Source: a phage
Reading direction: 5' to 3' (one strand)
NCBI GenBank assembly: GCA_020241865.1
Contig: GCA_020241865.1_4709.1
Length of the DNA stretch: 64,000 bases
Shown here: positions 1 through 64,000 of the stretch, one piece after another
How the letters are laid out: the number at the start of each line of letters is the position of its first letter
Numbering within the stretch: the first letter of the stretch is position 1
Position numbers and translations under genes: made by a program
Notes under the pieces: generated by a model
Seen by the model: only the letters and a program-made list of their open reading frames with translations
Databases searched by the model: none
What the model was told of the DNA's origin: nothing

Positions 1-1837
1 TCGAACCGAGACGAACGGCGATTTTATTTAGTGGTTTGATTGGGTCACTGTTGATTGTCTGGATAAAATGGATGGTGTAACTGCTCAATGTCTTAAGCAG
101 CTGCAGCATTCCGTATTGAATATCCTTAAGACTGGTGACATCTTCCAAATCCTGGCCGGTGGCCTTTGTGAAGATATCGAGAGCCAGAATACCCGCCTCT
201 TCTTGACTGATTGCGTCAAGCTCCCAATCCATCGATAAGAACCATTCCTTGTAAAGCTGTCCAATACCGAAGTCGACACCAACATCCATGTAGAAGTTTT
301 CAACGATTGCTTCAGCCATGCCTCGAGCTTGATAATGTTCTTGGAGCTGATACATGAACTGATGGCGACGCCAGCCCTGGTAAATCTCGGTAACGGCGCT
401 CAGAAACTCTTCAGTACTGACGACAGCACGCAGCGTCACTTGCTTATCCAAACACCACCAGATCAGTTTATCGGGAATGATAGCAGGATCGGTAATGCTA
501 CGGAGATGGTCGAATGTCGGTAGCGTTAACACCCTGACGTGGTTAGCATGGATCTTAGGTACTTCAATCAGCGTCATGCCCATCGAATAGTTCAGCAAAT
601 ACAAGAACAGCTTGTATGCATCTTTCATCGACATCGTCATGGTATCACCCGTCACCGGGTTGGTTGTCGTTAACCGTGACTGATACATGCCTATCGCGCT
701 AAGATGAATCCATTCGTTCAGCAGGAAATCATACTTAGGATACAGTTCACTGTCTGTAAGGTCTTCGGCTTCACTTTCCAACACCTTGGTCGTTAAGGTA
801 TTGTTGTCATGCATCGACATCTTCTCTATCGTGCGGTTAAGCTCGGTATAATACTCCGCTTCGTTATCCCGCGCTAAAGGGAACTGTTGCTGCATCACGG
901 TGGTGACCTTACGTCTTACCGTGCCATTACCGACGATCTCTTGAAGGTTAAGCGGTTTACGCTCCATGTAAACAGCAGGTTTTAACGTCTGGGGTATCTC
1001 GGAAGCGTCTTGTTTGATCGAGAACGCACCGATTGGAATTCCACGATCGGTTAATACCTTTTGAATGAGCTTATCGTAGTTTTCCGTTCTGCCCATGTTT
1101 CTTTCAACGTAAGCGATGTTACGATAGAACCAGAGCATTTGGGATTCGGTCATGTATCGCTTGAATCGATCGAGACCTTGATGGCTTGCCAGATAACTCC
1201 AGATATGGAAGCTATGGGCATAATGGGTATGACAGTTTTCCCAACGAATACCTTTTATCATCTCAGGTATTTGTGTGAATAGGATGGCGTATAGCGCAGG
1301 CCAATGAAGCATATCGACGCTCTCGTATGCCGGATGTTCCCAGCGTCTGAAGTAATCGTCGATTTCTTGCTGTAAACGTGGAATAAGATTGGCCTCGCGT
1401 GACTCAACCTCTTGTGTATCGTACCAGAGAATCTCATGATTGCGTGCCGCAATTGCTTTCTCGATATCGATGGGGTTAAGGATACCCAAGATCAACATAC
1501 GTTGTTCCGGGTACCGCGCAATTAAACGATTGAAATAATCTCCACCATACGCGTACTCCCTTGCCGTCATGCGATGCCGTAACATGTTTTCCTTAGTGAA
1601 CTCGATCTCTTCGAGCGTATCCAGGGAATTTACGGTCATCATTGTCTGACAAGGATGATACTCGCCAGCGAGATTCATGTAGTATAACCACGTGCGTGGG
1701 TCGTCCCCGACGGCCATCTGGTAGACTTCGGAAACCTTGAGGTTTAACCGTTCTGCCGTGATGTCGCTTTTAATAATCAGGGTGTCCGTTAGACGCTGCA
1801 CGCTTTCCGAATAAAGCTGATAGTCAGTGTTGGACAC
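1..1837 (-). CDS. hypothetical large protein, partial (3' part lies beyond window start; >600 codons in window)
   Basis: Stop-free minus-strand frame from 1837 down to position 1 (absent from ORF track because no stop inside window); GTG at 1837 with GGAGGA 6 nt upstream, alternative ATG at 1717; no P-loop or other motif recognised. Confidence 0.6.
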   Translation of the reverse strand, partial: MSNTDYQLYSESVQRLTDTLIIKSDITAERLNLKVSEVYQMAVGDDPRTWLYYMNLAGEYHPCQTMMTVNSLDTLEEIEFTKENMLRHRMTAREYAYGGDYFNRLIARYPEQRMLILGILNPIDIEKAIAARNHEILWYDTQEVESREANLIPRLQQEIDDYFRRWEHPAYESVDMLHWPALYAILFTQIPEMIKGIRWENCHTHYAHSFHIWSYLASHQGLDRFKRYMTESQMLWFYRNIAYVERNMGRTENYDKLIQKVLTDRGIPIGAFSIKQDASEIPQTLKPAVYMERKPLNLQEIVGNGTVRRKVTTVMQQQFPLARDNEAEYYTELNRTIEKMSMHDNNTLTTKVLESEAEDLTDSELYPKYDFLLNEWIHLSAIGMYQSRLTTTNPVTGDTMTMSMKDAYKLFLYLLNYSMGMTLIEVPKIHANHVRVLTLPTFDHLRSITDPAIIPDKLIWWCLDKQVTLRAVVSTEEFLSAVTEIYQGWRRHQFMYQLQEHYQARGMAEAIVENFYMDVGVDFGIGQLYKEWFLSMDWELDAISQEEAGILALDIFTKATGQDLEDVTSLKDIQYGMLQLLKTLSSYTIHFIQTINSDPIKPLNKIAVRLGS

Positions 1838-1864
1838 GATCGGTCCTCCAAGGAGCCAGTGTAA

Positions 1865-4774
1865 ATGAACGATATAAATAAAGGGCGCGTCGCCCTCGAA
1901 CGTCAAATGAGCAATAATGACGTTGCGAAGGCACTCATGAACAAATTTGTCGCTCCTGCTCCGCAGTCACGTCTTTATAATACACGTGATGCGGAAGGAG
2001 CGAACGGTCGTTTCGGGTTAGTTGTTCCCGACCAAATGACGATGAACACGGTTACGCGTGCGACCGCGACAAACATCGAGGATAATAAAAACATCCTCGA
2101 GCTGTTCCCTGAACTTAAACGCGTGATGCAGATCTATGTTGCCGCGTTGACGAACCCTAACGATCTTAAGACGGTCGAGATGTTTATCGACAGCGAAGAT
2201 TTCCCCGGCAGAGTCGCAGAAATCGTTCAGCCGATGATCGATACCATCGACACGCATTTTAAGAATATCTATAAAATAAAGACGCTTATCCCTCGTATCA
2301 TCGAAGACGTCTTCTTTATCAAGGGCAGTTATAACTTCGTTGTTCTGCCGGAAAGCACGCTCGACCGCGCCATTAATGGTAACGGTCAACTGAAACTTGA
2401 AGAATACGGATTTAAAGACAACCATTTTGCAAGTTGGGGGCTTCTAGGTAACGACAGTCGCAAACGCCACGAAAATCAATTACCTGCGACGGTTTCGATG
2501 GAAGATTATTTCTCGGGTGTTAATGAAACCATACCGTACGATCCTGTTGTTCGCATAGACAGCATCAAGTTTACCAATACCCTGCTTCGCGATAAGGACG
2601 GTAAATTCATTGAAGCGAAGATCGATATTCCGGATATGGTTACGGTTGTCGATAACCCAGACATCCTCCGCATGCCTATTCTGCATCAACGTCGAGCAGC
2701 GACAGCAGTGCAGCGTGCGTTACGCGCAAACACGTTAGGAGGTAGTGGTTTGGTAACGCTGTCAGGCGATCCGACCCTAACCGCTAACCGACGTGAGCTG
2801 TCGCAAGAACAGGTTAACGAGATCTGGAATAAGCTCAACATCCAGCGCCACACCAAGGTATCGCCCGTTTACGCGCTGGCAACCCCAGATACGCTTGATC
2901 GTCAAAGCGTTGGCCATCCTGGCGTGATGCATGTACCACCTGAGGCATTAGAACCCGTACATGCGCCCGGTGATCCTGAGAACCATATCGGGTATTTGGT
3001 TCAGTTGGATGAGTTTGGTTATCCAGTACGTTTGGTTGAAGATGCGGCGTATTACAAGCAGTTGGAAGGTCGGTTGTCGAAGATCACCGCAGATATCGCA
3101 GGTACGTCAAGCAACGGCATGGCGAGCGAGATGATTGGTGCAGCCAAGAACATGATCCAAGGTACGTCATGTAATCAGGTAGACATGTCGGCCTTCGTAT
3201 CATCGTACGAATCGCTGATGCAACGTTACATTGTCGAACGTATCGTTAACGGTTATCTTGGCAGTGCGGTGGAGATCGGTGCGACATCATCGTTTTATCT
3301 GTCGATGCTTGCTCGTAGCCTCGCTCACAAGCAGACCCGTGTTTTGTTTATTCCTCGAGAGATGGTGACTTACATCGCCTATGAATACAACAAATACGGT
3401 ATCGGTCGTTCGCTGCTTGAAAGTACGAAGATGATCTCATCGCAACGAGCCATGCTCATGGTTCAAGAACTGATGGCGAAAATCAAAAGTTCGTTGAACT
3501 ATACGACGCTAAGCGTAATGCTTGAAGACACCGACAGAAACCCGGTCGATACCGTCGAACAAGCACTGCATAGTTTCGCTCGTGTCTACCAGTCTGGTTT
3601 CCCGTTGGGTGAAACTAACCCGATGGATATCATCAACGCGTACGAACGAAGCTCGATTCGATTGAAGGTTGAGGGGAATAACCCACGCTTCCCGAAATTG
3701 AATACAGACGTCAGTGTTGAGCAGCGTAACTATCAGTCTCCTGATAATGAGCTGATGGATCGTTACCGTCGTGACCATTTCATGGGCTTGGGTGTGTCTC
3801 CGGAGATTATCGATACTTCCTACCAATCTGAATTCGCAGCTTCTGTGATTACAGCTAACGCGATGCAAGAGAAACAGTTCACGGTTTGTCGTGAGGTGAT
3901 CACGAATGGGTTATCGGACCACATCAAGAAATATACGGCATACAGTCCCGTGTTGTTGACGTCGTTACGAAACACGGTTCGTGCGAACATGTCTAAGCTT
4001 TCCCAGGCACAATTGAAGCAGCTTTTTGGTAGCGATTTCGAAAACGGTGTTATCCGTAACGTTAACGCCTATCAGGAGATTGACGACCAATCAGCAACAA
4101 TGGATCTGGATTACACTAAACCAGAAGTCCAGGAAGTTATTGCCGATGCTTATGTGTCCATGTTCTTAAACAGTCTGCGTGTGCGTTTACCGGATAGCAA
4201 TGCTCGTCGCCTTGAAGATCAGGTACGTGAATATAATCAGTACAAGGAAGCGATTACTGCGCAACTTGATGATTATTTAACGCCTGATTACGTCATGGGT
4301 CTGGGTGGGGTTGATGAAACAACGCTGCAGATGATCCGCGCATGCATTATTGGTACCGCGATGCGTACATGGGCAAAAGAGAATAACTTCAATCAGGAGC
4401 TGGCTGATCTCTTCAGTCTTGACGATAAGAAGAATGCCGTGCAAGATTGGAAACGTATGTCCATGGAACATATTGAAGTCATGGGTAAATGCATGGGTGA
4501 TTTTGCATTGTATATTCAGAATCTGACGAAGAAGATTGAAGAGAAGATGGGAGCTCAAGCACAGGACGGTAGCGTTTCATCTGATGGTTCGTGGTCATCC
4601 GATTCAAGTAGCGATACCGGTTCTTCTGATGACTTCGGTGGCGGTGACGATTTCGGAGATACCGATTTCGATACCGAAACGATGGAGGAAACCTCAACAG
4701 AAGAAACAACCACATCTGAGGAAACGACGACCGACACAACGTCAGAAGACGACACTTCAGGTGGCGTTGTCTAA
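1865..4774 (+). CDS. large hypothetical protein (969 aa) with acidic S/T/D/E-rich C-terminal tail; virion-protein candidate
   Basis: ORF track; ATG 1865 with AAGGAG about 9 nt upstream; only short antisense ORFs inside; C-terminal about 70 aa low complexity. Confidence 0.85.
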   Translation: MNDINKGRVALERQMSNNDVAKALMNKFVAPAPQSRLYNTRDAEGANGRFGLVVPDQMTMNTVTRATATNIEDNKNILELFPELKRVMQIYVAALTNPNDLKTVEMFIDSEDFPGRVAEIVQPMIDTIDTHFKNIYKIKTLIPRIIEDVFFIKGSYNFVVLPESTLDRAINGNGQLKLEEYGFKDNHFASWGLLGNDSRKRHENQLPATVSMEDYFSGVNETIPYDPVVRIDSIKFTNTLLRDKDGKFIEAKIDIPDMVTVVDNPDILRMPILHQRRAATAVQRALRANTLGGSGLVTLSGDPTLTANRRELSQEQVNEIWNKLNIQRHTKVSPVYALATPDTLDRQSVGHPGVMHVPPEALEPVHAPGDPENHIGYLVQLDEFGYPVRLVEDAAYYKQLEGRLSKITADIAGTSSNGMASEMIGAAKNMIQGTSCNQVDMSAFVSSYESLMQRYIVERIVNGYLGSAVEIGATSSFYLSMLARSLAHKQTRVLFIPREMVTYIAYEYNKYGIGRSLLESTKMISSQRAMLMVQELMAKIKSSLNYTTLSVMLEDTDRNPVDTVEQALHSFARVYQSGFPLGETNPMDIINAYERSSIRLKVEGNNPRFPKLNTDVSVEQRNYQSPDNELMDRYRRDHFMGLGVSPEIIDTSYQSEFAASVITANAMQEKQFTVCREVITNGLSDHIKKYTAYSPVLLTSLRNTVRANMSKLSQAQLKQLFGSDFENGVIRNVNAYQEIDDQSATMDLDYTKPEVQEVIADAYVSMFLNSLRVRLPDSNARRLEDQVREYNQYKEAITAQLDDYLTPDYVMGLGGVDETTLQMIRACIIGTAMRTWAKENNFNQELADLFSLDDKKNAVQDWKRMSMEHIEVMGKCMGDFALYIQNLTKKIEEKMGAQAQDGSVSSDGSWSSDSSSDTGSSDDFGGGDDFGDTDFDTETMEETSTEETTTSEETTTDTTSEDDTSGGVV

Positions 4775-4807
4775 ACGGATGTAAAAAAAAAAATAACACA
4801 TAGTTAA

Positions 4808-4842
4808 CCTTCTCCCCAACCCGATGAGGGAAGGGGAGAAGG
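4808..4842. terminator. GC-rich stem-loop CCTTCTCCCC/GGGGAGAAGG (family member) between convergent genes
   Basis: Perfect 10-bp inverted repeat around CCC-GATGA-GGG inner hairpin; A11 tract 4783-4793 just upstream. Confidence 0.6.
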
Positions 4843-4862
4843 GCTATGCGCTATTTAATTTA

Positions 4863-5135
4863 TTACGAGGTTAACCACGATTCAATTGTGGTGAGTTTGC
4901 TTCTCAGTACGCGCCAACTAGGGTGTGGTGGGATCACAGCGCCTTTGTCGATTACGGTTAGCTGAACCTGGTACTTCTGTTGCATACGCGCTACCGTGTC
5001 GCTTATCGAGAGGAAAAGCTGGTAACGTTCATATGCCGTCAGTTCACTGTCCTGTTGAACTGCGTTGGCCGCTAACGTAATTTCGCGTAAGTCCTTTGCA
5101 TCCACAGAGACGGTAATGAGTTTATATTGACTCAT
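4863..5135 (-). CDS. small hypothetical protein (90 aa)
   Basis: ORF track; ATG 5135 with AAGGA upstream; sits between stem-loop 4808-4842 and next gene. Confidence 0.6.
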   Translation of the reverse strand: MSQYKLITVSVDAKDLREITLAANAVQQDSELTAYERYQLFLSISDTVARMQQKYQVQLTVIDKGAVIPPHPSWRVLRSKLTTIESWLTS

Positions 5136-5196
5136 ACGGTTTCCTTATCAACTAGGGTATTGCAAATACAATACCCACCGTCGGACGATAAGTTAA

Positions 5197-7755
5197 TTAC
5201 TGCTCTTCACGTTCCAGCAGATACTCGGAAGCGGTAATACCGTTTACCGTACGTACTGCTTTCAGACGAGTATCATCGCTCAGAATTACAGTAACAGATT
5301 GCAGACCTTTTACTTTGGTTTCGAAGGTCTTGAACACCTGATCCAGCATACGAGCAATGCTTGGGTTGGTTGCAGCTGATGCGTGGGTGTAACCGCTTTG
5401 GTTCAGCTTCAGAATCTTGGCGTTGGTCGGTACGCGAACAACAACATGCGGACGCATCGCGAATACGCTGTGATTAAACCAGTAAGCATCGTTGCTATCT
5501 TCGTCGGTAACGATGTCTGGATTAACACGCATATCCTCGACAGCCGCATCCGCCAAACGACGTTCGATTTCGTCAGCATCCAGAGAGCCATCTTTCTCCA
5601 GTTCTGCACGATACTCACTCATGGCAACCAGATGACGTTCACGATTCGCTGCGGATTTTTCGTGAGCGGCTTTCAGGTAGTCATGCATGTTGTACAGTTC
5701 TGCCATGGAAAGACGAATGTTCCACTGACCTTCGCCGTCACGATTGCAGTAGAGACACTTCAGCATGTTGACCCAGGTATAGTAGCAATTGGAGAATTCA
5801 TCTTCAATGAACTTCTGGTCCATTTTAAGATCGTGAATCAGCCAACCGGACAGTTCTCCGATATCATCAACGAAGCTAGAGATGGTGGTTTCAGAGAAGT
5901 TCTTCGGTACGATACGTTTGATCAGCTTATTGACGTCTTTGGTCATGCTATCGTTCAGGAAATGCCAGATACGCAGAGGAATGACATCTCGATACTGTTG
6001 CATGATCTGACGATAAGCTTTGATATCGTCGCTACGACCTTTATCAATAGACAACGCATCCAGGAATTCATGGATTGCATCCAGCTCTTTGTCGGTATAG
6101 GTTCCCAGATAGGAATTGACCGTAGCCAGGAATGCTAATGCGTCGTTTTGGTTGACGTCGGTGTTGGTCTGCTGAATGATCGCTACTGAAGCTTTGGTTT
6201 CAGCATCCTCAACGCTTGACGCTGCGATCGCATCGGTGACGGTAAACAGTTTCATTTCGCGCTGCTCACCGACAACGATTGGCTCACGCTGAACCGGCTT
6301 GTTAAGACTAACGCGAACGACTTCTGCTTGCGCGATACGATCCAGTTTTGCCATTTCCTGCTCTGCCATACGACGAGCGGTTGGATCTGATTCAAGTTCG
6401 ATGTATTCCACTTCTTCCTCCGTGAGGGATGTAATGTCAACAATGGTTTCATGAAGAATTCCGTTTTCGTCGATACGTGCTCGACGAGCGAAGTGCCTGA
6501 AGTCATACAACGTCGGCCAACGACTATTAGGTGCGTAGTCTTTGGCTTTCAGACGCATCTGCATAAATTCTTCATGTTGAACAACACGACCGTAACGCTT
6601 AGCATCTTCGGTCGCATCAATTGGATTAACGGTCTTTGTTGCCGTAGCGGAACGAGCCGTACGAACCGGTTCCGGTTTCACCTGCGTCGGTTCAGGTTGA
6701 ACGGGTTTCTGCTGTCCAGCCTTAACATGCCATTCTGGCTCTTCGTACTGTTCAGCAAATTGCTCAGCCGCTGCAAAGATATCGTTGATACCACCAATAT
6801 CTCCTTCAGGATTTGTCGAGTAAATCCGTGGTTGTGGTGCCTCGTAACGCGGCGCTGTAGCAGCAGGTGCGTCATCAACGATAGGATCGTCATCACCAAC
6901 ATCATACAAACGGTTGAACGCACAATCCTTCGAATCAATGTACGATGGCGCTTGTGGTTGGACAACCGTCGGCCGAGGTTGTGCGCCGTATCCTGGTGTT
7001 GTTGGAGCCATGCCGCGCATAACTGCCGGACTAGGTTGGTATTGCGGTTGCGGATAGGTTCCACCATACATGGCGTACGCAGGCTGTTGTGGTTGACCAT
7101 ACCCGCTGCTAACCATCGCACTTGCTTGCGGCCCACGATAAGTCATCCCCATCTGCATCACCTGCTGCTTCAAACCACGTGACTTCTGAGCGATTTGCGC
7201 CAGACTCCCGCTTTTATTCAGCTGCGTGTACTTATTCGCGGCTTCCGGGTTAATGCGTGATAATTCAATCGCGCGATAATATTCCGGGTACTGATTCGGT
7301 TCAAAGAGCCACGTTACAAGATGATACAGCGCAACTGTACTCACGGCAGCAGAGACGATCTGGTCATCGGACGCGTTCTGTGGCATCGGGTTGATGTAAG
7401 AGAATACGTTCCAACAACAGTCTTCAACAAGCGATTCCATCATCATATCGTTATTGGTATAACGTGCGACGAACTCGGTTTGTATTTTGTCTTGCTGAGC
7501 GAAGTCTTTCAGGACATTAAAGATGGCTTGACGGATTTTGACGATCGTCGCTTCTTGGGTGATGAAGTTATAGTTCTGCTGATATGAGGGTTGTTGGTAT
7601 TGTGGTGGTTGATAGGCGTTATTCGGGTATGCGCCGTACGGCGATTGCTGATACTGTTGCTGGCGAACCTGTTCAGCCGCATAATTAACCGTGCTCGTAT
7701 AAGGGTTTTCGCTATAACCCATTTGTTGATACATGTTGTTACTGCCATTATACAT
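5197..7755 (-). CDS. hypothetical protein (852 aa) with Q/Y/P-rich low-complexity N-terminus and internal segment
   Basis: ORF track; ATG 7755 with AAAGGA upstream; long stop-free antisense frames suggest codon bias. Confidence 0.85.
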   Translation of the reverse strand: MYNGSNNMYQQMGYSENPYTSTVNYAAEQVRQQQYQQSPYGAYPNNAYQPPQYQQPSYQQNYNFITQEATIVKIRQAIFNVLKDFAQQDKIQTEFVARYTNNDMMMESLVEDCCWNVFSYINPMPQNASDDQIVSAAVSTVALYHLVTWLFEPNQYPEYYRAIELSRINPEAANKYTQLNKSGSLAQIAQKSRGLKQQVMQMGMTYRGPQASAMVSSGYGQPQQPAYAMYGGTYPQPQYQPSPAVMRGMAPTTPGYGAQPRPTVVQPQAPSYIDSKDCAFNRLYDVGDDDPIVDDAPAATAPRYEAPQPRIYSTNPEGDIGGINDIFAAAEQFAEQYEEPEWHVKAGQQKPVQPEPTQVKPEPVRTARSATATKTVNPIDATEDAKRYGRVVQHEEFMQMRLKAKDYAPNSRWPTLYDFRHFARRARIDENGILHETIVDITSLTEEEVEYIELESDPTARRMAEQEMAKLDRIAQAEVVRVSLNKPVQREPIVVGEQREMKLFTVTDAIAASSVEDAETKASVAIIQQTNTDVNQNDALAFLATVNSYLGTYTDKELDAIHEFLDALSIDKGRSDDIKAYRQIMQQYRDVIPLRIWHFLNDSMTKDVNKLIKRIVPKNFSETTISSFVDDIGELSGWLIHDLKMDQKFIEDEFSNCYYTWVNMLKCLYCNRDGEGQWNIRLSMAELYNMHDYLKAAHEKSAANRERHLVAMSEYRAELEKDGSLDADEIERRLADAAVEDMRVNPDIVTDEDSNDAYWFNHSVFAMRPHVVVRVPTNAKILKLNQSGYTHASAATNPSIARMLDQVFKTFETKVKGLQSVTVILSDDTRLKAVRTVNGITASEYLLEREEQ

Positions 7756-7789
7756 TTCTTACGATCCTTTTTATTTATTCGGTTATGTG

Positions 7790-9586
7790 TCAATCGATTA
7801 TGTCGTGATCGTTAATTTCTACAATTTCTTCATCGAATCGACCGACGTCTTTCTTCAAGCCTGCATTGGTTGCTGCAACGTCATTTGCAATTTGTGGGGT
7901 AATGATTAACCGACCGCGCTCATCGATAGGTGCGTACATACTGAACTTCTGACGTCCGGTTGGTTCGGAGTGTGGAAGATTCAGATAGCTTGCACAGAAC
8001 GGGATGGAACCACTAACCAAACGACTCTCGTCAGCCAATGCAGCACCGCCTGCGTTTTGGCTCTGGAGAACAACATGCGTGCTCACTTTGAACAGCATGC
8101 AATCACCCGGTGACTGAATCGATGTTGCCACTTTCTCACGTTTATCACGATTGCTCTGGATATTGAGAATCGCTTCCGTTGCAACTTGATTTCGCAACGC
8201 CTTCTGTACATCGCGATTGGTCATCTCTTTACGGTTGTTCTGTCGTTTACCACGTTCTGTGGTTTTAAGATGGAACCCCAGTTTAAAGATGCTCTTACGC
8301 ACATCCTCCATGACATATTCCAACACCATCAATTCCTTACCGAACATCGTCGTGGTATCAACACGACTCATTTCGATAGTAACATTGTCAATCAGATAGG
8401 CCATAAATTCATAGAAGTCGTCGCAAGGAATATTTTCCTGTTTGAACTTCTTCTGCTGAATTTCGTCAACGTAAAGATCGAGACTGTCGATGTGGTGGTT
8501 TACATCACGCAACAAACGCGCATCCGCATTGTTGTTATTAAAGATAATCAAACCGAGTAATGTACGCCAATGGTCTGGCGCATTCGCGAACTCTTCAACC
8601 GGATAGTCTTCCGGAAAACGATCGTAATAACGGTCGATGAGATACAAGAATGCACCGACAAGGCCAAGAACAATACGTTCCGTGCCTCCACGTCTTACTG
8701 CAATTTGAATATCAGGATGTTTGTAACGTACAGCGCTAGCGCTACGGCTTTTACCGCTTTTGCTGATACTAAAACCTTTAGGAATAACCCCCATGGTGCG
8801 ATAGATTACCCATTGGTCACGCGGAAAATCACGTTCAGCAAGGTTCCGTCCGGTTACGGCTTCGACACCTGCAAAACGTCGGAAACACTCACCCACCCCG
8901 TACTTCGCAAAGAGATAGTGACCCAGTGTGGTTACGCTGGTGTGGTTGATGTTGTCACCGTTCACTTTACTTTGTTTGGTAAGATGATAGATTTGTGACC
9001 AGGGTAATGACAGGTAATGACGATAATCGATACCGGTCGGTGTATCATTGCTCAGGAACTGATACGGTGTACGTTTAACCGTGATTTTGTCACGCGGAAG
9101 CATGATGAACGCCATGTCTTTCGTGTAACTGATTACCGGGTCAGCGAGCACTGCACTGAGAATGAAGTTCGCACCACGTAGACGCATTTTACCACCCTGA
9201 CCTACCGCGGGTAATAGGAGAGGATGTCGGATAATGCAGTAGTCCTTTCCGGGTTCACGACGGTCACCTGATTCCATCGCTCCGTACCAGCGGAATTCTA
9301 GCATCACCATAAACACATCGGATGGCGCAAGGTCGAAGGTCAGCTTACCGCTATCCTTCCCTTTGGTTTTCTTTCCTCCGCTTAAGTAGTGGAACTGTTC
9401 GCGGGCCATACAGCGACGCAGGCCATGATACACCAGATCCTTAGGTAAACTATCTTTGCTGTTCCGCCAAAGACGATCAACATAGGACTCAACATCTTGC
9501 ATCTTATCGACGACGATGTTGCGTGCTATCTTCTCGTTCATCTTCGGTGCAAGCCCAGCGACAGCTTTGCAGAATCTAGGATCCAT
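7790..9586 (-). CDS. hypothetical protein (about 598 aa)
   Basis: ORF track 7790-9589 starts at GTG; ATG at 9586 has AAAGGAG 6 nt upstream. Confidence 0.85.
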   Translation of the reverse strand: MDPRFCKAVAGLAPKMNEKIARNIVVDKMQDVESYVDRLWRNSKDSLPKDLVYHGLRRCMAREQFHYLSGGKKTKGKDSGKLTFDLAPSDVFMVMLEFRWYGAMESGDRREPGKDYCIIRHPLLLPAVGQGGKMRLRGANFILSAVLADPVISYTKDMAFIMLPRDKITVKRTPYQFLSNDTPTGIDYRHYLSLPWSQIYHLTKQSKVNGDNINHTSVTTLGHYLFAKYGVGECFRRFAGVEAVTGRNLAERDFPRDQWVIYRTMGVIPKGFSISKSGKSRSASAVRYKHPDIQIAVRRGGTERIVLGLVGAFLYLIDRYYDRFPEDYPVEEFANAPDHWRTLLGLIIFNNNNADARLLRDVNHHIDSLDLYVDEIQQKKFKQENIPCDDFYEFMAYLIDNVTIEMSRVDTTTMFGKELMVLEYVMEDVRKSIFKLGFHLKTTERGKRQNNRKEMTNRDVQKALRNQVATEAILNIQSNRDKREKVATSIQSPGDCMLFKVSTHVVLQSQNAGGAALADESRLVSGSIPFCASYLNLPHSEPTGRQKFSMYAPIDERGRLIITPQIANDVAATNAGLKKDVGRFDEEIVEINDHDIID

Positions 9587-9625
9587 CACACACTCCTTTC
9601 AGAAAGTTGCTTAAGCAGATTAAAG

Positions 9626-11062
9626 TTACTTTTTCGATGACGCTTTCTCAAGAATCTTGAAAAAGGTCATACCTATACCGACAACGGCCGCGGTTATGCT
9701 CGCAGCGGCTTTCCAAACATCGACGTTACGTTGACGTCGCGCTTCTTCCGCTTCACGTTGTCTTTTTGCCTCTTCATCACGTCGACGTATCTCAGCAGCA
9801 AACTCGTCGTGCTTACGTTTGGATTCTTCGTCTCGACGACGAAGTTCAGCGACGAATTCTTCATGTTTGCGTTTAGCCTCGTCATCACGACGTTTTAAAT
9901 CAGCTTGATAATCTTCGTGTATTTGTCTACGTAGATCATCTTGACGTTTCATTTCGGCTTGGTGTTGTTCCATCCTACGTTTTTGTTCGTCTTTAAGCTG
10001 ATCGAGTTCGGCTTTATGTTGTTCATCACGCAGCTTTGCGTCGGCGCGATGCGCCTCATGCATCTGTGCGATAACTGCCTTGTGTTCATCCGCCATACGT
10101 CGCATTTCAGCCATCACCCCTTTAAGGGTTTCTTCTGATGCCTTACGTTCGTAGCTACGTTGGTCGAAATCATTTTTGTAGGCTTCTTTTTGGATGGGGT
10201 CGCGCCAATGCAATGCCGATTCACGCGTCGGAAAAACATTGTACTTCCACATCTCTTTTTCCAAATCTTCGACCGGTACGAAGATGGAGTCATTATTCCC
10301 GAAGGTAACCAACATACCTGGCGCGCCTGCTCCATTCGTTGGTTTTATTTCGAACGCTTTCCCCAGCACGTTAACCCATAAGCTATACGGATTATGAAAG
10401 TCGGGCGGCGTCCAATGGATAGTGAGTTGCGTTCCGAGAATCCGGAAACCCTCTGTTTTTCCCGTCAAGCTCCGCGCGCACGTTGCGATGTAGGGGTGAT
10501 CAATCCCTTTCGTAACGTGGTCTGCGCTTTTGTATTCTCCTTTAACTTTTACGATTGCCACGTTGATTTGCGCGACATAAGCAGGTTGATTAAAGTTCAG
10601 CGTGTTGAGGTCAATTTGACATATTTCATCCAGCGTATCGTACCAGTCTTGCTGGTCTAATAGACGCGGCATTTTCTCTGTGTTAACAATACGACGGATA
10701 TGCGGTTTCCTTATCGCGTAACCTGTGCCGTTTTTAACACGGAGTATATCCCGACGTCTACCCGCGTAGACGAAGTTTCTGAATGCACCATTCGCATTAG
10801 ATACGTCATGGCTGTCAACTATTACAGGACTACGAAATTTTGAACGTCGTACGATCCTGAATGTATTGCCGTCCTCAACCCTACCAGGAATGTACTGGAA
10901 CATATTGTCGGAGGTGATAACCAACACGGTATGGCCAGATTCATTAATACATGCCCATCCTAATTCCAGGTCATATAACGGTTCAGCATAACCGTCAATG
11001 CGATAAGCGTGCGTACCATCCCACGGTTCGAACGCGGTATCACATATTGGCATGGAGGGCAT
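9626..11062 (-). CDS. tail-anchored membrane protein candidate: globular N-domain, charged repeat helix, C-terminal hydrophobic segment
   Basis: ORF track (track start 11068 is TTG; ATG 11062 has GGAGG 7 nt upstream); in-frame repeats RRRDEE-x-KRKH-x-EF; hydrophobic stretch AAASITAAVVGIGMTFF near C-terminus. Confidence 0.8.
   Translation of the reverse strand: MPSMPICDTAFEPWDGTHAYRIDGYAEPLYDLELGWACINESGHTVLVITSDNMFQYIPGRVEDGNTFRIVRRSKFRSPVIVDSHDVSNANGAFRNFVYAGRRRDILRVKNGTGYAIRKPHIRRIVNTEKMPRLLDQQDWYDTLDEICQIDLNTLNFNQPAYVAQINVAIVKVKGEYKSADHVTKGIDHPYIATCARSLTGKTEGFRILGTQLTIHWTPPDFHNPYSLWVNVLGKAFEIKPTNGAGAPGMLVTFGNNDSIFVPVEDLEKEMWKYNVFPTRESALHWRDPIQKEAYKNDFDQRSYERKASEETLKGVMAEMRRMADEHKAVIAQMHEAHRADAKLRDEQHKAELDQLKDEQKRRMEQHQAEMKRQDDLRRQIHEDYQADLKRRDDEAKRKHEEFVAELRRRDEESKRKHDEFAAEIRRRDEEAKRQREAEEARRQRNVDVWKAAASITAAVVGIGMTFFKILEKASSKK
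9775..9915 (-). repeat. in-frame tandem repeats inside CDS 9626-11062 encoding charged helix repeats
   Basis: Repeated DNA units visible at about 9780-9900 translating to KRRDDEAKRKHEEFVAELRRRDEESKRKHDEFAAEIRRRDEEAKRQ. Confidence 0.7.
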
Positions 11063-11211
11063 CGTCAACCTCCATCTGATTGAAAACTATCACGCATAAT
11101 ACATTTCCCTTTTCTTGTTCTTATCGAGCCGACAGCCGACGGTTTCAGCATCGTTCCTAGCGCGAGAACGACCTTACGTGTTGTCTATGCCTTATTCATC
11201 GCAGGCGTCTG

Positions 11212-11236
11212 TCACCTAGGTAATGTAAGCGTCAAA
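11212..11236 (-). promoter_or_regulatory. conserved promoter-like motif copy 3 (minus strand TACATTACCTAGGTGA)
   Basis: Shares CACCTAGGTAATGTA core with motifs at 19381-19416 and 57405-57437; lies in 330-bp intergenic region upstream of gene 9626-11062. Confidence 0.4.
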
Positions 11237-11270
11237 TTTTTTCTATTCGCAACAATAAACGGCATAGAAA

Positions 11271-11300
11271 CCTCCCCCAACCCTTACGGGCTGAGGGAGG
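11271..11300 (-). terminator. GC-rich stem-loop, family member in inverted orientation (CCTCCC...GGGAGG around CCC-TTAC-GGG)
   Basis: Inverted repeat read from sequence; downstream of stop of gene 11400-13622 on minus strand. Confidence 0.5.
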
Positions 11301-11399
11301 CTGACTTATGTATCACGGTGCCGGATGAATGTCCGGTGCAATGAAACCATCCGCAACGTTGTCGTCAAGAATATCGTCCAACGAAGCAGCTACGGTAGT

Positions 11400-13622
11400 T
11401 CAGTTAGTCTGAACAGGCAGCTTGATGTTTTCAGTGTAGACCTTACGCAGGTTCACAACGTTAATCAGACCCAGCAGCGGGCAGTTGTTAACGAAGCGGC
11501 AGCGCGGCTGAACCATGGTTTCTTTAGAAACCTGACCGTTACGGGTAACCTGAGCAACAGATACCAGTTCCGGTACATACAGGAACATACCGAAGGTCAG
11601 CGGATCCGGAGAACCCTGGATACCACGAGACAGGGTCACGAAGATCTTATCGCGCAGCATGACGTTCGGGTTATCTACAACCACGAAGTTGAAGCTTACA
11701 CCAACGGTGCGGAAATCACCATCGGTCTGCAGGAACTGCGGGATGTAGTTGTCAGTTGCTACTACGCAACGCGGTTTCTCATCAGCGTTGGAAGACAGCA
11801 GCTGCAGAGCTGGCTGATAACCAGACTCGGAGTACATGCGGTATGCCATCTCACGAATCACGTTCATGATCGCAGCAGACACTTCAGCACGACGTTCTGC
11901 AGTGGTGGTACCCTGAACAGATTTCTCCAGGTCCAGATTGATTTCTTCGAACCACGGACGGATCAGGTAACGACCGAAACCTTCGATCTGGATGTCGCCG
12001 AACTGACGGAAGCGAGAGGTCGCAACCGCTTTCAGTGCGTCTTTGTAGCTGAACAGTTTCTCAACCATCAGGTTGTCGAAACGTGCGTTAGCAGCTTGGA
12101 TCAGAACGTCCAGGTCAGCAGCGTTTTCTTCCCAATCCAGCGGACGAGGAATGGAGAACGGAGCCAGCAGGCCGATTGCGTAACGTTCTTGCTTCATGTT
12201 GAAGTCAAGGTGCTTACCGCGCTCACGACGGTTGCTGTTGTTACGGCGGATACGCAGTTCGTAACCAACCAGTTTGAAGCTCAGGTCTTCAGCCAGTTGT
12301 TTGAACTCTTCGCTCTTACGCGGTTGTTCGATGTTGTCCTGATCAACCAGGCGATACAGTTCAGCGTTAGCGCCGTTAACACGCAGACCGGCTTTCTCTA
12401 CGTTGGAAGAACCGTAAACTTCGATCGCCAGCTGAGCAGCAGATTTCGCATCGATGATGTCCTGCAGCGCTTCAGCTTTCGCGCCTTTAACGTCTTTGGT
12501 GTTCTCATCAACGAAGATGGAGTGGGTGTCGAACGCCAGGGTCATTTTGCGGAAGTCGCCTTCCAGGGATTTCTGGAAACCGTTGGTGATCAGACCAGAT
12601 ACGTCGAACGGTACGTAAGAGGTTTTGCTGTGCTTGGTAGATTTGATTTCCACCAGGATTTTGGTCAGCGTGATCTGGGCGTCCAGCGCGTCGGTGTTGT
12701 CGCTGTAACCGTTAGCCAGGATGCTATCGTCTTCAGCAATACCGATCATGTCGATCAGTTTATCAACAGCCAGGTAAGACGTTTTGTAAGTTACGCCTTT
12801 AATTTCGATGTCGCGCGGAGCAACGATAGCTTTGTCAACGAAGTACTGTGCGTTAGCATCGTCAGCACGATAGATCGGATGCAGATCGGTCACGTCGTTG
12901 GACAGAACGTCGTTGTACATGAACGCATCCAGCAGCGGACGACGTACCCAATCAGCCGGAGTACCGTCAGCGTTACGACGCAGGTGGTTGAACACCAGCG
13001 GACGACGGAAAGATACGTCGTAACCGATCTGGTTCGGAGCCAGAACGATGGTGTTGTACAGTTCGTTACCCATGCGGCTCAGACGAGAAGCCTTCACGTT
13101 GAACACAACGGAGTACGGCATCATGTCACGCAGTTCTTTCTGGTCGTAGGACAGCTGAACCAGTTCTTCAGATTCGCAACCGCAGGAATCAGCAGCCATC
13201 ATGACGAAGTTAGAGCTGTCAACTTCACGGCCAGACGGAGTGGTGCTGATGTTCATGGAACGTGCTTGTTTAGCATATTCTACCGGGTTACCATGAGCCA
13301 GCATGATCAGTGCTGCTGCACGAGCCTGCTGTGCGTTCATGGTGAACAGCTGTTCTTCAATACGCTGCTTCTCTTCCGGAGTGGTGGTTTCGAAGCCCAG
13401 CATGGACAGAACCGGTTCTTCGGCTTTACGGATGTCGCTGCTGAAGCTCTTAACATCCATTTCGTTAACCAGTTTGTCCATGGATTTGAAATCAACCTTA
13501 GAAGCAGATTCCATAGACAGGAAGGTGTTCTCCAGACCTTTGTCTGCTGGTTTGCTACCATTAGCGGTCAGGAACTGGCGAGTGGCCGCGACCTGTTGGC
13601 TAAGAAGGGTTTTATCATTCAT
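11400..13622 (-). CDS. highly expressed virion protein, candidate major capsid protein (740 aa)
   Basis: ORF track; ATG 13622 with AAAGGA upstream; strong codon bias (CTG, CGT, GGT, GAA dominate) and a 766-aa stop-free antisense frame; size fits jumbo-phage capsid proteins; no motif-level proof. Confidence 0.85.
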   Translation of the reverse strand: MNDKTLLSQQVAATRQFLTANGSKPADKGLENTFLSMESASKVDFKSMDKLVNEMDVKSFSSDIRKAEEPVLSMLGFETTTPEEKQRIEEQLFTMNAQQARAAALIMLAHGNPVEYAKQARSMNISTTPSGREVDSSNFVMMAADSCGCESEELVQLSYDQKELRDMMPYSVVFNVKASRLSRMGNELYNTIVLAPNQIGYDVSFRRPLVFNHLRRNADGTPADWVRRPLLDAFMYNDVLSNDVTDLHPIYRADDANAQYFVDKAIVAPRDIEIKGVTYKTSYLAVDKLIDMIGIAEDDSILANGYSDNTDALDAQITLTKILVEIKSTKHSKTSYVPFDVSGLITNGFQKSLEGDFRKMTLAFDTHSIFVDENTKDVKGAKAEALQDIIDAKSAAQLAIEVYGSSNVEKAGLRVNGANAELYRLVDQDNIEQPRKSEEFKQLAEDLSFKLVGYELRIRRNNSNRRERGKHLDFNMKQERYAIGLLAPFSIPRPLDWEENAADLDVLIQAANARFDNLMVEKLFSYKDALKAVATSRFRQFGDIQIEGFGRYLIRPWFEEINLDLEKSVQGTTTAERRAEVSAAIMNVIREMAYRMYSESGYQPALQLLSSNADEKPRCVVATDNYIPQFLQTDGDFRTVGVSFNFVVVDNPNVMLRDKIFVTLSRGIQGSPDPLTFGMFLYVPELVSVAQVTRNGQVSKETMVQPRCRFVNNCPLLGLINVVNLRKVYTENIKLPVQTN

Positions 13623-13771
13623 TGAAAGTATCCTTTACAGAATTAACTTATATAAGTCGGTCGATAGACCATAGCGTACACGCGTGCATGCGCCACTATA
13701 GTATCAGTAAACACTTACCGTTATTGAGGTCGTGATACAACACTAAAAATGCCGCATAACTTTTCCCTACG

Positions 13772-14392
13772 TCATAAACGACGCAGGCGATAATGGATGG
13801 AACGATTGGTGCAATATGAACGGAACAGCGGCAATTGCGCAACTTCCGCAAGACTCATATTAATTCGCAGGTGTTCAATAACGGCGCTGTAGTTATCAGC
13901 AATACGATCGCTCAATAACTCTTCTGCCAATAAAGGAAGACAATCGACAACAATCGCGATCACATCCTCATTAACATAACGCACCCGAACACTCAACGGA
14001 CGTTTGTCTGGGCTGTAAGTTGGATCCGCCAAACGACGTTCAATATCACGCGGATAGCTCGTCAGTAAATGGTAATAACCATTGTCATAACGATTGATGT
14101 ACTCACACAGCACATCAACATTCTTCTCTGGCGGCAAACCTGTTTCGTCATAGTGATACGCAAACATACCACCAAGCAGGTTGTTAAGATGAACCGCAGG
14201 GTTCGTTTGTTCGTGTTCTTTCGTGATGAAGAAAGGCACGTTCTGGGCTGCGAAATAAAAACCTACATCATTGGGCGATAGTATGCCGAAAAGACTTTTA
14301 GGGTCTAATAACACCTGTAAGTCATCACGCGCATTTCGAATAATCGCGTGTTCTACCCAATTCGGAACGACGAGATATCGGAGTTCCTTCAT
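13772..14392 (-). CDS. hypothetical protein (206 aa)
   Basis: ORF track; ATG 14392 with AGAGG upstream; divergent from 14432 gene. Confidence 0.75.
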   Translation of the reverse strand: MKELRYLVVPNWVEHAIIRNARDDLQVLLDPKSLFGILSPNDVGFYFAAQNVPFFITKEHEQTNPAVHLNNLLGGMFAYHYDETGLPPEKNVDVLCEYINRYDNGYYHLLTSYPRDIERRLADPTYSPDKRPLSVRVRYVNEDVIAIVVDCLPLLAEELLSDRIADNYSAVIEHLRINMSLAEVAQLPLFRSYCTNRSIHYRLRRL

Positions 14393-14431
14393 TATGATTA
14401 CCTCTTTGCAAGTATCGAAAGGATTGAGTCG

Positions 14432-16042
14432 ATGGACCCAAAACAGATAGCCATTAAGATTATTACGTTACTGTTTCGTAATGCACAATTGAACCATCCC
14501 GATCCCAGTACGATCGAACATGTTAAATCCGTCTTAGATAAAGTCGAACCCCCGAAAAACCATCTCGCTACAGACGTAGATAGAGAGGTTTTCAACAACC
14601 TGATGAATACCATTCATTGGATGTTGGAACAACCATTATCGGAACCTTTCGATAAACAACAGTTGTTACAAAGGATACGTTTGGATTGCCTTGAACAAAG
14701 CAATCTTTACGAGATTCTTGCCGACGGACTGTACGATATCGAAGACGACGCTCATATCAGTAAGGTCTGTTCACTCTATTACAACGAATTACGTAATCTG
14801 ATTACCCGTCGTCGTGTTTTCGAAACCTTTAGAAACACGTACATGGATATCAGTAACGGGCGACTTGGGGATAAAGAATTTTTCGATGCAATGGCGAATC
14901 TGAAATTATCGCTAGACAGTATCGAAATGGATACCGAAAATCCCGAAGAGATGTCGTGTATGATTGACGGCTTTATCGCTGACAGCGAAGACGATATCGA
15001 GAAAGTCGAACGTATGTTCGTCAAAGCGATGGAACGTAACAGTCCTGAAGGTGGATTTGTAACCGGCTGGCAAGGCTTTAATAAAATGTTGGGGTCGGTC
15101 GGTGTTTTACGTCGCGGTACCTTAGGACTGATTGGTGCAATGCAGCACCGGAACAAGTCAGGCGTGTTGTTAAAACTGTTCACACATCTGGCATTGTACA
15201 ACAAACCCCATTTCTTTTTCCCGGAGCGAGCAAAGAAAGCATTACTGATTCATTTGTCGACAGAAAACGAAGTGGAAGAAAACACGCTTCAGATATACAA
15301 GAACATGCGAGAACAGGAAACAGGCGAATATGTCGATATTCGTAAGATTGACCCTCGCGAGGCATCACGTTATGTGTTGAAGGTGTTCAACGATGCGGGT
15401 TTCTCTGTTTGTATGCGTCGTGTTGATGGGATGAGTTATAAACAACTCGCTAATCTCATCGACCATTTCGAACGCATGGGTTATGAAGTCATGGCGTTGT
15501 TCATTGACTATCTGAAAATGTTCTCATCGGAAGGGCTGGATAGAAATGGACCGACCGGCGCATGGCTCCAAGAACTCTTCAACAAAGTCCGTAACCTCTG
15601 CAGTGTTAAACGTATTTTAGGCATGACCGTACACCAGCTGTCATCCGATGCGAAGATGCGTGCACGTGATGGCAACGATGAAGAGTTTGTTGACCAAGTC
15701 GCAGGTTTAAGTTACTGGGATGGTTGTAAAGGGATTGACCGTGAGATTGACCTTGAAGTGATTGTTGATATCGTTAAGGAACCGGGCAAACGTCAAAGCT
15801 GGCAAGTCTTTGCATTAGGGAAAGACCGTCAACCGGATAACGGTTCAACGAAACCTGAAGACAAACACTTCGCAATGCCATTCCAAACCATCGGGATGCT
15901 TCCTGATGATTACGGTAAGAAAGCAGTGTATTGCCGCAAGGTTGGCGGACAACCTGTCTCCGAGGGAGGTAAAGGTCCGTGGAACAAGTTCGATGAAAAC
16001 GCAGCACCGAGTAATGAATTACAATTTGATTTAGAATTTTAA
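14432..16042 (+). CDS. DnaB-family helicase homolog candidate with atypical P-loop (537 aa)
   Basis: Track start 14348 would overlap the divergent gene; ATG 14432 has AAAGGA 8 nt upstream. Motifs by eye: GAMQHRNKSG (Walker A with Asn in place of the second Gly), KPHFFFPERAKKALLIHLS, LFIDYLKM (Walker B/H2-like), VHQLSSD (H3-like), in DnaB-like order and spacing. Confidence 0.75.
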   Translation: MDPKQIAIKIITLLFRNAQLNHPDPSTIEHVKSVLDKVEPPKNHLATDVDREVFNNLMNTIHWMLEQPLSEPFDKQQLLQRIRLDCLEQSNLYEILADGLYDIEDDAHISKVCSLYYNELRNLITRRRVFETFRNTYMDISNGRLGDKEFFDAMANLKLSLDSIEMDTENPEEMSCMIDGFIADSEDDIEKVERMFVKAMERNSPEGGFVTGWQGFNKMLGSVGVLRRGTLGLIGAMQHRNKSGVLLKLFTHLALYNKPHFFFPERAKKALLIHLSTENEVEENTLQIYKNMREQETGEYVDIRKIDPREASRYVLKVFNDAGFSVCMRRVDGMSYKQLANLIDHFERMGYEVMALFIDYLKMFSSEGLDRNGPTGAWLQELFNKVRNLCSVKRILGMTVHQLSSDAKMRARDGNDEEFVDQVAGLSYWDGCKGIDREIDLEVIVDIVKEPGKRQSWQVFALGKDRQPDNGSTKPEDKHFAMPFQTIGMLPDDYGKKAVYCRKVGGQPVSEGGKGPWNKFDENAAPSNELQFDLEF

Positions 16043-16063
16043 ACGCAAAAAAAAAAAGATTGT

Positions 16064-16112
16064 GCGGTTCCCTCCTCCAACCCGTAAGGGAAGGAGGAGG
16101 GGTTATGACCGC
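16064..16112. terminator. GC-rich stem-loop CCCTCCTCC-AA-CCC-GTAA-GGG-AA-GGAGGAGGG with extended flanking stem GCGGT/ACCGC, between convergent genes
   Basis: Perfect inverted repeat; A11 tract 16047-16057 gives a U-tract after the hairpin for minus-strand transcripts. Confidence 0.65.
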
Positions 16113-16117
16113 TTTGA

Positions 16118-16444
16118 TTAACTTATTGTCATGAATTCATTAGGTGAAAATTTCCAGCCGTTCTCGGTGAGAAGCGTGTTGAGTTTCGCTGCAACGATAA
16201 GCCATGCGTGCATGGCTGTTACATCGTATTGGCGATTCACTCGACGTTGGTTTTCGATATTGATTTGCTCCTGTTCAGTGATGTTTGGATAAAGTGCGAT
16301 AGCGCTAGGTTTACCCAGCGCGCTAGTCATCACCGCCGTACATTCACTGATAATGTTGTTTAAGTGGTAGTTATACACCGTTCCACGCATGACGCGATGA
16401 CGGCATTCGATAATAGCGTCGTAAATGATTTCTCGAGTAATCAT
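16118..16444 (-). CDS. hypothetical protein (108 aa)
   Basis: ORF track; no clear SD, possibly coupled to upstream gene. Confidence 0.6.
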   Translation of the reverse strand: MITREIIYDAIIECRHRVMRGTVYNYHLNNIISECTAVMTSALGKPSAIALYPNITEQEQINIENQRRVNRQYDVTAMHAWLIVAAKLNTLLTENGWKFSPNEFMTIS

Positions 16445-16450
16445 GATAAT

Positions 16451-16852
16451 TTAAAACATACGGTCGTTTTTAGCACGGGCGTCCATTACCAGATCGTAGA
16501 TGCCTGCGGTTCGTAAGCACTCTTCGTAGTAACGATGTGTGCCTTCCTCAGCCATCCACGATAACCCTCGGCTATCCGCAACGATAACCAGTTTGTTATT
16601 GTTGAACGCACACACCACACGGTATGTCGCGTTGTTATTCGGATCGCGAGTGATGAGTTCATAGACGCCGTTAACAGGTTTACTGAATTCGCCGTTTAAC
16701 GGAACGAGTTCGGTAGTACCTTCAGCAAACGTTACGTTGATCGGTGATGGATCTTTAGCGATAACAGTATATTCCACATTGTGTTCTTTACTGGTCATAA
16801 TACCGAAGTAAGAACTCACAGGGGAACGCGGTACACTAAGAATATTAAACAT
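16451..16852 (-). CDS. hypothetical protein (133 aa)
   Basis: ORF track; ATG 16852 with AGAGGA upstream. Confidence 0.7.
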   Translation of the reverse strand: MFNILSVPRSPVSSYFGIMTSKEHNVEYTVIAKDPSPINVTFAEGTTELVPLNGEFSKPVNGVYELITRDPNNNATYRVVCAFNNNKLVIVADSRGLSWMAEEGTHRYYEECLRTAGIYDLVMDARAKNDRMF

Positions 16853-16922
16853 AAATGTTGTCCTCTTAATTGGATTTAGATTGTTGGGTATGTGATTGGG
16901 AAATGAAAACGTTGTTTCGGTT

Positions 16923-17492
16923 TTAGACGATGAGTGACCAGGTAGTAAGCACCCCGCTTGCGAATTCGAGCTTAAGACGTTTACCGATAAGTTGTTGCTG
17001 GATCATCTTCTCGGTGATACGTCGATCATGCTGAACCGCTTTATCAAACGCTTCTTTCGCTTCAGCTTGGTAGAAGTTCGTTTCTTCGTTTTCGTCGATC
17101 TCTTCGAGAGCATCGTCGTCGATGTCAGCAAGTTTCACTCGACCGTTTTCATCAGGTTGTTCTGCAGGTTCATTGTCATACGGCGTGTCTTTTGTTGGTG
17201 CGACACGATGTTGCAACTCGACCTGCGTTAACATGATCTCCATCTCACCATCGATAGGAATGATTTCATCGGCGCTGCCGTTTTCGGTCAACTCTCGACT
17301 TTCCAGTAATGTCGTCGTAACAGAGAACACCTCTTCAACAGGAACCTCATCATCGTCGATAGTGTTAACCGTATTGCTGGTAACTTCGGCAACGACCATC
17401 AAATCGAATGCGTGAGGATCGCCTGGCATTTTGATTCCTGGAAGTTTGTTGAGGTACCAAGGATCGAGAATCATGATTTCTGGATTGAACAT
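16923..17492 (-). CDS. hypothetical acidic protein (189 aa)
   Basis: ORF track; ATG 17492 with AAAGG upstream. Confidence 0.7.
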   Translation of the reverse strand: MFNPEIMILDPWYLNKLPGIKMPGDPHAFDLMVVAEVTSNTVNTIDDDEVPVEEVFSVTTTLLESRELTENGSADEIIPIDGEMEIMLTQVELQHRVAPTKDTPYDNEPAEQPDENGRVKLADIDDDALEEIDENEETNFYQAEAKEAFDKAVQHDRRITEKMIQQQLIGKRLKLEFASGVLTTWSLIV

Positions 17493-17567
17493 CGTTTTTA
17501 CCTTTCTATGTTAGGTGGATTGCGGATAGAAGAATCAATGCATAGACTGATTTAAGTTTGTTAAGGT

Positions 17568-18470
17568 TTACTTAGTCTTCGAGTTACAAGGACTGACATG
17601 TTGTTGTACTCGTTGAATCGTATCGTAGTACGGGTTAGATTGGTTGAACATGCTGTTGTGTGGATGATAGCCGTATGGCGCATTTTGCCTTGTTGATGAG
17701 AAACCTTGTTGAGAAGGACGATTTGAATTAACCGCGAGTACGTAGTAAACCAAATTTTGACGGTCGAACGTTCCTTCGTTTTTGAAGGTGTCGGCGTAGG
17801 TGTTTATCGCTGGAGCGAGTCTATCACCATCGGCGGTAATAATTGTACCGTCTGGGTAAACTTCACGAACGACGCACCATGTTCCGATAAGAACGTCTTT
17901 GGGCGGCGTATTGCCGTATCCGGTTGTAACGGTAAGGTAAGTATCGAACCCTTCAGAACAACAAGGATGACGATAGATAGGTCCTGTCATTTCCGTTCTA
18001 TCGGTATCGTCGCATTTCTCTATCGAGAGCGATGGTGTGTCGGTTTTGAAATTGTCAAATTCTTTCTTTAAGTCGATTACAGGTTCTTTCGTATAGTACT
18101 TCTTGATTGCTTTGACGTAAAGATCAGGAACGGTTGTCAGCATTCCGTTATACCTGATTCTCAGGTTTTCGAGTAATCCAAAGATACTCGCGCATGCTTG
18201 TTCGCGAGGTTTTGTAAGATAAGAGATCCCCCCAGGAACGCTGGGATCTTTGAGAAAGAAGATTGCGTTATTGTCGTTGTGCAGTGCGTTGAAGAAAACG
18301 ATTGATTCGATATATACGGAGCATAGGCTGTCGTTGGCGTCGTCAGATAACACCCAGATGCACTCATCGGTCGTCTTGTTTAAAAGTTCTGTTTTGTCCA
18401 CCAAACGTTGTTTCATTGCGAGGAAATGTGCCTGTTGTTCAGCGGATAATTCACGATAAATAGTGGTCAT
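17568..18470 (-). CDS. hypothetical protein, tandem paralog of 18556-19329 (about 300 aa)
   Basis: Track ORF 17568-18548 trimmed to ATG 18470 (AAGGAG 6 nt upstream); shares IY-HP-C...YL-T-G and REVYPDG-I motifs with neighbour. Confidence 0.8.
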   Translation of the reverse strand: MTTIYRELSAEQQAHFLAMKQRLVDKTELLNKTTDECIWVLSDDANDSLCSVYIESIVFFNALHNDNNAIFFLKDPSVPGGISYLTKPREQACASIFGLLENLRIRYNGMLTTVPDLYVKAIKKYYTKEPVIDLKKEFDNFKTDTPSLSIEKCDDTDRTEMTGPIYRHPCCSEGFDTYLTVTTGYGNTPPKDVLIGTWCVVREVYPDGTIITADGDRLAPAINTYADTFKNEGTFDRQNLVYYVLAVNSNRPSQQGFSSTRQNAPYGYHPHNSMFNQSNPYYDTIQRVQQHVSPCNSKTK

Positions 18471-18517
18471 GTTGAGCTCCTTGATTACGATAAGGATGAT
18501 TGCGGTTTTGTGATGCT

Positions 18518-18546
18518 GGTAGGGCCCTAAACAAAGGAGCCCTACC
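18518..18546 (-). terminator. stem-loop GGTAGGGC/GCCCTACC between tandem paralogs
   Basis: 8-bp inverted repeat with 13-nt loop in the spacer between stop 18556 and start 18470. Confidence 0.5.
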
Positions 18547-18555
18547 AATATTGGG

Positions 18556-19329
18556 TTACTCAGGATCGGCGTAGAAATGGTGAGGATAGCCGGAGTACGA
18601 TCCCGCGTTACCGGCTATGGATTCTTTCTGGGAATCGACGACGAGCGCATAGAACTGTCGGGAATTTGTTAGCGTTGAGAAATAAGCGGAAAGGACTTTT
18701 TCATTCAACGCATCGCAAGGTAGACAGGTGCGACCGCAAAACGTCACGATACGGCCGTCGGGATAGATCTCACGAATCATTCTCCACTCACCGATATCCA
18801 CTGGTGATGGCGCTGCTACACCACCTGTTATCGTTAAGTAACGATCGTACGTGGTATGGCATTCAGGATGAATATAGATCGGCTTGTTCGTTTCGACAGG
18901 TTCCGAAGTATCTCGACGACTAAGAAGCTCAACGACTTCAAGATAAATCGTTGGTAGATCGCGGAGAATACCGGTGCTACGACGTTTCTTTGTGATTCGC
19001 GGACGAATCTCGTTGAGAGCGTATTCGAGCTTACGTTCAGCTTCGTACGCATCGAGTTTTATCAGGCGACCCGGTTCATCGGAATGATCCTGAGTTACGT
19101 AAACGAAATACGCGTTGCCTTTTGCAGCGTGAAAGATTCGAGCGACCTTAAATGTTTCTACGGTACGATACCCAAGGCGCGATTGATTTTCCACAGGAGA
19201 AAATATCCAATGTCGTCCTTCGTCCGCCTCAACAATTTCGTTGAAACTATCCGTTTGTTCTGGGACCTGGTAGTCAGCCATTAATGTATCAAGAGCGTCG
19301 TCAGCCAGTTTGATGTAAATATCTGTCAT
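18556..19329 (-). CDS. hypothetical protein, tandem paralog of 17568-18470 (about 258 aa)
   Basis: Track ORF runs to 19542 through the intergenic stem-loop and promoter-like motif; ATG 19329 has GAGGA upstream and begins MTDIYIKL, matching MTTIYREL of the paralog. Confidence 0.8.
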   Translation of the reverse strand: MTDIYIKLADDALDTLMADYQVPEQTDSFNEIVEADEGRHWIFSPVENQSRLGYRTVETFKVARIFHAAKGNAYFVYVTQDHSDEPGRLIKLDAYEAERKLEYALNEIRPRITKKRRSTGILRDLPTIYLEVVELLSRRDTSEPVETNKPIYIHPECHTTYDRYLTITGGVAAPSPVDIGEWRMIREIYPDGRIVTFCGRTCLPCDALNEKVLSAYFSTLTNSRQFYALVVDSQKESIAGNAGSYSGYPHHFYADPE

Positions 19330-19380
19330 GTTTGTATCCTCGGCTATTAAGAGAAATTTACAGTGATAACAGTAACCGTT

Positions 19381-19416
19381 GTTATCACCTAGGTAATATA
19401 GTCGCGAAATAAACTG
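19381..19416 (-). promoter_or_regulatory. conserved promoter-like motif copy 1 (minus strand CAGTTTATTTCGCGACTATATTACCTAGGTGATAAC)
   Basis: Near-identical 33-nt copy at 57405-57437; contains TATATTAC; about 50 nt upstream of ATG 19329 and just downstream of stem-loop 19434-19465; adjacent inverted repeat TGATAACA-N8-TGTTATCA at 19364-19387. Confidence 0.5.
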
Positions 19417-19433
19417 GGTTAGACAGTATATGA

Positions 19434-19465
19434 CCCTCTCCCAACCCGTAAGGGAAGGGAGAGGG
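19434..19465 (-). terminator. GC-rich stem-loop CCCTCTCCC-AA-CCC-GTAA-GGG-AA-GGGAGAGGG (family member)
   Basis: Perfect inverted repeat starting 5 nt after stop of gene 19470-20837. Confidence 0.65.
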
Positions 19466-19469
19466 AATA

Positions 19470-20837
19470 TTAAACGGTTGGACGAACAGTATTGTCTTTT
19501 TCTGGTGCAATCCATAACGTGACTGTACCATGGCATGTCCACTGCGGTTCACGCACAGAAGAACCTGCCATTGTAACAGCGCAATCGGTACGCATGATAA
19601 CCCCGTATGCTTCGCAGAGATTGTTATCCTGCATCCACACAACTTTAGCGGGCATGCCAGGATACAACAAATCCATGTTTGCGTATTCCCACACCAACTG
19701 CATCGTTCTACCGCGTAATCCGGCAGTATTGCTTAATTCACGCCATCGGTTATCGGTTACGCGTCCCATCCCTTTCGCCACTTTCACGTTATCGCTACGT
19801 TCTTCAGTTACGTACTCGCTAACGTTTACGGTACGACTGATGATCGTATCACCCCCTTTTGATAATGTCATTCCCTGACTCATCTGACTTGCCGAAACAA
19901 AACGCCCACCCGCATTACCTAACAACGAAGCCGCGTTATTGATGTCGCTTACCGACGCCCCTCTCGTACACGCAATTTCCACGTATTTGTCACGATTGAT
20001 CCAGGTCTTGTCCATGCCCGGAAACATATCGGCAGGATAGTTGTAAAAGATCGCCGTGCGCCGACCGTCAGAGAAACGGGTTTCGTCGTATAAGGGGTAG
20101 ATATACAGATACGGGGATTGATAATAACAACCGACGTCAGCTGAATAAATACCGACCTGGTTCTGTATTTTATCTACGAGATCCATCGCATTGGTACCGT
20201 GTGGAAGAATAAGCAACTTGAATGGGTTGTCGTTATTCGGTGCAACAATATCCACACCCTGCATTTTGAATCCGGTGTCAGCTTCAACCGCAGAAAGTAT
20301 CTTGCTGAATTCAAGTCGCAGTACATCCAGCACTTTCGACCCAGTATAGTTCTCACCGGTTTCTGATTGCATGAAGCTTTCAAGAACAGGATCGAACAGT
20401 TGAAATTGAAGATCGACCATTTGTTCGTAGTCTTTCTTCGAAGAATCGGTTGCGGTACGTTCGTCGGTAGCGGACATACGACTGTCTACGGTTGTTAAAC
20501 AAACCGCTCGGTAGACGTAAGCTTGTGCGGCATCGTCTACGGTTTGGCGTTGTCCGCGCATCAGGCTGTACGCCTGCACGATGATGCGCATTTTAAGTTG
20601 TTGTTGGTACGGTAGAATGTATTTTCCGTAACTGCCGGGCGGGAACTTTACAGAGATATAGAGTTCATCTCCAGCGTTACGTTCATAGTCTCGATACGTG
20701 TGGACTTGAGTCACTAAAGGAACAGACACCGTCATTGACGGCGTGATTAATTCCGCGGTGACTTTATACGCAACAGCAACTGCTTCCTGCGCAAATGTAC
20801 CGATATACCGTCCTAACGGCGTCTGTTTGTAATCCAT
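19470..20837 (-). CDS. hypothetical protein (455 aa)
   Basis: ORF track; ATG 20837. Confidence 0.85.
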   Translation of the reverse strand: MDYKQTPLGRYIGTFAQEAVAVAYKVTAELITPSMTVSVPLVTQVHTYRDYERNAGDELYISVKFPPGSYGKYILPYQQQLKMRIIVQAYSLMRGQRQTVDDAAQAYVYRAVCLTTVDSRMSATDERTATDSSKKDYEQMVDLQFQLFDPVLESFMQSETGENYTGSKVLDVLRLEFSKILSAVEADTGFKMQGVDIVAPNNDNPFKLLILPHGTNAMDLVDKIQNQVGIYSADVGCYYQSPYLYIYPLYDETRFSDGRRTAIFYNYPADMFPGMDKTWINRDKYVEIACTRGASVSDINNAASLLGNAGGRFVSASQMSQGMTLSKGGDTIISRTVNVSEYVTEERSDNVKVAKGMGRVTDNRWRELSNTAGLRGRTMQLVWEYANMDLLYPGMPAKVVWMQDNNLCEAYGVIMRTDCAVTMAGSSVREPQWTCHGTVTLWIAPEKDNTVRPTV

Positions 20838-20839
20838 GT

Positions 20840-21445
20840 TTAACGACCCCGTTGCTGTTGTTGAATGATGAATTCTTCGATCTTCGTACCACGGAATTCG
20901 CTGTGACGAACCGCTTGCAGTTGCTCTTCAACGGTTGGGCCTGCATTGAGACCACCACGACGTGCGCGGTTGATGCCGATTTTACGGCGCTGACCGATTT
21001 CACGTAAACGTGAAGATAATCCGCTCATTTCGGTTGGGTCTTTAATGCGACCGCGTGCAACGTTCCACAGACCACCCATGAACTCTTCGAGGATACGGCT
21101 GGCTTCGAGAGACGGTACGCGCGCGTTAGGGTCGTTTTCGAGATTGTATTTAACGTATTCCGTATGTTCCAGAAGAAGCATGAACATCTTCATGGCGTTC
21201 ACGTCAGGATTTGCAATACGCATAGGAACACCACGAGAATGTTTTTCAGCAGCCTGCGGTACGGTAAGCTGTGCGGGCACCTCTTCGTTCATGGCCATAT
21301 CGTCGATTTCTGCAACCCCTGAAGAGTAGACGCCGCTGACCTCATTGGTGTAATTGTCCACCATGAATTTACGGGGAATCCAGAATTCGAATTTACGTTC
21401 AAATAGACGTTTGGTTGGGGTATCTTTAACGTGTTGTAGACTCAT
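20840..21445 (-). CDS. hypothetical protein (201 aa)
   Basis: ORF track; ATG 21445 with AGGAG upstream; ATGA overlap with upstream gene stop. Confidence 0.8.
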   Translation of the reverse strand: MSLQHVKDTPTKRLFERKFEFWIPRKFMVDNYTNEVSGVYSSGVAEIDDMAMNEEVPAQLTVPQAAEKHSRGVPMRIANPDVNAMKMFMLLLEHTEYVKYNLENDPNARVPSLEASRILEEFMGGLWNVARGRIKDPTEMSGLSSRLREIGQRRKIGINRARRGGLNAGPTVEEQLQAVRHSEFRGTKIEEFIIQQQQRGR

Positions 21446-22758
21446 GGTTCAATAGCTCCTGCTCGTAACAGCATAATAACGAACGGTGTGAAATAATAAC
21501 GATCCAGCGGAGAAAGCAACGGTAATGCGTCAACCATCTGTTTCAGTGCTGGATGACTGATTGCTTTCTCATCGACCATATCACGTACCATACTCTCAAT
21601 GATTGTCATTGGGGCTTGATTGCGATAGAAAGCCTCTGTGAAAACATAGTACGGATCGTCCGCTACAGATGGAAACAACGGAACGCCGTCATACTCCATC
21701 GATGTAAGGTTGGTCACCAACGGATTTGTCGGTGGTGTGTTTTCAGGTACAGCCAACTCTTTACCTACGTCTTCACCGAGCGACGTGGTCGCAGGCCACA
21801 TACAGAACCGCGCACCACTAAAACGAATCCCACCTGCAGCCGGGTACTGATAGAAACGCTTTGTTGACAACAGTGTGAATTTCACCGTCAACCGCGCCTC
21901 GTCTTCCCGACGTCCGTCCATTACCCATTCAAAGACAGAAATCGCATTCGCTTCCTGGCTGTCGTCTACGTTAAGACGTCCGAAGTTCCATGAAGGTTTT
22001 CCTTCAAGCGACGACCATAATTTCGTAAACGCGTTAACACACCAGGGATCGTAGGTTGCCGCATCCTGACCAGGAACAAGTAATGTGTTTAATTCACGGC
22101 TGTAGAATTCATGGTAGTACGCGTGACAAAGTCCCAGCGCACGACGGAGATAATCATACTTACGATTGTATTTCTCCGTTGCCATTACGGGATGTTTTCC
22201 GTGCTTTAACTGGTCTTGGTCGTACAGCGTATCCTCAACGATTTTCGCTTCCAGTTCGATAAGCTGTTTTTCGTCAAGAATACGCTGGAAGGAAATATCG
22301 CATTCGTAAGCCGGTGCTAAGCTAATGTTCTTCGGCGTGATTCGGGTGATCGTGTACACCGCGATACGATGATCGAGACCGGAGATTAACAGCATGTTAC
22401 CTAAAAGAGGAACCGATACCGCCGGAAGTATACACGTACCCTCGGATTGAAAACGTGCGGTCCCGTTGTCGTACGACGGCGTCAATGACGACATTAACTT
22501 GATAGGGTAATGTCTGATGCGACGGTACTGCTGTTCAGCGATGTCTCGGTTAGCTTGAAAACTGCTTTGTTCATCATCGCGACCGAGAATCTGTTCGTAA
22601 TAATCACATTCTACGGAATAACCGGATGCGTAATTCACTAACCCGATTTGACTATTGTATTGCTCATCCACCACCGCAGAACGATAAACATCGTCGCGAG
22701 CCTTCGCGGGTTGTTGGGGGTTGATGGTGGGTTTCGCGGGCTTCTTAGCGAGCGCCAT
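21442..22758 (-). CDS. hypothetical protein (438 aa)
   Basis: ORF track; ATG 22758 with AGGAG upstream. Confidence 0.85.
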   Translation of the reverse strand: MALAKKPAKPTINPQQPAKARDDVYRSAVVDEQYNSQIGLVNYASGYSVECDYYEQILGRDDEQSSFQANRDIAEQQYRRIRHYPIKLMSSLTPSYDNGTARFQSEGTCILPAVSVPLLGNMLLISGLDHRIAVYTITRITPKNISLAPAYECDISFQRILDEKQLIELEAKIVEDTLYDQDQLKHGKHPVMATEKYNRKYDYLRRALGLCHAYYHEFYSRELNTLLVPGQDAATYDPWCVNAFTKLWSSLEGKPSWNFGRLNVDDSQEANAISVFEWVMDGRREDEARLTVKFTLLSTKRFYQYPAAGGIRFSGARFCMWPATTSLGEDVGKELAVPENTPPTNPLVTNLTSMEYDGVPLFPSVADDPYYVFTEAFYRNQAPMTIIESMVRDMVDEKAISHPALKQMVDALPLLSPLDRYYFTPFVIMLLRAGAIEP

Positions 22759-24310
22759 AGCGTTTCACTCCTACGATGGTACCGACAAGAATTCTCGGTA
22801 CGAATAAACTACGATGTTTGAACCACGAAGCGGTTGTTGGGATACGTTTGATGGCTTCGATAAGCCCGATTAGCGTATAGCACCCCCGACTGTTCTTCTT
22901 AGGCCAGTACTTTTTATCTAGACCTAATACTGCAAACAGCTCATCCACCAGATTGGGATAACAACACAACGCTTCAAGTGTTTCAACCTGTAACTGACTT
23001 AAATCTAACAGTATCGCCAGACGAACGTGGTAATCACTCCGTAAGTCTAACGGATCTTTCGCTTCAAGATCGCCAACGTCGGTTAATGTCCACGCGTCTC
23101 TTGCGTAGCGGTATTTGCCCTTCCAAACCTCAAGGAAAAAAGGAGACTGGTAATGACATTTTGACCATTCTGGGTACTCACGGAACCACCGAACAAGATC
23201 GGGATGGAATTCACCTTCTTCGGCTAACGAGTCCAACGTCACCAACAGGTTAGGTTGTTCAGGATCGATGGCAAGCAGCGCGGTGAAAAGCGTGCTTGAT
23301 GGAAGTTCGGTTTCCACACTTGATGGCGGTAGCCATTCATCCAGATCAGGATACCGATACGCTTGAATCGACGCACCCTGCTCGGGCAAGAACGAATCAC
23401 GAAGAATGTCCTGATACTGCACCACCATACCACCACGACGCGCACGGGATTTATCACGCACCGAAAGGCTCGGTTTGTAAAGGTACTCTTCGGGGAGTAT
23501 CTGTTGGTGTACTTGAACAGGATACCGTGCTACGATATGTGTTGGCGTGTCGTACGTGTAACGGTAAGAGAAGGTTGCGTTGTACGAAGAACTGTTCTCA
23601 TTCTTCTCTGGCTTCGGAGCGTCGGTGAAATCAAATTGACCAGAGATCTCTTCTTGCATTTCCCTGATAACCAATTTAACGCTCTTACCGTCACCTGCAA
23701 CTGTCGTCATGGTGGTTGCGCGGTTGTCGAACCCGTCTCTAAGGTATTCGCTGAACTTATCCCCGTAACCCGCTATTGCTTCTCGGTGTGTGTGGATAAC
23801 TTTTAACAACATGAGAAACTGTGTTGGGATCGCATAGCTGTATTCAGCGCTAAGAAAGGCGGCGACATGCTGACTTGTGAGCAACCGTTTCATGTCGTAC
23901 CACCAACGTTCGGCAGTGACCTGATCTTCGAACCGTTTGGTGATCTGCATGGTTGCAACCATCGTACTGTAAACAGGTACTAACGATACGCCAAGGTTAC
24001 GGTCTTCAAATACGGGAAGACTGTTTCGTTTGTAAACGGTATCGTACATAGAGGCCTGTTCTTCAGGGACAATGTTAAGCTCAATTTGGATAAACCCGTC
24101 AGCAGGCCCCTTTACATCCTGATCAACAACTTGCGGCGGTTGCTCGTTCGCAGCACTCATTTTAGCGTGAAGAGCTTCCCCTCGAAAAAGAATGTTCTCC
24201 CGACTATAATCCCACCCGCAAAGCTCGCTGATCTGCCGTAACACCGCGATTGCAACCGGACGTGTTACCGTCGCGTATACGTCATTGATTTTTCGATCAA
24301 GTTTAGGCAT
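22745..24310 (-). CDS. hypothetical protein (about 521 aa)
   Basis: Track start 24337 is GTG; ATG 24310 has GAGGA 9 nt upstream and overlaps upstream stop by 8 nt. Confidence 0.8.
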   Translation of the reverse strand: MPKLDRKINDVYATVTRPVAIAVLRQISELCGWDYSRENILFRGEALHAKMSAANEQPPQVVDQDVKGPADGFIQIELNIVPEEQASMYDTVYKRNSLPVFEDRNLGVSLVPVYSTMVATMQITKRFEDQVTAERWWYDMKRLLTSQHVAAFLSAEYSYAIPTQFLMLLKVIHTHREAIAGYGDKFSEYLRDGFDNRATTMTTVAGDGKSVKLVIREMQEEISGQFDFTDAPKPEKNENSSSYNATFSYRYTYDTPTHIVARYPVQVHQQILPEEYLYKPSLSVRDKSRARRGGMVVQYQDILRDSFLPEQGASIQAYRYPDLDEWLPPSSVETELPSSTLFTALLAIDPEQPNLLVTLDSLAEEGEFHPDLVRWFREYPEWSKCHYQSPFFLEVWKGKYRYARDAWTLTDVGDLEAKDPLDLRSDYHVRLAILLDLSQLQVETLEALCCYPNLVDELFAVLGLDKKYWPKKNSRGCYTLIGLIEAIKRIPTTASWFKHRSLFVPRILVGTIVGVKRYGAR

Positions 24311-24686
24311 CGATGTCGTCCTCGCTAATTTCCTCACCTCCTTGTTGTCGATATCCGGTATAATGAATCAGACTGCTCTGTAGAAGCTCTTTAACGAGCC
24401 CTAGACGCGTTTTATCTGTTTCATTGGACGTTTCCATTAATGTTTCTATTTCGTTGTTTAAAACAGCGTATAGCGCTTCTAACGGCAATCCTTGGATGAT
24501 TGGTTTGATGGTACCTTCCGGTAGTGCCGCAACAGGAATCTGCACGACGGTTTCGTGTGCGGTATGTGGGTTGATACGGCAAATATACATACCGGGTACT
24601 GAATGTCGCGGGCACGCCGCTACCAAGCATGTCTGTTGCTGCGCACCGTTAAGTGCGAGTGAAAGAAATTTTGCTTCACGTGTCAT
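24303..24686 (-). CDS. hypothetical protein (127 aa)
   Basis: ORF track; ATG 24686. Confidence 0.7.
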   Translation of the reverse strand: MTREAKFLSLALNGAQQQTCLVAACPRHSVPGMYICRINPHTAHETVVQIPVAALPEGTIKPIIQGLPLEALYAVLNNEIETLMETSNETDKTRLGLVKELLQSSLIHYTGYRQQGGEEISEDDIDA

Positions 24687-24731
24687 CGCAGATTCCTGTT
24701 TGAAAGATAAGATATCACATGATGGTCGACA

Positions 24732-24768
24732 GCATAAAGCCCACCCCGAAGGGCGGGCTGTTTATGCG
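24732..24768 (-). terminator. stem-loop GCATAAAGCCCACCCC-GAA-GGGCGGGCTGTTTATGC (looser family relative)
   Basis: Imperfect inverted repeat whose CATAAA/TTTATG flanks also pair; between stop 24775 and start 24686. Confidence 0.5.
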
Positions 24769-24774
24769 TACGGA

Positions 24775-27700
24775 TTACTTGTAGGCACCGCAATGGGCTT
24801 TGATGAGGAAAAGCACCGCTTGCATCGGTTTATTGAACTGTTGCCATAACGTCAATGCCGGATGGAACAACCAATCTTCCAGGCCGAGAACAATACCGTA
24901 GTTAACGACATTATTAACATCGTTCTCAACGTTGAGTTCGCTATCCAGGAATTTATCGATTGAACGCAGGGTCTGCATGGCGTTGTCAGCAATAAGCCAA
25001 GCTTCATGTGCTTCACGAGCCGCACGCAGCACTGCCTCCAGTTCGCTGATAGTAGCTACCGGTAATTCCTCACTGGTGAGGTCGTCAGAAACCGTAAACT
25101 GGCGATTGATACCGGTGTAGATCCACTGCATCAGTTTCGCTGCTTCCTCGTTCGGGTTGTTACGCGTTGTCGCATAAGTCGCGCTCACCTTCACGATGTG
25201 CGTTTCACCAAGATACGCTTTGGACCCAACACCTTTACGATCGCTGTCTTTCCACGGTTGTACGGTAGCGACCATGAGCTTATCCCATTTCTGAATAGGA
25301 ATACGCTTCAGACCAACAACCGATCCAGCGGATGTTTCGGACTGGTTGCTCTTCCGCACGTCGCTGAGCTCACGATCGATCGCAACGATTAATTCACGCG
25401 TCATGTTACCAAGCATTTTGATTTCACCCAACGCAGCGATGAGCTTCTTCACATCGGTAACAGGTTCACCACCGATGGTAAGATGACGGATGAAACGTTT
25501 CAGAATAATCCGTTCTGCTGCTGGGTTACCGCGACGCGCTTTGGCCAGCGCTTGCTGTGTTTCGGCGAACAGCTTATCCCATGGAGCCGTAGCGGCGGTA
25601 TAGTAACGATGGTTGGTTTCAATCCAGTTACCGATACGGTTAACCGCGCTCTTAACGGTATCCATGAATCCTTCCATCGCAATTTCGGTAGCTTCGACGT
25701 TACCCTGGAAGTTATCGGGACCGATCTCGCGTGCCGCTACCAGAATACCTTCCACCGCGCTCACCGCGTGGCGACCGATAGCCAGATTTCGCTGCGCTTC
25801 TTCAGCACGCTCAACGAATTCCACCACCGCAGGATTATCAACGATTTCCGCCTCGGCAACAACACGTGTACCGGCATCGCCTTCCAGTGTTTCGATGGTG
25901 ACAACAGGATCGTTTTCACCAGCAACATCCTGGTATTCTTCCTGTTTGAGATCGCCGTTATCAGCCGCTGCGACAGCGGTGAGTATACGAACGGTAACAT
26001 CGCCGAGTTCTTTTGCAGCGAATCCGTAAACGGTGCATGCGGTCGTTGCAAAGTTCATCAGGGTACGTGTGCGCTGCGTGACGTAGCGTGCGCCCGATTC
26101 GTTTTCCACTTTGTCCAGATCGCGGAGTAACTGCTCAGCCGTCTCCTGAAGTTGAGTAACTGCTTTCAGGAGGTCTTCGTCAAACAGTTTCGTTGCCGCA
26201 CCGATCAGCATTTCAACGCTAACGTTGGACGGCACAGCATCATCCTGTTGTTTCATGGCGCTAAGTTCGTCACGGAACTCACGAATGCCGTTTAACGCAT
26301 CGTCGATAGAATATCCGAACGCTTTCACGCCCGCCATTCCAAGAGCTGCTTTCATTTCAGCTGGATGCTGAACTTGCTCGCCTTCCTTGCTGTTCTTTAA
26401 CTCATCGAAATATTTCTTCGACGCGTCCGCAATACGTTTACTGTCTTTAACCGCATTTACGATCTTATCGACAGATTTCGAGTCGTTTGCGAGCAGCGTA
26501 TCCAGTTTATTCCACTCAACGTCAACCTTCTTGGTGTCGCTCGGCGGAGGAAGCAGTTTCATCACTGGTGCTGTGCGTTGTTCTTTGGTCAGCTTGTCGG
26601 CCTTCTCTTCGATTTTTTTCTTATTAACACCAAAGAGATTTTTCAAACGCGCCACGAGGGCTTTTAAGAACTTCGCGACCGCTTCGTAAACCGATTTCAG
26701 AATCTGTTTAAAGCGACCCGGCTGCTTTTCCCCGTCTTCCAGATTGAGATCGCTGTTCAGTGCGACATCAAGCTGTTTGTACGATTCCATGATGTATTCG
26801 TCTTTGATTTCAGGACGAATCTCGAAGCTTTCCATCGGACCTTCAGCCGGACGGAATTCCATTTTCAGTTCGCCTTGCAGGGTAGGGTCGACAATGGCGA
26901 TCGCTTCACCCTGACCATCAGCGTTAAAGCGTTCAGCGTAACGAGTACGGCGAACAATAACACTCTTATCCCCATCAAGACGACGTACCACCATGGTGCC
27001 AGGAATGTACGGTTGTTCTGTTTCAATGACGGTTACATCTGTTTCACCCTCACCGAGAATAACAGATGCACGCTGTTCAACAACAGGAACATCTAATACA
27101 CCACGGGCTTCCAGCTCTTGATGAATTTCGAACGACTCTTGTTTCAGATCTTCATCTTCTTCGTTTTCGTCGTCTTCATCATCGTCACCTTTGGTGTTTT
27201 CATCACCCTTGGTGGTTGTGTCGTCGGTGGCACCAGCGTCAGCGTCGGTGTTAGCAGGTTCTTCGGACGCAGGTTCGGTGGTGTTGTCCTCCGTGGACGA
27301 CCCGTCAGTGTTATCGACATCAACATCACCTTGCAGTTCTGTTTCCTGAGCAACTGCTTCGGCTTTCTGCTCGCCGGTATTACCATCATTAGCGTCGACA
27401 ACAGGTTGTTCGTCAGCGACGGTATCTTCAACCTTTTCTACTTTCTCCACGACACGTTTAATCACGGTGACTTTGATGGGTTCTTCCGTTGTTTTGGTTT
27501 CTGGCGTCACCTCGGTTGCCGCAGCCGCTGTTTCAGCAACAGGTTCTGCTTTTTCCGGTTCGACGACATTACCTTTAACACCTTCGGTGGTTTCTGCAGG
27601 TTGCGCTGCCTGTTCGATTTGCGCCGGATTGGTTGGATCGATGGCGTTAGCCGCATCCTGAATCTTGTTCTTCAGGTTGTCGCGGTCAGCGTTAACGGTC

Positions 27701-28152
27701 GGGTCGTTGGTCACTTTCGGTGCCGGTGTTTCGGTCGGTGCGTTTGCCGGATACGGGTTCTTCGGCTCTTCGCCAGGTGCGGTCGGTACCGCGATCAGAA
27801 CGAACGGTTGAACATCGTTACCGTCTTCCATGGTTACGCCACCGTTGCTCGGTGTGAAACGAATTCGTAAACTACCATCAATAGGACGGGTCACAATAAC
27901 AGCACGTACGACATCCTCACCGTTCTCATCCGTGCTACGAATCACACGAACAGCGTCATCAACGGTAGCCCCTTCCTCGAGCGTATCTGATTCGATCGTC
28001 GCTTCGATGCTGTCTGGCCGTGCCGCTGTAGGTAATGCGATCACTTGCTCTTCTTTATCAGTAGAAAGCGTTGCTTTGACTTCGATAGGTGTATCGCCGC
28101 TTTCCAGGTTAAGATGCGACTTACGCATCAGATCAGCTAACGATTTTTTCAT
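24775..28152 (-). CDS. large virion-internal protein candidate (1125 aa) with acidic low-complexity central region; C-terminal part shares the EGF-x-IW motif of the paralog family
   Basis: ORF track; ATG 28152 with AGAGGA upstream; motif MEGFMDTVKSAVNRIGNWI. Confidence 0.85.
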   Translation of the reverse strand: MKKSLADLMRKSHLNLESGDTPIEVKATLSTDKEEQVIALPTAARPDSIEATIESDTLEEGATVDDAVRVIRSTDENGEDVVRAVIVTRPIDGSLRIRFTPSNGGVTMEDGNDVQPFVLIAVPTAPGEEPKNPYPANAPTETPAPKVTNDPTVNADRDNLKNKIQDAANAIDPTNPAQIEQAAQPAETTEGVKGNVVEPEKAEPVAETAAAATEVTPETKTTEEPIKVTVIKRVVEKVEKVEDTVADEQPVVDANDGNTGEQKAEAVAQETELQGDVDVDNTDGSSTEDNTTEPASEEPANTDADAGATDDTTTKGDENTKGDDDEDDENEEDEDLKQESFEIHQELEARGVLDVPVVEQRASVILGEGETDVTVIETEQPYIPGTMVVRRLDGDKSVIVRRTRYAERFNADGQGEAIAIVDPTLQGELKMEFRPAEGPMESFEIRPEIKDEYIMESYKQLDVALNSDLNLEDGEKQPGRFKQILKSVYEAVAKFLKALVARLKNLFGVNKKKIEEKADKLTKEQRTAPVMKLLPPPSDTKKVDVEWNKLDTLLANDSKSVDKIVNAVKDSKRIADASKKYFDELKNSKEGEQVQHPAEMKAALGMAGVKAFGYSIDDALNGIREFRDELSAMKQQDDAVPSNVSVEMLIGAATKLFDEDLLKAVTQLQETAEQLLRDLDKVENESGARYVTQRTRTLMNFATTACTVYGFAAKELGDVTVRILTAVAAADNGDLKQEEYQDVAGENDPVVTIETLEGDAGTRVVAEAEIVDNPAVVEFVERAEEAQRNLAIGRHAVSAVEGILVAAREIGPDNFQGNVEATEIAMEGFMDTVKSAVNRIGNWIETNHRYYTAATAPWDKLFAETQQALAKARRGNPAAERIILKRFIRHLTIGGEPVTDVKKLIAALGEIKMLGNMTRELIVAIDRELSDVRKSNQSETSAGSVVGLKRIPIQKWDKLMVATVQPWKDSDRKGVGSKAYLGETHIVKVSATYATTRNNPNEEAAKLMQWIYTGINRQFTVSDDLTSEELPVATISELEAVLRAAREAHEAWLIADNAMQTLRSIDKFLDSELNVENDVNNVVNYGIVLGLEDWLFHPALTLWQQFNKPMQAVLFLIKAHCGAYK

Positions 28153-28167
28153 AAAGCGTTATTCCTC

Positions 28168-29274
28168 TTAAAAGTAATATTTCAGCGCCTCGCGAGAGAC
28201 ATCAAGCATAGCCGCTGTTGAATTCGTAAAGAACTCGGCATAGCCCACAAGCGGCACCTTGATCCACGCGGTATACGCTGTAAGGTATCGAGAAAGGGCT
28301 ACCATAGCATCATCAGAAGCAGTAGTAACTGACAACTGACCTTGTTGACGATAAACGTCGTTAAGTTTTGCTTGTAGATTCCCTGCGATTTCGAGTAACT
28401 CGTTGGCGTACTTTTTACGATGGTAACTAACCAGTAAATCAACACCCGTATTTACCGACTCGAGTAGCACACCAACTTGTTCTAATGTTGGCATTGTAAC
28501 CACCATATCCCGTTCAACTGACGGTACATCCTGGACTTCAAACCGTGCGGATTGAATGGTGAGGGACTGTTGAATTGAACCAGAACCTGAAGCGGTAACC
28601 TGATCGAGTCGTAGCGTACGGTTACCCAGTAACGTTACATTGACGAGTCTCGATTCGTTCAGCGTGCTGTAGACTTTATGCAATAACGTATACGCGTCAC
28701 GGTTAATCACATCGATTAATGCGGTATCCGTCTGTTTTAAGATAATGTCGAGCGCTCTATCTAACGTATTAGCGAACTGCTTGAAATCATCACGGAACGA
28801 CGAAGACAAGAGATATTCAGCGATTGCCAAATTCTGTTTGTATAACGTATTCCCAGTTGTGAAGTCGAATCCAAAACTGTTCCCATACCGTAGGTGCGGT
28901 GCCAGCGTTGACGAAGCTTCGAAGCTTTGCGCGATGGGTTTACGACCAACGGCTTTTGTGTAGTGACGGCGGATGTTGCTGAGTTCGAGCTGTAGTGCGC
29001 GACTACGATCGATAAACCGGGCGATAAACGCAGTGATGTTCCGCAACGTTGTCCAGATCGCATCGATGATGGCTTTGATGATTTTCATCGCAAGCTGATT
29101 GTACGATTCCATCGTGAGGAGATCAGCACTTTCTGTGGTATAACCGGTTGCCGGAATACCGCCTGCTTGCTGATAAATAAGCTGGTGAATTTGTCGTTGC
29201 GTTGCTGTCTCTGGCACAGGTAATGTTTTTAACAAGCTTAACGCTTGAATCTGTCCGTCATAGGTCTGCAGCAT
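28168..29274 (-). CDS. hypothetical protein, probable paralog-family member (about 368 aa)
   Basis: Track ORF 28168-29316 trimmed to ATG 29274 (GAGGA upstream, 17-nt overlap with upstream stop). Confidence 0.8.
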   Translation of the reverse strand: MLQTYDGQIQALSLLKTLPVPETATQRQIHQLIYQQAGGIPATGYTTESADLLTMESYNQLAMKIIKAIIDAIWTTLRNITAFIARFIDRSRALQLELSNIRRHYTKAVGRKPIAQSFEASSTLAPHLRYGNSFGFDFTTGNTLYKQNLAIAEYLLSSSFRDDFKQFANTLDRALDIILKQTDTALIDVINRDAYTLLHKVYSTLNESRLVNVTLLGNRTLRLDQVTASGSGSIQQSLTIQSARFEVQDVPSVERDMVVTMPTLEQVGVLLESVNTGVDLLVSYHRKKYANELLEIAGNLQAKLNDVYRQQGQLSVTTASDDAMVALSRYLTAYTAWIKVPLVGYAEFFTNSTAAMLDVSREALKYYF

Positions 29275-30559
29275 TGCTGGTTTCCTCAAGTTCGAGATGC
29301 GCGTCAAGATAATCATTAAGACCGTCGATGACGTCGCAGACAGTTAACAGGAATCGGGCAAAAGCAACCGCCTGGAAGCCGACGACGTTACGCGCGATAC
29401 CCACACGTTGAACGATAGCGGATGCGGTGGTATCGTCGTTGTCCATCTGTTGTAGTAAACGCTCGTAAGGTTGAATCCATTCGTCCTGGTCGGCAAGGCC
29501 TGCTTCAAGACAACGTTTAAATTCCAACTGTCGTAGCGTAGACCATAATGTACTTAATGCGTTGATGATTGTATTGGTTCCGTCGATAACGTCGTTCAAC
29601 GGTAAGAAACGGAATCCGTCTTTTGCTGATTGGAACGGTGCAGCCTCCCACACAACGCTGAATTGTGTTCCTGTTGCGTCTTCGATGTTGTGTAATTTAA
29701 GGTAGGAAGCACCAACAGGTGCGTCAACGACGATATCGTCTGTTCCGGTAGGCTTTAACGGCTTCTCGCATAACGCGTCGTTGATGACTTCGAGGATATT
29801 CTCCCAACAGGCTTCGTTTTCTGCAGCGATACCTTCTTTGTTATCCGCTGATGGTGCTTTTAGTAGCTGCATTAATAACGGATCGAGTTGACGATGCCAT
29901 GCTGCGAGGATTCCTGTGTTCGTTACGATGTTTTCTGCGGTTTGTCGTAAATCAGCAATGCTGCTTACCGCACCGCCTTTCGGATGAAGATATCGCCAGT
30001 TGTAGGGAAAGTTCTCCCAGAATGCGTTATCTTCATCGACGTCGTATTCGGAAATAGTTTTCAACGCAGCCGCTTTCTTTAATAACGGCTTCACCTGACG
30101 AACGAATCGACGATAACAACGATTGCAGATATCGATCGCGTAGCGGTATAATTCGTTCATGTAAAGCCATAACGCTCGGGTTGCTTCTTTTGCGGTCTTG
30201 TCAAAACTTTCCATGTTCAAGCTCATCCCGCTGGAAGTTTCCTCTTCCAGACCCTCGATGATGTGGTTTGGATCCATTCCCATTCCGGCTGCTGCGGTCG
30301 ATGCGATATGTTTGATGGTGTTAATATCGCGTTCTTCAACTTCAGCCATGTTTGGGACGATATCCAACCTGAGTTTATTTAATGTTTGAAGGTGTTGTTC
30401 ACCTTCTTTCATCACCGTGTTTGTTTCGTCGATTGAGTGAAACTGATTCTCAATATTACTGGCATCGAGAATATTGCCAGCGATACCGAACGATTCTACA
30501 GGTTCATCATCAATCCCTTGAAACAACGATGTCATGGGTTGTTGTAACACGTTTTCCAT
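29258..30559 (-). CDS. paralog-family protein (433 aa)
   Basis: ORF track; ATG 30559 with AGGAG upstream; motifs IKHIASTAAAGMGMD and MESFDKTAKEATRALWLYM. Confidence 0.85.
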   Translation of the reverse strand: MENVLQQPMTSLFQGIDDEPVESFGIAGNILDASNIENQFHSIDETNTVMKEGEQHLQTLNKLRLDIVPNMAEVEERDINTIKHIASTAAAGMGMDPNHIIEGLEEETSSGMSLNMESFDKTAKEATRALWLYMNELYRYAIDICNRCYRRFVRQVKPLLKKAAALKTISEYDVDEDNAFWENFPYNWRYLHPKGGAVSSIADLRQTAENIVTNTGILAAWHRQLDPLLMQLLKAPSADNKEGIAAENEACWENILEVINDALCEKPLKPTGTDDIVVDAPVGASYLKLHNIEDATGTQFSVVWEAAPFQSAKDGFRFLPLNDVIDGTNTIINALSTLWSTLRQLEFKRCLEAGLADQDEWIQPYERLLQQMDNDDTTASAIVQRVGIARNVVGFQAVAFARFLLTVCDVIDGLNDYLDAHLELEETSNAADL

Positions 30560-30665
30560 TTGGGACTCCTACGTAGGAAAATCTTGGCGGGTGATCATGT
30601 CCGCCATTTACCTTCTGAACCGTTGATTCAGAAGTCAAAAGATAACCGGATACCAACGCCATAAA

Positions 30666-30697
30666 CCTTCCTCCAACCCGTAAGGGAAGGAGGAAGG
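30666..30697 (-). terminator. GC-rich stem-loop CCTTCCTCC-AA-CCC-GTAA-GGG-AA-GGAGGAAGG (family member)
   Basis: Perfect inverted repeat between stop 30708 and start 30559; arms carry a compensatory T/A change relative to other copies. Confidence 0.65.
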
Positions 30698-30707
30698 GAT
30701 ATAGTGG

Positions 30708-31997
30708 TTATGCTTTTTCGGTTACAGCGTCGAAGTATTTCGCTGCAGCAAATACAGCATCCGCATATTGGCGTATCGAAGCGCGAAGAATCTTGGTTGA
30801 CAATACAGTACTTAAGCGCGCCATTTCAGAAACCGCGCTTACATAAGGACGGATGGTTTCACGATCGGCTTCAGGCAGCTTGTCGAGCATATCACCCCAC
30901 TTCGTTTTGATTTTCATACCGTTGAGTTTAGCGGTACGCTCCACAGAACCGGCCAAAGCTTCAACCATGTGGAAATAAGAGGAGTCTATCGTACGGAACA
31001 CGTTAAGATAGGAAGTCAATGCGCCTTTCAGTTCGTTATCGTCTTTGAAAATGTTTGCGTTCTCTATCTCACCGGCCACCGTCATCTCGGCCTCAACCCG
31101 AATATTTTTCACCAACGTATAGGCTTTAATCGCATCACGTTCGTTTTCAACAGCGTCGAGACCTTGAATAACGAATTCCTTCCCACCGCTCTCTGGAAAA
31201 ACAACTTTATTCAGAGCTGATTTGATCGCCAGCAGGTATTTGTCTAAGATAGACGGAAGCAGTGTGAGGTCAGTGAGGTCTGCGACCTTTTTATTGATAT
31301 CAGCCACATGCTTAAACAGTGAATCCGTCCCGCTTGCGCTTGCAGCGAGTTGTTCGATATGCTTGCTTGCAAACACGGCATTCGCTGATTTAGCATTAGG
31401 GAACATATTGACCATATTTCCAGTGGGCTTATCCAACTGTTTGATATGGCGCTCACCTTTATTCACAGCGGTTGCGATCTTGACAATTTTGTTGTATGCA
31501 ACGACCAGGTTCTTGAACAACATCTGGAACAGTTTGAACAGTTGCTCAGCGATATTCGCAATGATTACCCAAACTGCGTATAACGCTTGTGCTGCGCGTT
31601 CTTTAAAGCCTTCCAGCACAATAGCTTGCCCTTCCACCAAACAATCGTCAGCTTGGAACATGTCTTCATCGGACATCCCCAGGTTAGCCGCTGACGTCGA
31701 AGCAATCTGACGGATAAGGGCGATGTCGCTCGCACGTGCTTCAGGGATCGTAGGTGCGATCATGTACGCGGTATCTTCCAGCGTTGCTGAGGTACGCACC
31801 GCAATTTCAGCCAGTTCGCTGGATTCATCGATTGTCTCGTCGGTACGTCGAATCACCAACTCAACTTCGTCCTCTTCGATTTCTGCGTTAGGATCGTGTT
31901 GCTCCGCTGGAGTTGCCGCAAGAAGATCTTCGGCGCTGAGCAGTGCGAGTTCGAATGCGTTTTTATTGACGTTATCAAAAAGAGAGATGCGGGCCAT
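30708..31997 (-). CDS. paralog-family protein (429 aa)
   Basis: ORF track; ATG 31997 with AAGGA upstream; motifs IRQIASTSAANLGMSD and LEGFKERAAQALYAVWVII. Confidence 0.85.
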   Translation of the reverse strand: MARISLFDNVNKNAFELALLSAEDLLAATPAEQHDPNAEIEEDEVELVIRRTDETIDESSELAEIAVRTSATLEDTAYMIAPTIPEARASDIALIRQIASTSAANLGMSDEDMFQADDCLVEGQAIVLEGFKERAAQALYAVWVIIANIAEQLFKLFQMLFKNLVVAYNKIVKIATAVNKGERHIKQLDKPTGNMVNMFPNAKSANAVFASKHIEQLAASASGTDSLFKHVADINKKVADLTDLTLLPSILDKYLLAIKSALNKVVFPESGGKEFVIQGLDAVENERDAIKAYTLVKNIRVEAEMTVAGEIENANIFKDDNELKGALTSYLNVFRTIDSSYFHMVEALAGSVERTAKLNGMKIKTKWGDMLDKLPEADRETIRPYVSAVSEMARLSTVLSTKILRASIRQYADAVFAAAKYFDAVTEKA

Positions 31998-32006
31998 GTT
32001 AGTTCC

Positions 32007-33323
32007 TTAACCTTTGGTATAAGCTTTAACGAGAGTGTTGATAAATGAGGTCAATGCACGAAGATATTGGTAAGCGAATTGGTTTTCAATACGGTTCTCT
32101 TTACCGCAAAGCAGAATCGCGCGCTTAACGAGCTTAGGATAGATCTCAACGTACGGTTGGTAGCTCGCATCAAAATTCTGCTCGTTGAAGCGTTTCATGG
32201 TAACGTATTGGATGCGTTCCATGGTACGGATTTTATTACGAGAGAAGATCTCAGAGAAAGCACGCCCACGTTTTGTTACCATCAACAGATCTTTCGCGAA
32301 CGTCAGTTGTCGAACGCTACGCAAATCGTCAGGTGTCGGTAGGACGTACGTTTCCGGGTCACTATCCCATTCAATATCTTCAACGACAATATCCAAGTCG
32401 AGGTAACGTTTAACAGCATCGATGATATTGTCTTTTGACGCATCGAATTCTTTCAAGAAGACCGCACCGTTGACATAACGGATACGTTTTCCGGAAACCG
32501 TTGGAGTGATAACGTCAGTACCTTCCACAGAACCGCGATTTTCCAGTGTCGATTTGACAGCGTTCAAGAAAGTCAGATAATCAACGGGAAGTTTTTCAAC
32601 CTTATCTAAATGGAAGTCGATGATGTTTAACCCTAACCCATCAATAACTGAATAACCGTCCGATTTAAGGAACATCTGATTGAAGGTATCAATGTTGCTT
32701 TTCAGCGCGTCTACACCACCAACGTTGTTACGGTTAGGGAAAAGTGTCCGCCACTCCGCTTTAAACGCAACTTCTTTATTTTCCTCGTATTTGCCTTTAG
32801 GCATTTGTTCGAGGTCTGCAACGGCTTTCTGAAAATTGCGCGTCTCGTCGTAAACAAGACGGGTAAGCTTCTCGAAGGCTGCTGCCAGAGTCAGGGCAAT
32901 ATCAACGATGATATCCCAGATCTTTTTCATGGCTTTTACAACGGTGTCCTTAAACCCTTCAACAACCAAAGCTTCTCCAACCTCAACACGATCGGTTGGG
33001 GTCAGCAATGCTTCGGAGGGTAGACCCAGAGCAATCGATGCGGATTCTTGAACGTTACGAACTAATGCAACGTCACTGTAGTTAGCCGATTCGATAGTCG
33101 GAGCAACATCAAAACTGATTTCCCGCAGTGCAGCAACAGCAGGGAAAGCACGATCAAGTGCATCTTCATGTTCGTCGATTGTCGCTAAACGTAATTCAAC
33201 ACCATCGGCGTCGATGACTTCAGTGGTAGGCTCCACGGCAAGCGCCTCAGCAACAATAGGATCTTTTTCAAACGCCTCAAGGCTGATATCGCCCTGGGTC
33301 GCAAATAGCGGTATGTGTACCAT
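32007..33323 (-). CDS. paralog-family protein (about 438 aa)
   Basis: Track start 33347 is TTG; ATG 33323 has GGAGA upstream; motifs VRNVQESASIALGLPS and VEGFKDTVVKAMKKIWDII. Confidence 0.85.
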   Translation of the reverse strand: MVHIPLFATQGDISLEAFEKDPIVAEALAVEPTTEVIDADGVELRLATIDEHEDALDRAFPAVAALREISFDVAPTIESANYSDVALVRNVQESASIALGLPSEALLTPTDRVEVGEALVVEGFKDTVVKAMKKIWDIIVDIALTLAAAFEKLTRLVYDETRNFQKAVADLEQMPKGKYEENKEVAFKAEWRTLFPNRNNVGGVDALKSNIDTFNQMFLKSDGYSVIDGLGLNIIDFHLDKVEKLPVDYLTFLNAVKSTLENRGSVEGTDVITPTVSGKRIRYVNGAVFLKEFDASKDNIIDAVKRYLDLDIVVEDIEWDSDPETYVLPTPDDLRSVRQLTFAKDLLMVTKRGRAFSEIFSRNKIRTMERIQYVTMKRFNEQNFDASYQPYVEIYPKLVKRAILLCGKENRIENQFAYQYLRALTSFINTLVKAYTKG

Positions 33324-33371
33324 GTGTTGTCTCCAGTAATGATTCAAAAGATAAACCTGAGCGGCATAGAA

Positions 33372-33403
33372 CCCTCTCCCAACCCGTAAGGGAAGGGAGA
33401 GGG
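33372..33403 (-). terminator. GC-rich stem-loop CCCTCTCCC-AA-CCC-GTAA-GGG-AA-GGGAGAGGG (family member)
   Basis: Perfect inverted repeat between stop 33426 and start 33323. Confidence 0.65.
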
Positions 33404-33425
33404 GATATGTCAGTTTATTAACTGA

Positions 33426-34748
33426 TTACTGCTGTGCTGCGTCAGCCGGTTTCTCAGCCGCCTGGCCGCCGTACTCTTTCAGCATTTTAGCAACGCCATC
33501 CAGGACAGCGTTACCTGCCTGAACACCGTATTTCATCAGACCGGTCTGCGGGTTCACGTAGCAGGAACGTGCGTCTTTCAGTGCAGACAGTACAGCTTGA
33601 ACACGCTGTTTTTCCTGAGCGGAAACTTCGCCTTTCTTAGACAGATCGGCTTCCATATCGTCACCGAATTTAACAGCGTCTTTGAAGCCCTGGGATTTCT
33701 TACCGATGTTGCCTTTCAGCGCCAGCAGTTTGTCGGCCAGTGCTTCAACACCGCTAACCGCAGCAGCCAGCTGATTCAGGGACAGGACGGTAGCTTCAAC
33801 TTCTTTTGCTTCGCCAGAGCGTTCCCAGGTTACTTTACCATCATTGGCTTTGAAACCCCAACCTGCCGGGCCAGCAACGTCAGCAATCGCCGGAGCGTTC
33901 AGTTTATCAGCGTACTCGGTGTGAGATTTAGCAACAACGGTACCAACGAATTTATCAGCACGATCGTCAGCAGCCTTCATTGCTTTCTCGAAGGTGTCAG
34001 CGATTTTGGTCGCGCCGGTAACCAGATCATCACCACCGATGTAACCAGAAACGCCGCTACCCAGTTTAACTTTGGTATTTTTAGCAGCGCCTTTACGCTT
34101 GGCGATCATTTCTTTCAGTTTAGCAGCACGTGCTTTCAGTTTGGTCGCGCCGTCGAAGATGCGATCCATGAACTTCACGAAGGTTTCCCAGGAAGTCTTC
34201 AGGAAGTTCTTGATGGTTGCCCACAGTTTCTGCCACCATTTTTGTTCTTCCAGGAAGATCATGTTGGTTGCATCGTAGCGGGAAGCGGAACCACCGAAGC
34301 TTTCGAAGGAAGGCATGGTTTCCGGCAGTTTGAAACCGATAGTACCACACAGACGTTTCAGATTACGCATGTGTTCTTGCGCGGTCTGTGCAGACATACC
34401 ACCGTCTTTCAGGTAGCTTTCGGTTGCAACAACGGTTTCCGTCAGTTCATCCATGGCTTCGTCCATGGCTTCTGCGGTTTCGTCGTCTTTTGCAATTTCG
34501 ATAACAACAGCATCAACCTGCTCGATATCACCACGAACTTCGATAGCCAGTTCGGTTTCAGCTGCGGTATCTTCAGCGATTTCAGCACGTTCGGTCAGTT
34601 CAGCCACAACGGTTTCATCCGCTGGTGCAGCATCAGCTGCCGGTTCTGCTTCAACGGTTGCCGCTGCATCCGGGTCGATCTCAGCAGCCAGTTGAACCAG
34701 CTGTGCGTTAGATGGATTTGCGACAAGACGATCAAAAATAGAAGGCAT
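33426..34748 (-). CDS. highly expressed paralog-family protein (440 aa), abundant virion protein candidate
   Basis: ORF track; ATG 34748 with AAAGGA upstream; strong codon bias and 390-aa stop-free antisense frame; motif SFESFGG...KLWATI. Confidence 0.85.
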   Translation of the reverse strand: MPSIFDRLVANPSNAQLVQLAAEIDPDAAATVEAEPAADAAPADETVVAELTERAEIAEDTAAETELAIEVRGDIEQVDAVVIEIAKDDETAEAMDEAMDELTETVVATESYLKDGGMSAQTAQEHMRNLKRLCGTIGFKLPETMPSFESFGGSASRYDATNMIFLEEQKWWQKLWATIKNFLKTSWETFVKFMDRIFDGATKLKARAAKLKEMIAKRKGAAKNTKVKLGSGVSGYIGGDDLVTGATKIADTFEKAMKAADDRADKFVGTVVAKSHTEYADKLNAPAIADVAGPAGWGFKANDGKVTWERSGEAKEVEATVLSLNQLAAAVSGVEALADKLLALKGNIGKKSQGFKDAVKFGDDMEADLSKKGEVSAQEKQRVQAVLSALKDARSCYVNPQTGLMKYGVQAGNAVLDGVAKMLKEYGGQAAEKPADAAQQ

Positions 34749-34791
34749 AATTTGTTTCCTTTACAATAAATTGCACATTAGCTAATGCGGC

Positions 34792-34816
34792 TTAAGTGAA
34801 CCGTCAGCTCACTTAA
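34792..34816 (-). terminator. stem-loop TTAAGTGA/TCACTTAA overlapping stop codon of gene 34813-35343
   Basis: 8-bp perfect inverted repeat with 9-nt loop, read from sequence. Confidence 0.5.
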
Positions 34817-35343
34817 AAGCCCTTAAAACCCGGTGCCATAGGTTGCCCAAACACCGCATTCAAAGTACATATGATGTCCTGGATGCCATTGTCCCAATGG
34901 AGCCAAGTACGCACCATCTCTTCGTCTGACAACGTGATATAACTCATAAGTTTACCGCTGCTTTCCAGGCGTTGGTGTGAACTTAACGACTGACGATCTG
35001 ACCAGTTATCAATCAATTGACCAGCAATCTGAACGTTCGTGTCTCGTCTACCCGTGTGAATGAACCGTAGCGTATCACGGATAAACTCCAGACTGGTGAA
35101 GTTCAGATTTGGGTTATGGCTGTTCATTTCCACCCAATCGGTGATGGGGTACATCAAACGATAAAGGGTAGAAAGAACCTGGCGTTCATATTTCCAGTCA
35201 TCGAGAGGAGTACCGTCGACCAGACGCTGATACAAACTAACAACGTCACGATCGTAGTTCTCCTGGCGTTTTACACCGTTAACCGGAAATCCGAAGAACC
35301 CGGTACCGTATAACGTTAAAGGGACGTCACGAAGTGCATTCAT
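34813..35343 (-). CDS. hypothetical protein (176 aa)
   Basis: ORF track; ATGA overlap with upstream stop. Confidence 0.75.
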   Translation of the reverse strand: MNALRDVPLTLYGTGFFGFPVNGVKRQENYDRDVVSLYQRLVDGTPLDDWKYERQVLSTLYRLMYPITDWVEMNSHNPNLNFTSLEFIRDTLRFIHTGRRDTNVQIAGQLIDNWSDRQSLSSHQRLESSGKLMSYITLSDEEMVRTWLHWDNGIQDIICTLNAVFGQPMAPGFKGF

Positions 35344-36242
35344 ACAGCCGCCTCTTCTTTTCGTTTAATATCATAACGAAGTTTCTTCAGTCGCTCTTCG
35401 TGATATTCGATCTGCTGCTGGATTTTTGGATCGTTGCCCGCATTCTGCTGTTTTTGCTTCAGTGACAAAATCCAATACTCCAACGCTTGGGCTTCTTCTT
35501 TGGCTGCTTGTAACGACGCTTCTTCACGTTCGCTGCGCCAGATGCGATAACGGTAAATAAGCGTGTTGGTCATTTGAGTGTCGGACCATGAGCCCATACG
35601 CATCGGGTCAGTATTACCCGCGTTGTACAATCCATTACCAACACCGTCTTCATCAGAAACCACAACATCCGGGATTTTATCCAACCCAGCAAGGATCTGT
35701 TGTTTCTGTCCACACAGCACCTCGGTGGCGATGGCGAAACCGTACATGTTGGCGGTCAGGTAAGCAATCTCGTTTTTGGTGAAGAACTCACCAAGTGCTT
35801 TATCACCACCTGGCATGCTTTCGCAGATGACCGTCGCACGAAGCAGCGTACGAGCGTAGCTAACGTAGAAGCCCAGGGACTCAACAAGACGTACCAGAGC
35901 GGCTTCTTTGAAACTCAGACCGTCAGCAGCAACATCGATTTCCAGGTTTTTGTTAACACGTTTAACAATTTCTGGAATCAGATCAACAGCATTACGTAGC
36001 GCTAAGTGAACGTTTTCTACCCAGCTTCCAGAGCGAACGCGGGTTAAACGCTGGTGCAGATCCTTATCAGCAAGTTTCCATAAGGCGCTTTCTCCCTTTT
36101 GGAGAAGCGAAGCGGATGTCTCGTAGTAAGGAATCGCGGTGTTGTTGATTTCGTCACGGATTGATTCAAGTGCGTCAGCAACACCGGTGCGTTTAAAAAG
36201 CGGCTTCAAACCGCGAATGAATTCTTTAAAATCGATTGCCAT
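35340..36242 (-). CDS. hypothetical protein (300 aa)
   Basis: ORF track; ATG 36242. Confidence 0.8.
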   Translation of the reverse strand: MAIDFKEFIRGLKPLFKRTGVADALESIRDEINNTAIPYYETSASLLQKGESALWKLADKDLHQRLTRVRSGSWVENVHLALRNAVDLIPEIVKRVNKNLEIDVAADGLSFKEAALVRLVESLGFYVSYARTLLRATVICESMPGGDKALGEFFTKNEIAYLTANMYGFAIATEVLCGQKQQILAGLDKIPDVVVSDEDGVGNGLYNAGNTDPMRMGSWSDTQMTNTLIYRYRIWRSEREEASLQAAKEEAQALEYWILSLKQKQQNAGNDPKIQQQIEYHEERLKKLRYDIKRKEEAAV

Positions 36243-36281
36243 GAGTGAGCACCTATGCTATTTCGAAACAGGTTGCGTATA

Positions 36282-37388
36282 TTAACGAATCTGTGGGACG
36301 TTTCCGGTACGGAGCGCCTGGAGGATCGTCAGGAGATCGGAACCCGAGGTTGACGAACTGTTGGATTTTTCCAGCTGCTTGAAGCTTACGGTGGTCCCTT
36401 GATCCAAGCTGTGGAAATAGAAGGTCACCATCTCTTCAGCTTCGTCGATGATGATCAACTGCATTGCGAGGGCTTCAGCCATGACTTTCTGACGTGTGGT
36501 ATAATCAGATAAACGACGTCCGATCTTACGCTCGATGGCTTCCTGGTTAGCCTTAGAGATGATATAGGTGGAGGCGATGGCTCCAGAAGAAGGGATCTTT
36601 GTGCTCGCTGCAGCTTTTGCGGCATTGATGCGCGCAGCATTAACAGCCTTACGGATACCCTCTTTATCCATGCGTGAGATTCGTTTGTGTTCGCGAACCA
36701 GATCGCTAAGCAGGATCATATCGCTCCAGAAAGACAGCTCACCGGCCATCATGCGATGCCAACGTGCTCGCCAGGTGTTCTGTGGGCCGCCAATCGCTAA
36801 AATCGACGCAAGCACTTCCGCTGGAGAGCTTGCAATACGCATGCTGATGTTCAACGGCATTTTCATCGTTGCCTGACCATCGGTCAGCGTCACGGTTAAG
36901 AACTTGCCGGTGACCGCGTTTGCATCTTTGTTCAGCAATTCGATCGCCGCGTCGCTGGCTCCAACATCGAGGCTATTTTTTTGTTTCCCCTGTAGGTTGA
37001 ATCCTTTGTCATCAAGGAAAACAAGGCTTTTGCTATCCGCACTTTCCAGCGCTAATTTAACGGCCTTATCCATCAGGTTAGCGTTACGGTTTGGGTTCAC
37101 ACGACCCAGCGTTTTATCGACACTGATGTTACCCACCTGCATGATGGTATTCAACGCCAGTAAATAGAACCCGGTATACATGTTTTCAGCGGTGCGCATG
37201 CAGTTGCCTAACGCATTGCGTGCGTCGCTATAATACAACTCACGTTCAAAGATCAACGGCGCGATAACGCGTGAAGGTTGTGAGAGTTCAACCAGCGAAC
37301 CTGGCTGGATAAGTTTATTAACTTCGTAGACTTTAGCGATACCTGACGCAACAACATTAACAGCGTCGGCAATTTCTGATGCTACCAT
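36282..37388 (-). CDS. hypothetical protein (368 aa)
   Basis: ORF track; ATG 37388 with AAGGA upstream. Confidence 0.8.
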   Translation of the reverse strand: MVASEIADAVNVVASGIAKVYEVNKLIQPGSLVELSQPSRVIAPLIFERELYYSDARNALGNCMRTAENMYTGFYLLALNTIMQVGNISVDKTLGRVNPNRNANLMDKAVKLALESADSKSLVFLDDKGFNLQGKQKNSLDVGASDAAIELLNKDANAVTGKFLTVTLTDGQATMKMPLNISMRIASSPAEVLASILAIGGPQNTWRARWHRMMAGELSFWSDMILLSDLVREHKRISRMDKEGIRKAVNAARINAAKAAASTKIPSSGAIASTYIISKANQEAIERKIGRRLSDYTTRQKVMAEALAMQLIIIDEAEEMVTFYFHSLDQGTTVSFKQLEKSNSSSTSGSDLLTILQALRTGNVPQIR

Positions 37389-37422
37389 ATTGAAATCCTT
37401 ATTTACAAATAAAGGAAAGAAA

Positions 37423-38628
37423 ATGTCTAATTACTACGACCAAGCTATTCAAACCATTCAGGAGAATAATGCGTCGTTAACACCCGAAGCTGTGGAGGCA
37501 GCGGGCAATGCGGTGTTATTCACTGATTCGGATTGGGCAATAGCGCGGAAGAATATTCGTACCAGTGTCGGTCAAGGGACATACGAGGACAGTATCGCCA
37601 GACGGTATCGGAATGTGTCGCCTATTCCTGGTAACAGCCCGATCCCGATTAACCGCGATCATGCCGGTATTACCTTCTTCACACGACCTAATTTACATCT
37701 TACCGACGCGAACTTAAAACGAGATCGACGTTTGTGGTCGTTACGTACGGATAACCCTAACAGTATTCAGGCTGTTGTCCGTGACTACTTGGACCCTGTG
37801 GGTGCCAGAAAGCGGAACCATCGAGGACGTGCCATCGTCGATGAGCGCAATCCATTCATAAGTATACTGACGGACAACCTGACGGATATCAGCGGTTTCA
37901 ATGACATGGAAATGCAGGTCTATCAGGGTAAACCGGGATTACGCCAAGAAACCGTTGTGATGGCTGACGGTTCAGTGGATATGTTCCAGCCTTATAACCT
38001 GAACGCGACGTTCAAGAACATCATGGGTAACCCCATCATGTTCCTTCATTATATTTGGTTGATTTACATCGCAGGCGTGCATAATGGTGAACTGACGCCA
38101 AGCCCTCAGGCCATCATCGACAATGAAATGGATTACTGGACAAGATGCTATCGTATCATCCTGGATCCGACTGGGATGTATGTTCGTTATATCTTCGCAC
38201 CGACCGCGATGTTTCCTGTCGGGTTACCGATTGGTAATATGGCTAACTACAGCATCGATAAACCCTTCACGCAAGATAACGAACGTATCACTATCCCATA
38301 CCAAGCGGTTGGTAACAACGCATTCGATGAAATTCTGAAGGATGAATTCAATCGCCTTGTCCTGATGTTCTATTACGGTGAGAACGATACCCGTACGTTC
38401 CTTGAAGATGAGGAGTTGGTACCTATCTCACCCTACGAGCGTCGAATCATGTCGTATCGTGTCGATATGTATCCATTTATTCATCCGTTGACCTCAGAGC
38501 TTCTTTGGTTCGTACCCGCTGATGATTACAACGAATTCTATCTGGATCTTGAGCCGTCGGCGTTACCACCGGATACGTTCAGTCGCGATCTTGTCCGTAC
38601 CACCATTCCGCAAAATTACGAGGGATAA
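37423..38628 (+). CDS. hypothetical protein (about 401 aa)
   Basis: Track start 37390 is TTG lying 1 nt from the divergent gene start; ATG 37423 has AAGGA 7 nt upstream. Confidence 0.8.
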   Translation: MSNYYDQAIQTIQENNASLTPEAVEAAGNAVLFTDSDWAIARKNIRTSVGQGTYEDSIARRYRNVSPIPGNSPIPINRDHAGITFFTRPNLHLTDANLKRDRRLWSLRTDNPNSIQAVVRDYLDPVGARKRNHRGRAIVDERNPFISILTDNLTDISGFNDMEMQVYQGKPGLRQETVVMADGSVDMFQPYNLNATFKNIMGNPIMFLHYIWLIYIAGVHNGELTPSPQAIIDNEMDYWTRCYRIILDPTGMYVRYIFAPTAMFPVGLPIGNMANYSIDKPFTQDNERITIPYQAVGNNAFDEILKDEFNRLVLMFYYGENDTRTFLEDEELVPISPYERRIMSYRVDMYPFIHPLTSELLWFVPADDYNEFYLDLEPSALPPDTFSRDLVRTTIPQNYEG

Positions 38629-38631
38629 TAA

Positions 38632-41625
38632 ATGAGCGTAACCAACAAAGATCTTGCTGAACAGCTCAATCGCTATATGCTTTCACCTATTGAAATGCAG
38701 GCTATTGCAAGCGATATGATCCGTTTGGCCTCTGATGGCGAGTTAACCCTGGTTGACCCCAGCTGTCCGTTTGTTTATCTGCTGGAGGTTGCAACGGCAA
38801 CGGCTGCGAACCAGAACGCGCGGGATGAGTCCCGTGTTCGCGAACTGTATCCGAAGCTTGCAACCAACTGGAGCCAGCTCTATCGTTGGATGTATGACGA
38901 GTCGTACGTCGGACGTTTCGCAATGCCGGGTAAAACGGAAATCATTTATTCGTTAGGGTATCAGGAAATCCTCGATCGCGCTGTAGAGATTCCCAACACC
39001 ATCGCCTCCGATGATTTAAGCCGTTCTTACAGCCGTAAGTTAGTGATACCACGTACGACAGCGTTTACGGTAGCCGGAATGGATTTCGGGTTACATTATC
39101 CCATCGAAATCCAAGTACAAGCGCACGACCAGATCCGCGTCGTTTATAACACCGATAACATCAGCCCATTGCAAACCTTGGAGAGTAACCAAGTTGAGTA
39201 CGGGGTTGTTCGTGTAAAAGCGGGTAAAGTGTTGGTGATGCGTATCCCGCTGTTCCAGTTTAAAACACTGGTAAAAGATGTGCCGTTTAACAGCGTTCAC
39301 GGGATGAACAGCAGTATTACCTTCGAAGATCAGTTTTACCATTGTCGTGCGTACATGTCGTCAGATAACGATACCTGGACGGAGATAGCGACAACGCACA
39401 GTCAACAGATCTACGATCCGTTAACACCAACCATCGCGTTACAAGTAGAAGGGAACAAACTTAACTGGCGTGTTCCTGAAATTTATTTGTCTCAAGGTAC
39501 GATGGATAAAAGCACCATTCGACTTGAGGTGTTGACGACGAAAGGGAAAATCAGCGTCGACCCGTCTGATTACGACGTGACCGATTGGAAAGATAACTAC
39601 ATCGATCTGTCGCCAAAAGCCGAACAGAAATACAGTGCGCCGCTAAGTGCATTCAACATTAAAGGGATTTATAGCGAAGGGGCGTTGTCGGGTGGGCGAT
39701 CCGCGTTAACGTTCGAGGAACAACGTGAACGCGTTATGGCTGGCGTGAACAAAACCAAGGTGCCGATCACGGGAACGCAGGTAGAGCTGGTGCTTCAAGA
39801 TGCGGGCTACGGGATGGTGACCACCATCGACAACGTAACCAATCGTTCGTTCCTGGCAACCCGAGATTTACCGCAATTGAGCGACAGCGTGCCGCAAGCC
39901 GGTTCGTTGATGGGGTCTTTCTATACGTCAGCTGCAGCATTGGTGAAAAGTAAGTTTGTCGCCGATAACGGCGATCGTATTACGATTAAACCTGACTGCC
40001 TGTATCGCGACAGTAACGGAAGTATCACGCTGTTGTCGGACGATGAAATTGACCGTATTAATGCGGGCAACTCCGATGCGAAGTTGAATGCGGTAAACAA
40101 CGCCATGTTGTTTTACAGTCCGTTTCATTACGTATTAGATGCGACAAGCGATTTCGACATCCACGCTTATTACCTGGATGCCCCTAAGATCGGCACGCAA
40201 GCATTCCTCGACGCGAACGAGACAATCCCGTTAACCGCTATGGTGACCGGATACCGTCTGGATCGTATCGCTGAAGGATATCGTCTAAGCCTCATTGTAG
40301 AAGGTAACGACGCATGGAAGGCGCTCGACGATAAAAACGTGCATGTGCAGCTAGGATTCAATCCGCGGGGTGAGGGCGATTATGCGACGATGTTGGCATC
40401 GCCTACAACCGATGAACAAGGTCGTCGTTTGTTCACCTTCGATATCACCACGAACTATGATTTTACACGAATCCTGGCTGATGATTCCACGGCGTATGAA
40501 CCGTATATCGCATTGACCTCTTTCTCGATGTATGAATCGACACCGCGGGCTTACTGGGCATCACTGCAGCAGTATTTGGAAATCTTCCATGTGGTGACGG
40601 ATTATGCGCCGGAAGATGTCGACGGTATTTTACACAGTGCTTCCGATAATTACCTGGTTAAGAAACTCACGCTTCAAAATGGGTATTGTTTCTACCGTGA
40701 ACGTCTCACCGCAACCTTTGGTTATGATCTGGATGGTCTTTGGATGCGTTCTCGTACGGTGGCCTCGGAGATCACGTATAAACGTTACACCGAGAACATT
40801 CCATGGGTGTATGATGAAGATATTCCAGCGACGGATGAGACCGGTTCTGTTATCATTGAGCAAGGCGATGATGGTACGTTGTCGGTTAAATATCTGCATC
40901 GTAAAGGAGATCCGAAATTAAACAGTGATGGGAGCCAAGCCTATCGTTACCTGAAAGGCGACATCATGAAAGATAATTACGGTAATCCGATCCCCGTCGA
41001 TGAACGTGAGGTTCTGCGTAACCTGGACATGTTCTTTATTGATGCATCGTATCTGTTAGCGAACGATACAGACGTGATTGAGTATCGTAATGCGATTCCT
41101 ACGCAGCTTATCGAATGGATCCAGAACGATATCGACACGTTCATGAATTTCTGTTATGAAGAAACAGAGATTTCACTGTATCCTAAACAATCGCTGGGGT
41201 ATGTGGATGTGATTGTGGAAAACGGATTGGAAACGACGCTTCCTGCTGCCCTATCGTTCAACGTAACACTGTACTTACCAGCTAAGCAATACGCTGACCT
41301 GGATTTACGTCAAGTCCTTCAAGCGATGGTGTCGAAAGTCATCAATGAATGCTTGACATCCCGTACAGTAGCTAAAGCAGAAATGATCGCGATGATTCGT
41401 GAGGAAGGAGGTGACGACATCCTGAACGTTGAAATCGATGATTTTGGACCAGGTAAGAACCTCAGTGTTTATACCGCGAAGAACGACGGTGTTCGTTGTG
41501 CGGTGAAGAAAGAGCTTTATGTGAAAGCGGATGGTATCTTGTCCGTACGTGAAGCGATCGATGTAAGTTTTGTGAAACATGCACAAAGCAACAGTTCAGC
41601 GCTAGCACAAGGCCTTCGTGTCTAA
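38632..41625 (+). CDS. large hypothetical protein (997 aa), structural-protein candidate
   Basis: ORF track; ATG 38632 three nt after upstream stop. Confidence 0.85.
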   Translation: MSVTNKDLAEQLNRYMLSPIEMQAIASDMIRLASDGELTLVDPSCPFVYLLEVATATAANQNARDESRVRELYPKLATNWSQLYRWMYDESYVGRFAMPGKTEIIYSLGYQEILDRAVEIPNTIASDDLSRSYSRKLVIPRTTAFTVAGMDFGLHYPIEIQVQAHDQIRVVYNTDNISPLQTLESNQVEYGVVRVKAGKVLVMRIPLFQFKTLVKDVPFNSVHGMNSSITFEDQFYHCRAYMSSDNDTWTEIATTHSQQIYDPLTPTIALQVEGNKLNWRVPEIYLSQGTMDKSTIRLEVLTTKGKISVDPSDYDVTDWKDNYIDLSPKAEQKYSAPLSAFNIKGIYSEGALSGGRSALTFEEQRERVMAGVNKTKVPITGTQVELVLQDAGYGMVTTIDNVTNRSFLATRDLPQLSDSVPQAGSLMGSFYTSAAALVKSKFVADNGDRITIKPDCLYRDSNGSITLLSDDEIDRINAGNSDAKLNAVNNAMLFYSPFHYVLDATSDFDIHAYYLDAPKIGTQAFLDANETIPLTAMVTGYRLDRIAEGYRLSLIVEGNDAWKALDDKNVHVQLGFNPRGEGDYATMLASPTTDEQGRRLFTFDITTNYDFTRILADDSTAYEPYIALTSFSMYESTPRAYWASLQQYLEIFHVVTDYAPEDVDGILHSASDNYLVKKLTLQNGYCFYRERLTATFGYDLDGLWMRSRTVASEITYKRYTENIPWVYDEDIPATDETGSVIIEQGDDGTLSVKYLHRKGDPKLNSDGSQAYRYLKGDIMKDNYGNPIPVDEREVLRNLDMFFIDASYLLANDTDVIEYRNAIPTQLIEWIQNDIDTFMNFCYEETEISLYPKQSLGYVDVIVENGLETTLPAALSFNVTLYLPAKQYADLDLRQVLQAMVSKVINECLTSRTVAKAEMIAMIREEGGDDILNVEIDDFGPGKNLSVYTAKNDGVRCAVKKELYVKADGILSVREAIDVSFVKHAQSNSSALAQGLRV

Positions 41626-41646
41626 AACAAAATAGCATGAGCATAA

Positions 41647-41678
41647 CCCTCCTCCAACCCGTCAGGGAAGGAGGAGGG
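41647..41678. terminator. GC-rich stem-loop CCCTCCTCC-AA-CCC-GTCA-GGG-AA-GGAGGAGGG between convergent genes
   Basis: Perfect inverted repeat between stop 41625 (plus) and stop 41688 (minus). Confidence 0.65.
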
Positions 41679-41687
41679 AATATGCTG

Positions 41688-44600
41688 TTATCTTACGTTA
41701 TTGCTGTTCTGCTGTTCGCTGAACCAACCATACACCTTGAGATCGGTACCGTATTTCAACGCGATATACGCATTCAGCGCAGCACAGAACAAAGACGCGA
41801 ATGCCCATATCAGCGAAGGATCAACATCTTCCGTTACCATTGGGAGAGTATTATCCGGTTCCCATGATGGAGAACTGTCCATGAACGTTGCGTACCATCC
41901 CCGCCGTTGTTCTTCGGTGGTAAAGTCGCTATGGGGTTCCAATGCTTCTTTTGCCAGACGTCGATATTCGAACATATGCGTTGCTAAAGCCGATGAGTTA
42001 CCAGATTCGCCTTCATAGTTCGGATCCACCGCATAACAGAGTTCTGTGGAATCTAACAAAGCAACCGCCTGTGTGATGTTGTCGGCAGTGCCTGCACCAT
42101 AGAGCTCGATAGACCGCGAAAGCTTTTCACAGAACGCATTTAACGCGGAAGGATTGGACACCTGAAGGTCAAGGCCTAATGTCCACGGATAGTTACTGAA
42201 TACGCCCGTAAACCGCGGCATAACACCCAACAGATGTTGTCCGATTACAGCACGGTTATAAACAGCCCGGTTATAGACTTGAAACGCAGCCTCCAAAGCT
42301 TGGTTATAATGACGACGAAGTTCGTCACGCGAGTTGCGGAATCTGTTTGCCGCAAGACTTGTGGCTGCGACGCTACAAACATCGTAATTGGTGGACGAGA
42401 GCACAGTTTCGTTAAGATCGAACGATTCCTGTTTCAACGATCCGCTAACCGCTGCTGCTTCGCTGTTTGCTTTATCGACAACAGTACTCAAAGCGTTGAT
42501 GTAACGTTTAGCTCGGACTTCCAGCCATTGTGCGATACCGAGAATATCCACCGCGGCTTTAGCAAGATCGCGTGCATTCACGATTTCGTTCTTCAACGCC
42601 CCTAAACCTTTATTTTCAGGCGTTGAGGCTTGTTGACGAATCATACTGTTCAACATGGTAAGCAGATTATCCAACTCATGTCCGCTGACCTTGTTGCGCG
42701 CATCGGTAATCGGCCCTTGCAGGAATTTACGACAACCGTCATTATACCGAATCAGTTTATCCACGTCGATGGATTCGTTCGTGGTTTCCTTGAACTGATT
42801 CTTTAATTCTTCACGGTAGTCGTGTATCTCGCTTGTAAGATTATCAACGGTGATACCATTGTGACCAAGAAGAACTTTACTGAAGTTGCCCTTCTCGAAC
42901 GCCAGTGCGATGTCTTCACGAATCTTAGCCAGTTTATCCTGATCTAATTCACGACCGTTTGACAGTTCTTTCACTTCAGCACTGATTATTGCTGCAACCG
43001 TTCCAAGGTTATCGGTAACCCCTTTGAACGTGCTTGACCAAACACTTCCCGCTTCAGCGTATTTTGCGATGGTCTGGATACCGACGCTATGTAACGACGC
43101 TAAACGTTTCTTCGTACCTTCGGTAAGCAATGCATCTTTAGCTCGCGTAAGTTGACTGTTATTGGCTTCCGCTTGCTGGATGGCCGCTTTCGCATTCCCG
43201 TTACGCCAGCTCTTAACCAACCAATCGACCAAACGTTTCAGGATGTTGATGGTATATTCCATCGTACGTCGTAACGTTTCCCATGCGCTTTCAGCGGTAT
43301 AGATCCCACCAACAGTGTACCCTTCCATCTTCAGCGCTTTGGTATCGGTTTGACGTGCCAACCATTCTACCGTCGCAGAACAAACGTTTACGAACGCCTC
43401 CAGGTAGTTGTAATAGGCCTCTGTTGCGGAGGTTTCGTTGAGCTTCGAATGCAGATAAAACTGTTCGTATAGCTCGTCGTCATCACCGAAGGCGTCGTAG
43501 TTCCACAGTTCGGTATCGCAGCCGGTACCACAGAAGACATCCGCCGTTGTAAACTCCTTAAGTGCTTTCGTTGCGTCGTTGGTCAGGAATTTACCTGTCT
43601 CAAGTACGTCGTCAACATTAAGTCTCGGGAGTTCGTCAGTAATTGGGTTTTCCAGCATCAACGTATTGAAGAACACGCTGTACTTGTATCCAAGCCATTT
43701 TGGATAACTGTTTTCAGATATCGTAGACGCCGGTTTGATTTTCTTGGCTTCAGCCAACGTGTCTTCTGCAACCTGATATTGGTTTTCCCCAGCTTTGATA
43801 CGTCGTAATGCTTTTTCTTCCAACTGTTTGAGTTTGGTGTGCCGTGCTTGAGCTGGAGCCTCAACCAGTTTTTGTACCGACCGCATGGCGGAAATCGCTT
43901 CTTTCAATGTGGTGATCGGCATACGAACTTTACCGTCATCGAAACTCAGCGCGCGAGCAATACGTCGACTTACAACAGGTTCGGTATGGATGTTTCTTTC
44001 TACCCACGATTTGTTTGCGTAGGTTTGCGTGATTTGCTGCTGGATCTTTTCAAGATAGCCCCAGCTTTTGGATGCTTTGCCGTCCAAAAGCGGATTAGGT
44101 CCTTTCTTATCAAAAAGCTTTTTGATAGGATCAAAGAAACCTTCTTGCACGAGATCGATACGGGTGTAACCATCAGCTGCTTCGATTTCTTCTTGGGTTT
44201 TATCCCAGAAGTCGTCGCTCTTTGCAGCAACCGCTGTATCTTTAATGTCCAGGATGATCTGACCCACCGTTTGCGCAAACAGCAAGGCCGCACGTACCGA
44301 TTGTGCGAACATCCGCTGATATTTGATTCGAACGCATTGCATCTGGGTTAGCAGATTCAGTTGCGCGATCCCATCCAAGGTGCTATCTTGAGCAAGTCCT
44401 TCAGCCTTAGCGATAACCTGTTTTACACGTTCAGCGACATCAACGTATTGCTGGCATACATCCCGCAGAATACGTGCTGCGAAGACCCCGGTACCGATAT
44501 AGTTCAACAGGTCTTTTAATGACCATTCAGACGGACAATCGGCTGGTGCGGTAGGGAGTAAGCAACCATCACCGTCCATGAATCGCTCTAATGCACTAAT

Positions 44601-45281
44601 ATCCTGATTTTCTACTCTCATGGGGATATCAGCATCAGCGGCTTGCAGATCCAGCATCTGTTGTAGGATGTTGGTATCGGTTTGCACAAGCGTCGCAAGC
44701 GCTTGGCTGTGTGCGATTATTGGTAACGCTGGTGACCATACTGCAGCAAGCTTGTCGGCGTGACGTTGAATGGCATACCCCATATCCTCGATCACATCGG
44801 GATGCTCGATAACCCCCTGAAGCGTTTGATGTAGCTCACCGAGTTGCTGAGACAGATCGACCATCATGGTGTTGAAGGTTTCGCCATCCTCTTTGTGGTT
44901 GTCCAGACGCTCAAGTTCATGTTGAAGCAATGCGACGAGCTGTCCGTTGCCTTCTTGCTTCAGCTTGCTTTCCATTAACGTAACGGCTTTATCGACGATC
45001 TGGCACGCTTCACGAAAACCGGTTGTGGAAGGAAGCTCTGTCCATAACGCCAGCGGTTTACCGTCAAGGGCTTCCGGCATCGATAACGAAAGCATAGACA
45101 GTTGTTGACGTGATACTTGCTGTTCACGGTGTAATGTTTCTTTTAACGCCAAGAGATCGTCAAGAAACGCGCCGTTAAGGGTGGTCGTACGCGGTGTTGA
45201 ATTAATACCGTCAGTTAACGATTCAAGCACCAGGAGACCGTTATCAGCTGAAGAGAGTCCCGCGGCAAGATATTTGTTCAT
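41688..45281 (-). CDS. large hypothetical protein (1197 aa)
   Basis: ORF track; ATG 45281 with ACGGAG upstream. Confidence 0.85.
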   Translation of the reverse strand: MNKYLAAGLSSADNGLLVLESLTDGINSTPRTTTLNGAFLDDLLALKETLHREQQVSRQQLSMLSLSMPEALDGKPLALWTELPSTTGFREACQIVDKAVTLMESKLKQEGNGQLVALLQHELERLDNHKEDGETFNTMMVDLSQQLGELHQTLQGVIEHPDVIEDMGYAIQRHADKLAAVWSPALPIIAHSQALATLVQTDTNILQQMLDLQAADADIPMRVENQDISALERFMDGDGCLLPTAPADCPSEWSLKDLLNYIGTGVFAARILRDVCQQYVDVAERVKQVIAKAEGLAQDSTLDGIAQLNLLTQMQCVRIKYQRMFAQSVRAALLFAQTVGQIILDIKDTAVAAKSDDFWDKTQEEIEAADGYTRIDLVQEGFFDPIKKLFDKKGPNPLLDGKASKSWGYLEKIQQQITQTYANKSWVERNIHTEPVVSRRIARALSFDDGKVRMPITTLKEAISAMRSVQKLVEAPAQARHTKLKQLEEKALRRIKAGENQYQVAEDTLAEAKKIKPASTISENSYPKWLGYKYSVFFNTLMLENPITDELPRLNVDDVLETGKFLTNDATKALKEFTTADVFCGTGCDTELWNYDAFGDDDELYEQFYLHSKLNETSATEAYYNYLEAFVNVCSATVEWLARQTDTKALKMEGYTVGGIYTAESAWETLRRTMEYTINILKRLVDWLVKSWRNGNAKAAIQQAEANNSQLTRAKDALLTEGTKKRLASLHSVGIQTIAKYAEAGSVWSSTFKGVTDNLGTVAAIISAEVKELSNGRELDQDKLAKIREDIALAFEKGNFSKVLLGHNGITVDNLTSEIHDYREELKNQFKETTNESIDVDKLIRYNDGCRKFLQGPITDARNKVSGHELDNLLTMLNSMIRQQASTPENKGLGALKNEIVNARDLAKAAVDILGIAQWLEVRAKRYINALSTVVDKANSEAAAVSGSLKQESFDLNETVLSSTNYDVCSVAATSLAANRFRNSRDELRRHYNQALEAAFQVYNRAVYNRAVIGQHLLGVMPRFTGVFSNYPWTLGLDLQVSNPSALNAFCEKLSRSIELYGAGTADNITQAVALLDSTELCYAVDPNYEGESGNSSALATHMFEYRRLAKEALEPHSDFTTEEQRRGWYATFMDSSPSWEPDNTLPMVTEDVDPSLIWAFASLFCAALNAYIALKYGTDLKVYGWFSEQQNSNNVR

Positions 45282-45296
45282 AAAACACTCCGTTGG

Positions 45297-45327
45297 CCTA
45301 GGGGAAGGTTTTCAGCCTTCCCCTAGG
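45297..45327 (-). terminator. stem-loop CCTAGGGGAAGG-TTTTCAG-CCTTCCCCTAGG
   Basis: Perfect 12-bp inverted repeat between stop 45341 and start 45281. Confidence 0.6.
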
Positions 45328-45340
45328 GTTATAAACACAA

Positions 45341-48136
45341 TTAAGCTAATTTACCGAAACCGGCTTTTTGCAGTTTCTCGTTGATGATTTTCGCTTCAGC
45401 GAAGACGTAATCGCGGTAGGCGGTCACTAACGCATCCACACGTGAACGCAAGGCTTCTTCGAAGCTATACCACGCTGCGATTTCACGAATCTGTGCGTTG
45501 ATATAATCAACGGTTGAGCGAAGCTCGGTTGCGTTTTCTTGCGGAACGGCTTTCACCTGGCGAGCAACGTCATTTAAACGGCGGAACTGTGTTTCGATTT
45601 CTTTAAACTTACTGTCGGCAAGTTTGCTGAATTCGTCACCAGAACGGGTAAATAACAGATAGCTGTTGCCGTCAAGTGCGGTCGCTAACTGCTGAAGTAC
45701 GTTGGTGTCCGGATACACAGGAGTACCGCTTTGCAGTACTTTCTCACCGAATTCCGCGAAGTCCTTCGGTGGTAAGTGTGCAGACGTTGTCAATTCGTTG
45801 AAACGGAAAGTCAGCGAATTATCATACAGCATCCGGTACGCTTCCATACCCTGTTTCATGGTACCGGCCAGGTTAGCCAGACGCGGAGCAATCTCGCCTT
45901 CTTTAGCGCGTTTCTGGTCTTCTAACGCCCCTTCGAGTTCTTTACACTGGTCGTTCAGATACACGATACGATCAGGACGTAGACGACGCATCTCACGAAG
46001 AATAGTATCCAGCTTACCTTCCTGGAAATAACCCAACGTTAAAGACGTACACGCTTGCTGAAGACGATCGAACACCGGTAAGGTTACCATCTCCTTACGG
46101 ATACCATCAACAATCGCAGAAACAGCCGAAAGTTTCTGTTCTGTAGTCAATGGAACATCAGAGGCCGACTTGCTGGGTGCACCAACAACGTTACGCATTG
46201 CGTCGGTATCCTCGGTTTTATCAACCTCTTTACGAACATGCTCATCAGGAACATAAACGTTCGCGTTACGTTTCGCCTGCTTGATGGCGTCGTTGGCCGC
46301 TTTTTCGGTGGCCGCTACGCTATCGGCACGTTTCTTCAAGAGTTCAATAATCCAGAGCAACAGACGACGAATCGCAGTGTAGGCTGTCGTGATGATGACA
46401 CCGATAACAGCCATCTTCATGATACCGAACGATTCCATGGTCGGCTCTAACGCTTGGTCTGGCATATACCGTTCACGCAGCTCCAGATAGATCTGCTCAT
46501 CTGGTTTGCTGACCTCACCACGATGCGAAGTCCGATAAATGGCTTCGTCAATCTCAACAAGATCTTTGCGTGCCTGACGGTCAGATTCTGTTAGGTAAGC
46601 ACAACCGGATACGTCGTCTTCGAAGCTTAAGAATTTGAAAAAGTCACTGACGTCGATCTTGATCTTCTTCGCTTCATTATCGACATCGATAACATCTTTT
46701 TTCTGTGCCTGATATTCCGCTTTGATGTCGTTCACCGGCTTCAACGCACGTTCTTTTAATACCTGCACGATCTGTTTCCAGTCGGCGTCACGCTCAAGAA
46801 CAAGGAAGTAATTCTTGAGTTCAAAAGCACGGTAACGCGCAACGAGTTGTTCTACCTGAATATGAGCGAGTTGCACATCCATCAGCCAACGCGACATTGC
46901 TGAGATCAAACGGCTATAAGCAAGCAATGTCTGATATGTTAGCTTCATGTGCTTTTCGTACAGCTCAATATCGCCGTCTTGAATATCAGCCGTTGGGTTC
47001 ATTTCCTTCGTTGCTTTGAAGATCTGTTCGGCCTCATTTAACGTTTGTTCGAATTTGACTTCATTAAACGTGTCAAACGGTTCAGCCAACTCCATCATTC
47101 GATCGTGAAGCTCACGAACCCAGGCTTCCTTATTGTTGCGAATAGCTGCGTCATCGTGAAGTTCAGTTTGATGTTTCTGTACCCATTCTTCGACGATATC
47201 AGCGGCGGCAACAATTCCTGTACCATCGGAAACTAACGGAACAACTCCAGCAAGTACGCCTACACACGCCGGGGTTTTCCAATAATCGTTCAAAGCGTTT
47301 CTGAATTCAACGATGGATTGTACGTTTGGTACCGTATCCAAAAACGTACTGCCGTTACGGCTCATTGTCGTTACGATATCAGCGAATTCCTTCTGCTTAG
47401 CGGTAACAAAAGGAACCAGGACCATAAGCCATTCAGCAACCGACTTCGCTTTCTCTTTCAGATTTTTGTCAGCGATTTCCTTAAGGTTTATCGCACCACC
47501 GTAACCTGCAAGCTCTTTATATACGTCGCTAAGGGTCATCTGTTTATCCAACATTTCTTTGAAACGTGGGTAATCAGCACCTAACGCATCGACAATATCG
47601 TTGATTACGTCATCAGTTGTTGCGATAAACTTCTTCGTATCAACGTTTGAATATTTCCAGACGTATCGTACTGCTTTCTTGATTCCTGCAAAGATAAACG
47701 CCCAGATACGCTTGATGAGTTCCCAGACTTTCTTCGCGCCATCGACAAACAGTTTAGAGACCTTGGCAACGAATCCTTCCTGCACCAATTCAACGCCGTT
47801 ACGTGATGGGATTTCCGTGAAGAAAGCATCCGGCAGTTGTTTCGGGAATGCGTCACCAAGACGCATACGCAGTTCCGGTACATCAGCACGAGAAATACCG
47901 CGTGTTACTAATTGTTCGTGAAGACGAACGTTTTCTTCACCAGAGGTCACGAATTCGTCAACATCGAAGGAGACCATTGTTTCCTGATCTTCGGTGGTAA
48001 CGACGCTTGAACCATCACTGGTTTGGATGTCTTCGTCAGGGAATGCCATGAGCATACCGTGACGCATTTCAACCACCCCGTAATCGGTTGCTAAACCGAA
48101 TTCGTTGTGGTCTGGGGTAATAACTGGGATACTCAT
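45341..48136 (-). CDS. large hypothetical protein (931 aa) with hydrophobic segments
   Basis: ORF track; ATG 48136 with AGGAG upstream; ATGA overlap with upstream stop. Confidence 0.85.
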   Translation of the reverse strand: MSIPVITPDHNEFGLATDYGVVEMRHGMLMAFPDEDIQTSDGSSVVTTEDQETMVSFDVDEFVTSGEENVRLHEQLVTRGISRADVPELRMRLGDAFPKQLPDAFFTEIPSRNGVELVQEGFVAKVSKLFVDGAKKVWELIKRIWAFIFAGIKKAVRYVWKYSNVDTKKFIATTDDVINDIVDALGADYPRFKEMLDKQMTLSDVYKELAGYGGAINLKEIADKNLKEKAKSVAEWLMVLVPFVTAKQKEFADIVTTMSRNGSTFLDTVPNVQSIVEFRNALNDYWKTPACVGVLAGVVPLVSDGTGIVAAADIVEEWVQKHQTELHDDAAIRNNKEAWVRELHDRMMELAEPFDTFNEVKFEQTLNEAEQIFKATKEMNPTADIQDGDIELYEKHMKLTYQTLLAYSRLISAMSRWLMDVQLAHIQVEQLVARYRAFELKNYFLVLERDADWKQIVQVLKERALKPVNDIKAEYQAQKKDVIDVDNEAKKIKIDVSDFFKFLSFEDDVSGCAYLTESDRQARKDLVEIDEAIYRTSHRGEVSKPDEQIYLELRERYMPDQALEPTMESFGIMKMAVIGVIITTAYTAIRRLLLWIIELLKKRADSVAATEKAANDAIKQAKRNANVYVPDEHVRKEVDKTEDTDAMRNVVGAPSKSASDVPLTTEQKLSAVSAIVDGIRKEMVTLPVFDRLQQACTSLTLGYFQEGKLDTILREMRRLRPDRIVYLNDQCKELEGALEDQKRAKEGEIAPRLANLAGTMKQGMEAYRMLYDNSLTFRFNELTTSAHLPPKDFAEFGEKVLQSGTPVYPDTNVLQQLATALDGNSYLLFTRSGDEFSKLADSKFKEIETQFRRLNDVARQVKAVPQENATELRSTVDYINAQIREIAAWYSFEEALRSRVDALVTAYRDYVFAEAKIINEKLQKAGFGKLA

Positions 48137-48573
48137 GCATTCTCTCCTTGCAGTGCGTTAGCGAAAGCCGTTGCGAGTTGCGCAACCAGCTTAGGATCAA
48201 CACCTTCGATAACGTCGGGCAGCCCTGCGGTTTCTTGGTCACGAACGGCGGAGGCTAATAACAGCATGGTTTCAGGTGCGGTCGGCTCATGCACCATGCG
48301 GTAACGCAGGCACCAGAAGTAGCGGGCAACGTCTAACGCATCGGCCAGCCCAATAACCAGTACCTTGTTCAGCTTATCCAGCCCTTCACGGATTTTAGGG
48401 AGATGTTCGCGAACGAAAATGCTATCTGCGGTCAGATCTTCTTTTTCAGCGAATACGGGCATGCTGTAACCAGCGATATAACCTGCGGCAATACTTAGCG
48501 CACGGGTCTGTTGTTCGGCTGGGAAATCACGTACCAGGTCTTTCAGCTGAACGGCGAAATCAGAAATATTCAT
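48133..48573 (-). CDS. hypothetical protein (146 aa)
   Basis: ORF track; ATG 48573 with AAAGGA upstream. Confidence 0.75.
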   Translation of the reverse strand: MNISDFAVQLKDLVRDFPAEQQTRALSIAAGYIAGYSMPVFAEKEDLTADSIFVREHLPKIREGLDKLNKVLVIGLADALDVARYFWCLRYRMVHEPTAPETMLLLASAVRDQETAGLPDVIEGVDPKLVAQLATAFANALQGENA

Positions 48574-48605
48574 GTTAAATTCCTTTATAGTAAAAATAGA
48601 AGAGA

Positions 48606-49916
48606 TTAGGCGATAATGGAGTCAAGAGTCGCTGCGGTTTTGAACAGATCGCTGTTCATTGTAGAAGAAAGGACTTGCTGAATTTCTTCCTGTTTAACCG
48701 CTTTACGAACCCCAGGACGAAGGATAAGCGTAACCATCTGTGAAAAGGTACGATTATTGTTCATCGCACTCAGCGTTTCATCGATTGTTTTGATGGCATC
48801 CAGCGTCATGGAACGAACATCGCTTGGGATATCACGATCTTTCAAGCGTATAATTAAATCTTGTTTGATTTTACGGAATCGTTCCATGTCGTTATCGTAA
48901 ATGCTGTATGTCGGATCTAACCAAACAGAAAGCGCGGTTACAGCGACAACAACCAACACGCCGATAGCACCAACAGAAGCTAAACCTATCGCCATCATAG
49001 AAGCTATAGTAGCATCCATGATGAAGGAGAGCCAGAACATCGTTTTGGACTTCACGGAGTCTTTGCTATAAAGCCGATACATTTTAGCAAGCCCGCTAAC
49101 GAGATACTCCCCACCGCCATGACGCGTAGCGAACTGATCAGCCATGAATTCGGAAGCAACGTCGGTATATCGTCCAGCGTTGTTTACGTTTCTTAACTGC
49201 ATCGCTCTGTTAGACACGTAAACCGTGTACCAGACACTACCGTCGTCTGAATCACTGATTTTGTCTACGTCGACGTTGGTATCCAACGTTTTGTTTAACG
49301 CTTTCGCCAGTTCGATACGTTTTACCTTATCGGTTGTCCCCAACAGTTCACGCTGTACGGTCATGATTGAGGCTTCGACACGAACCGTTTCCGACAATGT
49401 TTCAAGGAAGGTAAATGCGTGCCCGATTTCATGCAGCATTATGGCTGCTTTTTCTTCCGGAAGAAAGGGTTCTGTCGCCGTTAGCAGTTCATACGTGATG
49501 GCAGAACGAATCTTCAATTCTTCAAAAATACCGTAAACACGACCTTTTTCTAAATCGACGTAACCGACAGGTGTATCTTTAATCTTCTTAAGGAGCGTAA
49601 CACCATCAGCACCGCGCATCCATAACCGATGATAGTCTGCCAGGATTGTGTTGTTTGTCGAAATATCCGGCGGGTACACGTAGGCATTCATCCGGCCCAT
49701 TTTCACGTCGACCGAGAATTCGATGTTCAACCCCGTATAGCGTTTAACCATCTCGGTTAAACGACCGTCCTTGAAAACGTTTAAAACCTCTTTTTTATCC
49801 AGTCCCTGTTTGCTTCTGAAGAACTCGGTCATTTCCTTGAACAAGGAACCATCTTGAAACTTGATGGCCTCCATCGTTAATTCGTCATGACCATACACGC
49901 GTTGTAGTAATGACAT
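48606..49916 (-). CDS. membrane-associated zinc metallopeptidase candidate (HEXXH motif, 436 aa)
   Basis: ORF track; motif AIMLHEIGHAF at residues about 159-168 (about 49419-49433); about 40-residue hydrophobic stretch FWLSFIMDATIASMMAIGLASVGAIGVLVVVAVTALSVWL at residues about 293-332. Confidence 0.8.
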   Translation of the reverse strand: MSLLQRVYGHDELTMEAIKFQDGSLFKEMTEFFRSKQGLDKKEVLNVFKDGRLTEMVKRYTGLNIEFSVDVKMGRMNAYVYPPDISTNNTILADYHRLWMRGADGVTLLKKIKDTPVGYVDLEKGRVYGIFEELKIRSAITYELLTATEPFLPEEKAAIMLHEIGHAFTFLETLSETVRVEASIMTVQRELLGTTDKVKRIELAKALNKTLDTNVDVDKISDSDDGSVWYTVYVSNRAMQLRNVNNAGRYTDVASEFMADQFATRHGGGEYLVSGLAKMYRLYSKDSVKSKTMFWLSFIMDATIASMMAIGLASVGAIGVLVVVAVTALSVWLDPTYSIYDNDMERFRKIKQDLIIRLKDRDIPSDVRSMTLDAIKTIDETLSAMNNNRTFSQMVTLILRPGVRKAVKQEEIQQVLSSTMNSDLFKTAATLDSIIA

Positions 49917-49927
49917 TGTACACTCTC

Positions 49928-49945
49928 TAAATTTACGTAAATTTA
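49928..49945. promoter_or_regulatory. 18-bp perfect palindrome TAAATTTACGTAAATTTA in divergent intergenic region
   Basis: Read from sequence; 12 nt upstream of minus gene start 49916, in the 221-bp spacer before plus gene start 50138. Confidence 0.5.
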
Positions 49946-50137
49946 AGGGTTCATGGATCGGCTGGCCGCACCAATCACAATGTGTCCGCTGCTATGCAAC
50001 GGCATTCATAGAAATACCTTTTGACGGTAACATCACCGTTCATACCCCAAGCAATAAGAGTGGTCGGTTAAAAACAACAGAACGTGAGGATGATATAGAA
50101 AATCACCTTTTAACACTTATTACGAGTTTATCAAGCC

Positions 50138-51889
50138 ATGAGCGAACAAGAACGAAAACCTAAGAAGAAACTGCTCGGTATTCAATGTCGACACATCAGC
50201 TATAACGAAGCGAACGATGGCAGCAAGAACGACCTCATGATCGCAAAAGAGATCATGTTCTTCGATGATAATACGCAAGCGACGAACCTTCGCTTCTTCG
50301 AGAATTACAAACGTCCGTTTTGGGTGACGGTAGAGAGTAAACGTAAGAACAAATATAAAAAGGAAAGCGAGAAGCTCTCGCATGTGCGTCGCTACGATGT
50401 CCGCCAAAGCGAACTGGTTGAAAAGATCAGCTCGGTACTTTATAAAAGACGTGCTGACGATAACACCCGTTTACAGCAGCTTGCACGGAGTCCATACCTC
50501 TATGGAACGGACGTTAGCGCCAGCTGTTATTTAAAAACCCAGTACAACACAAAATGGCCGGAATACGTCGATAAATTACCCGCTTCCATTGCCTGTTTCG
50601 ATATCGAAACCGACGTTGTCCACGGACACGGTAAGATCGTTTGTATGTCTATTACAATGGGATACAATGCGATACTTTGCTATACCAAGGACTTCGTTGG
50701 TCATATTCCGAATGCCATTGAGAAAACCCATGAGAAGATTCGATATTACCTGGCCGAACGTCTGAATACCAAAGAAGATCCCCACGCATTCGAAAAATAT
50801 CAGTACGATGTTCGAATCGTAGAAAGCCCGGCACAAGCGGTCATCCAATGCATGCAGAAGGTTCACGAATGGCAGCCGGATTATCTCCTTGGCTGGAATA
50901 TCGCGTTCGATATTCCGCGCATGCTCCAGGCACTGAACGAGGAAGGGTATCGTCCCGAGGATGTTTTCTCCGATCCCCGTATACCACCTAAATATCGTAT
51001 TGCTCGCTGGGTACCACCGAAGACCGACAAGGTATCTGCTTCAGGTCGTAAAACCAACCTTACCCTTGAGCAAACCTGGCCGATGTTTTATACGATGGCT
51101 ACGTATCAGGTTATGGATGCGATGTGTGGCTATAAGTTCGTTCGTTTAGGAAGACCGGATGAAGGACGCTATTCACTCGATGCGGTGTTAGAGCGAAATA
51201 AATGCCATACGAAATTAAAAGCTATTCCTGGTACAGAGGGGTTCACGGAGCTTGCCTGGCACGAAGAGATGCAAACGAACCATCAAATCGACTACGGCGT
51301 ATATAACCTTTGGGATAACCAGGGTATTGAGGCGTTGGACCAGAAAACAAAAGACTATTCGATGACCATCCCTATCCGTTTAGCGGCGTCGGATTTGAAA
51401 GATTTCAGTTCTAACCCTAAACGTATCTGCGATAAACTTTTCTTCGTTTATCTTAACCGTGGGGAAGTCATGGGATGTACCGCTGACGACATGACCCAGG
51501 AAGAAGATAAGTGGGTTATCTCACGAGCTGGACATATCGTCACATTACCATGCGATCTCATGGCTGACAACGGCATTCATCTCTTCTGGGATATGCCGAA
51601 CCTGAGAAGTTATATCCGTCTATTCGTTGCAGACCTTGACATTAGCAGTTCATACCCGAATGGGCAGATCCTGTTGAATCTATCCAGAGCGTGTGTTTTT
51701 CGCGAGCTCTCACGCATTGAGGGCGTCTCTGACTATCAATTCAGGAAGTTAGGTATCAACTTTATTACCGGAGGTAAAACGAACGCTGTAGACTTCTGTA
51801 GAATCGTTTATAAAGCACCATCGATGTTTGAACTTTTAGAACATTTCGATGCAACGCGTCCAAAAGAGGAAGCGCGGACCATCGAATGA
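50138..51889 (+). CDS. family-B DNA polymerase N-terminal fragment (3'-5' exonuclease domain plus motif A), 583 aa
   Basis: Motifs by eye in canonical order: Exo I CFDIETD (about residue 155), Exo II WNIAFDIP (about 258), Exo III Y-x3-D (YQVMD about 323 or YSLDAV about 345), motif-A-like DLDISSSYPNG (about 499); no motif B (K-x3-NS-x-YG) or motif C (YGDTDS) before stop. Confidence 0.8.
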   Translation: MSEQERKPKKKLLGIQCRHISYNEANDGSKNDLMIAKEIMFFDDNTQATNLRFFENYKRPFWVTVESKRKNKYKKESEKLSHVRRYDVRQSELVEKISSVLYKRRADDNTRLQQLARSPYLYGTDVSASCYLKTQYNTKWPEYVDKLPASIACFDIETDVVHGHGKIVCMSITMGYNAILCYTKDFVGHIPNAIEKTHEKIRYYLAERLNTKEDPHAFEKYQYDVRIVESPAQAVIQCMQKVHEWQPDYLLGWNIAFDIPRMLQALNEEGYRPEDVFSDPRIPPKYRIARWVPPKTDKVSASGRKTNLTLEQTWPMFYTMATYQVMDAMCGYKFVRLGRPDEGRYSLDAVLERNKCHTKLKAIPGTEGFTELAWHEEMQTNHQIDYGVYNLWDNQGIEALDQKTKDYSMTIPIRLAASDLKDFSSNPKRICDKLFFVYLNRGEVMGCTADDMTQEEDKWVISRAGHIVTLPCDLMADNGIHLFWDMPNLRSYIRLFVADLDISSSYPNGQILLNLSRACVFRELSRIEGVSDYQFRKLGINFITGGKTNAVDFCRIVYKAPSMFELLEHFDATRPKEEARTIE

Positions 51890-51936
51890 TTCAAGTAGGT
51901 TGATCCTCGCTTAACAAAAAAGAAAACACATGCGAA

Positions 51937-51969
51937 GCCCCTCCCCCTGGCGGAAGCCGGAGGGAGGGG
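51937..51969. terminator. GC-rich stem-loop CCCCTCCC...GGGAGGGG between convergent genes
   Basis: Imperfect inverted repeat between stop 51889 (plus) and stop 51976 (minus). Confidence 0.55.
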
Positions 51970-51975
51970 TGAGGT

Positions 51976-52461
51976 TTATGCGCGTTCGTTACCAACCGTT
52001 ACTTTGTAGTCAGCGTCGGTTAAGAAAATAGACAGGAATCCATGTTCTTTGCAAATCTTACTAAGGATGTCAGCAATGATTTCGTTGATCATCGGCTTGT
52101 TTGCAAGGGCATAGATGTACCCGGGTGTAAAAGAAAGTGCGTGATTGATCATAGGCTCATGAGAAGCCAAGATAAGGATCACGTGATGCTTCCCATCGTC
52201 GGTAACGACCGCTTGCGTAGACACGAAGAAATCAGTGAAGCAGCAGCGATCACAGGCTTTAGGTATATACAAGTCACCCAGAGCTTCGTCACGTGCTTTT
52301 ACGTGTGTTTCAGGGGTGATGCTGCTAAGTTGATCTTCAGCGAGATCCAAGACATCCTCAATCGTTTTAAGAATAGCGTTGCGGAAATCCTCACGGTAGA
52401 ATGGGATGATATCACGATCGTTCATGTAATCGCCGGATTCGATAGTAAAGTTGATGTTCAT
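51976..52461 (-). CDS. small hypothetical protein (161 aa), small-gene island
   Basis: ORF track; ATG 52461 with AGGAG upstream. Confidence 0.75.
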   Translation of the reverse strand: MNINFTIESGDYMNDRDIIPFYREDFRNAILKTIEDVLDLAEDQLSSITPETHVKARDEALGDLYIPKACDRCCFTDFFVSTQAVVTDDGKHHVILILASHEPMINHALSFTPGYIYALANKPMINEIIADILSKICKEHGFLSIFLTDADYKVTVGNERA

Positions 52462-52531
52462 TGAATGCTCCTAGTGGTTATGTCGATTGATCGATGTATT
52501 GATTTATGTTTGAAGGTGTTGTTCACCTTCG

Positions 52532-52996
52532 TTAGATATCGTCATCCGTGGTGCCGTAGGACATATGCTGAATTAATTTTCTCGGCTCGATGAAAATACG
52601 ACATGTGATAAACACATCGGGATCGTATTGCTCCACGCAACGTCCGAAGGTTTGTTTTGCGGCTTGGCGCATCGATGTTATTTCCTGATCGTTCATCGCA
52701 TTATCGAATTCGATGTTGATCGCGATTTTATCGGGAAATAAATAGATAAAGTAATCGCCGCTGATACCACCATCATCAAAGTGACGTTCATTGTAGCACT
52801 GGACGAGCTTACCTTCACGTTCTTTCTGATACCACCCAAGGATACTATTAAGACCTCTGTCCACGCATTCGAATGCTTGAGTAATAACATCCTCAACGAC
52901 GGATGCAGGCGTGGGACCATTGAATAGACGATCTAAGCGCTTTTTCATCGATTTGGTTTTCTCGTTCATGATTTCTTTTCCTGTTATAATCGGCAT
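52532..52996 (-). CDS. small hypothetical protein (154 aa), small-gene island
   Basis: ORF track; ATG 52996 lies 4 nt after the 3' arm of stem-loop 53001-53030, which supplies the only SD-like sequence (GGGGAAGGG). Confidence 0.75.
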   Translation of the reverse strand: MPIITGKEIMNEKTKSMKKRLDRLFNGPTPASVVEDVITQAFECVDRGLNSILGWYQKEREGKLVQCYNERHFDDGGISGDYFIYLFPDKIAINIEFDNAMNDQEITSMRQAAKQTFGRCVEQYDPDVFITCRIFIEPRKLIQHMSYGTTDDDI

Positions 52997-53000
52997 ACAA

Positions 53001-53030
53001 CCCTTCCCCGGCCTGATGGCTAGGGAAGGG
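53001..53030 (-). terminator. GC-rich stem-loop CCCTTCCC...GGGAAGGG (family relative) overlapping the ribosome-binding site of gene 52532-52996
   Basis: Inverted repeat between stop 53045 and start 52996. Confidence 0.55.
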
Positions 53031-53044
53031 GCTATGCTACGTTG

Positions 53045-53443
53045 TTATGCTTCGCAATCAGCTGAAGGCGTCGCGCCTTTCTTACCAGCGATACGCCAAA
53101 TCCGACACGCTGGGTAATGGTTAACCTCTAGAGAGCAAGGAATGTTATATTTCTCTTCCAGCGCATAAAGACATTTCGTTAGCTGCTCCAGCGCGTTCTC
53201 GTCGTGTCGTAACGCGTGGTGGCCTAATCGATGTTGGTCGTTCTTTATATACGCCTCGAAGAGAACATGTTGGCGATGTACGCTGACGTTTACAGCCTCG
53301 AGTATAGCTTGGTCGAGCATACGACTAAAGCACATCAACGAGTCAGATACGTTTTCTCGCTTAACCAGATCGATCATGGCGGGAATATACGAATGGTCGA
53401 TGTTATCGATGACCGCTTTAGCGACGGAATCAGCAACGTTCAT
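53045..53443 (-). CDS. small hypothetical protein (132 aa), tandem paralog of 53481-53876
   Basis: ORF track; shared motifs KAVxDNIDH, MIDxxK, EEKYNIP-SLEVN. Confidence 0.8.
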   Translation of the reverse strand: MNVADSVAKAVIDNIDHSYIPAMIDLVKRENVSDSLMCFSRMLDQAILEAVNVSVHRQHVLFEAYIKNDQHRLGHHALRHDENALEQLTKCLYALEEKYNIPCSLEVNHYPACRIWRIAGKKGATPSADCEA

Positions 53444-53480
53444 CTTTTTTAATCCCTAGTTTGTTATTGATCACGTATAT

Positions 53481-53876
53481 TTACTCTTTGACGTCAGTTG
53501 TCGTTTCGACATGCTTCTCACTACTGACGTACCAGAGCAGGTACGCTGGGAAAAGATTGACCTCTAAGCTAAATGGGATATTGTATTTCTCTTCCATTTT
53601 ACAGAGATGTTCTTTAAGTAAATTTCTCGCGTCTCTGTCACCACGAACAGAGTGCCAGTCTAGTTCTTTGTTCTCCTTTACCAGGACCTCTACGATGATA
53701 CGTTGCTCGTGAACCTCGGTTTTCACAGTGAAAAGTAAATCGCTGCTATCCAAACGGGTAAAACGAATGTATGAACCAGGTGTTTTTTCTTGTTTAATAA
53801 TATCGATCATGGTAGAAATGCGCGGATGATCGATGTTGTCGTTAACAGCTTTAACGATGGATTCTACAATGCTCAT
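53481..53876 (-). CDS. small hypothetical protein (131 aa), tandem paralog of 53045-53443
   Basis: ORF track; ATG 53876 with AAGGA upstream. Confidence 0.8.
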   Translation of the reverse strand: MSIVESIVKAVNDNIDHPRISTMIDIIKQEKTPGSYIRFTRLDSSDLLFTVKTEVHEQRIIVEVLVKENKELDWHSVRGDRDARNLLKEHLCKMEEKYNIPFSLEVNLFPAYLLWYVSSEKHVETTTDVKE

Positions 53877-53908
53877 TTTTTATCCTTAATGTTATCGATT
53901 TGGAAATA

Positions 53909-54676
53909 TTACTTATTTTTGCTTTCTTTATAGACAGTTGTTACCCACGATGGGAAAGCCGGATGGAAACAGAGCGTGAACGTAACTGTCGTATCGTATT
54001 TAAACGCACAGTTCACTAACCGGGTATCTAACGTTTTCCTTAATCCGTCATCATCGTTATCGATGATGGTCATATCTCTTAATATCCCAAGCACGTTAAC
54101 GCCATCGGGTGTCTGGGTTACGACAAGTCGTCGTAATGGCCCGCATGTATAGTCACGTACAAATCCTTTCTTCGGGTCCGATACCCTGTTTAACGCATCG
54201 TGATTTTTGATGAATTCATCGGCGATACAATAGGTTTGCTCCCTTGCTTTATCGGGATCGTATTCTGCTAATAGTTCCTTCGTGTCGAATGTTATCGCGT
54301 TATTAGCATTCGATTCAGAAGGGAAACATAAAACTAAACGAACAGGGTATTCATATTGATCTGTTCTCGTTTCGAAAGCATTAGCTAAACACGGCTTGTA
54401 TGCCTTTGCGTCGACATTGTCCAAACACGGATGCAATAATGCGTGAATAACGGCACCATCGTCAGTTAAACCGAATTCCAGAAATTGTGTTTCATCGACA
54501 TCCGTGACGGTTTTCTGAAGATACGCTTTACCGTTAACGATATCGGTATCCCACATATCGTCGTTTAACGATTCTTCAAACTTATCGAATATATGGTTTA
54601 CGAAATTGATGAGTTCATCAATACGACACTGTTGGTTGAATTCGATTAATCGTTGAACTTTATCTCTGATAGACAT
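53909..54676 (-). CDS. hypothetical protein (255 aa), small-gene island
   Basis: ORF track; ATG 54676 with AAGGAG upstream. Confidence 0.8.
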   Translation of the reverse strand: MSIRDKVQRLIEFNQQCRIDELINFVNHIFDKFEESLNDDMWDTDIVNGKAYLQKTVTDVDETQFLEFGLTDDGAVIHALLHPCLDNVDAKAYKPCLANAFETRTDQYEYPVRLVLCFPSESNANNAITFDTKELLAEYDPDKAREQTYCIADEFIKNHDALNRVSDPKKGFVRDYTCGPLRRLVVTQTPDGVNVLGILRDMTIIDNDDDGLRKTLDTRLVNCAFKYDTTVTFTLCFHPAFPSWVTTVYKESKNK

Positions 54677-54678
54677 GA

Positions 54679-55143
54679 TTACTCCTTAGTTCCTTCTTCG
54701 TTGGACGTATATTCCACATAGTGGAATTCACGGCCGTCGATAAACTTGAGTGCTACTGTAATAGGGAAATCACACGGCATAGCGGATTTCGTAAATGCGT
54801 TATCAGCAACATCAGATAACCGACGTATGGTATTCTCCCCTTTTGCTATGAATGGGAATTTAATGTTAATAAGGATACGGTGTTTGTAAATAGTAAAGAC
54901 GACAGTGCTGTCGAAATGTACCCCAGTTAAAGTCATTGTTGGGATACGTTTTACAACGGAGAAATGTGTCCCGTCAATATCGCTACTTCCCACTGACCAT
55001 TCATCGGAATTGCGTAGACTTTTCTTGAGGATATCAACGCTTTGCGTGACCACCTCAGCAACTTGTACGACGTACGTGTCTTTATGCATGTCGAAAAGTT
55101 CGTTGACGTTAGATTTGAATGAATAAACCGTTGCCATTATCAT
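54679..55143 (-). CDS. small hypothetical protein (154 aa), small-gene island
   Basis: ORF track; ATG 55143 overlaps upstream stop (ATGA); alternative ATG 55137 has better SD spacing. Confidence 0.75.
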   Translation of the reverse strand: MIMATVYSFKSNVNELFDMHKDTYVVQVAEVVTQSVDILKKSLRNSDEWSVGSSDIDGTHFSVVKRIPTMTLTGVHFDSTVVFTIYKHRILINIKFPFIAKGENTIRRLSDVADNAFTKSAMPCDFPITVALKFIDGREFHYVEYTSNEEGTKE

Positions 55144-55598
55144 ACCTCTTTTTTCATCTTCATCGGAACAGCGAGTGCTGCACTCGCTGTTCCATTATCC
55201 GGCTCATATTCCAATGTAACGAGATTGCAGCCGTCCGATAATTCATAATCGATCGCTAGGGGGAACGAGATACCGTGCGACTTTATGCATTTACCAAATG
55301 TCTCGTTGGCTGTATACATTAGAAGTTGCTTTGCGGCAAGCCCGTTTACGCTGAAAGGTAATTGTGCTGTCGCAGCGATACGATTATTGTAAACTCTGAT
55401 ATCGGTGATATCTACAATCGTAGCATTGCCGTGTTGTGTTGATGGAACGGATAGGTTGTAGAAGTAAGGTTCGGAGTCGGAATCGGGCTCGTTAAATAAT
55501 TCCCAGCACCCGTCCTCCTGCAATCTTACTTCGAGTATTTCAAAGCTTTTAATTATCGATTCTACCAGCTGCTCACCGTAAGAATCCCATGTCGTCAT
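55140..55598 (-). CDS. small hypothetical protein (152 aa), small-gene island
   Basis: ORF track; ATG 55598. Confidence 0.75.
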   Translation of the reverse strand: MTTWDSYGEQLVESIIKSFEILEVRLQEDGCWELFNEPDSDSEPYFYNLSVPSTQHGNATIVDITDIRVYNNRIAATAQLPFSVNGLAAKQLLMYTANETFGKCIKSHGISFPLAIDYELSDGCNLVTLEYEPDNGTASAALAVPMKMKKEV

Positions 55599-55669
55599 TT
55601 TTTAACACCTTCGACACCTTTTAACCGATACGTGTCCCATCTAACAAGGGACACGATATCGTTGATTAA

Positions 55670-56164
55670 TTACTCTTCTGTGTTTTCATTGTCAGGATCG
55701 TAGTGGAATTCGAACAGCCCTGAACCGTCGTGTCCGTTGATTGTTAGTATAACGGGCATATCGAATCCTCGGACACGCGAATGAAAACATTGTGCTAATT
55801 TTAGTTTGGCGTATGCCGCTACTTCATTGACAGCAATACACGATTCACCTGTTATACTCAGTATAACGTCGATACTAACAATGTTGTCGTGCAACGCAAA
55901 ACGCCAGCGATCGATACGATTATTATCTTTATCGGTTGTCTCGTTTACGAGATAGACTTTATCGTCAACCGACAAAGCGGGACTCCAGCAACGATCGTTT
56001 ATTAAATTCGCCTGGAGTTTTAGTATCGTCTGATCGATAATATCCCAACACGTAACCAGCGTGGTGTCAGGCACTGAGTAGAGAAGGGCGTGCACTTTAT
56101 CCTTTATTTTAAGTGCTTCCGCAGGACGTCCGCAAATACCATGCATTTCGACTTTCTTATTCAT
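55670..56164 (-). CDS. small hypothetical protein (about 164 aa), small-gene island
   Basis: Track start 56170 is GTG; ATG at 56164. Confidence 0.7.
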   Translation of the reverse strand: MNKKVEMHGICGRPAEALKIKDKVHALLYSVPDTTLVTCWDIIDQTILKLQANLINDRCWSPALSVDDKVYLVNETTDKDNNRIDRWRFALHDNIVSIDVILSITGESCIAVNEVAAYAKLKLAQCFHSRVRGFDMPVILTINGHDGSGLFEFHYDPDNENTEE

Positions 56165-56208
56165 ATTCACTTCTTTCTTAATCTAAATGTTAGTTGGGGG
56201 TGGGATGC

Positions 56209-56811
56209 TTACATGCTTTCTAGCATATTGACGATCATGGAACCCATACCGAAACTCGGTCTCTCACCGATATACTCAGCAAGCTGGCGATGGACGTCTT
56301 TTGGATTTCCTTCTTCACCGTCAGCATCGATGTAGACTGAAAAAGAAACCGAATCGGAATCCACGCTGATAACCAGACGACGTTCATTGCGTTCCTTGAG
56401 CGTGTCGACGATAGATGCTTTCAGTACCGGGATCGCATTCATCGCGTGCAAGATATCTCCATCGGGTTTCGGCAGATCGATCTTTTCTTTCAGGTCGATA
56501 TTGATGTTGGTTACAATTGGGTTGAGGTCGACCTTGACGTAATCGTTAGGGTACATGCGAATAATCGCACGATCGATATCTGAACCGTAAAAGTCAACAC
56601 GTGGCTTTAACACTTCTTTGTTTGGATCCATGTTTTCATCCATACCCGCCTGCAAGAAACGTTCTACGTTATCCAGTTCACGATAAACTAACGCTTCGAT
56701 TTCTTTCAGATAGTTGGCTGCGGTTTCATGTTCTTTACGCAGCTCGTCTTTAAGGAGCTGTACGGTGGTTTCACTGGAACGAATGCTGTTCGCGAATTGG
56801 GTAATTGACAT
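56209..56811 (-). CDS. hypothetical protein (about 200 aa), small-gene island
   Basis: Track start 56841 is TTG; ATG 56811 has AAGGA 8 nt upstream. Confidence 0.75.
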   Translation of the reverse strand: MSITQFANSIRSSETTVQLLKDELRKEHETAANYLKEIEALVYRELDNVERFLQAGMDENMDPNKEVLKPRVDFYGSDIDRAIIRMYPNDYVKVDLNPIVTNINIDLKEKIDLPKPDGDILHAMNAIPVLKASIVDTLKERNERRLVISVDSDSVSFSVYIDADGEEGNPKDVHRQLAEYIGERPSFGMGSMIVNMLESM

Positions 56812-56858
56812 ATCGAATTCCTTAAATTCTCTTGAGTTCAATTAATGATGAAAAGCTG

Positions 56859-56887
56859 TAAAAAAAAAAGGTGGGGCGAACCCCACC
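56859..56887 (-). terminator. intrinsic terminator: stem GGTGGGG-CGAA-CCCCACC followed by T10 on minus strand
   Basis: Perfect 7-bp stem with 4-nt loop and A10 tract on plus strand (U-tract on minus transcript), 26 nt after stop of gene 56913-57338. Confidence 0.75.
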
Positions 56888-56912
56888 AAAACGTCAGACA
56901 CACGCGGGAAAA

Positions 56913-57338
56913 TTAATTCAGTGATGCATATAAGGCATAACGACTGTAGATCTCAACCGCCGGTCCGTTATGCGTTAACAGACCGTCTCGGCTGTAATAC
57001 TGGAAAAATGAATAACGTTTGTCGAAGTGATAAACAAAAGCAATGTCTTTGCCGTCAAAACCTGTGATGCGTGGTCTGTTTTTATCTAGCAATGCTTTGA
57101 CTTTTAACAGTGTTGCCGCACGTGCTTTAACGTTAGGGATCAAGCCATCACAATCGATATAAACAGTGTAACCTGTTTCAGATGTTGCGACGGTCGTATT
57201 GCGATTGACGCGGAAGATTTTTGTTTCGTATGTACTATCTTCAAGAATTGGGTTTTGTTTTTCGTATTTTCGTTTACGCAGAAATTCTACAACGGTGATA
57301 TAGTTAGCGGTAATATGCCCGGTTATAGCTTGTAACAT
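56913..57338 (-). CDS. small hypothetical protein (141 aa) downstream of promoter-like motif copy 2
   Basis: ORF track; ATG 57338 with AAAGGA upstream. Confidence 0.8.
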   Translation of the reverse strand: MLQAITGHITANYITVVEFLRKRKYEKQNPILEDSTYETKIFRVNRNTTVATSETGYTVYIDCDGLIPNVKARAATLLKVKALLDKNRPRITGFDGKDIAFVYHFDKRYSFFQYYSRDGLLTHNGPAVEIYSRYALYASLN

Positions 57339-57404
57339 CTTGACATCCTTTTATATTGGATTGGTTGCAATTGTCTTAAATAGATGATAAGATATTTTGC
57401 TCTT

Positions 57405-57437
57405 ATCACTAAGGTAATGTAGTCGCGAAATAAACTG
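57405..57437 (-). promoter_or_regulatory. conserved promoter-like motif copy 2 (minus strand CAGTTTATTTCGCGACTACATTACCTTAGTGAT)
   Basis: Near-identical to 19381-19416; adjacent inverted repeat TGATAAGA-N8-TCTTATCA at 57385-57408; about 67 nt upstream of ATG 57338. Confidence 0.5.
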
Positions 57438-57467
57438 CGTTAACACGAAATAAAAAACAGCATAGAA

Positions 57468-57507
57468 CCCTCCTCCCACATCCTTCAAGAGGACGGTGGG
57501 AAGAGGG
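57468..57507 (-). terminator. GC-rich stem-loop CCCTCCTCCC...GGGAAGAGGG (family member, enlarged loop)
   Basis: Inverted repeat with one mismatch, 6 nt after stop of gene 57513-57914. Confidence 0.55.
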
Positions 57508-57512
57508 AGAGA

Positions 57513-57914
57513 TTAAATGTCGTGGACGGCAATGCCGTTTAACCAGCAATACAGCTTAACGCGACAGGAATACCGCTTCGTTGCGGCAACCATTTCATCG
57601 CGTAAACGCTGGTATATTTCATCCTGGTGTTCACGATCAATGGGGTAATCAGCCCAACATTCGATCATGACGTCACCATTCGTCAGAATCGTCGTACGCA
57701 TCCTGTCCTGGATACGGCGGTCTTTCCCGGCATTAGGGAAATACATTCCTTCAGTACGAATAAGGTCGCCGCAAGGCATGACTAACCATTCGTTCGTTTT
57801 GCCGGTATTCTTATAATCCATTACAGCTTGCATTGCGGTGTCAACGCTAAAAGAAACATAATTCCAAACGGATGTCCAACGATAGATTGCGGGTTGTTCG
57901 AGTGTTTCGTTCAT
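57513..57914 (-). CDS. small hypothetical protein (133 aa)
   Basis: ORF track; ATG 57914 with AGGAAAAG upstream. Confidence 0.8.
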   Translation of the reverse strand: MNETLEQPAIYRWTSVWNYVSFSVDTAMQAVMDYKNTGKTNEWLVMPCGDLIRTEGMYFPNAGKDRRIQDRMRTTILTNGDVMIECWADYPIDREHQDEIYQRLRDEMVAATKRYSCRVKLYCWLNGIAVHDI

Positions 57915-57968
57915 GGAGTGCTTTTCCTATTTTTATTTTCTGCACAGGATAAATTCAACGGCATAAAG

Positions 57969-58000
57969 CCCTTCCCTGCCCTTATATGGGGCGGGAAGAG
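57969..58000 (-). terminator. GC-rich stem-loop CCCTTCCC...GGGAAGAG (family relative) with CATAAA/TTTATG flanks
   Basis: Imperfect inverted repeat in 214-bp spacer between stop 58129 and start 57914. Confidence 0.5.
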
Positions 58001-58128
58001 TTTATGACCGCAATGAGAATCTCTCACGACAAGCTCACGACGATTATCGCATCACCCCGCGAGTGAGGGAGATCAGGATCACCTCCTACGTCGTAACGAC
58101 AGTAATCCCGTTAACGTCGCCTTAGGCA

Positions 58129-58755
58129 TTATGCGAAGCGACGCATGTAACCTGCCAGATAGTTACGTGTATCGAAGTAAGCAATTTCAGGAATTGCGAT
58201 ATTAAGGTCGATAGCACGGATTTCAACCTGGCGACGGCTTTCATCATAGATCGCATCCATCAGACGCAGTACTGTCAGGAAAGCCATGCGGGTATGGTAG
58301 TCCAGCGGCATGTTATCGATGCCACGATACAGATAACGGTTTGCATTAAATGCTCCTTCGCTGTTATCTTTCCAGATCTTCAGAATATCAGCAAAGGCGG
58401 TGCGGAAAACCTCAGGATTATCCACATCCAGTAACGCACGGAAGGCAGACATTAAAGACCGCTGATGGCGGATCAACGACTGCGGTGTTTGCGGCATGGT
58501 CGGACCCATTTCTTCCGCATATTTCTGGAACGGGGCAACCAGGGTTGCGGCACGAGAAGCCACGATAGAAACAGCAGGCGATTCTTTCACCGCTGGTTTC
58601 GCAGGCTTTTCTTCAACAACGGTTTCCTTCTTCTCAACAGCGACCGTTTCCGGCTGTGCTACAACATCACCAACCGGAGCATCTGCAACGGTGGTTTCTA
58701 CCGCAGTAATCTCCTCGTCCATTTTTGCAGAACGTTGGTCTTTATTCTTGCTCAT
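58129..58755 (-). CDS. highly expressed small protein (208 aa) with charged, proline/valine-rich N-terminal segment
   Basis: ORF track; ATG 58755 with AAAGGA upstream; host-like codon choice and two stop-free antisense frames. Confidence 0.85.
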   Translation of the reverse strand: MSKNKDQRSAKMDEEITAVETTVADAPVGDVVAQPETVAVEKKETVVEEKPAKPAVKESPAVSIVASRAATLVAPFQKYAEEMGPTMPQTPQSLIRHQRSLMSAFRALLDVDNPEVFRTAFADILKIWKDNSEGAFNANRYLYRGIDNMPLDYHTRMAFLTVLRLMDAIYDESRRQVEIRAIDLNIAIPEIAYFDTRNYLAGYMRRFA

Positions 58756-58780
58756 GTTTATTTCCTTTCATTTAACAAGG

Positions 58781-60082
58781 TTAACTAATATAAAGTTCGG
58801 GATCGTAAGGCGCTAACGATACACTGGCGTTATGCATTGCTTTCATCATAGTGTTCATGAAAACGTTGTTTACACCGGTGATCTCTGCCCCGATCGCGTC
58901 TGGGGTTGGAGCCATCGCGTTACCGCAACAGGTAGCACAGTATTCCAGTGGGCCTGCTTTACAACGTTGAGGATCACGTAACTTGATGGTCTGTCCTTCC
59001 AAGGAAGCAAGTAATTCAGCATCAATAAGTTTAAGCGCTGCGCCGTCGATCATGTAACGGCCGACAAGCAGCTTATCTTTGATATGATCGCGGTTTACCG
59101 TGAACAGAATATGTTCGTGGGTACCACAGTCGTCCATCGTGATTTTAAGGTTCTGTGTCGCACGTTGTGATTCTTTCGCCGTCTGTCCCGCTAAAGCGGT
59201 CAGTGCGCCACGTGAGAACGAACCTGCACGTGCGCTGTTGTTGTACTCCGCCCAATGGTCGACACGCATCCCTTCAGCCAGGCTGTGTGTGATAACGTTA
59301 CGTTTACCAGGGTCAACGAAGTCGGCTTCAACCCCCATCATGATGTGCGTTTTCTTTCGAGTATTACCGAAACTCTTACCGGGGTTAATATAGAACCCTT
59401 CCGATTCATCACCCTTAAAGGATTCCTTATCCATTTTGGTCAGCGTGGCTTCGAGTTTGATCAGTTCTTCAGGCGTGAACTTACCTTCCTCTTGTAAGCG
59501 TGCTAACTCTTTATCGCGATAGGCAATAATATCATCATCGACCGTTAACGCTTTATCACTCATTGATGGAACAATTAAACGGTTGATAGCGGTTAACGCA
59601 CTAATATTGTTGGTGAATTTCTTCACTTCGCTTGCGTACAACGGACCAATTGGACGTTCGTTAGGATCGGGTATTCCCTCTTCAGGATCGTCAGCGACGC
59701 GTGGCGCAATCAGTGACTCCAGTGTACCGCTGGTCAACCGTCCTGCCTGGTATTCAATCTGAATACCGAAAGCATCATAAAGGACGTACATATTGAACAA
59801 CGCTTCACCGAAGGTTGTGGTGGTTGTATTCTTAACCGACGGTAGATCACCAGGTGCAAGCTCCAATGGCTCCCAGAAACTCAACAGGGGTTTTGTTGGC
59901 TCGGTTTCCCATTGGTGTTCTTCACCGTCGATGGTAACCGTAACGACGTTACCTTGACGACGTAATTTAGGCTGATACTTCTCAGCGCCGCCTTCCGTAA
60001 AAGCAAATGCGTCGTTAATCCATTCAAGATAACGGTAGTGCCCTTCACGCATCGCGTAAAGGAAATATTCACGAGGTGTCAT
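58781..60082 (-). CDS. hypothetical protein (433 aa)
   Basis: ORF track; ATG 60082 with AAGGAG upstream. Confidence 0.85.
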   Translation of the reverse strand: MTPREYFLYAMREGHYRYLEWINDAFAFTEGGAEKYQPKLRRQGNVVTVTIDGEEHQWETEPTKPLLSFWEPLELAPGDLPSVKNTTTTTFGEALFNMYVLYDAFGIQIEYQAGRLTSGTLESLIAPRVADDPEEGIPDPNERPIGPLYASEVKKFTNNISALTAINRLIVPSMSDKALTVDDDIIAYRDKELARLQEEGKFTPEELIKLEATLTKMDKESFKGDESEGFYINPGKSFGNTRKKTHIMMGVEADFVDPGKRNVITHSLAEGMRVDHWAEYNNSARAGSFSRGALTALAGQTAKESQRATQNLKITMDDCGTHEHILFTVNRDHIKDKLLVGRYMIDGAALKLIDAELLASLEGQTIKLRDPQRCKAGPLEYCATCCGNAMAPTPDAIGAEITGVNNVFMNTMMKAMHNASVSLAPYDPELYIS

Positions 60083-60095
60083 GTAACAACTCCTT

Positions 60096-60968
60096 TTAAA
60101 CCCGGGTCAGGTCACCGTGACATGAAACGAACTCTGATAACGCTCGGGTTGCTTCTTTGGATTCTTCAGCCATCGGGAAGTTTGCGGTAATAAGTTCTCG
60201 TAAGACAGGGACGAGTTCATTATCTTCGAGATCGGAAGCTAAGGCGAATGCAATCAGTTCTTGGGTGTATGCATACGGTTGCTGACGTAATGCAGTAAGC
60301 TGATCCCGACACTGCGACATTAGCAGGTCCAGTGGAACCGCTATCGTACCCCCTTCATCAATATACTGGCTGAACACTGGTGGGAACGCATCGCTGATGA
60401 CACGAATACGTCGACGAATATGATCCGGAATCTGGACGTTTTCTTCATCGACGACGTTTTCGCTATCTTTCTCCAGCTTCTTGGTCAGTACCTCTTGAAT
60501 GCGTGGAAGTAAGCTTGAATGCACGAAACCGATTAATGGGGTTACGTTAACAGCATCGACACCGTAAATATAATGCGCGCATTCCGCTAGCGCTTCAGCT
60601 GCGGTGTAGTCTTCATCTTCAACGATAGCGAGTAGAAAAGCGGTATCGTCGTGTGTTTCCAGGTCTAATAACGTAGACGCTAGCGCATGAAGATATTTCA
60701 GGCTATCCAGAGTTAGCTGCCCTTCGTTAATTCGGATCCCGAAGGCAAGCAATTGTTGTTTATAAAGTTCGATACATCCGTTTGTTAAAATGATGTCTAA
60801 TTCGTTTAAATCGTATTGTTCCCCAGCACCTGACAACATCGTACTGCAGAACGTTTCCAGTTGTTCACATTTAAAATCTTGGTATAAACGATGTATGCAG
60901 TGCTGTAACAGCGTACGCCTTGTTTCAGGGATCTTACCTTCTAACAAAGCCAAGACGGAATCAATCAT
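60096..60968 (-). CDS. hypothetical protein (about 290 aa)
   Basis: Track start 60974 is GTG; ATG 60968 has GGAG 5 nt upstream. Confidence 0.8.
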   Translation of the reverse strand: MIDSVLALLEGKIPETRRTLLQHCIHRLYQDFKCEQLETFCSTMLSGAGEQYDLNELDIILTNGCIELYKQQLLAFGIRINEGQLTLDSLKYLHALASTLLDLETHDDTAFLLAIVEDEDYTAAEALAECAHYIYGVDAVNVTPLIGFVHSSLLPRIQEVLTKKLEKDSENVVDEENVQIPDHIRRRIRVISDAFPPVFSQYIDEGGTIAVPLDLLMSQCRDQLTALRQQPYAYTQELIAFALASDLEDNELVPVLRELITANFPMAEESKEATRALSEFVSCHGDLTRV

Positions 60969-61064
60969 ATCCACTCCGATGCGGTAAATGTCTACTAGCT
61001 CTCATAATCTATTGAAGAAACTACCAGCTTACGCCAACTTAGATTAATCAGGAGTAACCATCCC

Positions 61065-61538
61065 ATGCCAGTTTCATCCAAACCAAGAAAAAAATCTGTA
61101 GGAAACCCTAAAGCTCAGGAAACAACAGCAATTCGTTGGGACGAGTTACGTGAACCTATCGAAAACTGCGAATTGTTATTAGGTACCCTGGGTGCAGCTA
61201 TTTACCAAGCGACGCAACCCTGTCGTTTACGATTAACCCAAAACAAACGTGATGAGTTCGTTGCGTTATCAACAAGCACGAATAAAGATCTGACCGAACT
61301 TCAAACCGAGTTGACGACGATCAAGAACTCCATCACGCCGATGTACGGTAAAGAAGTTGATGAACAAAGTATTCTGTTACAGTACAACTACGGGATGTCG
61401 TTAATGAACATCCTGGAACGCGCATCCGATATTCTGCGTCCTGACGTTGCACGCCTAAGCCAGCTGCGTGTCGAAGGGATGGAGAACCAGATCCGATTCG
61501 CTAACAGTGTTAAATCTCAAGGAGCCACCGAAGCATGA
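61065..61538 (+). CDS. hypothetical protein (157 aa), first gene of plus-strand operon
   Basis: ORF track; ATG 61065 with AGGAG upstream; stop overlaps next start (ATGA). Confidence 0.8.
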   Translation: MPVSSKPRKKSVGNPKAQETTAIRWDELREPIENCELLLGTLGAAIYQATQPCRLRLTQNKRDEFVALSTSTNKDLTELQTELTTIKNSITPMYGKEVDEQSILLQYNYGMSLMNILERASDILRPDVARLSQLRVEGMENQIRFANSVKSQGATEA

Positions 61539-63199
61539 GCGAACAAGAAAAAGAAGTCGTGACGAATCAGGAAGCCGTTGAGCGTTCAGAGTCGTCCGTT
61601 GAAACAACGATTCCGGCAAGTTCCGAGCCTGTTGGTTCCACACAGCAGGAAAGTAAAGACGAAGTAGTGGCTCCAGAAGCAACCCGTGAAGAAGAACCAT
61701 CACATCCACCGCTGGTCGATTTCTCGAAGGCAACGATACGTTTCCAATGCGAAGACATTCGTCCTAAGAGTCCGAAGAAAACAAAACGTCAGCCGTTGGT
61801 GTTACCGCTGTATTCTCCACGTGTGCAGACAACGTATTACCGGGAATACATCAACGAAGCAATGGATACCGTGCAAGCCATTGTCGCTCAACGCGGTAAA
61901 CCGACAGACGAACAATTTGATAAATTCAGTAAAGCGGTGGTGCAATCGGTTGCTGATGGACAATATCATCCGCGTGGCCCAGCTCACGATCGCGCCTTGG
62001 AACGTAAGGGCAGTCAGTGGACTAACGTACCCGTAGACTCATCGGGTGTTGGTCGCGTTATTCCTGGCATTCCACAACCGAACCGTATCCCTGATGATGT
62101 CGAAGCGCCGCTGACAGGAACCGATGCGATCTATTTTGCCATCCGTAATACGAAATCAGGTGCGCCTGCGGTAATGCCGTTATGGCATAGCGGTATTAAG
62201 CTGCAGTTTAATCCGCCGTCAAATGAACGTGTTGCAATTATGCACGAACGTATTGCACGCGATAAAATCCTGGGTGGACGTGATAGTACCGGTTTCCTGT
62301 TTTCAGCAACCTCGATTATCACCATGAAGCACGCTATCGAATTAGCATTAGAATGCTGCTACATGGCCAACGTACCGAACCTGGATATCCAGCGTTTGAA
62401 AGACATTATTCCGGTTACCGATGTTCCAGCGTTATTGCTGAACGTGCTGGTAACCATGTACCCGTACGGATATCCTTACGTACAGACCTGCTATCAGAAT
62501 CCAGAAACCTGCGACTATCGTGTTGAAGATACCGTAAGCTTTGCGAAACTCTATCAAGTTGACAACAGCGCGATAACCAAACGTATGCGACAGATCATGA
62601 CCGAAGGTCCGGTCATGACGGATGAACTTTTGCGTGAGTATGCAAACGAACTGGGTGAAACAAACTCCCGTACGCTGGATCTGTCCGACAACGGTTCTGT
62701 TATCATTGAACTTGAAGTACCGAAGATTTCACGTCAGATCGCCATGGGCGAACGCTGGTTAAGCGATACCCTGGAAGATCTGCGTGATATTCTATCGCGT
62801 CCGTCAATGACCGAAGAAGAGCGTGATCGTGTTATTCGTGAACGTCAGTTCTATAGCTGGATGCGTCAGTATGATGCGTGGATCAAATCGATGCACGTGT
62901 CAGTAAACGGTACCATGCGTCGTGTAAGCGATGCAGATACGGCAACGGTATTAGCACAGCTGTCACGAGACAGCGACCTTCGTGAACGTTATATTGACGG
63001 GTTGATGCAATTCATCGGTGATTCGACGATTGCGCTCGCAGCGATGCCTGCCTGGAAATGTCCGAAATGTAATGCCGATATTGCTGACAATCTGCGTGAC
63101 CAGAAATACTACGATCTGATTGCTTTGGATGTACCCCAGCTTTTTTTTACCCTAAACTCCGTCCAATCTCTTCAGGAGGGGATGGACGCGGTATTCTAA
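61535..63199 (+). CDS. hypothetical protein (554 aa) with C-terminal CPKC zinc-ribbon-like motif
   Basis: ORF track; ATG 61535 with AAGGAG about 10 nt upstream. Confidence 0.85.
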   Translation: MSEQEKEVVTNQEAVERSESSVETTIPASSEPVGSTQQESKDEVVAPEATREEEPSHPPLVDFSKATIRFQCEDIRPKSPKKTKRQPLVLPLYSPRVQTTYYREYINEAMDTVQAIVAQRGKPTDEQFDKFSKAVVQSVADGQYHPRGPAHDRALERKGSQWTNVPVDSSGVGRVIPGIPQPNRIPDDVEAPLTGTDAIYFAIRNTKSGAPAVMPLWHSGIKLQFNPPSNERVAIMHERIARDKILGGRDSTGFLFSATSIITMKHAIELALECCYMANVPNLDIQRLKDIIPVTDVPALLLNVLVTMYPYGYPYVQTCYQNPETCDYRVEDTVSFAKLYQVDNSAITKRMRQIMTEGPVMTDELLREYANELGETNSRTLDLSDNGSVIIELEVPKISRQIAMGERWLSDTLEDLRDILSRPSMTEEERDRVIRERQFYSWMRQYDAWIKSMHVSVNGTMRRVSDADTATVLAQLSRDSDLRERYIDGLMQFIGDSTIALAAMPAWKCPKCNADIADNLRDQKYYDLIALDVPQLFFTLNSVQSLQEGMDAVF

Positions 63200-63261
63200 T
63201 CGATCCGCGATACGGGTTACATGACGGACAACTTGTTCGTAATGATGAAAAAATCTGGGAA

Positions 63262-63621
63262 TTGCTGTTAGCGCGTAAAGGCGATGGTGGCATGAAGCTG
63301 AACATCGAAATGGGTATTGCGTACGATACCATGTTTGGCTTGTACGATCGTGTTAACGACTGGACGCCGTTGAAATGGGTGGCTCAGCACCCCGCTGAAG
63401 ATCCCTGGGACAGATTGGGGATTAAACCCTTAATCGAAGATTATGTCCGATTCGGTATTAAAGAGTTCATGACGTTGGATGCGTTTTTACAAGCACCGTA
63501 TCCTTACGCGCAAATGGTACTCAAAATCGCACAAGACGAACTGCGGAAACGTAGTGCGGTACTGGACGACGATGAGGACAAGTTACGACGAGAAGAAGAA
63601 CGTTTACGAAACGGAAAATAA
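63262..63621 (+). CDS. hypothetical protein (119 aa; start uncertain, alternative ATG 63292)
   Basis: ORF track start is TTG; stop 1 nt before next ATG. Confidence 0.55.
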   Translation: MLLARKGDGGMKLNIEMGIAYDTMFGLYDRVNDWTPLKWVAQHPAEDPWDRLGIKPLIEDYVRFGIKEFMTLDAFLQAPYPYAQMVLKIAQDELRKRSAVLDDDEDKLRREEERLRNGK

Positions 63622-63622
63622 A

Positions 63623-64000
63623 ATGGCGAGATTTACCAGTTTGATTGGGTTGGATATTTGGGAAACACCGGCTGACGTTCGGGTTATTCCTGTTAACACC
63701 GTCGGTGTGATGGGACGTGGTCTTGCCAAACAGGCAGCCGATCGTGTACCCGGTCTTCTTGAAGCGTACCGTAAGCAATGTCAAGATGGGTTTAAGGTGG
63801 GCGAAGTCGTGTCGTATCAACACGGTGATAACGATCAACTCACCTACGTGTTGTTTCCATCAAAATCGGATTGGCGTGAAAGAACACGACGCGAGTATAT
63901 CGTTAACGGTTTACTGGCGTTAAAAGCATGGTTACTGGAGCTTCAGTTCGAAAGAGACGGCTTCTCATATCGGCGTCCGGCTGAACCGCTGATCGTTGCA
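63623..64000 (+). CDS. macrodomain protein candidate (TARG1/DarG-like ADP-ribose-binding or -removing fold), partial, runs off window end
   Basis: Stop-free frame from ATG 63623 to window end (not in ORF track); translated start MARFTSLIGLDIWETPADVRVIPVNTVGVMGRGLAKQAADRVPGL has the N-x-V-G-x-M-G-x-G-[IL]-A signature I associate with TARG1/DarG-type macrodomains. Confidence 0.6.
   Translation, partial: MARFTSLIGLDIWETPADVRVIPVNTVGVMGRGLAKQAADRVPGLLEAYRKQCQDGFKVGEVVSYQHGDNDQLTYVLFPSKSDWRERTRREYIVNGLLALKAWLLELQFERDGFSYRRPAEPLIVA

Follow-up and report, generated by a model that had tools for sequence, protein, structure and literature searches.

A six-gene array of phiKZ-like internal head protein (PF12699) genes in a Goslar-like jumbo phage

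Internal head proteins in related phages

Among the components of chimallivirus virions, proteins of the PF12699 family (phiKZ_IP, phiKZ-like internal head proteins) rank with the most abundant, and the 2026 Goslar paper calls their function a 'key unsolved mystery'. In Escherichia phage Goslar, gp053-gp058 are all reported to be virion proteins with the PF12699 fold, of which gp58 is dominant and injected (bioRxiv 10.64898/2026.04.21.720040; PMC10541120). Mass spectrometry detects the six in virions at ~2150 (gp58), ~330 (gp53), ~70 (gp54), ~46-50 (gp55), ~55-60 (gp56) and ~52 (gp57) copies each, and AF3 models of all six display a common fold (bioRxiv 10.64898/2026.04.21.720040). A gp58-sfGFP fusion is injected into the host, where it remains with the early vesicle (PMC10541120). 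In Goslar, ejection is reported for gp58 only, not for gp53-57, and the preprint is silent on motifs in gp053-gp058 and on their processing.

In Pseudomonas phage phiKZ the 'inner body' proteins are encoded by a six-gene array, gp092-gp097 (plus gp162 and gp163), that lies in the same place as the array described below, after gp089-091, and also ends with a large member. The two arrays have the same conserved two-Glu junction, while their sequence identity is ~20% or less. Several phiKZ members are present at 100-200 copies, whereas a single member dominates in Goslar-type phages. The inner body itself is documented in phiKZ. In contrast, a search for one by cryoEM in Goslar came out negative for micrographs, the C1 map and symmetry-expanded classes alike (bioRxiv 10.64898/2026.04.21.720040). 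'Inner body' is therefore used here as a family label and is not transferred as a structure.

The ejection proteins gp53 and gp54 of Salmonella phage SPN3US (paralogue family A) match PF12699 at 254 and 193 bits (SPLA3 copies) and reach very high copy numbers. They bear long acidic propeptides, of 125 and 137 amino acids, whose cleavage at an A-x-E motif has been shown experimentally; in mass spectrometry, (E)GWKETLKDLFER and (E)SLWDDIK are the semi-tryptic peptides that define the sites (PMC10052503). Unlike the phage considered here, SPN3US has two paralogues only. The T4 proteins IPI, IPII, IPIII and Alt obey an analogous logic, with N-terminal capsid targeting, removal of the targeting sequence by the prohead protease after a Glu, co-packaging with DNA and ejection (PMC5694885). 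However, they have no sequence relationship to the proteins of this array, their targeting sequences comprise 10-20 residues and not >100, and the T4 internal proteins are small and basic.

The array, its members and the evidence for a family

The window analysed here, a stretch of 64,000 nucleotides of phage DNA (GCA_020241865.1, contig GCA_020241865.1_4709.1), belongs to a Goslar-like giant E. coli/Salmonella phage (a chimallivirus, or nucleus-forming jumbo phage), whose array is ~94% identical to that of Goslar at the nucleotide level. The six minus-strand open reading frames between 24775 and 34748 that the first-pass annotation had listed are indeed present. They are orthologous to Goslar gp053-gp058, from F (gp53) to A (gp58); gene order, lengths and spacers are alike, the start codons of all six agree with the Goslar annotation and amino acid identity is 78-99.5%. 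Gene order in the window is collinear with Goslar gp053-063 and phiKZ gp087-097, such that the array itself matches phiKZ gp092-gp097 and adjoins homologues of phiKZ gp087-091. The synteny anchor is the flanking gene gp059 (34813..35343, minus strand), a homologue of phiKZ gp91. Its orthologues in two other phage loci (L008 and L009) carry PF25618 (PhiKZ_gp91), and Goslar cryoEM places gp059 in the vertex-binding complex. The location after gp089-gp091 homologues is collinear in phiKZ, PS119XW, RAY, PhiEaH1 and an SPN3US-like phage, which have 6, 6-7, 5, 3 and 2 array members, respectively.

All six genes lie on the minus strand. A (33426..34748; 440 aa), the dominant PF12699 protein, consists of an acidic N-terminal region (residues 1-167, net charge -26) followed by a helical domain. 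It is 99.5% identical to Goslar gp58 and matches the PHROG 'internal head protein' at 2e-9. Its strong codon bias, proposed as a sign of abundance, is confirmed: ENC is 30.0, where the window median is 51.3, and Fop is 0.82, where the median is 0.52 (the major capsid protein, MCP, has 0.84). This agrees with the ~2150 copies of gp58 per Goslar virion.

B (32007..33323; 438 aa), C (30708..31997; 429 aa) and D (29258..30559; 433 aa), the gp57, gp56 and gp55 orthologues, form a trio. In phmmer B finds C at 3.5e-16 and D at 2.5e-6, BLASTP links B with C at 3e-17 and D with B at 3e-8 and with C at 1.5e-8, and hhalign pairs B with C at 98%. The trio appears to have arisen by lineage-specific triplication; phiKZ counterparts exist for A, E and F (gp93-type, gp96 and gp97, respectively). 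Judging from the reciprocal similarity pattern, the trio and phiKZ gp93/94/95 appear to be independent lineage expansions.

E (28168..29274; 368 aa), the gp54 orthologue, is short and devoid of a long acidic propeptide. It is the counterpart of phiKZ gp96 by position and by sequence: the two align collinearly, with LLGN and Y..W...P in common, and hhalign against the gp96 group gives an E-value of 4e-4. E matches PF12699 at 5.6e-5, collinearly over residues 53-359 and HMM positions 89-384, and P0034, a protein 96% identical to E, carries a precomputed PF12699 match.

F (24775..28152; 1125 aa), the gp53 orthologue and phiKZ gp97 counterpart, is the large last member. Its C-terminal unit 2 (residues 761-1125; 24778..25872) is a clear PF12699-type domain, which hhalign aligns to the reference profile over 279 columns (94.8%, E 5e-8) and which is near-invariant among Goslar-like phages (94-99.6% amino acid identity in four genomes). 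A search seeded with SPN3US gp53 includes residues 763-925 with a first-inclusion E-value of 8e-4. Unit 1 (residues 441-760; 25873..26832) starts with PMESF...IMESY, continues as a helical domain and is possibly a second, divergent unit of the family. The N-terminal region (residues 1-440; 26833..28152) is highly acidic and of low complexity, and gave no family match in hhalign against all profiles (<1%). Asp and Glu make up ~21% of residues 1-827.

The A-B spacer (33324..33425, minus strand) holds a G+C-rich hairpin (CCTTCCCTTACGGGTTGG core), TATG and then TTATCTTTTGA. The same cassette recurs in the C-D spacer (30560..30707, minus strand), where the Goslar annotation has a terminator. It has one too in the spacer after F (24687..24774, minus strand), in which a different hairpin (AGCCCGCCCTTCGGGGTGGGCT) precedes TATG and TTATCTTTCAA. 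A scan for sigma-70 promoters and terminators gave no more than chance, which is to be expected of a phage that has RNA polymerases of its own.

Does the array constitute one family? The first-pass annotation had proposed six tandem paralogues, and this holds at the level of family profiles but not pairwise, where only B, C and D are detectably related. Against the PF12699 gathering score (GA) of 27 bits, A scores 79.3, B and E just less than required (22.3 bits, E 8.9e-5, and 22.9 bits) and C 9.8; D and F have no direct match in the Pfam HMM search. It must be noted, as a calibration, that phiKZ gp96 itself reaches only 31.8 bits and phiKZ gp97 has no match. Since final-round jackhmmer E-values are inflated by self-inclusion, first-inclusion values were traced and an independent HMM was built from 18 PF12699-type proteins of other phages, without any window sequence. 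At E<10 this HMM retrieves exactly A-F, top-ranked, among the 90 open reading frames of the window. In hhalign against the reference PF12699 profile, A gives 96.8% and B 91.3%. An exhaustive search with a B/C/D profile reaches P0149 (1.9e-31), P0154 and P0155, which exceed the PF12699 cut-off at 28.6, 144 and 38 bits.

That the likeness arose by chance among unrelated helical, acidic proteins, with no gene family at all, could draw on null results. Compared directly in BLASTP and hhalign, A, E and F resemble neither B, C and D nor one another to a significant degree, and links between them are beyond the power of a B/C/D HMM made from three sequences and of hhalign with shallow profiles of sub-families. 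In other searches, jackhmmer started from A, E or F by itself made no further progress in the small local database. With A as query, tblastn finds only Goslar and one weak Pseudomonas phage match in 50,697 phage records, and word-indexed searches with D, E and F return essentially only Goslar-like proteins (76-100% identity); the sole exception, the phiKZ gp96 cluster, had its own sequence in the query alignment. In sequence, A resembles no PDB chain. Foldseek against BFVD and PDB yields nothing at E<=1e-3; the best BFVD matches are chimallivirus virion/internal head proteins, only at E>=2e-3. AF2 models from shallow alignments are too poor to test the fold for D (pLDDT 44, left out of the fold search) and F unit 2 (<50), and the model of F 441-1125 is confident for residues 508-731 only. 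Chance similarity is exceedingly improbable and is refuted by the profile and synteny results, namely the exclusive top ranking of A-F by the 18-protein HMM, the Pfam, PHROG and bridging matches and the perfect synteny with phiKZ; the published AF3 models with their common fold also speak against it.

Taken as a whole, the array is thus very probably best explained as the PF12699 genes of a Goslar-like jumbo phage. The suggested kinship with phiKZ-like inner-body or ejection proteins agrees with the Pfam match, phiKZ collinearity, detection in Goslar virions and gp58-sfGFP injection, with 'inner body' in its restricted sense, and comparison with the phiKZ and SPN3US families supports PF12699 membership, by profile and transitive search, and synteny. 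Since all six Goslar orthologues have been reported as virion proteins with the PF12699 fold, this interpretation is both supported and already known: the identification was published for a near-identical phage and the array is no new kind of object. New, but minor, are the reading of the motifs as putative cleavage sites, the possible second family unit in F and recombinational replacement in gp056 and gp053.

Conserved Glu residues and proposed proteolytic processing

Two motifs had been claimed for the six proteins, for E only as probable and for F in the C-terminal third: (I/V)(K/R)x(I/V)(A/Q)S(T/A)(A/S)A...GM (motif 1) and (L/V/M)E(G/S)F(K/D)xxxxxAxxx(I/L)W (motif 2). Their actual distribution is narrower. 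As written, motif 1 occurs only in C (residues 95-103) and D (82-90), with a relaxed form in B (88-96), and motif 2 in B and D, C being off by one position. In F, motif 2 is lengthened by two inserted residues (IAMEGFMDTVKSAVNRIGNW), and E has only a motif-2 variant (TMESYNQLAMKIIKAIIDAIW), both without motif 1; A has neither motif. The strict motifs were found nowhere else among 357 open reading frames of the window and five other phage loci.

What is common to the six is a Glu. With a slash after it, this residue is E122 in B (LVVE/GFKDTVVKAMKKIW; motifs 1-2 at residues 88-136, 32916..33062), E129 in C (IVLE/GFKERAAQALYAVW; residues 95-143, 31569..31715), E117 in D (LNME/SFDKTAKEATRALW; residues 82-131, 30167..30316), E56 in E (LTME/SYNQLAMKIIKAIIDAI; residues 53-73, 29056..29118) and E827 in F (IAME/GFMDTVKSAVNRIGNW; residues 824-843, 25624..25683). 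In A, hmmalign to two different family HMMs reveals two sites (residues 145-185, 34194..34316), site 1 being PSFE149/SF and site 2 IFLE167/EQKWWQKLW; 'FESFGG' (E149) aligns to a different, upstream conserved site and E167 is the family Glu. The motif-2 Glu is invariant in a profile alignment of five chimalliviruses. Two independently built HMMs place it in the column of E125 of SPN3US gp53 and E137 of gp54, the residues at which those propeptides are removed, and a Glu occupies this column in all phiKZ, PS119XW and PhiEaH1 members and in most RAY members.

Motif 2 would accordingly mark the junction between propeptide and mature domain, with its Glu matching the SPN3US protease cuts in gp53 (AQE/GWKETLK) and gp54 (ARE/SLWDDIK). 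The amphipathic helix that follows (...A...IW) may be the first helix of the mature domain, and motif 1 a conserved helix within the acidic propeptide (cf. I-S/T-R/K-Q-x-A-A-F in phiKZ gp93-95). These alignments lead us to infer cleavage of the Goslar-type proteins by the phage's S80-type prohead protease, at the motif-2 Glu or close to it. The acidic N-terminal parts have net charges of -17 to -26, and the mature parts of A, B, C and F are about neutral; D is acidic in both. In four Goslar-like genomes the N-terminal part, motifs included, is conserved and the mature domain diverges. The Goslar MCP lacks its first 157 residues (bioRxiv 10.64898/2026.04.21.720040). The near-identical MCP of the window has G-C-E150 and S-E-E153 just upstream, in accord with an S/A/G-x-E protease.

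In the proposed pathway all six proteins, products of putative late genes, would be made as precursors, with an acidic N-terminal region in front of an alpha-helical PF12699 domain in A, B, C, D and F and no long propeptide in E. The precursors would be incorporated into the prohead and finally lie, with the DNA, within the filled capsid. At least the major protein, A/gp58 (~2000 copies per virion), would then be ejected with the genome and kept at the early-infection vesicle.

A different account, which we regard as distinctly less probable though worth serious consideration, is that Glu and helix are kept for structure or assembly, e.g. docking to scaffold or capsid, and that the proteins are not cut there, remaining full-length or being cut elsewhere. 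Indeed, P3 at the aligned site is V in B and C, N in D and T in E (and F at site 2 of A), unlike the S of phiKZ sites; the phiKZ (gp175) and SPN3US (gp245) proteases prefer S/A/G there, which is matched by F (A-M-E) and the first site of A (S-F-E) only. For these proteins the Goslar preprint mentions no processing. Moreover, among Goslar virion peptides starting A to EL are some from the N-terminal regions of gp58 (55-72, 115-128), gp55 (52-62) and gp53 (84-96, 202-220), and two span predicted gp53 sites, weakly at E827/G828 (area 541) and at IME456/SY (area 17,600). These peptides indicate that processing is incomplete, or absent at some sites. On the other hand, the aligned Glu is the mapped cleavage site in SPN3US gp53 and gp54, and SPN3US, though processed, also keeps some propeptide peptides (PMC10052503). 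Within the same A to EL portion of the Goslar list, three good tryptic peptides from the propeptide of gp57, and one from that of gp56, are missing while mature-region peptides are present; the diagnostic semi-tryptic peptides start with G or S and so fall outside it. The injected part seen was a C-terminal sfGFP fusion of gp58. A less probable alternative still, and an unlikely one, sees the six mainly as building material of the capsid, in the role of internal cement or scaffold, and not as cargo for ejection, with N-terminal pieces that line the capsid like phiKZ gp93 14-84 and gp162. The N-terminal fragments of these two phiKZ proteins do sit under hexamers (PMC11297242), unassigned helical density near the Goslar vertex complex resembles the PF12699 fold and the N-terminal regions are the best conserved. 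However, injected gp58 remains with the early vesicle, no reported count of regular capsid sites is as high as its ~2150 copies, and gp93-like fibres are not modelled in the Goslar capsid. The two roles are also compatible, since an N-terminal piece could serve as cement and the C-terminal domain as cargo.

Divergence from Goslar and its possible meaning

The mature domain of gp056 and one segment of gp053 have been replaced by recombination relative to Goslar. C and Goslar gp056 are 95.6% identical in the N-terminal part but 68.1% in the C-terminal part, where dS is ~2, so that the mature domain of C is a divergent allele; so is gp053 at residues ~524-765. The replaced segments show a drop in nucleotide identity from 95-99% to 49-83%, with dS going up from 0.2 to 2.0. 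Between clades, the C-terminal parts of B, C and D are 66-83% identical, as against 87-93% for the N-terminal parts. Omega is ~0.1 everywhere and thus gives no direct sign of positive selection.

The predicted junction for each Goslar-type paralogue is given at residue level and can be checked in existing mass spectrometry raw data. The swapping of mature domains by recombination, with the N-terminal module kept, could separate the part of these proteins concerned with packaging from the part that acts in the host. A speculative proposal, to which we attach a rather low probability, is that the low-copy gp53-gp57 types are modular injected effectors, with a conserved N-terminal module for packaging and processing that extends to the motif-2 Glu, followed by a helical 'cargo' domain that Goslar-like phages would exchange by recombination at this boundary. 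If so, the locus would carry a diversifying payload, perhaps specific to hosts or defences, and would not be inert packing material.

Gene order and intergenic spacers

The stretch 24775-34748 shares 94.2% DNA identity with Escherichia phage vB_EcoM_Goslar, a nucleus-forming phiKZ-like jumbo phage. Its six minus-strand genes, here named A to F, each have one counterpart in Goslar: gp058 (A, 33426-34748), gp057 (B, 32007-33323), gp056 (C, 30708-31997), gp055 (D, 29258-30559), gp054 (E, 28168-29274) and gp053 (F, 24775-28152; 1125 aa). The start codons agree with those of the Goslar RefSeq annotation, in which all six orthologues are labelled 'hypothetical protein'. In phiKZ, ORFs 087, 088, 089, 090 and 091 precede a run of six genes for internal head proteins (092-097), which ends in a large one (816 aa). 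Homologues of phiKZ ORF089, 088 and 087 lie downstream of the array on the map. The window resembles phiKZ in gene order and gene number, which are identical, and in the large final protein. Elsewhere among chimalliviruses the array comprises 6-7 genes in PS119XW, five in RAY, three in PhiEaH1 and two in an SPN3US-like phage. Goslar-like contigs (~235-250 kb) turn up in metagenomes and in numerous isolate assemblies of Salmonella, E. coli and Shigella (represented by P0035, P0015, P0025, L008, L009 and ~100 more), and the window probably derives from a genome of this kind; protein P0035, encoded on a 238-kb contig of an assembly of Salmonella Enteritidis, matches residues 441-1125 of F at 100% identity.

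A hairpin, TATG and TTATCTTTYRA follow one another in each of three array spacers. The hairpin core, CCTTCCCTTACGGGTTGG, has five copies in the window against 0.01 expected, all on the minus strand (16077-16094, 19441-19458, 30673-30690, 33379-33396 and 41654-41671); those at 30673 and 33379 sit between genes of the array, with TATG after them. TTATCTTTYRA occurs exactly three times in the 64 kb, each time in an array spacer on the minus strand (24700-24710, 30635-30645 and 33344-33354), 16-75 nt ahead of the following start codon. This cassette may represent a terminator followed by a phage late promoter, and would then divide the array into A, B-C and D-E-F.

Relatedness and abundance of the six proteins

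The first-pass annotation had placed six genes at these coordinates, as the match to gp058-gp053 bears out, and had described their products as sharing two motifs, (I/V)(K/R)x(I/V)(A/Q)S(T/A)(A/S)A...GM (motif 1) and (L/V/M)E(G/S)F(K/D)xxxxxAxxx(I/L)W (motif 2). Motif 1 is found in its strict form in C and D and in a relaxed version in B, while motif 2 is strict in B and D and deviates once in C. In F, motif 1 is missing and motif 2 is interrupted by two extra residues; E shows just an ESY...AIW variant, and A has neither motif as originally written. Among 357 ORFs, taken from the window and from five further phage loci, the strict patterns have no other occurrence. B, C and D match one another by BLASTP (72, 44 and 45 bits) and by hhalign (98%, 78% and 90%), the similarity being confined to the first ~200 residues, and by sequence these three are the only pairwise-demonstrable kin. 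The description in terms of shared motifs was therefore overstated, since A, E and F show no significant similarity to B, C, D or each other when compared directly by BLASTP and hhalign.

At the family level, the relationship is supported. The Pfam model of phiKZ-like internal head proteins, PF12699, scores A at 79.3 bits (cut-off 27), B at 22.3, E at 22.9 and C at 9.8; on the same scale phiKZ gp96 reaches only 31.8 bits and phiKZ gp97 has no match. Among PHROGs, 'internal head protein' families pick up A, with weak matches to B and E. An independent HMM, trained solely on 18 PF12699-type proteins from phiKZ, PS119XW, RAY, PhiEaH1 and the SPN3US-like phage, retrieves exactly A-F and nothing else from 90 window ORFs at E<10 (A 1e-10, F 7e-5, B 3e-3 and, with a second alignment, E 6e-4; C and D are weak). 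Four-genome profiles aligned to the reference set by hhalign give 96.8% for A, 91.3% for B and 94.8% over 279 columns for F 761-1125. When a B/C/D profile was run by HMMER exhaustively against 1.84 billion representatives, only 11 proteins came back. Three of these exceed the PF12699 cut-off: P0149 (1.9e-31 with that profile, 28.6 bits with PF12699), P0154 (144 bits) and P0155 (38 bits). As for E, an orthologue at 96% identity has a precomputed PF12699 match, and E aligns collinearly with phiKZ gp96, with LLGN and Y..W...P signatures in common. Taken together, these profile matches lead us to accept A-F as one family, the case being somewhat weaker for D and E.

PF12699-seeded iterative searches also drew in phiKZ gp86 (5656-6945 of the phiKZ locus), which belongs to the vertex-binding complex, together with its homologues in PS119XW and RAY. 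This could reflect either a distant relationship or helical-profile drift; window gp065 (45341-48136) stayed at E 0.09-0.27.

The chances are about even that F holds two family units, the second candidate lying at 25873-26832 (F residues 441-760). This region starts PMESF...IMESY, and AF2 models residues 508-731 confidently as a helical domain; sequence support is marginal (hhalign 52%), and the independent HMM gives the unit none.

A had also been singled out as strongly codon-biased and hence abundant, and the bias holds. Its ENC is 30.0 and its Fop 0.82 (window medians 51.3 and 0.52), a Fop matched only by the major capsid protein (0.84). Synonymous divergence of A is the lowest in the array (dS 0.08, 0.38 and 0.28 among Goslar-like genomes) and well under that of most neighbouring genes, consistent with codon-usage selection in a very highly expressed gene. 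The bias agrees with the copy numbers per Goslar virion, ~2150 for gp58, ~330 for gp53 and ~50-70 for gp54-57 (bioRxiv 10.64898/2026.04.21.720040). A and the major capsid gene, the two most codon-biased genes, both lie opposite long antisense ORFs (33597-34769, plus strand, 390 aa; 11325-13625, plus strand, 766 aa), which we regard as shadow ORFs, not genes.

Predicted maturation sites

When all members are aligned to two independently built family HMMs, the motif-2 Glu column is Glu in phiKZ gp92-97, PhiEaH1 gp224 and gp226, the PS119XW members, most RAY members and both SPN3US-type proteins. In SPN3US, the prohead protease gp245 cuts after the equivalent residue during maturation, at sites defined by the semi-tryptic peptides (E)GWKETLKDLFER of gp53 and (E)SLWDDIK of gp54 (PMC10052503). 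The SPLA3 copies read AAQE|GWKETLK and VARE|SLWDDIK at this site, and the aligned positions in the array are LVVE122|GFK in B, IVLE129|GFK in C, LNME117|SFD in D, LTME56|SYN in E, IAME827|GFM in F and IFLE167|EQKWW in A. Given this alignment, the amphipathic '...A...IW' stretch is predicted to be the helix with which the mature domain begins. Further upstream, by 12-18 residues, there is another conserved Glu (phiKZ LE|NY, SPN3US ARE|SY and AQE|SY); it too is cleaved in SPN3US gp54, at E124 (PMC10052503). PSFE149|SF of A aligns with this upstream site, not with motif 2, so the single 'ESF/EGF' motif of the first-pass annotation had merged two sites. Motif 1 (IRQIASTSAA and relatives) falls within the propeptide, that is, before the motif-2 Glu, and has a counterpart in the I-S/T-R/K-Q-x-A-A-F of phiKZ gp93-95. 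The part before the Glu is strongly acidic (net charge -17 to -26 in A-D, -80 in F), while the part after it is roughly neutral, save in D, where it is still acidic (-17).

Are the Goslar-type proteins cut there? The balance tips modestly towards cleavage at or near the motif-2 Glu. Apart from the homology to the mapped SPN3US sites, the Goslar major capsid protein lacks its first 157 residues (bioRxiv 10.64898/2026.04.21.720040), and just ahead of that point the window protein (740 aa, the Goslar length) carries G-C-E150 and S-E-E153. A C-terminal sfGFP fusion of gp58 is the packaged and injected form (PMC10541120). However, at P3 the sites of B-E have V, V, N and T, and the E167 site of A has phenylalanine, as opposed to S/A/G. 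The Goslar virion peptides compared are those starting A to EL, a range short of the diagnostic ones, which start with G or S, and they speak on both sides. Missing from them are three good tryptic propeptide peptides of gp57 and one of gp56, while peptides from the mature regions of both proteins are present. On the other hand, N-terminal-region peptides are found for gp58 (55-72, 115-128), gp55 (52-62) and gp53 (84-96, 202-220), and gp53 peptides span E827|G828, at very low intensity, and IME456|SY, at moderate intensity. Putative cleavage at the motif-2 Glu is nevertheless the reading that we favour slightly. If cut by the Goslar prohead protease, a homologue of phiKZ gp175, virion gp58 would measure about 30-32 kDa instead of 47 kDa.

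Goslar gp53 also yields a virion peptide, EIRPEIKDEYIMESYK (aa 444-459, ~26776-26823 in the window), with a non-tryptic N-terminus after Phe443 (MESF|EIRPE), which could stem from chymotryptic activity, as an artefact, or from in vivo cutting at a residue other than Glu.

Divergence and relation to published work

Across four Goslar-like genomes, the array genes are more divergent than their neighbours. Compared with the L008/L009 clade, amino acid identity is 73-93% in the array and 91-99% in the neighbours, and omega is ~0.05-0.18 against ~0.01-0.04 for most neighbours. Nucleotide identity with Goslar is 93-100% outside two sharp troughs. One (30737-31600, 49-83%) covers the gp056 mature domain, starting just past motif 2, and dS rises there about ten-fold, from ~0.2 to 2.0; the other (25857-26580, 59-90%) covers gp053 aa ~524-765, with a roughly five-fold rise from ~0.1 to 0.66. 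The troughs look as if alleles had been replaced by recombination, with the boundary between modules respected.

The Goslar virion preprint of April 2026 reports PF12699 in gp53 and gp58, AF3 models with the same fold for gp54-57, all six proteins in the virion and synteny of the locus with phiKZ gp92-97; inner-body density was not visible (bioRxiv 10.64898/2026.04.21.720040). Injection of gp58 had been shown before (PMC10541120), and a paralogue family of variable size, with processing, is described for SPN3US and phiKZ (PMC10052503, PMC11297242, PMC5694885). The first-pass interpretation, an internal or ejection protein paralogue family of a phiKZ-like jumbo phage, is therefore supported by virion presence in Goslar, synteny and gp58 injection, and is by the same token already known. 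The gene family is real, correctly interpreted and previously described; what this analysis adds is only the site-level prediction of processing and the modular pattern of recombination.

What the first reader, a model, noticed from the sequence alone, without database searches (positions are those of the whole stretch)
48606..49916. Membrane HEXXH metallopeptidase-like protein in a phage structural region
The 436-aa protein contains LHEIGHAF (HEXXH zinc-binding signature) around residue 162, followed about 130 residues later by an about 40-residue hydrophobic stretch long enough for two transmembrane helices. This architecture resembles M48/M56-type membrane metallopeptidases or ImmA/IrrE-like HEXXH proteins. 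In a phage it could process virion or host envelope proteins, act in lysis regulation or superinfection exclusion, or cleave a host defence component.
Basis: partly seen in the sequence, partly recalled or inferred. Interest (0 to 1): 0.55.

Follow-up and report, generated by a model that had tools for sequence, protein, structure and literature searches.

The report
Capsid-packaged M48-like zinc protease, jumbo phage

Summary
A 436-aa ORF on the minus strand (48606-49916) carries HEIGH at residues 162-166 and a charge-free hydrophobic hairpin at about 291-336.

The M48 reading is supported.
- H162, E163, H166, E256 and D260 are present in 150/150 diverse relatives.
- A family profile aligns E256 with the third zinc ligand of ZMPSTE24 (E415).
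- hhalign against E. coli M48s gives 84-92% probability.
- 50 of 109 relatives touch Pfam Peptidase_M48. The window protein itself has no Pfam hit.
- M56 and M78/ImmA are not supported.

The protein is the ortholog of Goslar gp67, phiKZ gp84 and SPN3US gp45, which is core gene cg22 of the Chimalliviridae. Published proteomics puts it in the head at about 48 copies per Goslar virion. A short N-terminal propeptide is removed by the prohead protease. The predicted cut here is TME16|A17, and a Goslar semi-tryptic peptide starts at A17. Neither Goslar nor phiKZ cryo-EM maps resolve it.

What the enzyme cleaves is unknown. Whether the hairpin enters a membrane after ejection, for example the early-infection vesicle, or is buried at the capsid vertex complex encoded next door is also unknown. 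I favour ejection, with modest confidence.

The parts
48606..49916 (-). CDS of the M48-like head protein: 436 aa, 49.3 kDa, predicted mature form 47.4 kDa. Ortholog of Goslar gp067, phiKZ gp84, SPN3US gp45 and RAY gp286, which is Chimalliviridae core gene cg22.
   Evidence: ORF and translation. 91% identical to Goslar gp067. BLASTP to SPN3US gp45 E=3e-25 and to phiKZ gp84 E=7e-25. PHROG 2767 over the full length, E=6e-82. Core-genome table.
49869..49916 (-). Predicted N-terminal propeptide, residues 1-16 (MSLLQRVYGHDELTME), removed by the prohead protease after Glu16. It is a short capsid-targeting-like peptide.
   Evidence: Glu16 is 99% conserved in 148 representatives. It aligns with SPN3US gp45 Glu20, the published cleavage site ASE-20. 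The Goslar virion peptide AIKFQDGSLFKEMTEFFR starts at Ala17, after a Glu, and no peptide from residues 1-16 was found. Residues 1-14 have pLDDT <50.
49461..49868 (-). N-terminal alpha/beta subdomain (residues 17-152), with a five-stranded sheet (64-70, 78-81, 119-121, 126-128, 135-141) that precedes the active-site helix, as in zincin proteases.
   Evidence: AF2 model, pLDDT mostly 80-98. hhalign aligns the last strand plus the HExxH segment to E. coli M48 proteases. G129 is invariant.
49341..49460 (-). Active-site helix, residues 153-192.
   Evidence: Helix 153-192 in the AF2 model. This region and the E256 helix are the best-conserved parts of the protein.
49419..49433 (-). HEIGH, residues 162-166. 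H162 and H166 are the predicted zinc ligands and E163 the catalytic base.
   Evidence: Invariant in 25/25, 109/109 and 150/150 relatives. Aligned to ZMPSTE24 H335-E336-x-x-H339 and to HtpX H139-E140-x-x-H143.
49179..49340 (-). Variable helical insert, residues 193-246, between the two ligand-bearing helices.
   Evidence: Low conservation, majority fraction 0.34. Helices 197-211, 217-220 and 226-241. It makes the H-to-E spacing about 95 residues, against about 62-83 in the E. coli M48 enzymes and ZMPSTE24.
49116..49151 (-). Third-ligand motif E256-F-M-A-D260-Q-F-A-T-R265-H-G267, on helix 254-282.
   Evidence: E256 and D260 are invariant in 150/150. The family profile aligns 'sEflADqFAtRhGaGrdLvtaLdKL' to ZMPSTE24 '[27 protein letters not shown]', which puts E256 on E415. 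The same E-x-x-A-D motif is invariant in E. coli HtpX, BepA, LoiP and YcaL.
48909..49046 (-). Hydrophobic helical hairpin, residues 291-336 (helices 291-314 and 317-332), a candidate membrane-insertion element.
   Evidence: KD(19) maximum 2.57 and a 32-residue charge-free run. A segment with KD(19)>=1.6 is present at the same place in 24/25 and 148/150 relatives. It is the least sequence-conserved region (0.27) and its length varies. pLDDT 86-93.
48879..48899 (-). Y340-D341-x4-R346 motif immediately after the hairpin. It may be the counterpart of the M48 'H-P-x4-R' motif.
   Evidence: R346 is invariant; Y340 and D341 are about 95% conserved. E. coli M48s have an invariant H-P-x4-R with identical spacing. 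The best local hhalign alignments pair R346 with HtpX R282, but they are not significant (E 0.2-0.3).
48609..48899 (-). C-terminal helical domain, residues 340-436, specific to the phage family.
   Evidence: Helices 343-358, 365-383, 391-399, 401-420 and 423-435, pLDDT about 88-98. K359, Q413 and N422 are conserved. No Pfam match.
48133..48573 (-). Downstream neighbour, 146 aa. It corresponds to Goslar gp066 and phiKZ gp85, a component of the capsid vertex-binding complex.
   Evidence: Synteny with Goslar. Goslar cryo-EM and MS assign it to the vertex-binding complex at 110 copies. The same gene order holds in phiKZ, SPN3US and distant metagenomic relatives, where the neighbour hits PF25615 PhiKZ_gp85.
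45341..48136 (-). Second downstream neighbour, 931 aa. It corresponds to Goslar gp065 and phiKZ gp86 (SPN3US gp47 position), a vertex-binding complex component, and has a TM-like segment at residues 571-594.
   Evidence: SPN3US gp47 data.

Best explanation
The gene encodes a zinc metalloprotease of the M48 lineage (Ste24/HtpX/BepA type) that is built into the phage head.

Shown here or in published data on orthologs:
(1) The active-site residues H162, E163, H166, E256 and D260 are invariant across thousands of divergent relatives, and the catalytic core has the M48 fold.
(2) The protein is in purified virions at roughly 50 copies. It lies in the head, and icosahedral or vertex cryo-EM maps do not resolve it.
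(3) Its first ~16 residues are a propeptide cut off after a conserved Glu by the prohead protease, so it enters the prohead before maturation.
(4) It is a core gene of nucleus-forming phages, always followed by the genes for two capsid vertex-complex proteins.

Inferred:
(5) The enzyme is active, not a relic.
(6) The 40-residue charge-free hairpin, inserted between the third-ligand helix and the following conserved helix, is a membrane-insertion element. It is shielded inside the lipid-free capsid and deployed when head contents are ejected.
(7) After ejection the protein sits in the inner membrane or the membrane of the early-phage-infection (EPI) vesicle. There it cleaves a membrane-proximal substrate, either a host envelope protein or a co-ejected phage protein. 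Both soluble domains lie on the same side of the membrane, because the anchor is a hairpin.

My confidence in steps 1-4 is about 0.9, in step 5 about 0.75, and in steps 6-7 about 0.35-0.4.
For: Motifs: HExxH and E-x3-D are present in 150/150 representatives that are <50% identical to each other, and the hairpin in 148/150. The invariant columns are the same in alignments of 25 and 109 sequences.

Profiles:
- The family HMM hits ZMPSTE24 at E=0.0014, with both motifs aligned.
- hhalign against E. coli HtpX/BepA/LoiP/YcaL gives 84-92% probability, E about 1e-6 to 7e-6.
- Peptidase_M48 is the top Pfam family for 15/25 and 50/109 members, best E=1.6e-5. One member scores 19.0 bits against a 20.3-bit cut-off, over profile positions 37-164 of 186.
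- BFVD full-length structural matches include 'Zincin protease' of Bacillus phage AR9 and 'Peptidase M48 domain-containing protein'.

Virion location:
- Goslar gp067 gave 19 peptides and 47% coverage, about 48 (32-76) copies per virion, including the peptide spanning HEIGH.
- phiKZ gp84 is annotated 'structural head protein'.
- SPN3US gp45 is listed as 'Head, unknown function'.

Propeptide: the SPN3US site ASE-20 aligns with the 99%-conserved Glu16 here. The Goslar semi-tryptic peptide starts at Ala17.

Core gene cg22. Synteny with the gp85 and gp86 homologs holds down to 23-28% identity.

Hairpin properties typical of lipid-embedded segments: it is the longest charge-free run in 24/25 homologs, the least conserved in sequence, and variable in length.

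Context: chimalliviruses inject many head proteins, and their DNA first lies in a membrane vesicle whose membrane proteins and channels are unidentified. phiKZ orf84 shows 0 transposon insertions in 1242 bp in one of the two TnSeq insertion tables, which I take to be the selected library.
Against: No experiment shows that gp84/gp67/gp45 is ejected, binds membrane, binds zinc or cleaves anything. The injection assays published so far tested other proteins.

The window protein itself has no Pfam, NCBIfam or PDB-sequence hit, and global Foldseek against the PDB finds nothing significant. The M48 assignment therefore rests on remote-homology methods.

A mature capsid has no lipid, so roughly 50 hydrophobic hairpins must be shielded somehow. 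The neighbouring genes encode capsid-resident vertex-complex proteins, which favours the rival in which the protein stays in the head.

The TnSeq zero-insertion result may be a polar effect: orf85-86 also have none, yet can be deleted.

The Goslar group departs from the family at three near-invariant positions (N181E, D251T, E417S). The significance of this is unknown.
Confidence: 0.55

Rival explanations
1. A capsid-resident enzyme. The protein stays in the head as a flexible or sub-stoichiometric partner of the inner vertex-binding complex (VBC). The hydrophobic hairpin is buried in protein-protein contacts rather than lipid. The protease works inside the (pro)head, for example trimming or clearing propeptides and inner-body proteins, or releasing head contents at ejection.
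For: The gene is always immediately upstream of the genes for the VBC proteins gp85 and gp86. The estimated ~48 copies is close to the 55 VBC units per capsid. The Goslar map has unassigned alpha-helical density packed next to gp65. The VBC neighbour gp65 also has a TM-like segment yet is capsid-bound. [quoted passage not shown]
Against: The protein is not modelled in either the Goslar or the phiKZ structures, and it is not among the VBC components (7 proteins in phiKZ, 5 in Goslar). A specific protein interface should be sequence-conserved, but the hairpin is the least conserved and most length-variable region. All known head-protein cleavages in these phages are attributed to the serine prohead protease and follow its after-Glu motif. 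The label-free MS (LFQ) copy numbers are rough: gp066 is modelled at 110 copies but estimated at about 1000.
Confidence: 0.27
2. A membrane anchor for head assembly. The hairpin tethers the nascent prohead core or initiation complex to the host inner membrane, where chimallivirus procapsids are reported to assemble. The protease domain then helps release or mature the particle.
For: The hairpin has lipid-type properties. The protein enters the prohead before maturation, because it is a prohead-protease substrate. That procapsids of these phages assemble at the membrane, and that T4 proheads start on the membrane, is my own knowledge; I did not check it here.
Against: A protein that ends up enclosed in a sealed shell at about 50 copies is topologically hard to keep in the bilayer. 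Only 16 N-terminal residues are removed, so the hairpin remains in the mature virion protein. No data tie gp84 to assembly initiation. Portal-less empty Goslar capsids still form.
Confidence: 0.1
3. A structural protein with a fossil active site: a pseudo-protease that keeps the M48 scaffold but no longer has catalytic activity.
For: Databases annotate it only as a structural or virion protein. There is no activity data. The window protein falls below every curated peptidase threshold.
Against: H162, E163, H166, E256 and D260 are present in 150/150 representatives at <50% mutual identity, in a family of more than 3800 clusters. Pseudo-enzymes normally lose such residues.
Confidence: 0.05
4. 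One reading: an ImmA/IrrE (M78) or BlaR1-type (M56) regulator protease, acting in lysis control, superinfection exclusion or repressor cleavage.
For: An HEXXH motif combined with hydrophobic helices is shared superficially with these families.
Against: Neither PF06114 (M78) nor PF05569 (M56) appears among the listed (top-25) Pfam families for either member set (25 and 109 members) or among the fold hits. The protein is packaged in heads and cut by the prohead protease. These lytic jumbo phages have no adjacent repressor or HTH partner.
Confidence: 0.02

Closest known systems
ZMPSTE24 / Ste24p (MEROPS M48A, CAAX prenyl protease)
Bacterial M48 proteases HtpX, BepA, LoiP and YcaL
   Different: It has no signal peptide or lipobox, no TPR domain (BepA) and no N-terminal TM pair (HtpX). 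The hairpin lies in a different place. The His of the H-P motif, reported as an autoinhibitory plug in BepA (abstract seen), is a Tyr here. The window protein scores below Pfam's gathering threshold. It is packaged in a virus particle.
phiKZ gp84 / SPN3US gp45 / Goslar gp67 / RAY gp286 (Chimalliviridae core gene cg22; PHROG 2767)
   Same: True orthologs: full-length alignment, the same motifs, the same gene neighbourhood, head location and a short propeptide.
   Different: None in kind; this is a 91%-identical copy of Goslar gp67. In the papers read or searched here the family is listed only as 'virion/head protein, unknown function'. The protease reading appears only in scattered database labels.
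Phage head-internal and ejection proteins with targeting propeptides or TM segments (T4 internal proteins with a CTS; SPN3US gp47; T7 gp14-16 type; the last is from my own knowledge)
   Same: It has a short N-terminal propeptide removed by the prohead protease, comparable in length to the T4 CTS as noted for gp45. It carries a hydrophobic segment in a lipid-free capsid, like the proposed ejection protein gp47.
   Different: None of those proteins is known as a metalloprotease. Ejection of this protein has not been tested. SPN3US gp47's positional equivalents (phiKZ gp86, Goslar gp65) have since been found fixed at the capsid vertices, so a TM-like segment alone does not prove ejection.
'Zincin protease' proteins of Bacillus phage AR9 and 'Peptidase M48 domain' proteins of uncultured Myoviridae (BFVD)
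   Same: Full-length structural matches (Foldseek E 1e-6 to 4e-4, probability 1.0). This suggests the module predates the Chimalliviridae and is shared with other jumbo phages that have multisubunit RNA polymerases.
   Different: Identity is only 9-16% and TM-scores are 0.28-0.45. Virion location and presence of the hairpin were not checked here.

Membership tests
MEROPS M48 / Pfam PF01435 Peptidase_M48 | An HExxH motif on a helix: two His zinc ligands and the catalytic Glu. | tested here: met
   HEIGH at 162-166, on helix 153-192. Present in 150/150 representatives. Aligned to ZMPSTE24 H335/E336/H339 and HtpX H139/E140/H143.
MEROPS M48 / Pfam PF01435 Peptidase_M48 | A third zinc ligand Glu in an E-x-x-A-D motif on a downstream helix. 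| tested here: met
   E256-F-M-A-D260. E and D are present in 150/150. The family profile puts E256 on ZMPSTE24 E415. The same motif is invariant in four E. coli M48s.
MEROPS M48 / Pfam PF01435 Peptidase_M48 | A score above Pfam's curated gathering threshold (20.3 bits). | tested here: not met
   The window protein has no PF01435 hit even at E<=10. Among relatives, 15/25 and 50/109 hit it at E<=1, best E=1.6e-5 (bit score not shown). One member scores 19.0 bits. By Pfam's criterion the window protein is not a member; it is a remote relative.
MEROPS M48 / Pfam PF01435 Peptidase_M48 | The M48 catalytic-domain fold. | tested here: met
MEROPS M48 / Pfam PF01435 Peptidase_M48 | The C-terminal H-P-x4-R motif, invariant in E. 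coli HtpX, BepA, LoiP and YcaL. | tested here: inconclusive
   The phage family has Y340-D341-x4-R346 with identical spacing. The best local hhalign alignments pair R346 with HtpX R282, but at E=0.2-0.3.
MEROPS M48 / Pfam PF01435 Peptidase_M48 | Zinc-dependent endopeptidase activity. | not testable with these tools
   No biochemical data were found for any ortholog. No paper in the library combines 'Chimalliviridae' with 'metallopeptidase', and the 15 listed hits of the jumbo phage/M48/metalloprotease search concern no chimallivirus ortholog.
MEROPS M56 (BlaR1/MecR1) | An N-terminal multi-TM protease domain matching PF05569, usually with a sensor domain. | tested here: not met
MEROPS M78 (ImmA/IrrE) | A PF06114 match and a partner HTH repressor. 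| tested here: not met
   No PF06114 hit. No HTH gene is adjacent.
Chimalliviridae core gene cg22 (phiKZ gp84 family, PHROG 2767) | Full-length homology and conserved position between the DNA polymerase gene and the gp85/gp86 homologs. | tested here: met
Head proteins processed by the chimallivirus prohead protease (S80) | Cleavage C-terminal to Glu in an S/A/G-x-E type motif, giving a mature N-terminus seen by MS. | tested here: met
   Glu16 is 99% conserved and aligns with the SPN3US gp45 ASE-20 site. The Goslar semi-tryptic peptide starts at Ala17. P3 is Thr here (T-M-E) rather than S/A/G, and the support is a single peptide in a truncated supplementary file.
Ejected (injected) virion proteins | Transfer from the virion into the host cell on infection. 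| not testable with these tools
   The published injection assays covered other proteins (Goslar gp58, gp60, gp61; phiKZ gp90-97, 153, 163, 174, 177, 184 and vRNAP), not this one.
Integral or monotopic membrane proteins | A hydrophobic segment long enough to span or dip into a bilayer, and experimental membrane association. | tested here: inconclusive
   The sequence criteria are met: KD 2.57, a 32-residue charge-free run, two helices of 24 and 16 residues, conserved in 148/150. Membrane association is untested. The second helix is short for a full span, so a re-entrant hairpin is possible.

The most novel reading that the evidence does not exclude
The head-packaged M48-like protease is one of the missing phage-encoded membrane components of the early-phage-infection (EPI) vesicle. 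On this reading it is ejected with the DNA and its hairpin inserts into the inner-membrane-derived bilayer. Its proteolytic activity then remodels host or co-ejected proteins to form, seal, gate or later open the vesicle. That would make it the first enzyme tied to biogenesis of a membrane organelle made by a bacteriophage.
Probability: 0.15. Interest if true: 0.85.

Novelty: new variant of a known kind. Interest (0 to 1): 0.55.

Why it matters
Nucleus-forming jumbo phages first place their genome in a membrane vesicle. How that vesicle forms, and which proteins sit in its membrane, is an open question; a recent review says its channels are 'as-yet-unidentified'.

This work shows that a universally conserved head protein carried at about 50 copies per virion is, by sequence and fold, an intact zinc protease with a lipid-type hairpin. 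That turns an 'unknown virion protein' into a concrete hypothesis that can be tested with tools already used in the field: tagged-virion injection assays, Cas13a-selected mutants, knock-downs and cryo-EM density fitting.

It also adds a second, mechanistically different protease to the head of these phages, besides the serine prohead protease. The phage version is an M48 enzyme in which a hydrophobic hairpin is inserted into an otherwise soluble catalytic domain and which is delivered by a virus particle.

If the protein proves to be capsid-resident, it could instead account for unassigned density at the capsid vertices.

Tried and rejected
1. Direct scans of the window protein against Pfam, NCBIfam and PDB sequences found no peptidase hit. 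The only matches were weak ones to membrane-protein families over the hairpin (SCAMP, CASP).
2. Foldseek of the whole model against the PDB found nothing below E=0.18. The top hits were helical repeats, plus noise-level matches to alpha-pore-forming toxins (MakB, AhlB, SmhB; E 1-4, probability <=0.11). These are conceptually tempting for a shielded hydrophobic hairpin, but they are not evidence.
3. The afdb50 library was unavailable.
4. hhalign of the C-terminal half alone, with or without the hairpin removed, against E. coli M48s was not significant (E 0.2-0.3). The Y-D-x4-R = H-P-x4-R equivalence therefore stays a suggestion.
5. The planned column-shuffled control for the hhalign tests was coded but never run, so those tests have no shuffled control.
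6. In two fusion proteins (P0158, 1237 aa; P0182, 839 aa) the N-terminal extensions have no Pfam domain and only E>0.04 similarity to the window's large head proteins. They were uninformative.
7. The sigma-70 promoter and terminator scan of 41000-50400 found fewer promoter-like sites than the shuffles and no minus-strand terminator within the four-gene block. This is uninformative, because these phages use their own RNA polymerases.
8. Literature:
- Three 'gp84' full-text hits opened concerned other phages.
- The phiKZ interactome supplement lists PHIKZ084 only as detected.
- The ASO knock-down paper does not mention the gene, and the CRISPRi-ART paper does not mention its Goslar ortholog gp67.
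- Thomas et al. 2012 (phiKZ head proteolysis) is not held, so the phiKZ gp84 cleavage site and copy number were not checked.
9. The phiKZ TnSeq zero-insertion result for orf84 is not used as proof of essentiality, because of the authors' polar-effect caveat for orf85-86. Which supplementary table is the selected library is also my inference.
Full report
OBSERVATION. The ORF is real but lies on the minus strand: 49916 down to 48606, ATG start, 436 codons plus stop. HEIGH occupies residues 162-166 (window 49419-49433). A hydrophobic block follows about 130 residues later. Its Kyte-Doolittle 19-residue maximum is 2.57. Residues 302-333 form a 32-residue stretch without any charged residue, against 11 for the next-longest such run in the protein. 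The protein has only five histidines, so the chance expectation of an HExxH in a protein of this size and composition is about 0.003. One bookkeeping point: my first alignments (A1, A2) and first model were made from a reference that dropped Met1. Residue numbers printed are therefore one lower than the true numbering used here. The later alignments (A4, A5) and the second model use full-length numbering.

WHERE THE WINDOW COMES FROM. The region is about 92% identical in nucleotides to Escherichia phage vB_EcoM_Goslar, a nucleus-forming jumbo phage of the Chimalliviridae. The protein is 91% identical to Goslar gp067. tblastn finds it in 218 phage records, all phiKZ-like jumbo phages among those listed, and most of them annotate it 'virion structural protein' or 'hypothetical'. 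It matches PHROG 2767 (unknown function) end to end, E=6e-82. BLASTP confirms full-length orthology to phiKZ gp84 (E=7e-25) and SPN3US gp45 (E=3e-25). Prichard et al. list Goslar gp067 = phiKZ gp084 = RAY gp286 as core gene cg22, 'putative virion structural protein'. An exhaustive profile search of 1.84 billion cluster representatives finds 3,816 clusters at E<=1e-3 and 1,752 at E<=1e-30. Nearly all of the best 150 are 411-457 aa long and match over their full length.

IS IT A METALLOPEPTIDASE, AND OF WHICH FAMILY? The window protein alone gives no peptidase hit in Pfam, NCBIfam or PDB sequences. Several independent lines of remote-homology evidence nevertheless agree.
- Conservation. In 25, 109 and 150 divergent relatives the invariant positions are G129, H162, E163, G165, H166, E256, D260 and R346, with R265 close to invariant. 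HExxH and a downstream E-x3-D-x-[aromatic/aliphatic] motif occur in 150/150 representatives that are <50% identical to one another, with a median spacing of 95 residues.
- Family profile against PDB sequences. The profile finds human ZMPSTE24 at E=0.0014. It aligns 'EEiaAilLHEiGH' to 'EEVLAVLGHELGH' (H335, E336, H339). It also aligns 'sEflADqFAtRhGaGrdLvtaLdKL' to '[27 protein letters not shown]', which places E256 on E415. That E415 is the third zinc ligand of ZMPSTE24 is my own knowledge.
- Profile-profile comparison. I extracted HtpX, BepA, LoiP and YcaL from E. coli K-12. hhalign gives 84% probability (E=7e-6) with the 25-sequence profile and 90-92% (E about 1e-6) with a 148-sequence profile. 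The match covers the last beta-strand plus the HExxH helix.
- Pfam per member. Scanned one by one, 15/25 and 50/109 family members hit Peptidase_M48 at E<=1 (best E=1.6e-5). One member reaches 19.0 bits against the 20.3-bit cut-off, in a single alignment spanning profile positions 37-164 of 186. The next families are other zincins (SprT-like 16, Zincin_1 6), and neither M56 nor M78/ImmA is among the families listed.
- Viral structure library. BFVD returns full-length matches labelled 'Zincin protease' (Bacillus phage AR9, two proteins) and 'Peptidase M48 domain-containing protein / Beta-barrel assembly-enhancing protease' (uncultured Myoviridae).
The counter-evidence is that global Foldseek against the PDB found nothing significant, and the window protein fails Pfam's own threshold. 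I therefore call it an M48-like remote relative rather than a Pfam-defined member.

ANATOMY (second model; conservation).
- Residues 1-14 are disordered.
- Residues 17-152 form an alpha/beta subdomain with five strands.
- Helix 153-192 carries HEIGH.
- Residues 193-246 are a poorly conserved helical insert.
- Helix 254-282 carries E256-F-M-A-D260.
- Residues 291-314 and 317-332 are the two helices of the hydrophobic hairpin.
- Immediately after it lies an invariant Y340-D341-x4-R346 motif.
- Residues 343-435 form a family-specific helical domain.
The E. coli M48 enzymes share an invariant H-P-x4-R motif downstream of E-x-x-A-D. The phage Y-D-x4-R has the same spacing. The best, though non-significant (E 0.2-0.3), hhalign alignments of the C-terminal half pair R346 with HtpX R282 and E256 with HtpX E222. 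If that equivalence holds, the hairpin is an insertion inside the M48 catalytic domain. This remains a suggestion.

THE HAIRPIN. A segment with KD(19)>=1.6 sits at the same position in 24/25 and 148/150 relatives. In 24/25 it is the longest charge-free run of the whole protein (16-50 residues). It is also the least sequence-conserved region (majority fraction 0.27, against 0.57-0.60 for the two catalytic helices), and it varies in length. Conserved chemistry with free sequence and length is the usual signature of lipid-facing segments rather than of a specific protein interface. That is an inference, not a demonstration. The second helix (16 residues) is short for a full span, so a re-entrant hairpin is possible. 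In either case both soluble domains would lie on the same side of the membrane.

VIRION LOCATION AND PROCESSING (published data on orthologs).
- In the 2026 Goslar virion preprint (10.64898/2026.04.21.720040), Table S4 lists gp067 with 19 peptides and 46.8% coverage. The estimate is about 48 copies per virion (range 32-76). The peptides include AAIMLHEIGHAFTFLETLSETVR.
- The protein is not part of the 28-protein atomic model, and the main text never mentions it.
- phiKZ gp84 is annotated 'structural head protein'. It is absent from both phiKZ structural papers.
- SPN3US gp45 is a head protein of 'unknown function' whose 20-residue propeptide is removed by the prohead protease at ASE-20. It is the only SPN3US head protein whose propeptide length was likened to the T4 capsid-targeting sequence.
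- In my alignments that Glu is Glu16 here, 99% conserved.
- The Goslar peptide list contains the semi-tryptic peptide AIKFQDGSLFKEMTEFFR, which starts at Ala17 directly after Glu16. No peptide from residues 1-16 was found.
The protein therefore enters the prohead before maturation and is trimmed at TME16|A17, which leaves a 47.4-kDa mature form. Caveats: this rests on a single peptide in a truncated supplementary file, and P3 is Thr rather than S/A/G.

GENE NEIGHBOURHOOD. Four co-directional genes follow one another with no minus-strand terminator-like site between them: the M48-like gene, a 146-aa gene (48133-48573), a 931-aa gene (45341-48136) and a 1197-aa gene (41688-45281). In Goslar the 146-aa and 931-aa orthologs (gp66, gp65) are homologs of phiKZ gp85 and gp86. 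They form the inner-capsid 'vertex binding complex', modelled at 110 and 55 copies. The order 'DNA polymerase (divergent) | M48-like > gp85-like > gp86-like | gp87-like' holds in phiKZ, SPN3US and metagenomic relatives of only 23-28% identity. The Goslar map also shows unassigned alpha-helical density beside gp65. The 931-aa and 1197-aa proteins have hydrophobic TM-like segments too.

FUNCTIONAL DATA. None is direct.
- In a phiKZ TnSeq supplement, orf84 has 0 insertions over 1242 bp in one table and 9 unique insertions in the other. I take the first to be the selected library.
- orf85, 86 and 87 also have none there, and the authors show that orf85-86 can be deleted. They attribute such gaps to polar effects. 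Essentiality of orf84 is therefore suggested but not established.
- Injection assays published for Goslar and phiKZ did not include this protein.
- No paper in the searchable library combines 'Chimalliviridae' with 'metallopeptidase', and none of the listed hits of a jumbo phage/M48/metalloprotease search concerns this protein.

HOW IT MOST LIKELY WORKS. I commit to the following.
- The protein is an active M48-type zinc protease. This is inferred from complete conservation of the catalytic residues across thousands of clusters; confidence is about 0.75.
- It is loaded into the prohead and trimmed by the prohead protease. This is shown for orthologs.
- It is carried at roughly 50 copies in a position that is not icosahedrally ordered. 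This is also shown for orthologs.
- The hairpin is most simply explained as a membrane-insertion device that is shielded in the capsid. It would be used once the head contents are ejected into the periplasm or inner membrane, where these phages build the EPI vesicle. The enzyme would then cut a membrane-proximal host or co-ejected protein. This step is inferred; confidence is about 0.35-0.4.

RIVALS.
- Main rival (about 0.27): the protein stays in the head as a loosely ordered partner of the vertex complex encoded next door, the hairpin is buried in protein, and the protease acts inside the head.
- Weaker rival (about 0.1): the hairpin anchors head assembly at the inner membrane.
- A dead-enzyme scaffold (about 0.05) is contradicted by the invariant active site.

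COMPARISON AND NOVELTY. The gene is a near-identical copy of a known core virion gene, so its existence is not new. Some database entries already carry protease labels for relatives: 'beta-barrel assembly-enhancing protease' in two SPN3US-type records, and the 'Zincin protease'/'Peptidase M48' labels on more distant BFVD matches (AR9, uncultured Myoviridae). The papers I could read or search treat it as a head protein of unknown function, and recent structural atlases leave it unplaced. Relative to characterised M48 enzymes it differs in four ways. It has a soluble catalytic core with a hydrophobic hairpin placed after the third ligand. It has a phage-specific C-terminal helical domain. It has Y-D in place of H-P in the downstream motif. 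And it has a prohead-protease-cleaved propeptide and is packaged in a virus particle. I rate it a new variant of a known kind, of moderate interest (0.55). The interest lies mainly in giving the EPI-vesicle and ejection field a specific candidate that is easy to test.

Noticed in passing
window 51633-51653 (junction); DNA polymerase ORF 50138-51889 (+): Goslar carries about 1.78 kb here, including the NUMOD1/HNH homing-endonuclease gene gp069, that is absent from this window. The family-B-like DNA polymerase ORF is uninterrupted in the window (583 aa, against 499 aa annotated for Goslar gp068). Goslar's polymerase gene therefore looks interrupted by a homing-endonuclease insertion or intron, and this phage is the 'empty' allele.
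   Followed up: partly
window 43333-44127, inside ORF 41688-45281 (-): A ~795-bp in-frame segment with no counterpart in Goslar makes this virion protein 1197 aa instead of the 930 aa of Goslar gp064. Goslar gp064 is an unmodelled virion protein estimated at about 110 copies.
   Followed up: partly
window 46355-46426 (931-aa ORF, residues 571-594) and 41757-41816 (1197-aa ORF, residues 1156-1175): Both large proteins downstream of the M48-like gene carry a TM-like hydrophobic segment, so three of the four co-directional genes do. The 931-aa protein's Goslar ortholog is nevertheless fixed at the capsid vertices. This is a caution against reading hydrophobic segments in head proteins as proof of membrane insertion.
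   Followed up: partly
window 53045-53443 and 53481-53876 (both -); region 53054-54688: Two adjacent small ORFs (132 and 131 aa) are paralogs (38% identity, E=6e-33). The ~1.6-kb stretch from 53054 to 54688 has no nucleotide match in the Goslar region compared. It lies in a cluster of small minus-strand ORFs that looks locally replaced or diverged.
   Followed up: partly
window 49374-49376 (E181), 49164-49166 (T251), 48666-48668 (S417): The Goslar-group protein differs from the family at three positions that are >=90% conserved elsewhere: N181->E, D251->T and E417->S. The catalytic residues are all retained.
   Followed up: no
window 45303-45321 (-), between the 931-aa and 1197-aa ORFs: There is a perfect 6-bp stem-loop, GGAAGG-CTGAAAA-CCTTCC, in the 59-nt intergenic gap, without a T-run. 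It could be an RNA processing or attenuation element. It was not examined further.
   Followed up: no
proteins P0158 (1237 aa) and P0182 (839 aa) from the representative search: Two metagenomic relatives carry the whole M48-like module at the C-terminus of a much longer protein. The N-terminal extensions have no Pfam domain; one starts with a TM-like helix. It is unclear whether these are real fusions or gene-calling artefacts.
   Followed up: partly
Goslar preprint Table S4 (orthologs of window 48133-48573 and 45341-48136): Label-free MS (LFQ) copy estimates deviate strongly from modelled copy numbers for some vertex-complex proteins: gp066 is modelled at 110 and estimated at about 1000, and gp059 is modelled at 55 and estimated at about 190. 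The ~48-copy figure for gp067 is therefore only an order of magnitude.
   Followed up: no

Follow-up and report, generated by a model that had tools for sequence, protein, structure and literature searches.

An 18-bp conserved palindrome between the divergent head-protein and DNA polymerase genes of a Goslar-like jumbo phage is probably a small control element for gp067

What purpose might an 18-bp perfect palindrome serve in the 221-bp spacer (49917-50137) that separates two divergent open reading frames of a phage, one on the minus strand (48606-49916) and one on the plus strand (50138-51889)? The question is raised by a 64,000-nucleotide stretch of phage DNA, hereafter the window, in which a first-pass annotation had picked out the palindrome TAAATTTACGTAAATTTA and proposed it as a bidirectional promoter or as the binding site of a dimeric regulator. 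The description itself proved accurate: the sequence at 49928-49945 is equal to its own reverse complement, it sits in the divergent spacer, and the half-site AAATTTAC reads outward on both sides, rightward at 49929-49936 and leftward at 49944-49937. The palindrome is made up of two 9-bp half-sites TAAATTTAC, with a dyad that includes the central ACGT, and it can also be parsed as TAAATTTA-CG-TAAATTTA, an 8-bp palindrome directly repeated with a 10-bp period. In our view, it is a real and conserved cis-element of an ordinary kind, and probably a small control element for gp067, the gene to its left. The following features define the locus:

48606-49916, minus strand: gp067 homologue of 436 aa, a virion/head protein, first gene of a leftward gp067-gp064 block
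49923-49927, minus strand: Shine-Dalgarno-like GAGAG of gp067, 6 nt before the ATG and abutting the palindrome
49928-49945, no strand: 18-bp perfect palindrome TAAATTTACGTAAATTTA, single copy in the window and in Goslar
50138-51889, plus strand: intron-less family-B DNA polymerase, homologue of Goslar gp068 (phrog_3011, E = 8e-178)

Over 48600-51900, the window shares 93.9% identity with Escherichia phage vB_EcoM_Goslar, a jumbo phage that forms a nucleus and belongs to the Chimalliviridae, and it is collinear with 32-93 kb of that genome, bar a few insertions and deletions. The spacer locus corresponds to 79,468-79,690 in Goslar (NC_048170), with an offset of 29,552 between Goslar and window coordinates. 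Two segments of the window, 17552-19324 (about 1.8 kb) and 53054-54720 (about 1.7 kb), are not common to Goslar; the first contains two ORFs, and an early-promoter-like site (19400) and a hairpin with a 9-bp stem are found just to its right. The Goslar polymerase gene is split by a 1.78-kb intron with an HNH/NUMOD1 endonuclease gene (NC_048170 81183-82966), and its counterpart in the window is without this intron (junction 51630/51653). Full-length polymerase matches in the metagenome relatives L151-L153 suggest intron-less alleles, and matches that stop after about residue 499-503 in L154-L157 suggest a Goslar-like interruption.

The left-hand gene had been labelled a metallopeptidase. The sole basis of this label, a HEIGH (HExxH) motif, is present and is invariant in distant homologues of 24-32% identity; a peptidase domain finds no match in Pfam. 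PHROGs lists the family (phrog_2767) under 'unknown function', and the public annotations of gp067 mostly read 'virion structural' or 'structural head protein', a few of them naming a BepA-like protease. Downstream of gp067 come gp066 and gp065, which bind the capsid vertex (bioRxiv 10.64898/2026.04.21.720040), and the leftward gp067 unit is hence regarded as a late head-protein operon.

By length, the palindrome ranks second among the perfect palindromes of the window, behind a 20-mer in coding DNA (44108-44127). Dinucleotide shuffles predict 0.29 palindromes of at least 18 bp per 64-kb window; for non-coding DNA, the expectation falls to 0.02 in the window (4.5 kb) and 0.06 in Goslar (15 kb), and an 18-bp palindrome is unlikely to occur by chance in the window's non-coding DNA. 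It is also solitary. The search for further copies suggested by the first-pass annotation yielded none in the window at up to 3 mismatches; the 237-kb Goslar genome contains no real relatives of the palindrome (up to 3-4 mismatches) and no pairs of half-sites elsewhere, and TAAATTTA is confined, within non-coding DNA, to 49928-49945. The 16-mer core was found in 56 IMG/VR contigs, of which 53 are unrelated, a number that is about the chance level by a rough estimate. Because only the remaining 3 are Goslar-like, the core is not a mobile or widespread element.

For an assessment of conservation, we assembled 11 genomes: the window, Goslar, two from IMG/VR and seven from metagenomes, all ten further genomes being 94-97% identical to the window across the 3-kb locus. 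The first-pass annotation had made its proposal depend on conservation in related genomes, and the palindrome is indeed kept, with 0 of 18 positions substituted. Variable positions amount to 34-40% of the third-codon positions in the two flanking genes and to 12% of the spacer (27/221). The third-codon rate predicts about 6.5 substitutions in the palindrome, and the probability of finding none is about 3e-4 at this rate and about 0.10 at the spacer's own rate. In one relative (L155), a single A has been inserted at the left edge of the palindrome, which abolishes the outermost T-A pair. The spacer contains four runs that are invariant in the 11 genomes (49919-49949, 49955-49978, 49990-50024 and 50062-50086); those other than the first (24, 35 and 25 nt) are non-palindromic. 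The 91 nt of the gp067-proximal half contain 8 variable sites, and the 113 nt on the polymerase side contain 19. Judged from these alignments, the palindrome is under purifying selection as part of a generally constrained region, and not above the neighbouring spacer. None of the genomes falls below 94% identity to the window over the 3-kb locus, which leaves no variation that could reveal symmetry-preserving changes; a search for intermediate relatives in IMG/VR and metagenomes returned only loci of at least 94% identity or homologues with at most 32% amino-acid identity. The following elements of the spacer are needed for the argument:

49919-49949, no strand: invariant block A, 31 nt, containing the complement of the ribosome-binding site, the palindrome and AGGG; no substitution in 11 genomes
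49929-49944, no strand: 16-bp core AAATTTACGTAAATTT, identical in 11/11 Goslar-like genomes
49953-50024, plus strand: 23-aa ORF MDRLAAPITMCPLLCNGIHRNTF, preceded at 3 nt from its ATG by AAGGG, which overlaps the palindrome; variable sites on both sides
49990-50024, no strand: invariant block B, 35 nt, with the inverted TATG pair CTATGCAACGGCATTCATAG; 11 genomes
49993-49996, plus strand: TATG, candidate start of the polymerase transcript, which would have a 142-nt leader
50007-50010, minus strand: TATG in the context TTTCTATGAATGCC, candidate late start for gp067, with a 91-nt leader that would include the palindrome
50116-50123, plus strand: CTTATTAC, ending 14 nt before the polymerase ATG; PWM score -19.7 bits

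Block A is bordered by variable sites at 49917/49918, in the gap between ribosome-binding site and ATG, and at 49950/52/54. The free variation at 49917/49918 supports the gp067 ATG and its GAGAG ribosome-binding site as real. This site directly adjoins the palindrome, which ends 11 nt from the ATG, and GAGAG/GAGAGT sequences are enriched 5-8.6-fold (GAGAG itself 5-fold) in the 60-nt stretches that precede the start codons of Goslar. The 23-aa ORF is probably not a gene: its ATG has become ACG in L155, and only 1 of its 24 third positions varies, a near-invariance that points to constraint at the nucleotide level, unlike the usual coding pattern.

From where is gp067 transcribed? A bidirectional terminator lies between the 3' end of the polymerase gene and the next minus-strand gene, so that gp067 has to have a promoter of its own within the spacer. 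The late promoters of phiKZ consist of TATG, with the G as +1 and each of the four bases needed (PMC7598289, PMC12809450); phiKZ leaders are 31-40 nt long, and leaderless mRNAs are absent (PMC8244752). The regions upstream of Goslar genes are 2-fold enriched in TATG, most strongly at 30-40 nt from the ATG, and in KTN4, a phiKZ-type phage, the G of an upstream TATG is separated from the start codon by 34 nt. The spacer has exactly one TATG per strand, together forming an inverted pair that spans 49993-50010 and lies 48-62 nt from the palindrome in an invariant block of its own. The minus-strand TATGAA (50010-50005) is central in block B, which would reach from about -17 to +18, and 7 of 39 independent chimallivirus lineages have TATGA[AG] 15-65 nt upstream of the gp067 homologue, where 1.4 would be expected. 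We consider this TATGAA the best candidate for the gp067 promoter. Transcription would then begin at 50007, and the 91-nt leader would be unusually long for chimalliviruses, with the palindrome at +63 to +80. The TATG pair likely represents back-to-back divergent start sites whose transcripts would overlap by 12 nt.

Of the explanations that we have weighed, we tentatively put first a dyad-symmetric site at which a dimeric protein would bind and so control the late gp067 head-protein operon. We infer for it a start site, protein binding and a regulatory outcome: a dimeric phage protein would bind the two 9-bp half-sites TAAATTTAC between the TATG start (50010-50007) and the GAGAG ribosome-binding site, and the bound protein could gate the expression of gp067 and of the head genes downstream. 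The dimeric regulator put forward by the first-pass annotation thus remains the preferred candidate, given a perfect dyad, no substituted base among the 11 genomes and an RNA that hardly folds; a regulon, which such a protein might be expected to have, is not seen, because the genome contains no second copy and no further set of half-sites. If the start at 50007 is right, an operator at +63 to +80 stands in an unusual place, one that is equally compatible with a role at the RNA level.

Such a role, in which the A/U-rich 18-mer within the 91-nt leader tunes translation of gp067 or the stability of its mRNA, is possible, if on the unlikely side. The element could act as a translational enhancer, a ribosome standby site, a weak hairpin or a protein-binding site, and the DNA symmetry would be incidental or derived from the hairpin. 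Its position immediately 5' of the ribosome-binding site fits, as does the conservation of the gp067-proximal half of the spacer throughout, which is what a conserved leader would give; palindromes between TATG and ribosome-binding site occur in other lineages too. RNAalifold retains the hairpin, and pairing is kept by each of the three one-sided changes found elsewhere in the leader, although compensatory pairs are not found. The energies, however, are small: the palindrome RNA forms a 7-bp, all-A/U stem with an ACGU loop at -0.2 kcal/mol alone and -1.8 kcal/mol with flanks, the single-stranded DNA reaches -2.1 kcal/mol, and neither the gp067 leader (z = -1.3) nor the second leader (z = -0.2) folds significantly better than shuffled sequences. 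A stable RNA or DNA hairpin, and with it an RNA role based on stability, is therefore unlikely. Furthermore, A/U-richness alone would permit A-to-U swaps, of which there are none among the 11 genomes, and hairpins do not require a self-complementary loop, so that the symmetry through the centre exceeds what a hairpin needs. No Rfam family was matched at the locus, and the leader itself depends on the start site that we propose at 50007.

It is likewise rather improbable that the stretch is conserved and its symmetry functionless, be it a chance A/T-rich arrangement or a by-product of the 10-bp direct repeat of TAAATTTA; the block would then be under constraint for some different reason, for instance as a leader or as promoter-distal sequence. 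The case for this explanation is that the conservation of the palindrome is no higher than that of the neighbouring, non-palindromic invariant blocks, and that it is a singleton whose core occurs in unrelated contigs at about the chance level. In addition, coding DNA carries long palindromes (the 20-mer of the window, 18- and 20-mers in Goslar), and these therefore arise without obvious function. The longest palindrome of the window, the 20-bp TATCAAAAAGCTTTTTGATA (44108-44127), ends exactly at the right junction of a 0.82-kb stretch inside the gp064 homologue (43305-44127) that is missing from Goslar. The low expectations for non-coding DNA speak against a functionless symmetry, as does the absence of substitutions where the third-codon rate would predict several, and palindromes are found at the same relative position in other lineages.

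The recurrence of palindromes was examined in two ways. Within 60 nt of Goslar start codons there are six perfect palindromes of at least 12 bp versus 1.7 expected (p about 0.005), belonging to the major head protein, gp055, gp058, gp067, the nuclear-shell protein and gp223. Upstream of the gp067 homologues in 39 non-redundant chimallivirus lineages there are four such palindromes versus 0.68 expected, and they differ by lineage, e.g., GTATAACGTTATAC, TATTTGCAAATA and ACAAACGTTTGT. Both tests count the case that prompted them, and by our own estimate they are only marginally significant without it. Further perfect palindromes, 12-16 bp long and 7-27 nt ahead of the start codons of late genes, are located at 13646-13657 in the window and at 65117-65132, 60909-60920 and 189480-189491 in Goslar; the genes behind them are those of the major head protein, gp058, gp055 and gp223, and the palindrome of the head-protein gene sits between TATG and ribosome-binding site. 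A 12-bp palindrome, AATGACGTCATT, is present twice in Goslar (142859-142870 and 172929-172940), each time beside an early promoter and once in the leader of the nuclear-shell gene. That lineage-specific palindromes recur between TATG and ribosome-binding site of head genes (Goslar gp041, gp058 and gp067, and gp067 homologues elsewhere) as determinants downstream of the start that the non-virion RNA polymerase requires besides the four-base TATG, or as sites for lineage-specific regulators of late genes inside the phage nucleus, is a speculation to which we assign little likelihood.

The other proposal of the first-pass annotation, a bidirectional promoter core in which the halves or the central TACGTA direct a phage RNA polymerase outward, appears distinctly doubtful. 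It would give leaders of about 20 nt for gp067 and about 16 nt for the plus-strand ORF at 49953, with transcription proceeding on to the polymerase. The palindrome is A/T-rich and lies between divergent genes, TACG is a single base off TATG on both strands at the dyad, the flanks GAGAG and AAGGG resemble ribosome-binding sites and are each followed by ATG, and the A-rich sequence followed by TAC loosely recalls the phiKZ middle-promoter description (PMC8244752). The individual promoter classes, however, speak against it. Early promoters of phiKZ-like phages have a strongly conserved A/T-rich element near -10 (PMC7598289; PMC8244752; PMC12809450), and middle promoters a weak A-rich/TACT motif near -22 to -24 (PMC8244752, PMC7598289).

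An early motif of the Goslar clade, nnTTTCACGGCTA[T/C]ATTACCTAGGTGA, was found de novo from over-represented non-coding words. The resulting TATATTAC family (TTTCACGGCTA[T/C]ATTACCT) forms a conserved element of 25-40 nt and is evidently the promoter-like motif to which the first-pass annotation had likened the palindrome halves. It has 12 copies in Goslar and three in the window (11227, 19400 and 57421), 15 of 15 on the minus strand. The Goslar sites (NC_048170, minus strand) are at 2567, 15067, 43266, 49732, 86705, 113797, 142800, 160791, 166069, 172978, 201944 and 226695, and one of them precedes the nuclear-shell (chimallin) gene; a description of the motif TTTCACGGCTA[T/C]ATTACCTAGGTGA for Goslar was not found in the literature searched. 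A PWM of 40 columns, built from eight Goslar sites, scores family members at 27-57 bits and every placement in 49880-50175 at -14 bits or less, with -16.3 and -17.3 bits for the placements over the palindrome. The supposed resemblance of the halves to TATATTAC has therefore to be given up: AAATTTAC matches it at 5 of 8 positions, with mismatches where all 12 members have T, T/C and A. The core TA[T/C]ATTAC with its flanking CGnC...CT is not present in the palindrome, and the T-rich/TTTCAC block that belongs about 10-20 nt upstream of the core is absent from both strands around 49928-49945. The first-pass annotation had also noted a related sequence before the polymerase ATG; CTTATTAC is there, its score does not make it a relative of the early motif, and position 50117 varies, so that Goslar and L151 read CCTATTAC.

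Nor does the palindrome correspond to a late or middle promoter. The late motif, with its fully required TATG, is absent, both strands reading TACG, and the upstream regions of Goslar genes show no enrichment of TACG(T). A phiKZ-type late start would be expected some 30-50 nt ahead of the start codon; the TATG closest to the gp067 start codon is 91 nt away, and transcription from the centre of the palindrome would leave a 20-nt leader. The TACT of middle promoters is replaced by TACG, and 22 nt further downstream the start would coincide with the gp067 ATG (minus strand) or precede the polymerase by 180 nt (plus strand); because phiKZ is devoid of leaderless mRNAs, this spacing is unfit for a phiKZ-type middle promoter. 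Sites resembling sigma-70 promoters (-35/-10 hexamers with 16-18-nt spacing) number zero in 49600-50450, versus 1.5 expected, and the small plus-strand ORF that one arm would serve lacks its ATG in L155. Compared with the Goslar dyad motif CTGTAAAnnTTTAC(T), the palindrome agrees at only 10 of the 14 specified positions, the GTAAA arm being absent; the pentamers TTTAC/GTAAA are common to both, but are everted in the palindrome, with zero spacer. A promoter reading of the palindrome is hence not supported.

Weaker candidates can be dealt with briefly: an intrinsic terminator is rejected on account of the all-A/T stem without a tail (such terminators have a G+C-rich stem and then a T run, or, in the clade, a hairpin plus TTATGCYGT), a replication origin for want of any feature in the cumulative GC- or AT-skew at the locus, and a common upstream motif ACGTA for an enrichment of just 1.5-fold.

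Several other cis-elements came to light in the course of this work. Goslar has 22 copies of a conserved terminator hairpin (CCCTCCTCCAACCCGTAAGGGAAGGAGGAGGG and variants), and the window has copies at 4827, 16087, 19451, 30683, 33389, 41664, 53022, 57977 and 51935-51980; in every case TTATGC[C/T]GT comes next. TATG occurs right behind the terminator stem, 33-51 nt before the next start codon, which suggests combined terminator/late-promoter modules. The dyad GTAAA-NN-TTTAC(T), which contains the pentamers of the palindrome inverted with a 2-bp spacer, is the third most recurrent upstream motif of Goslar and a plausible candidate for a middle promoter or an operator. Exact copies of GTAAAnnTTTAC are located in Goslar (NC_048170) at 15706, 81200, 173087, 176758 and 188961, with fewer than one expected by a rough estimate; these five copies are effectively all non-coding, one of them overlapping the last 4 nt of gp243. 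Relaxed copies of GTAAA-NN-TTTAC(T) are found in Goslar at 16758, 26414, 45744 and 197141, and none in the window.

The literature searched mentions no gene regulators of nucleus-forming jumbo phages beyond the two phage RNA polymerases, and the specification of late promoters by a four-base TATG is a puzzle on which an accessory signal would bear. The conserved dyad before the head-protein operon is, in our view, a candidate that is cheap to test, either for the site of a missing regulator or for an accessory promoter or leader signal. As a by-product, our analysis provides a first cis-element map for Goslar-type phages, an E. coli model of phage-nucleus biology, which covers the early-promoter consensus, the terminator-plus-TATG modules, the GTAAAnnTTTAC motif and the inverted TATG pair.

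When the palindrome is set beside known systems, the chimallivirus early promoters, which are served by the virion RNA polymerase, share with it a TTAC ending and A/T-richness; the palindrome misses their profile by more than 40 bits, it has no TTTCAC block, and its two-way symmetry contrasts with the one-way orientation of the family members. Like the phiKZ-type late promoters, which the non-virion RNA polymerase uses, it lies upstream of a late virion gene and has a centre, TACGTA, that resembles TATG on both strands, but the essential T at the third base is a C in the palindrome. A/U-rich translational enhancers are found 5' of weak ribosome-binding sites, e.g., in the T7 gene 10 leader, and to our knowledge they need neither symmetry nor an exact sequence. 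The palindrome resembles them in that it is A/U-rich and immediately precedes the weak GAGAG site of a late gene with high expression, and differs in that every base is fixed in the 11 genomes. The operators of dimeric phage or bacterial regulators (repressors and activators) of the helix-turn-helix type, for which no counterpart in nucleus-forming jumbo phages was found in the literature searched, are unlike it in that here a single genomic site is present, probably downstream of the transcription start and not over the promoter. They share with it a perfect dyad of about 18 bp, 9-bp half-sites about one helical turn apart, a position beside the start of an operon, and conservation among close relatives.
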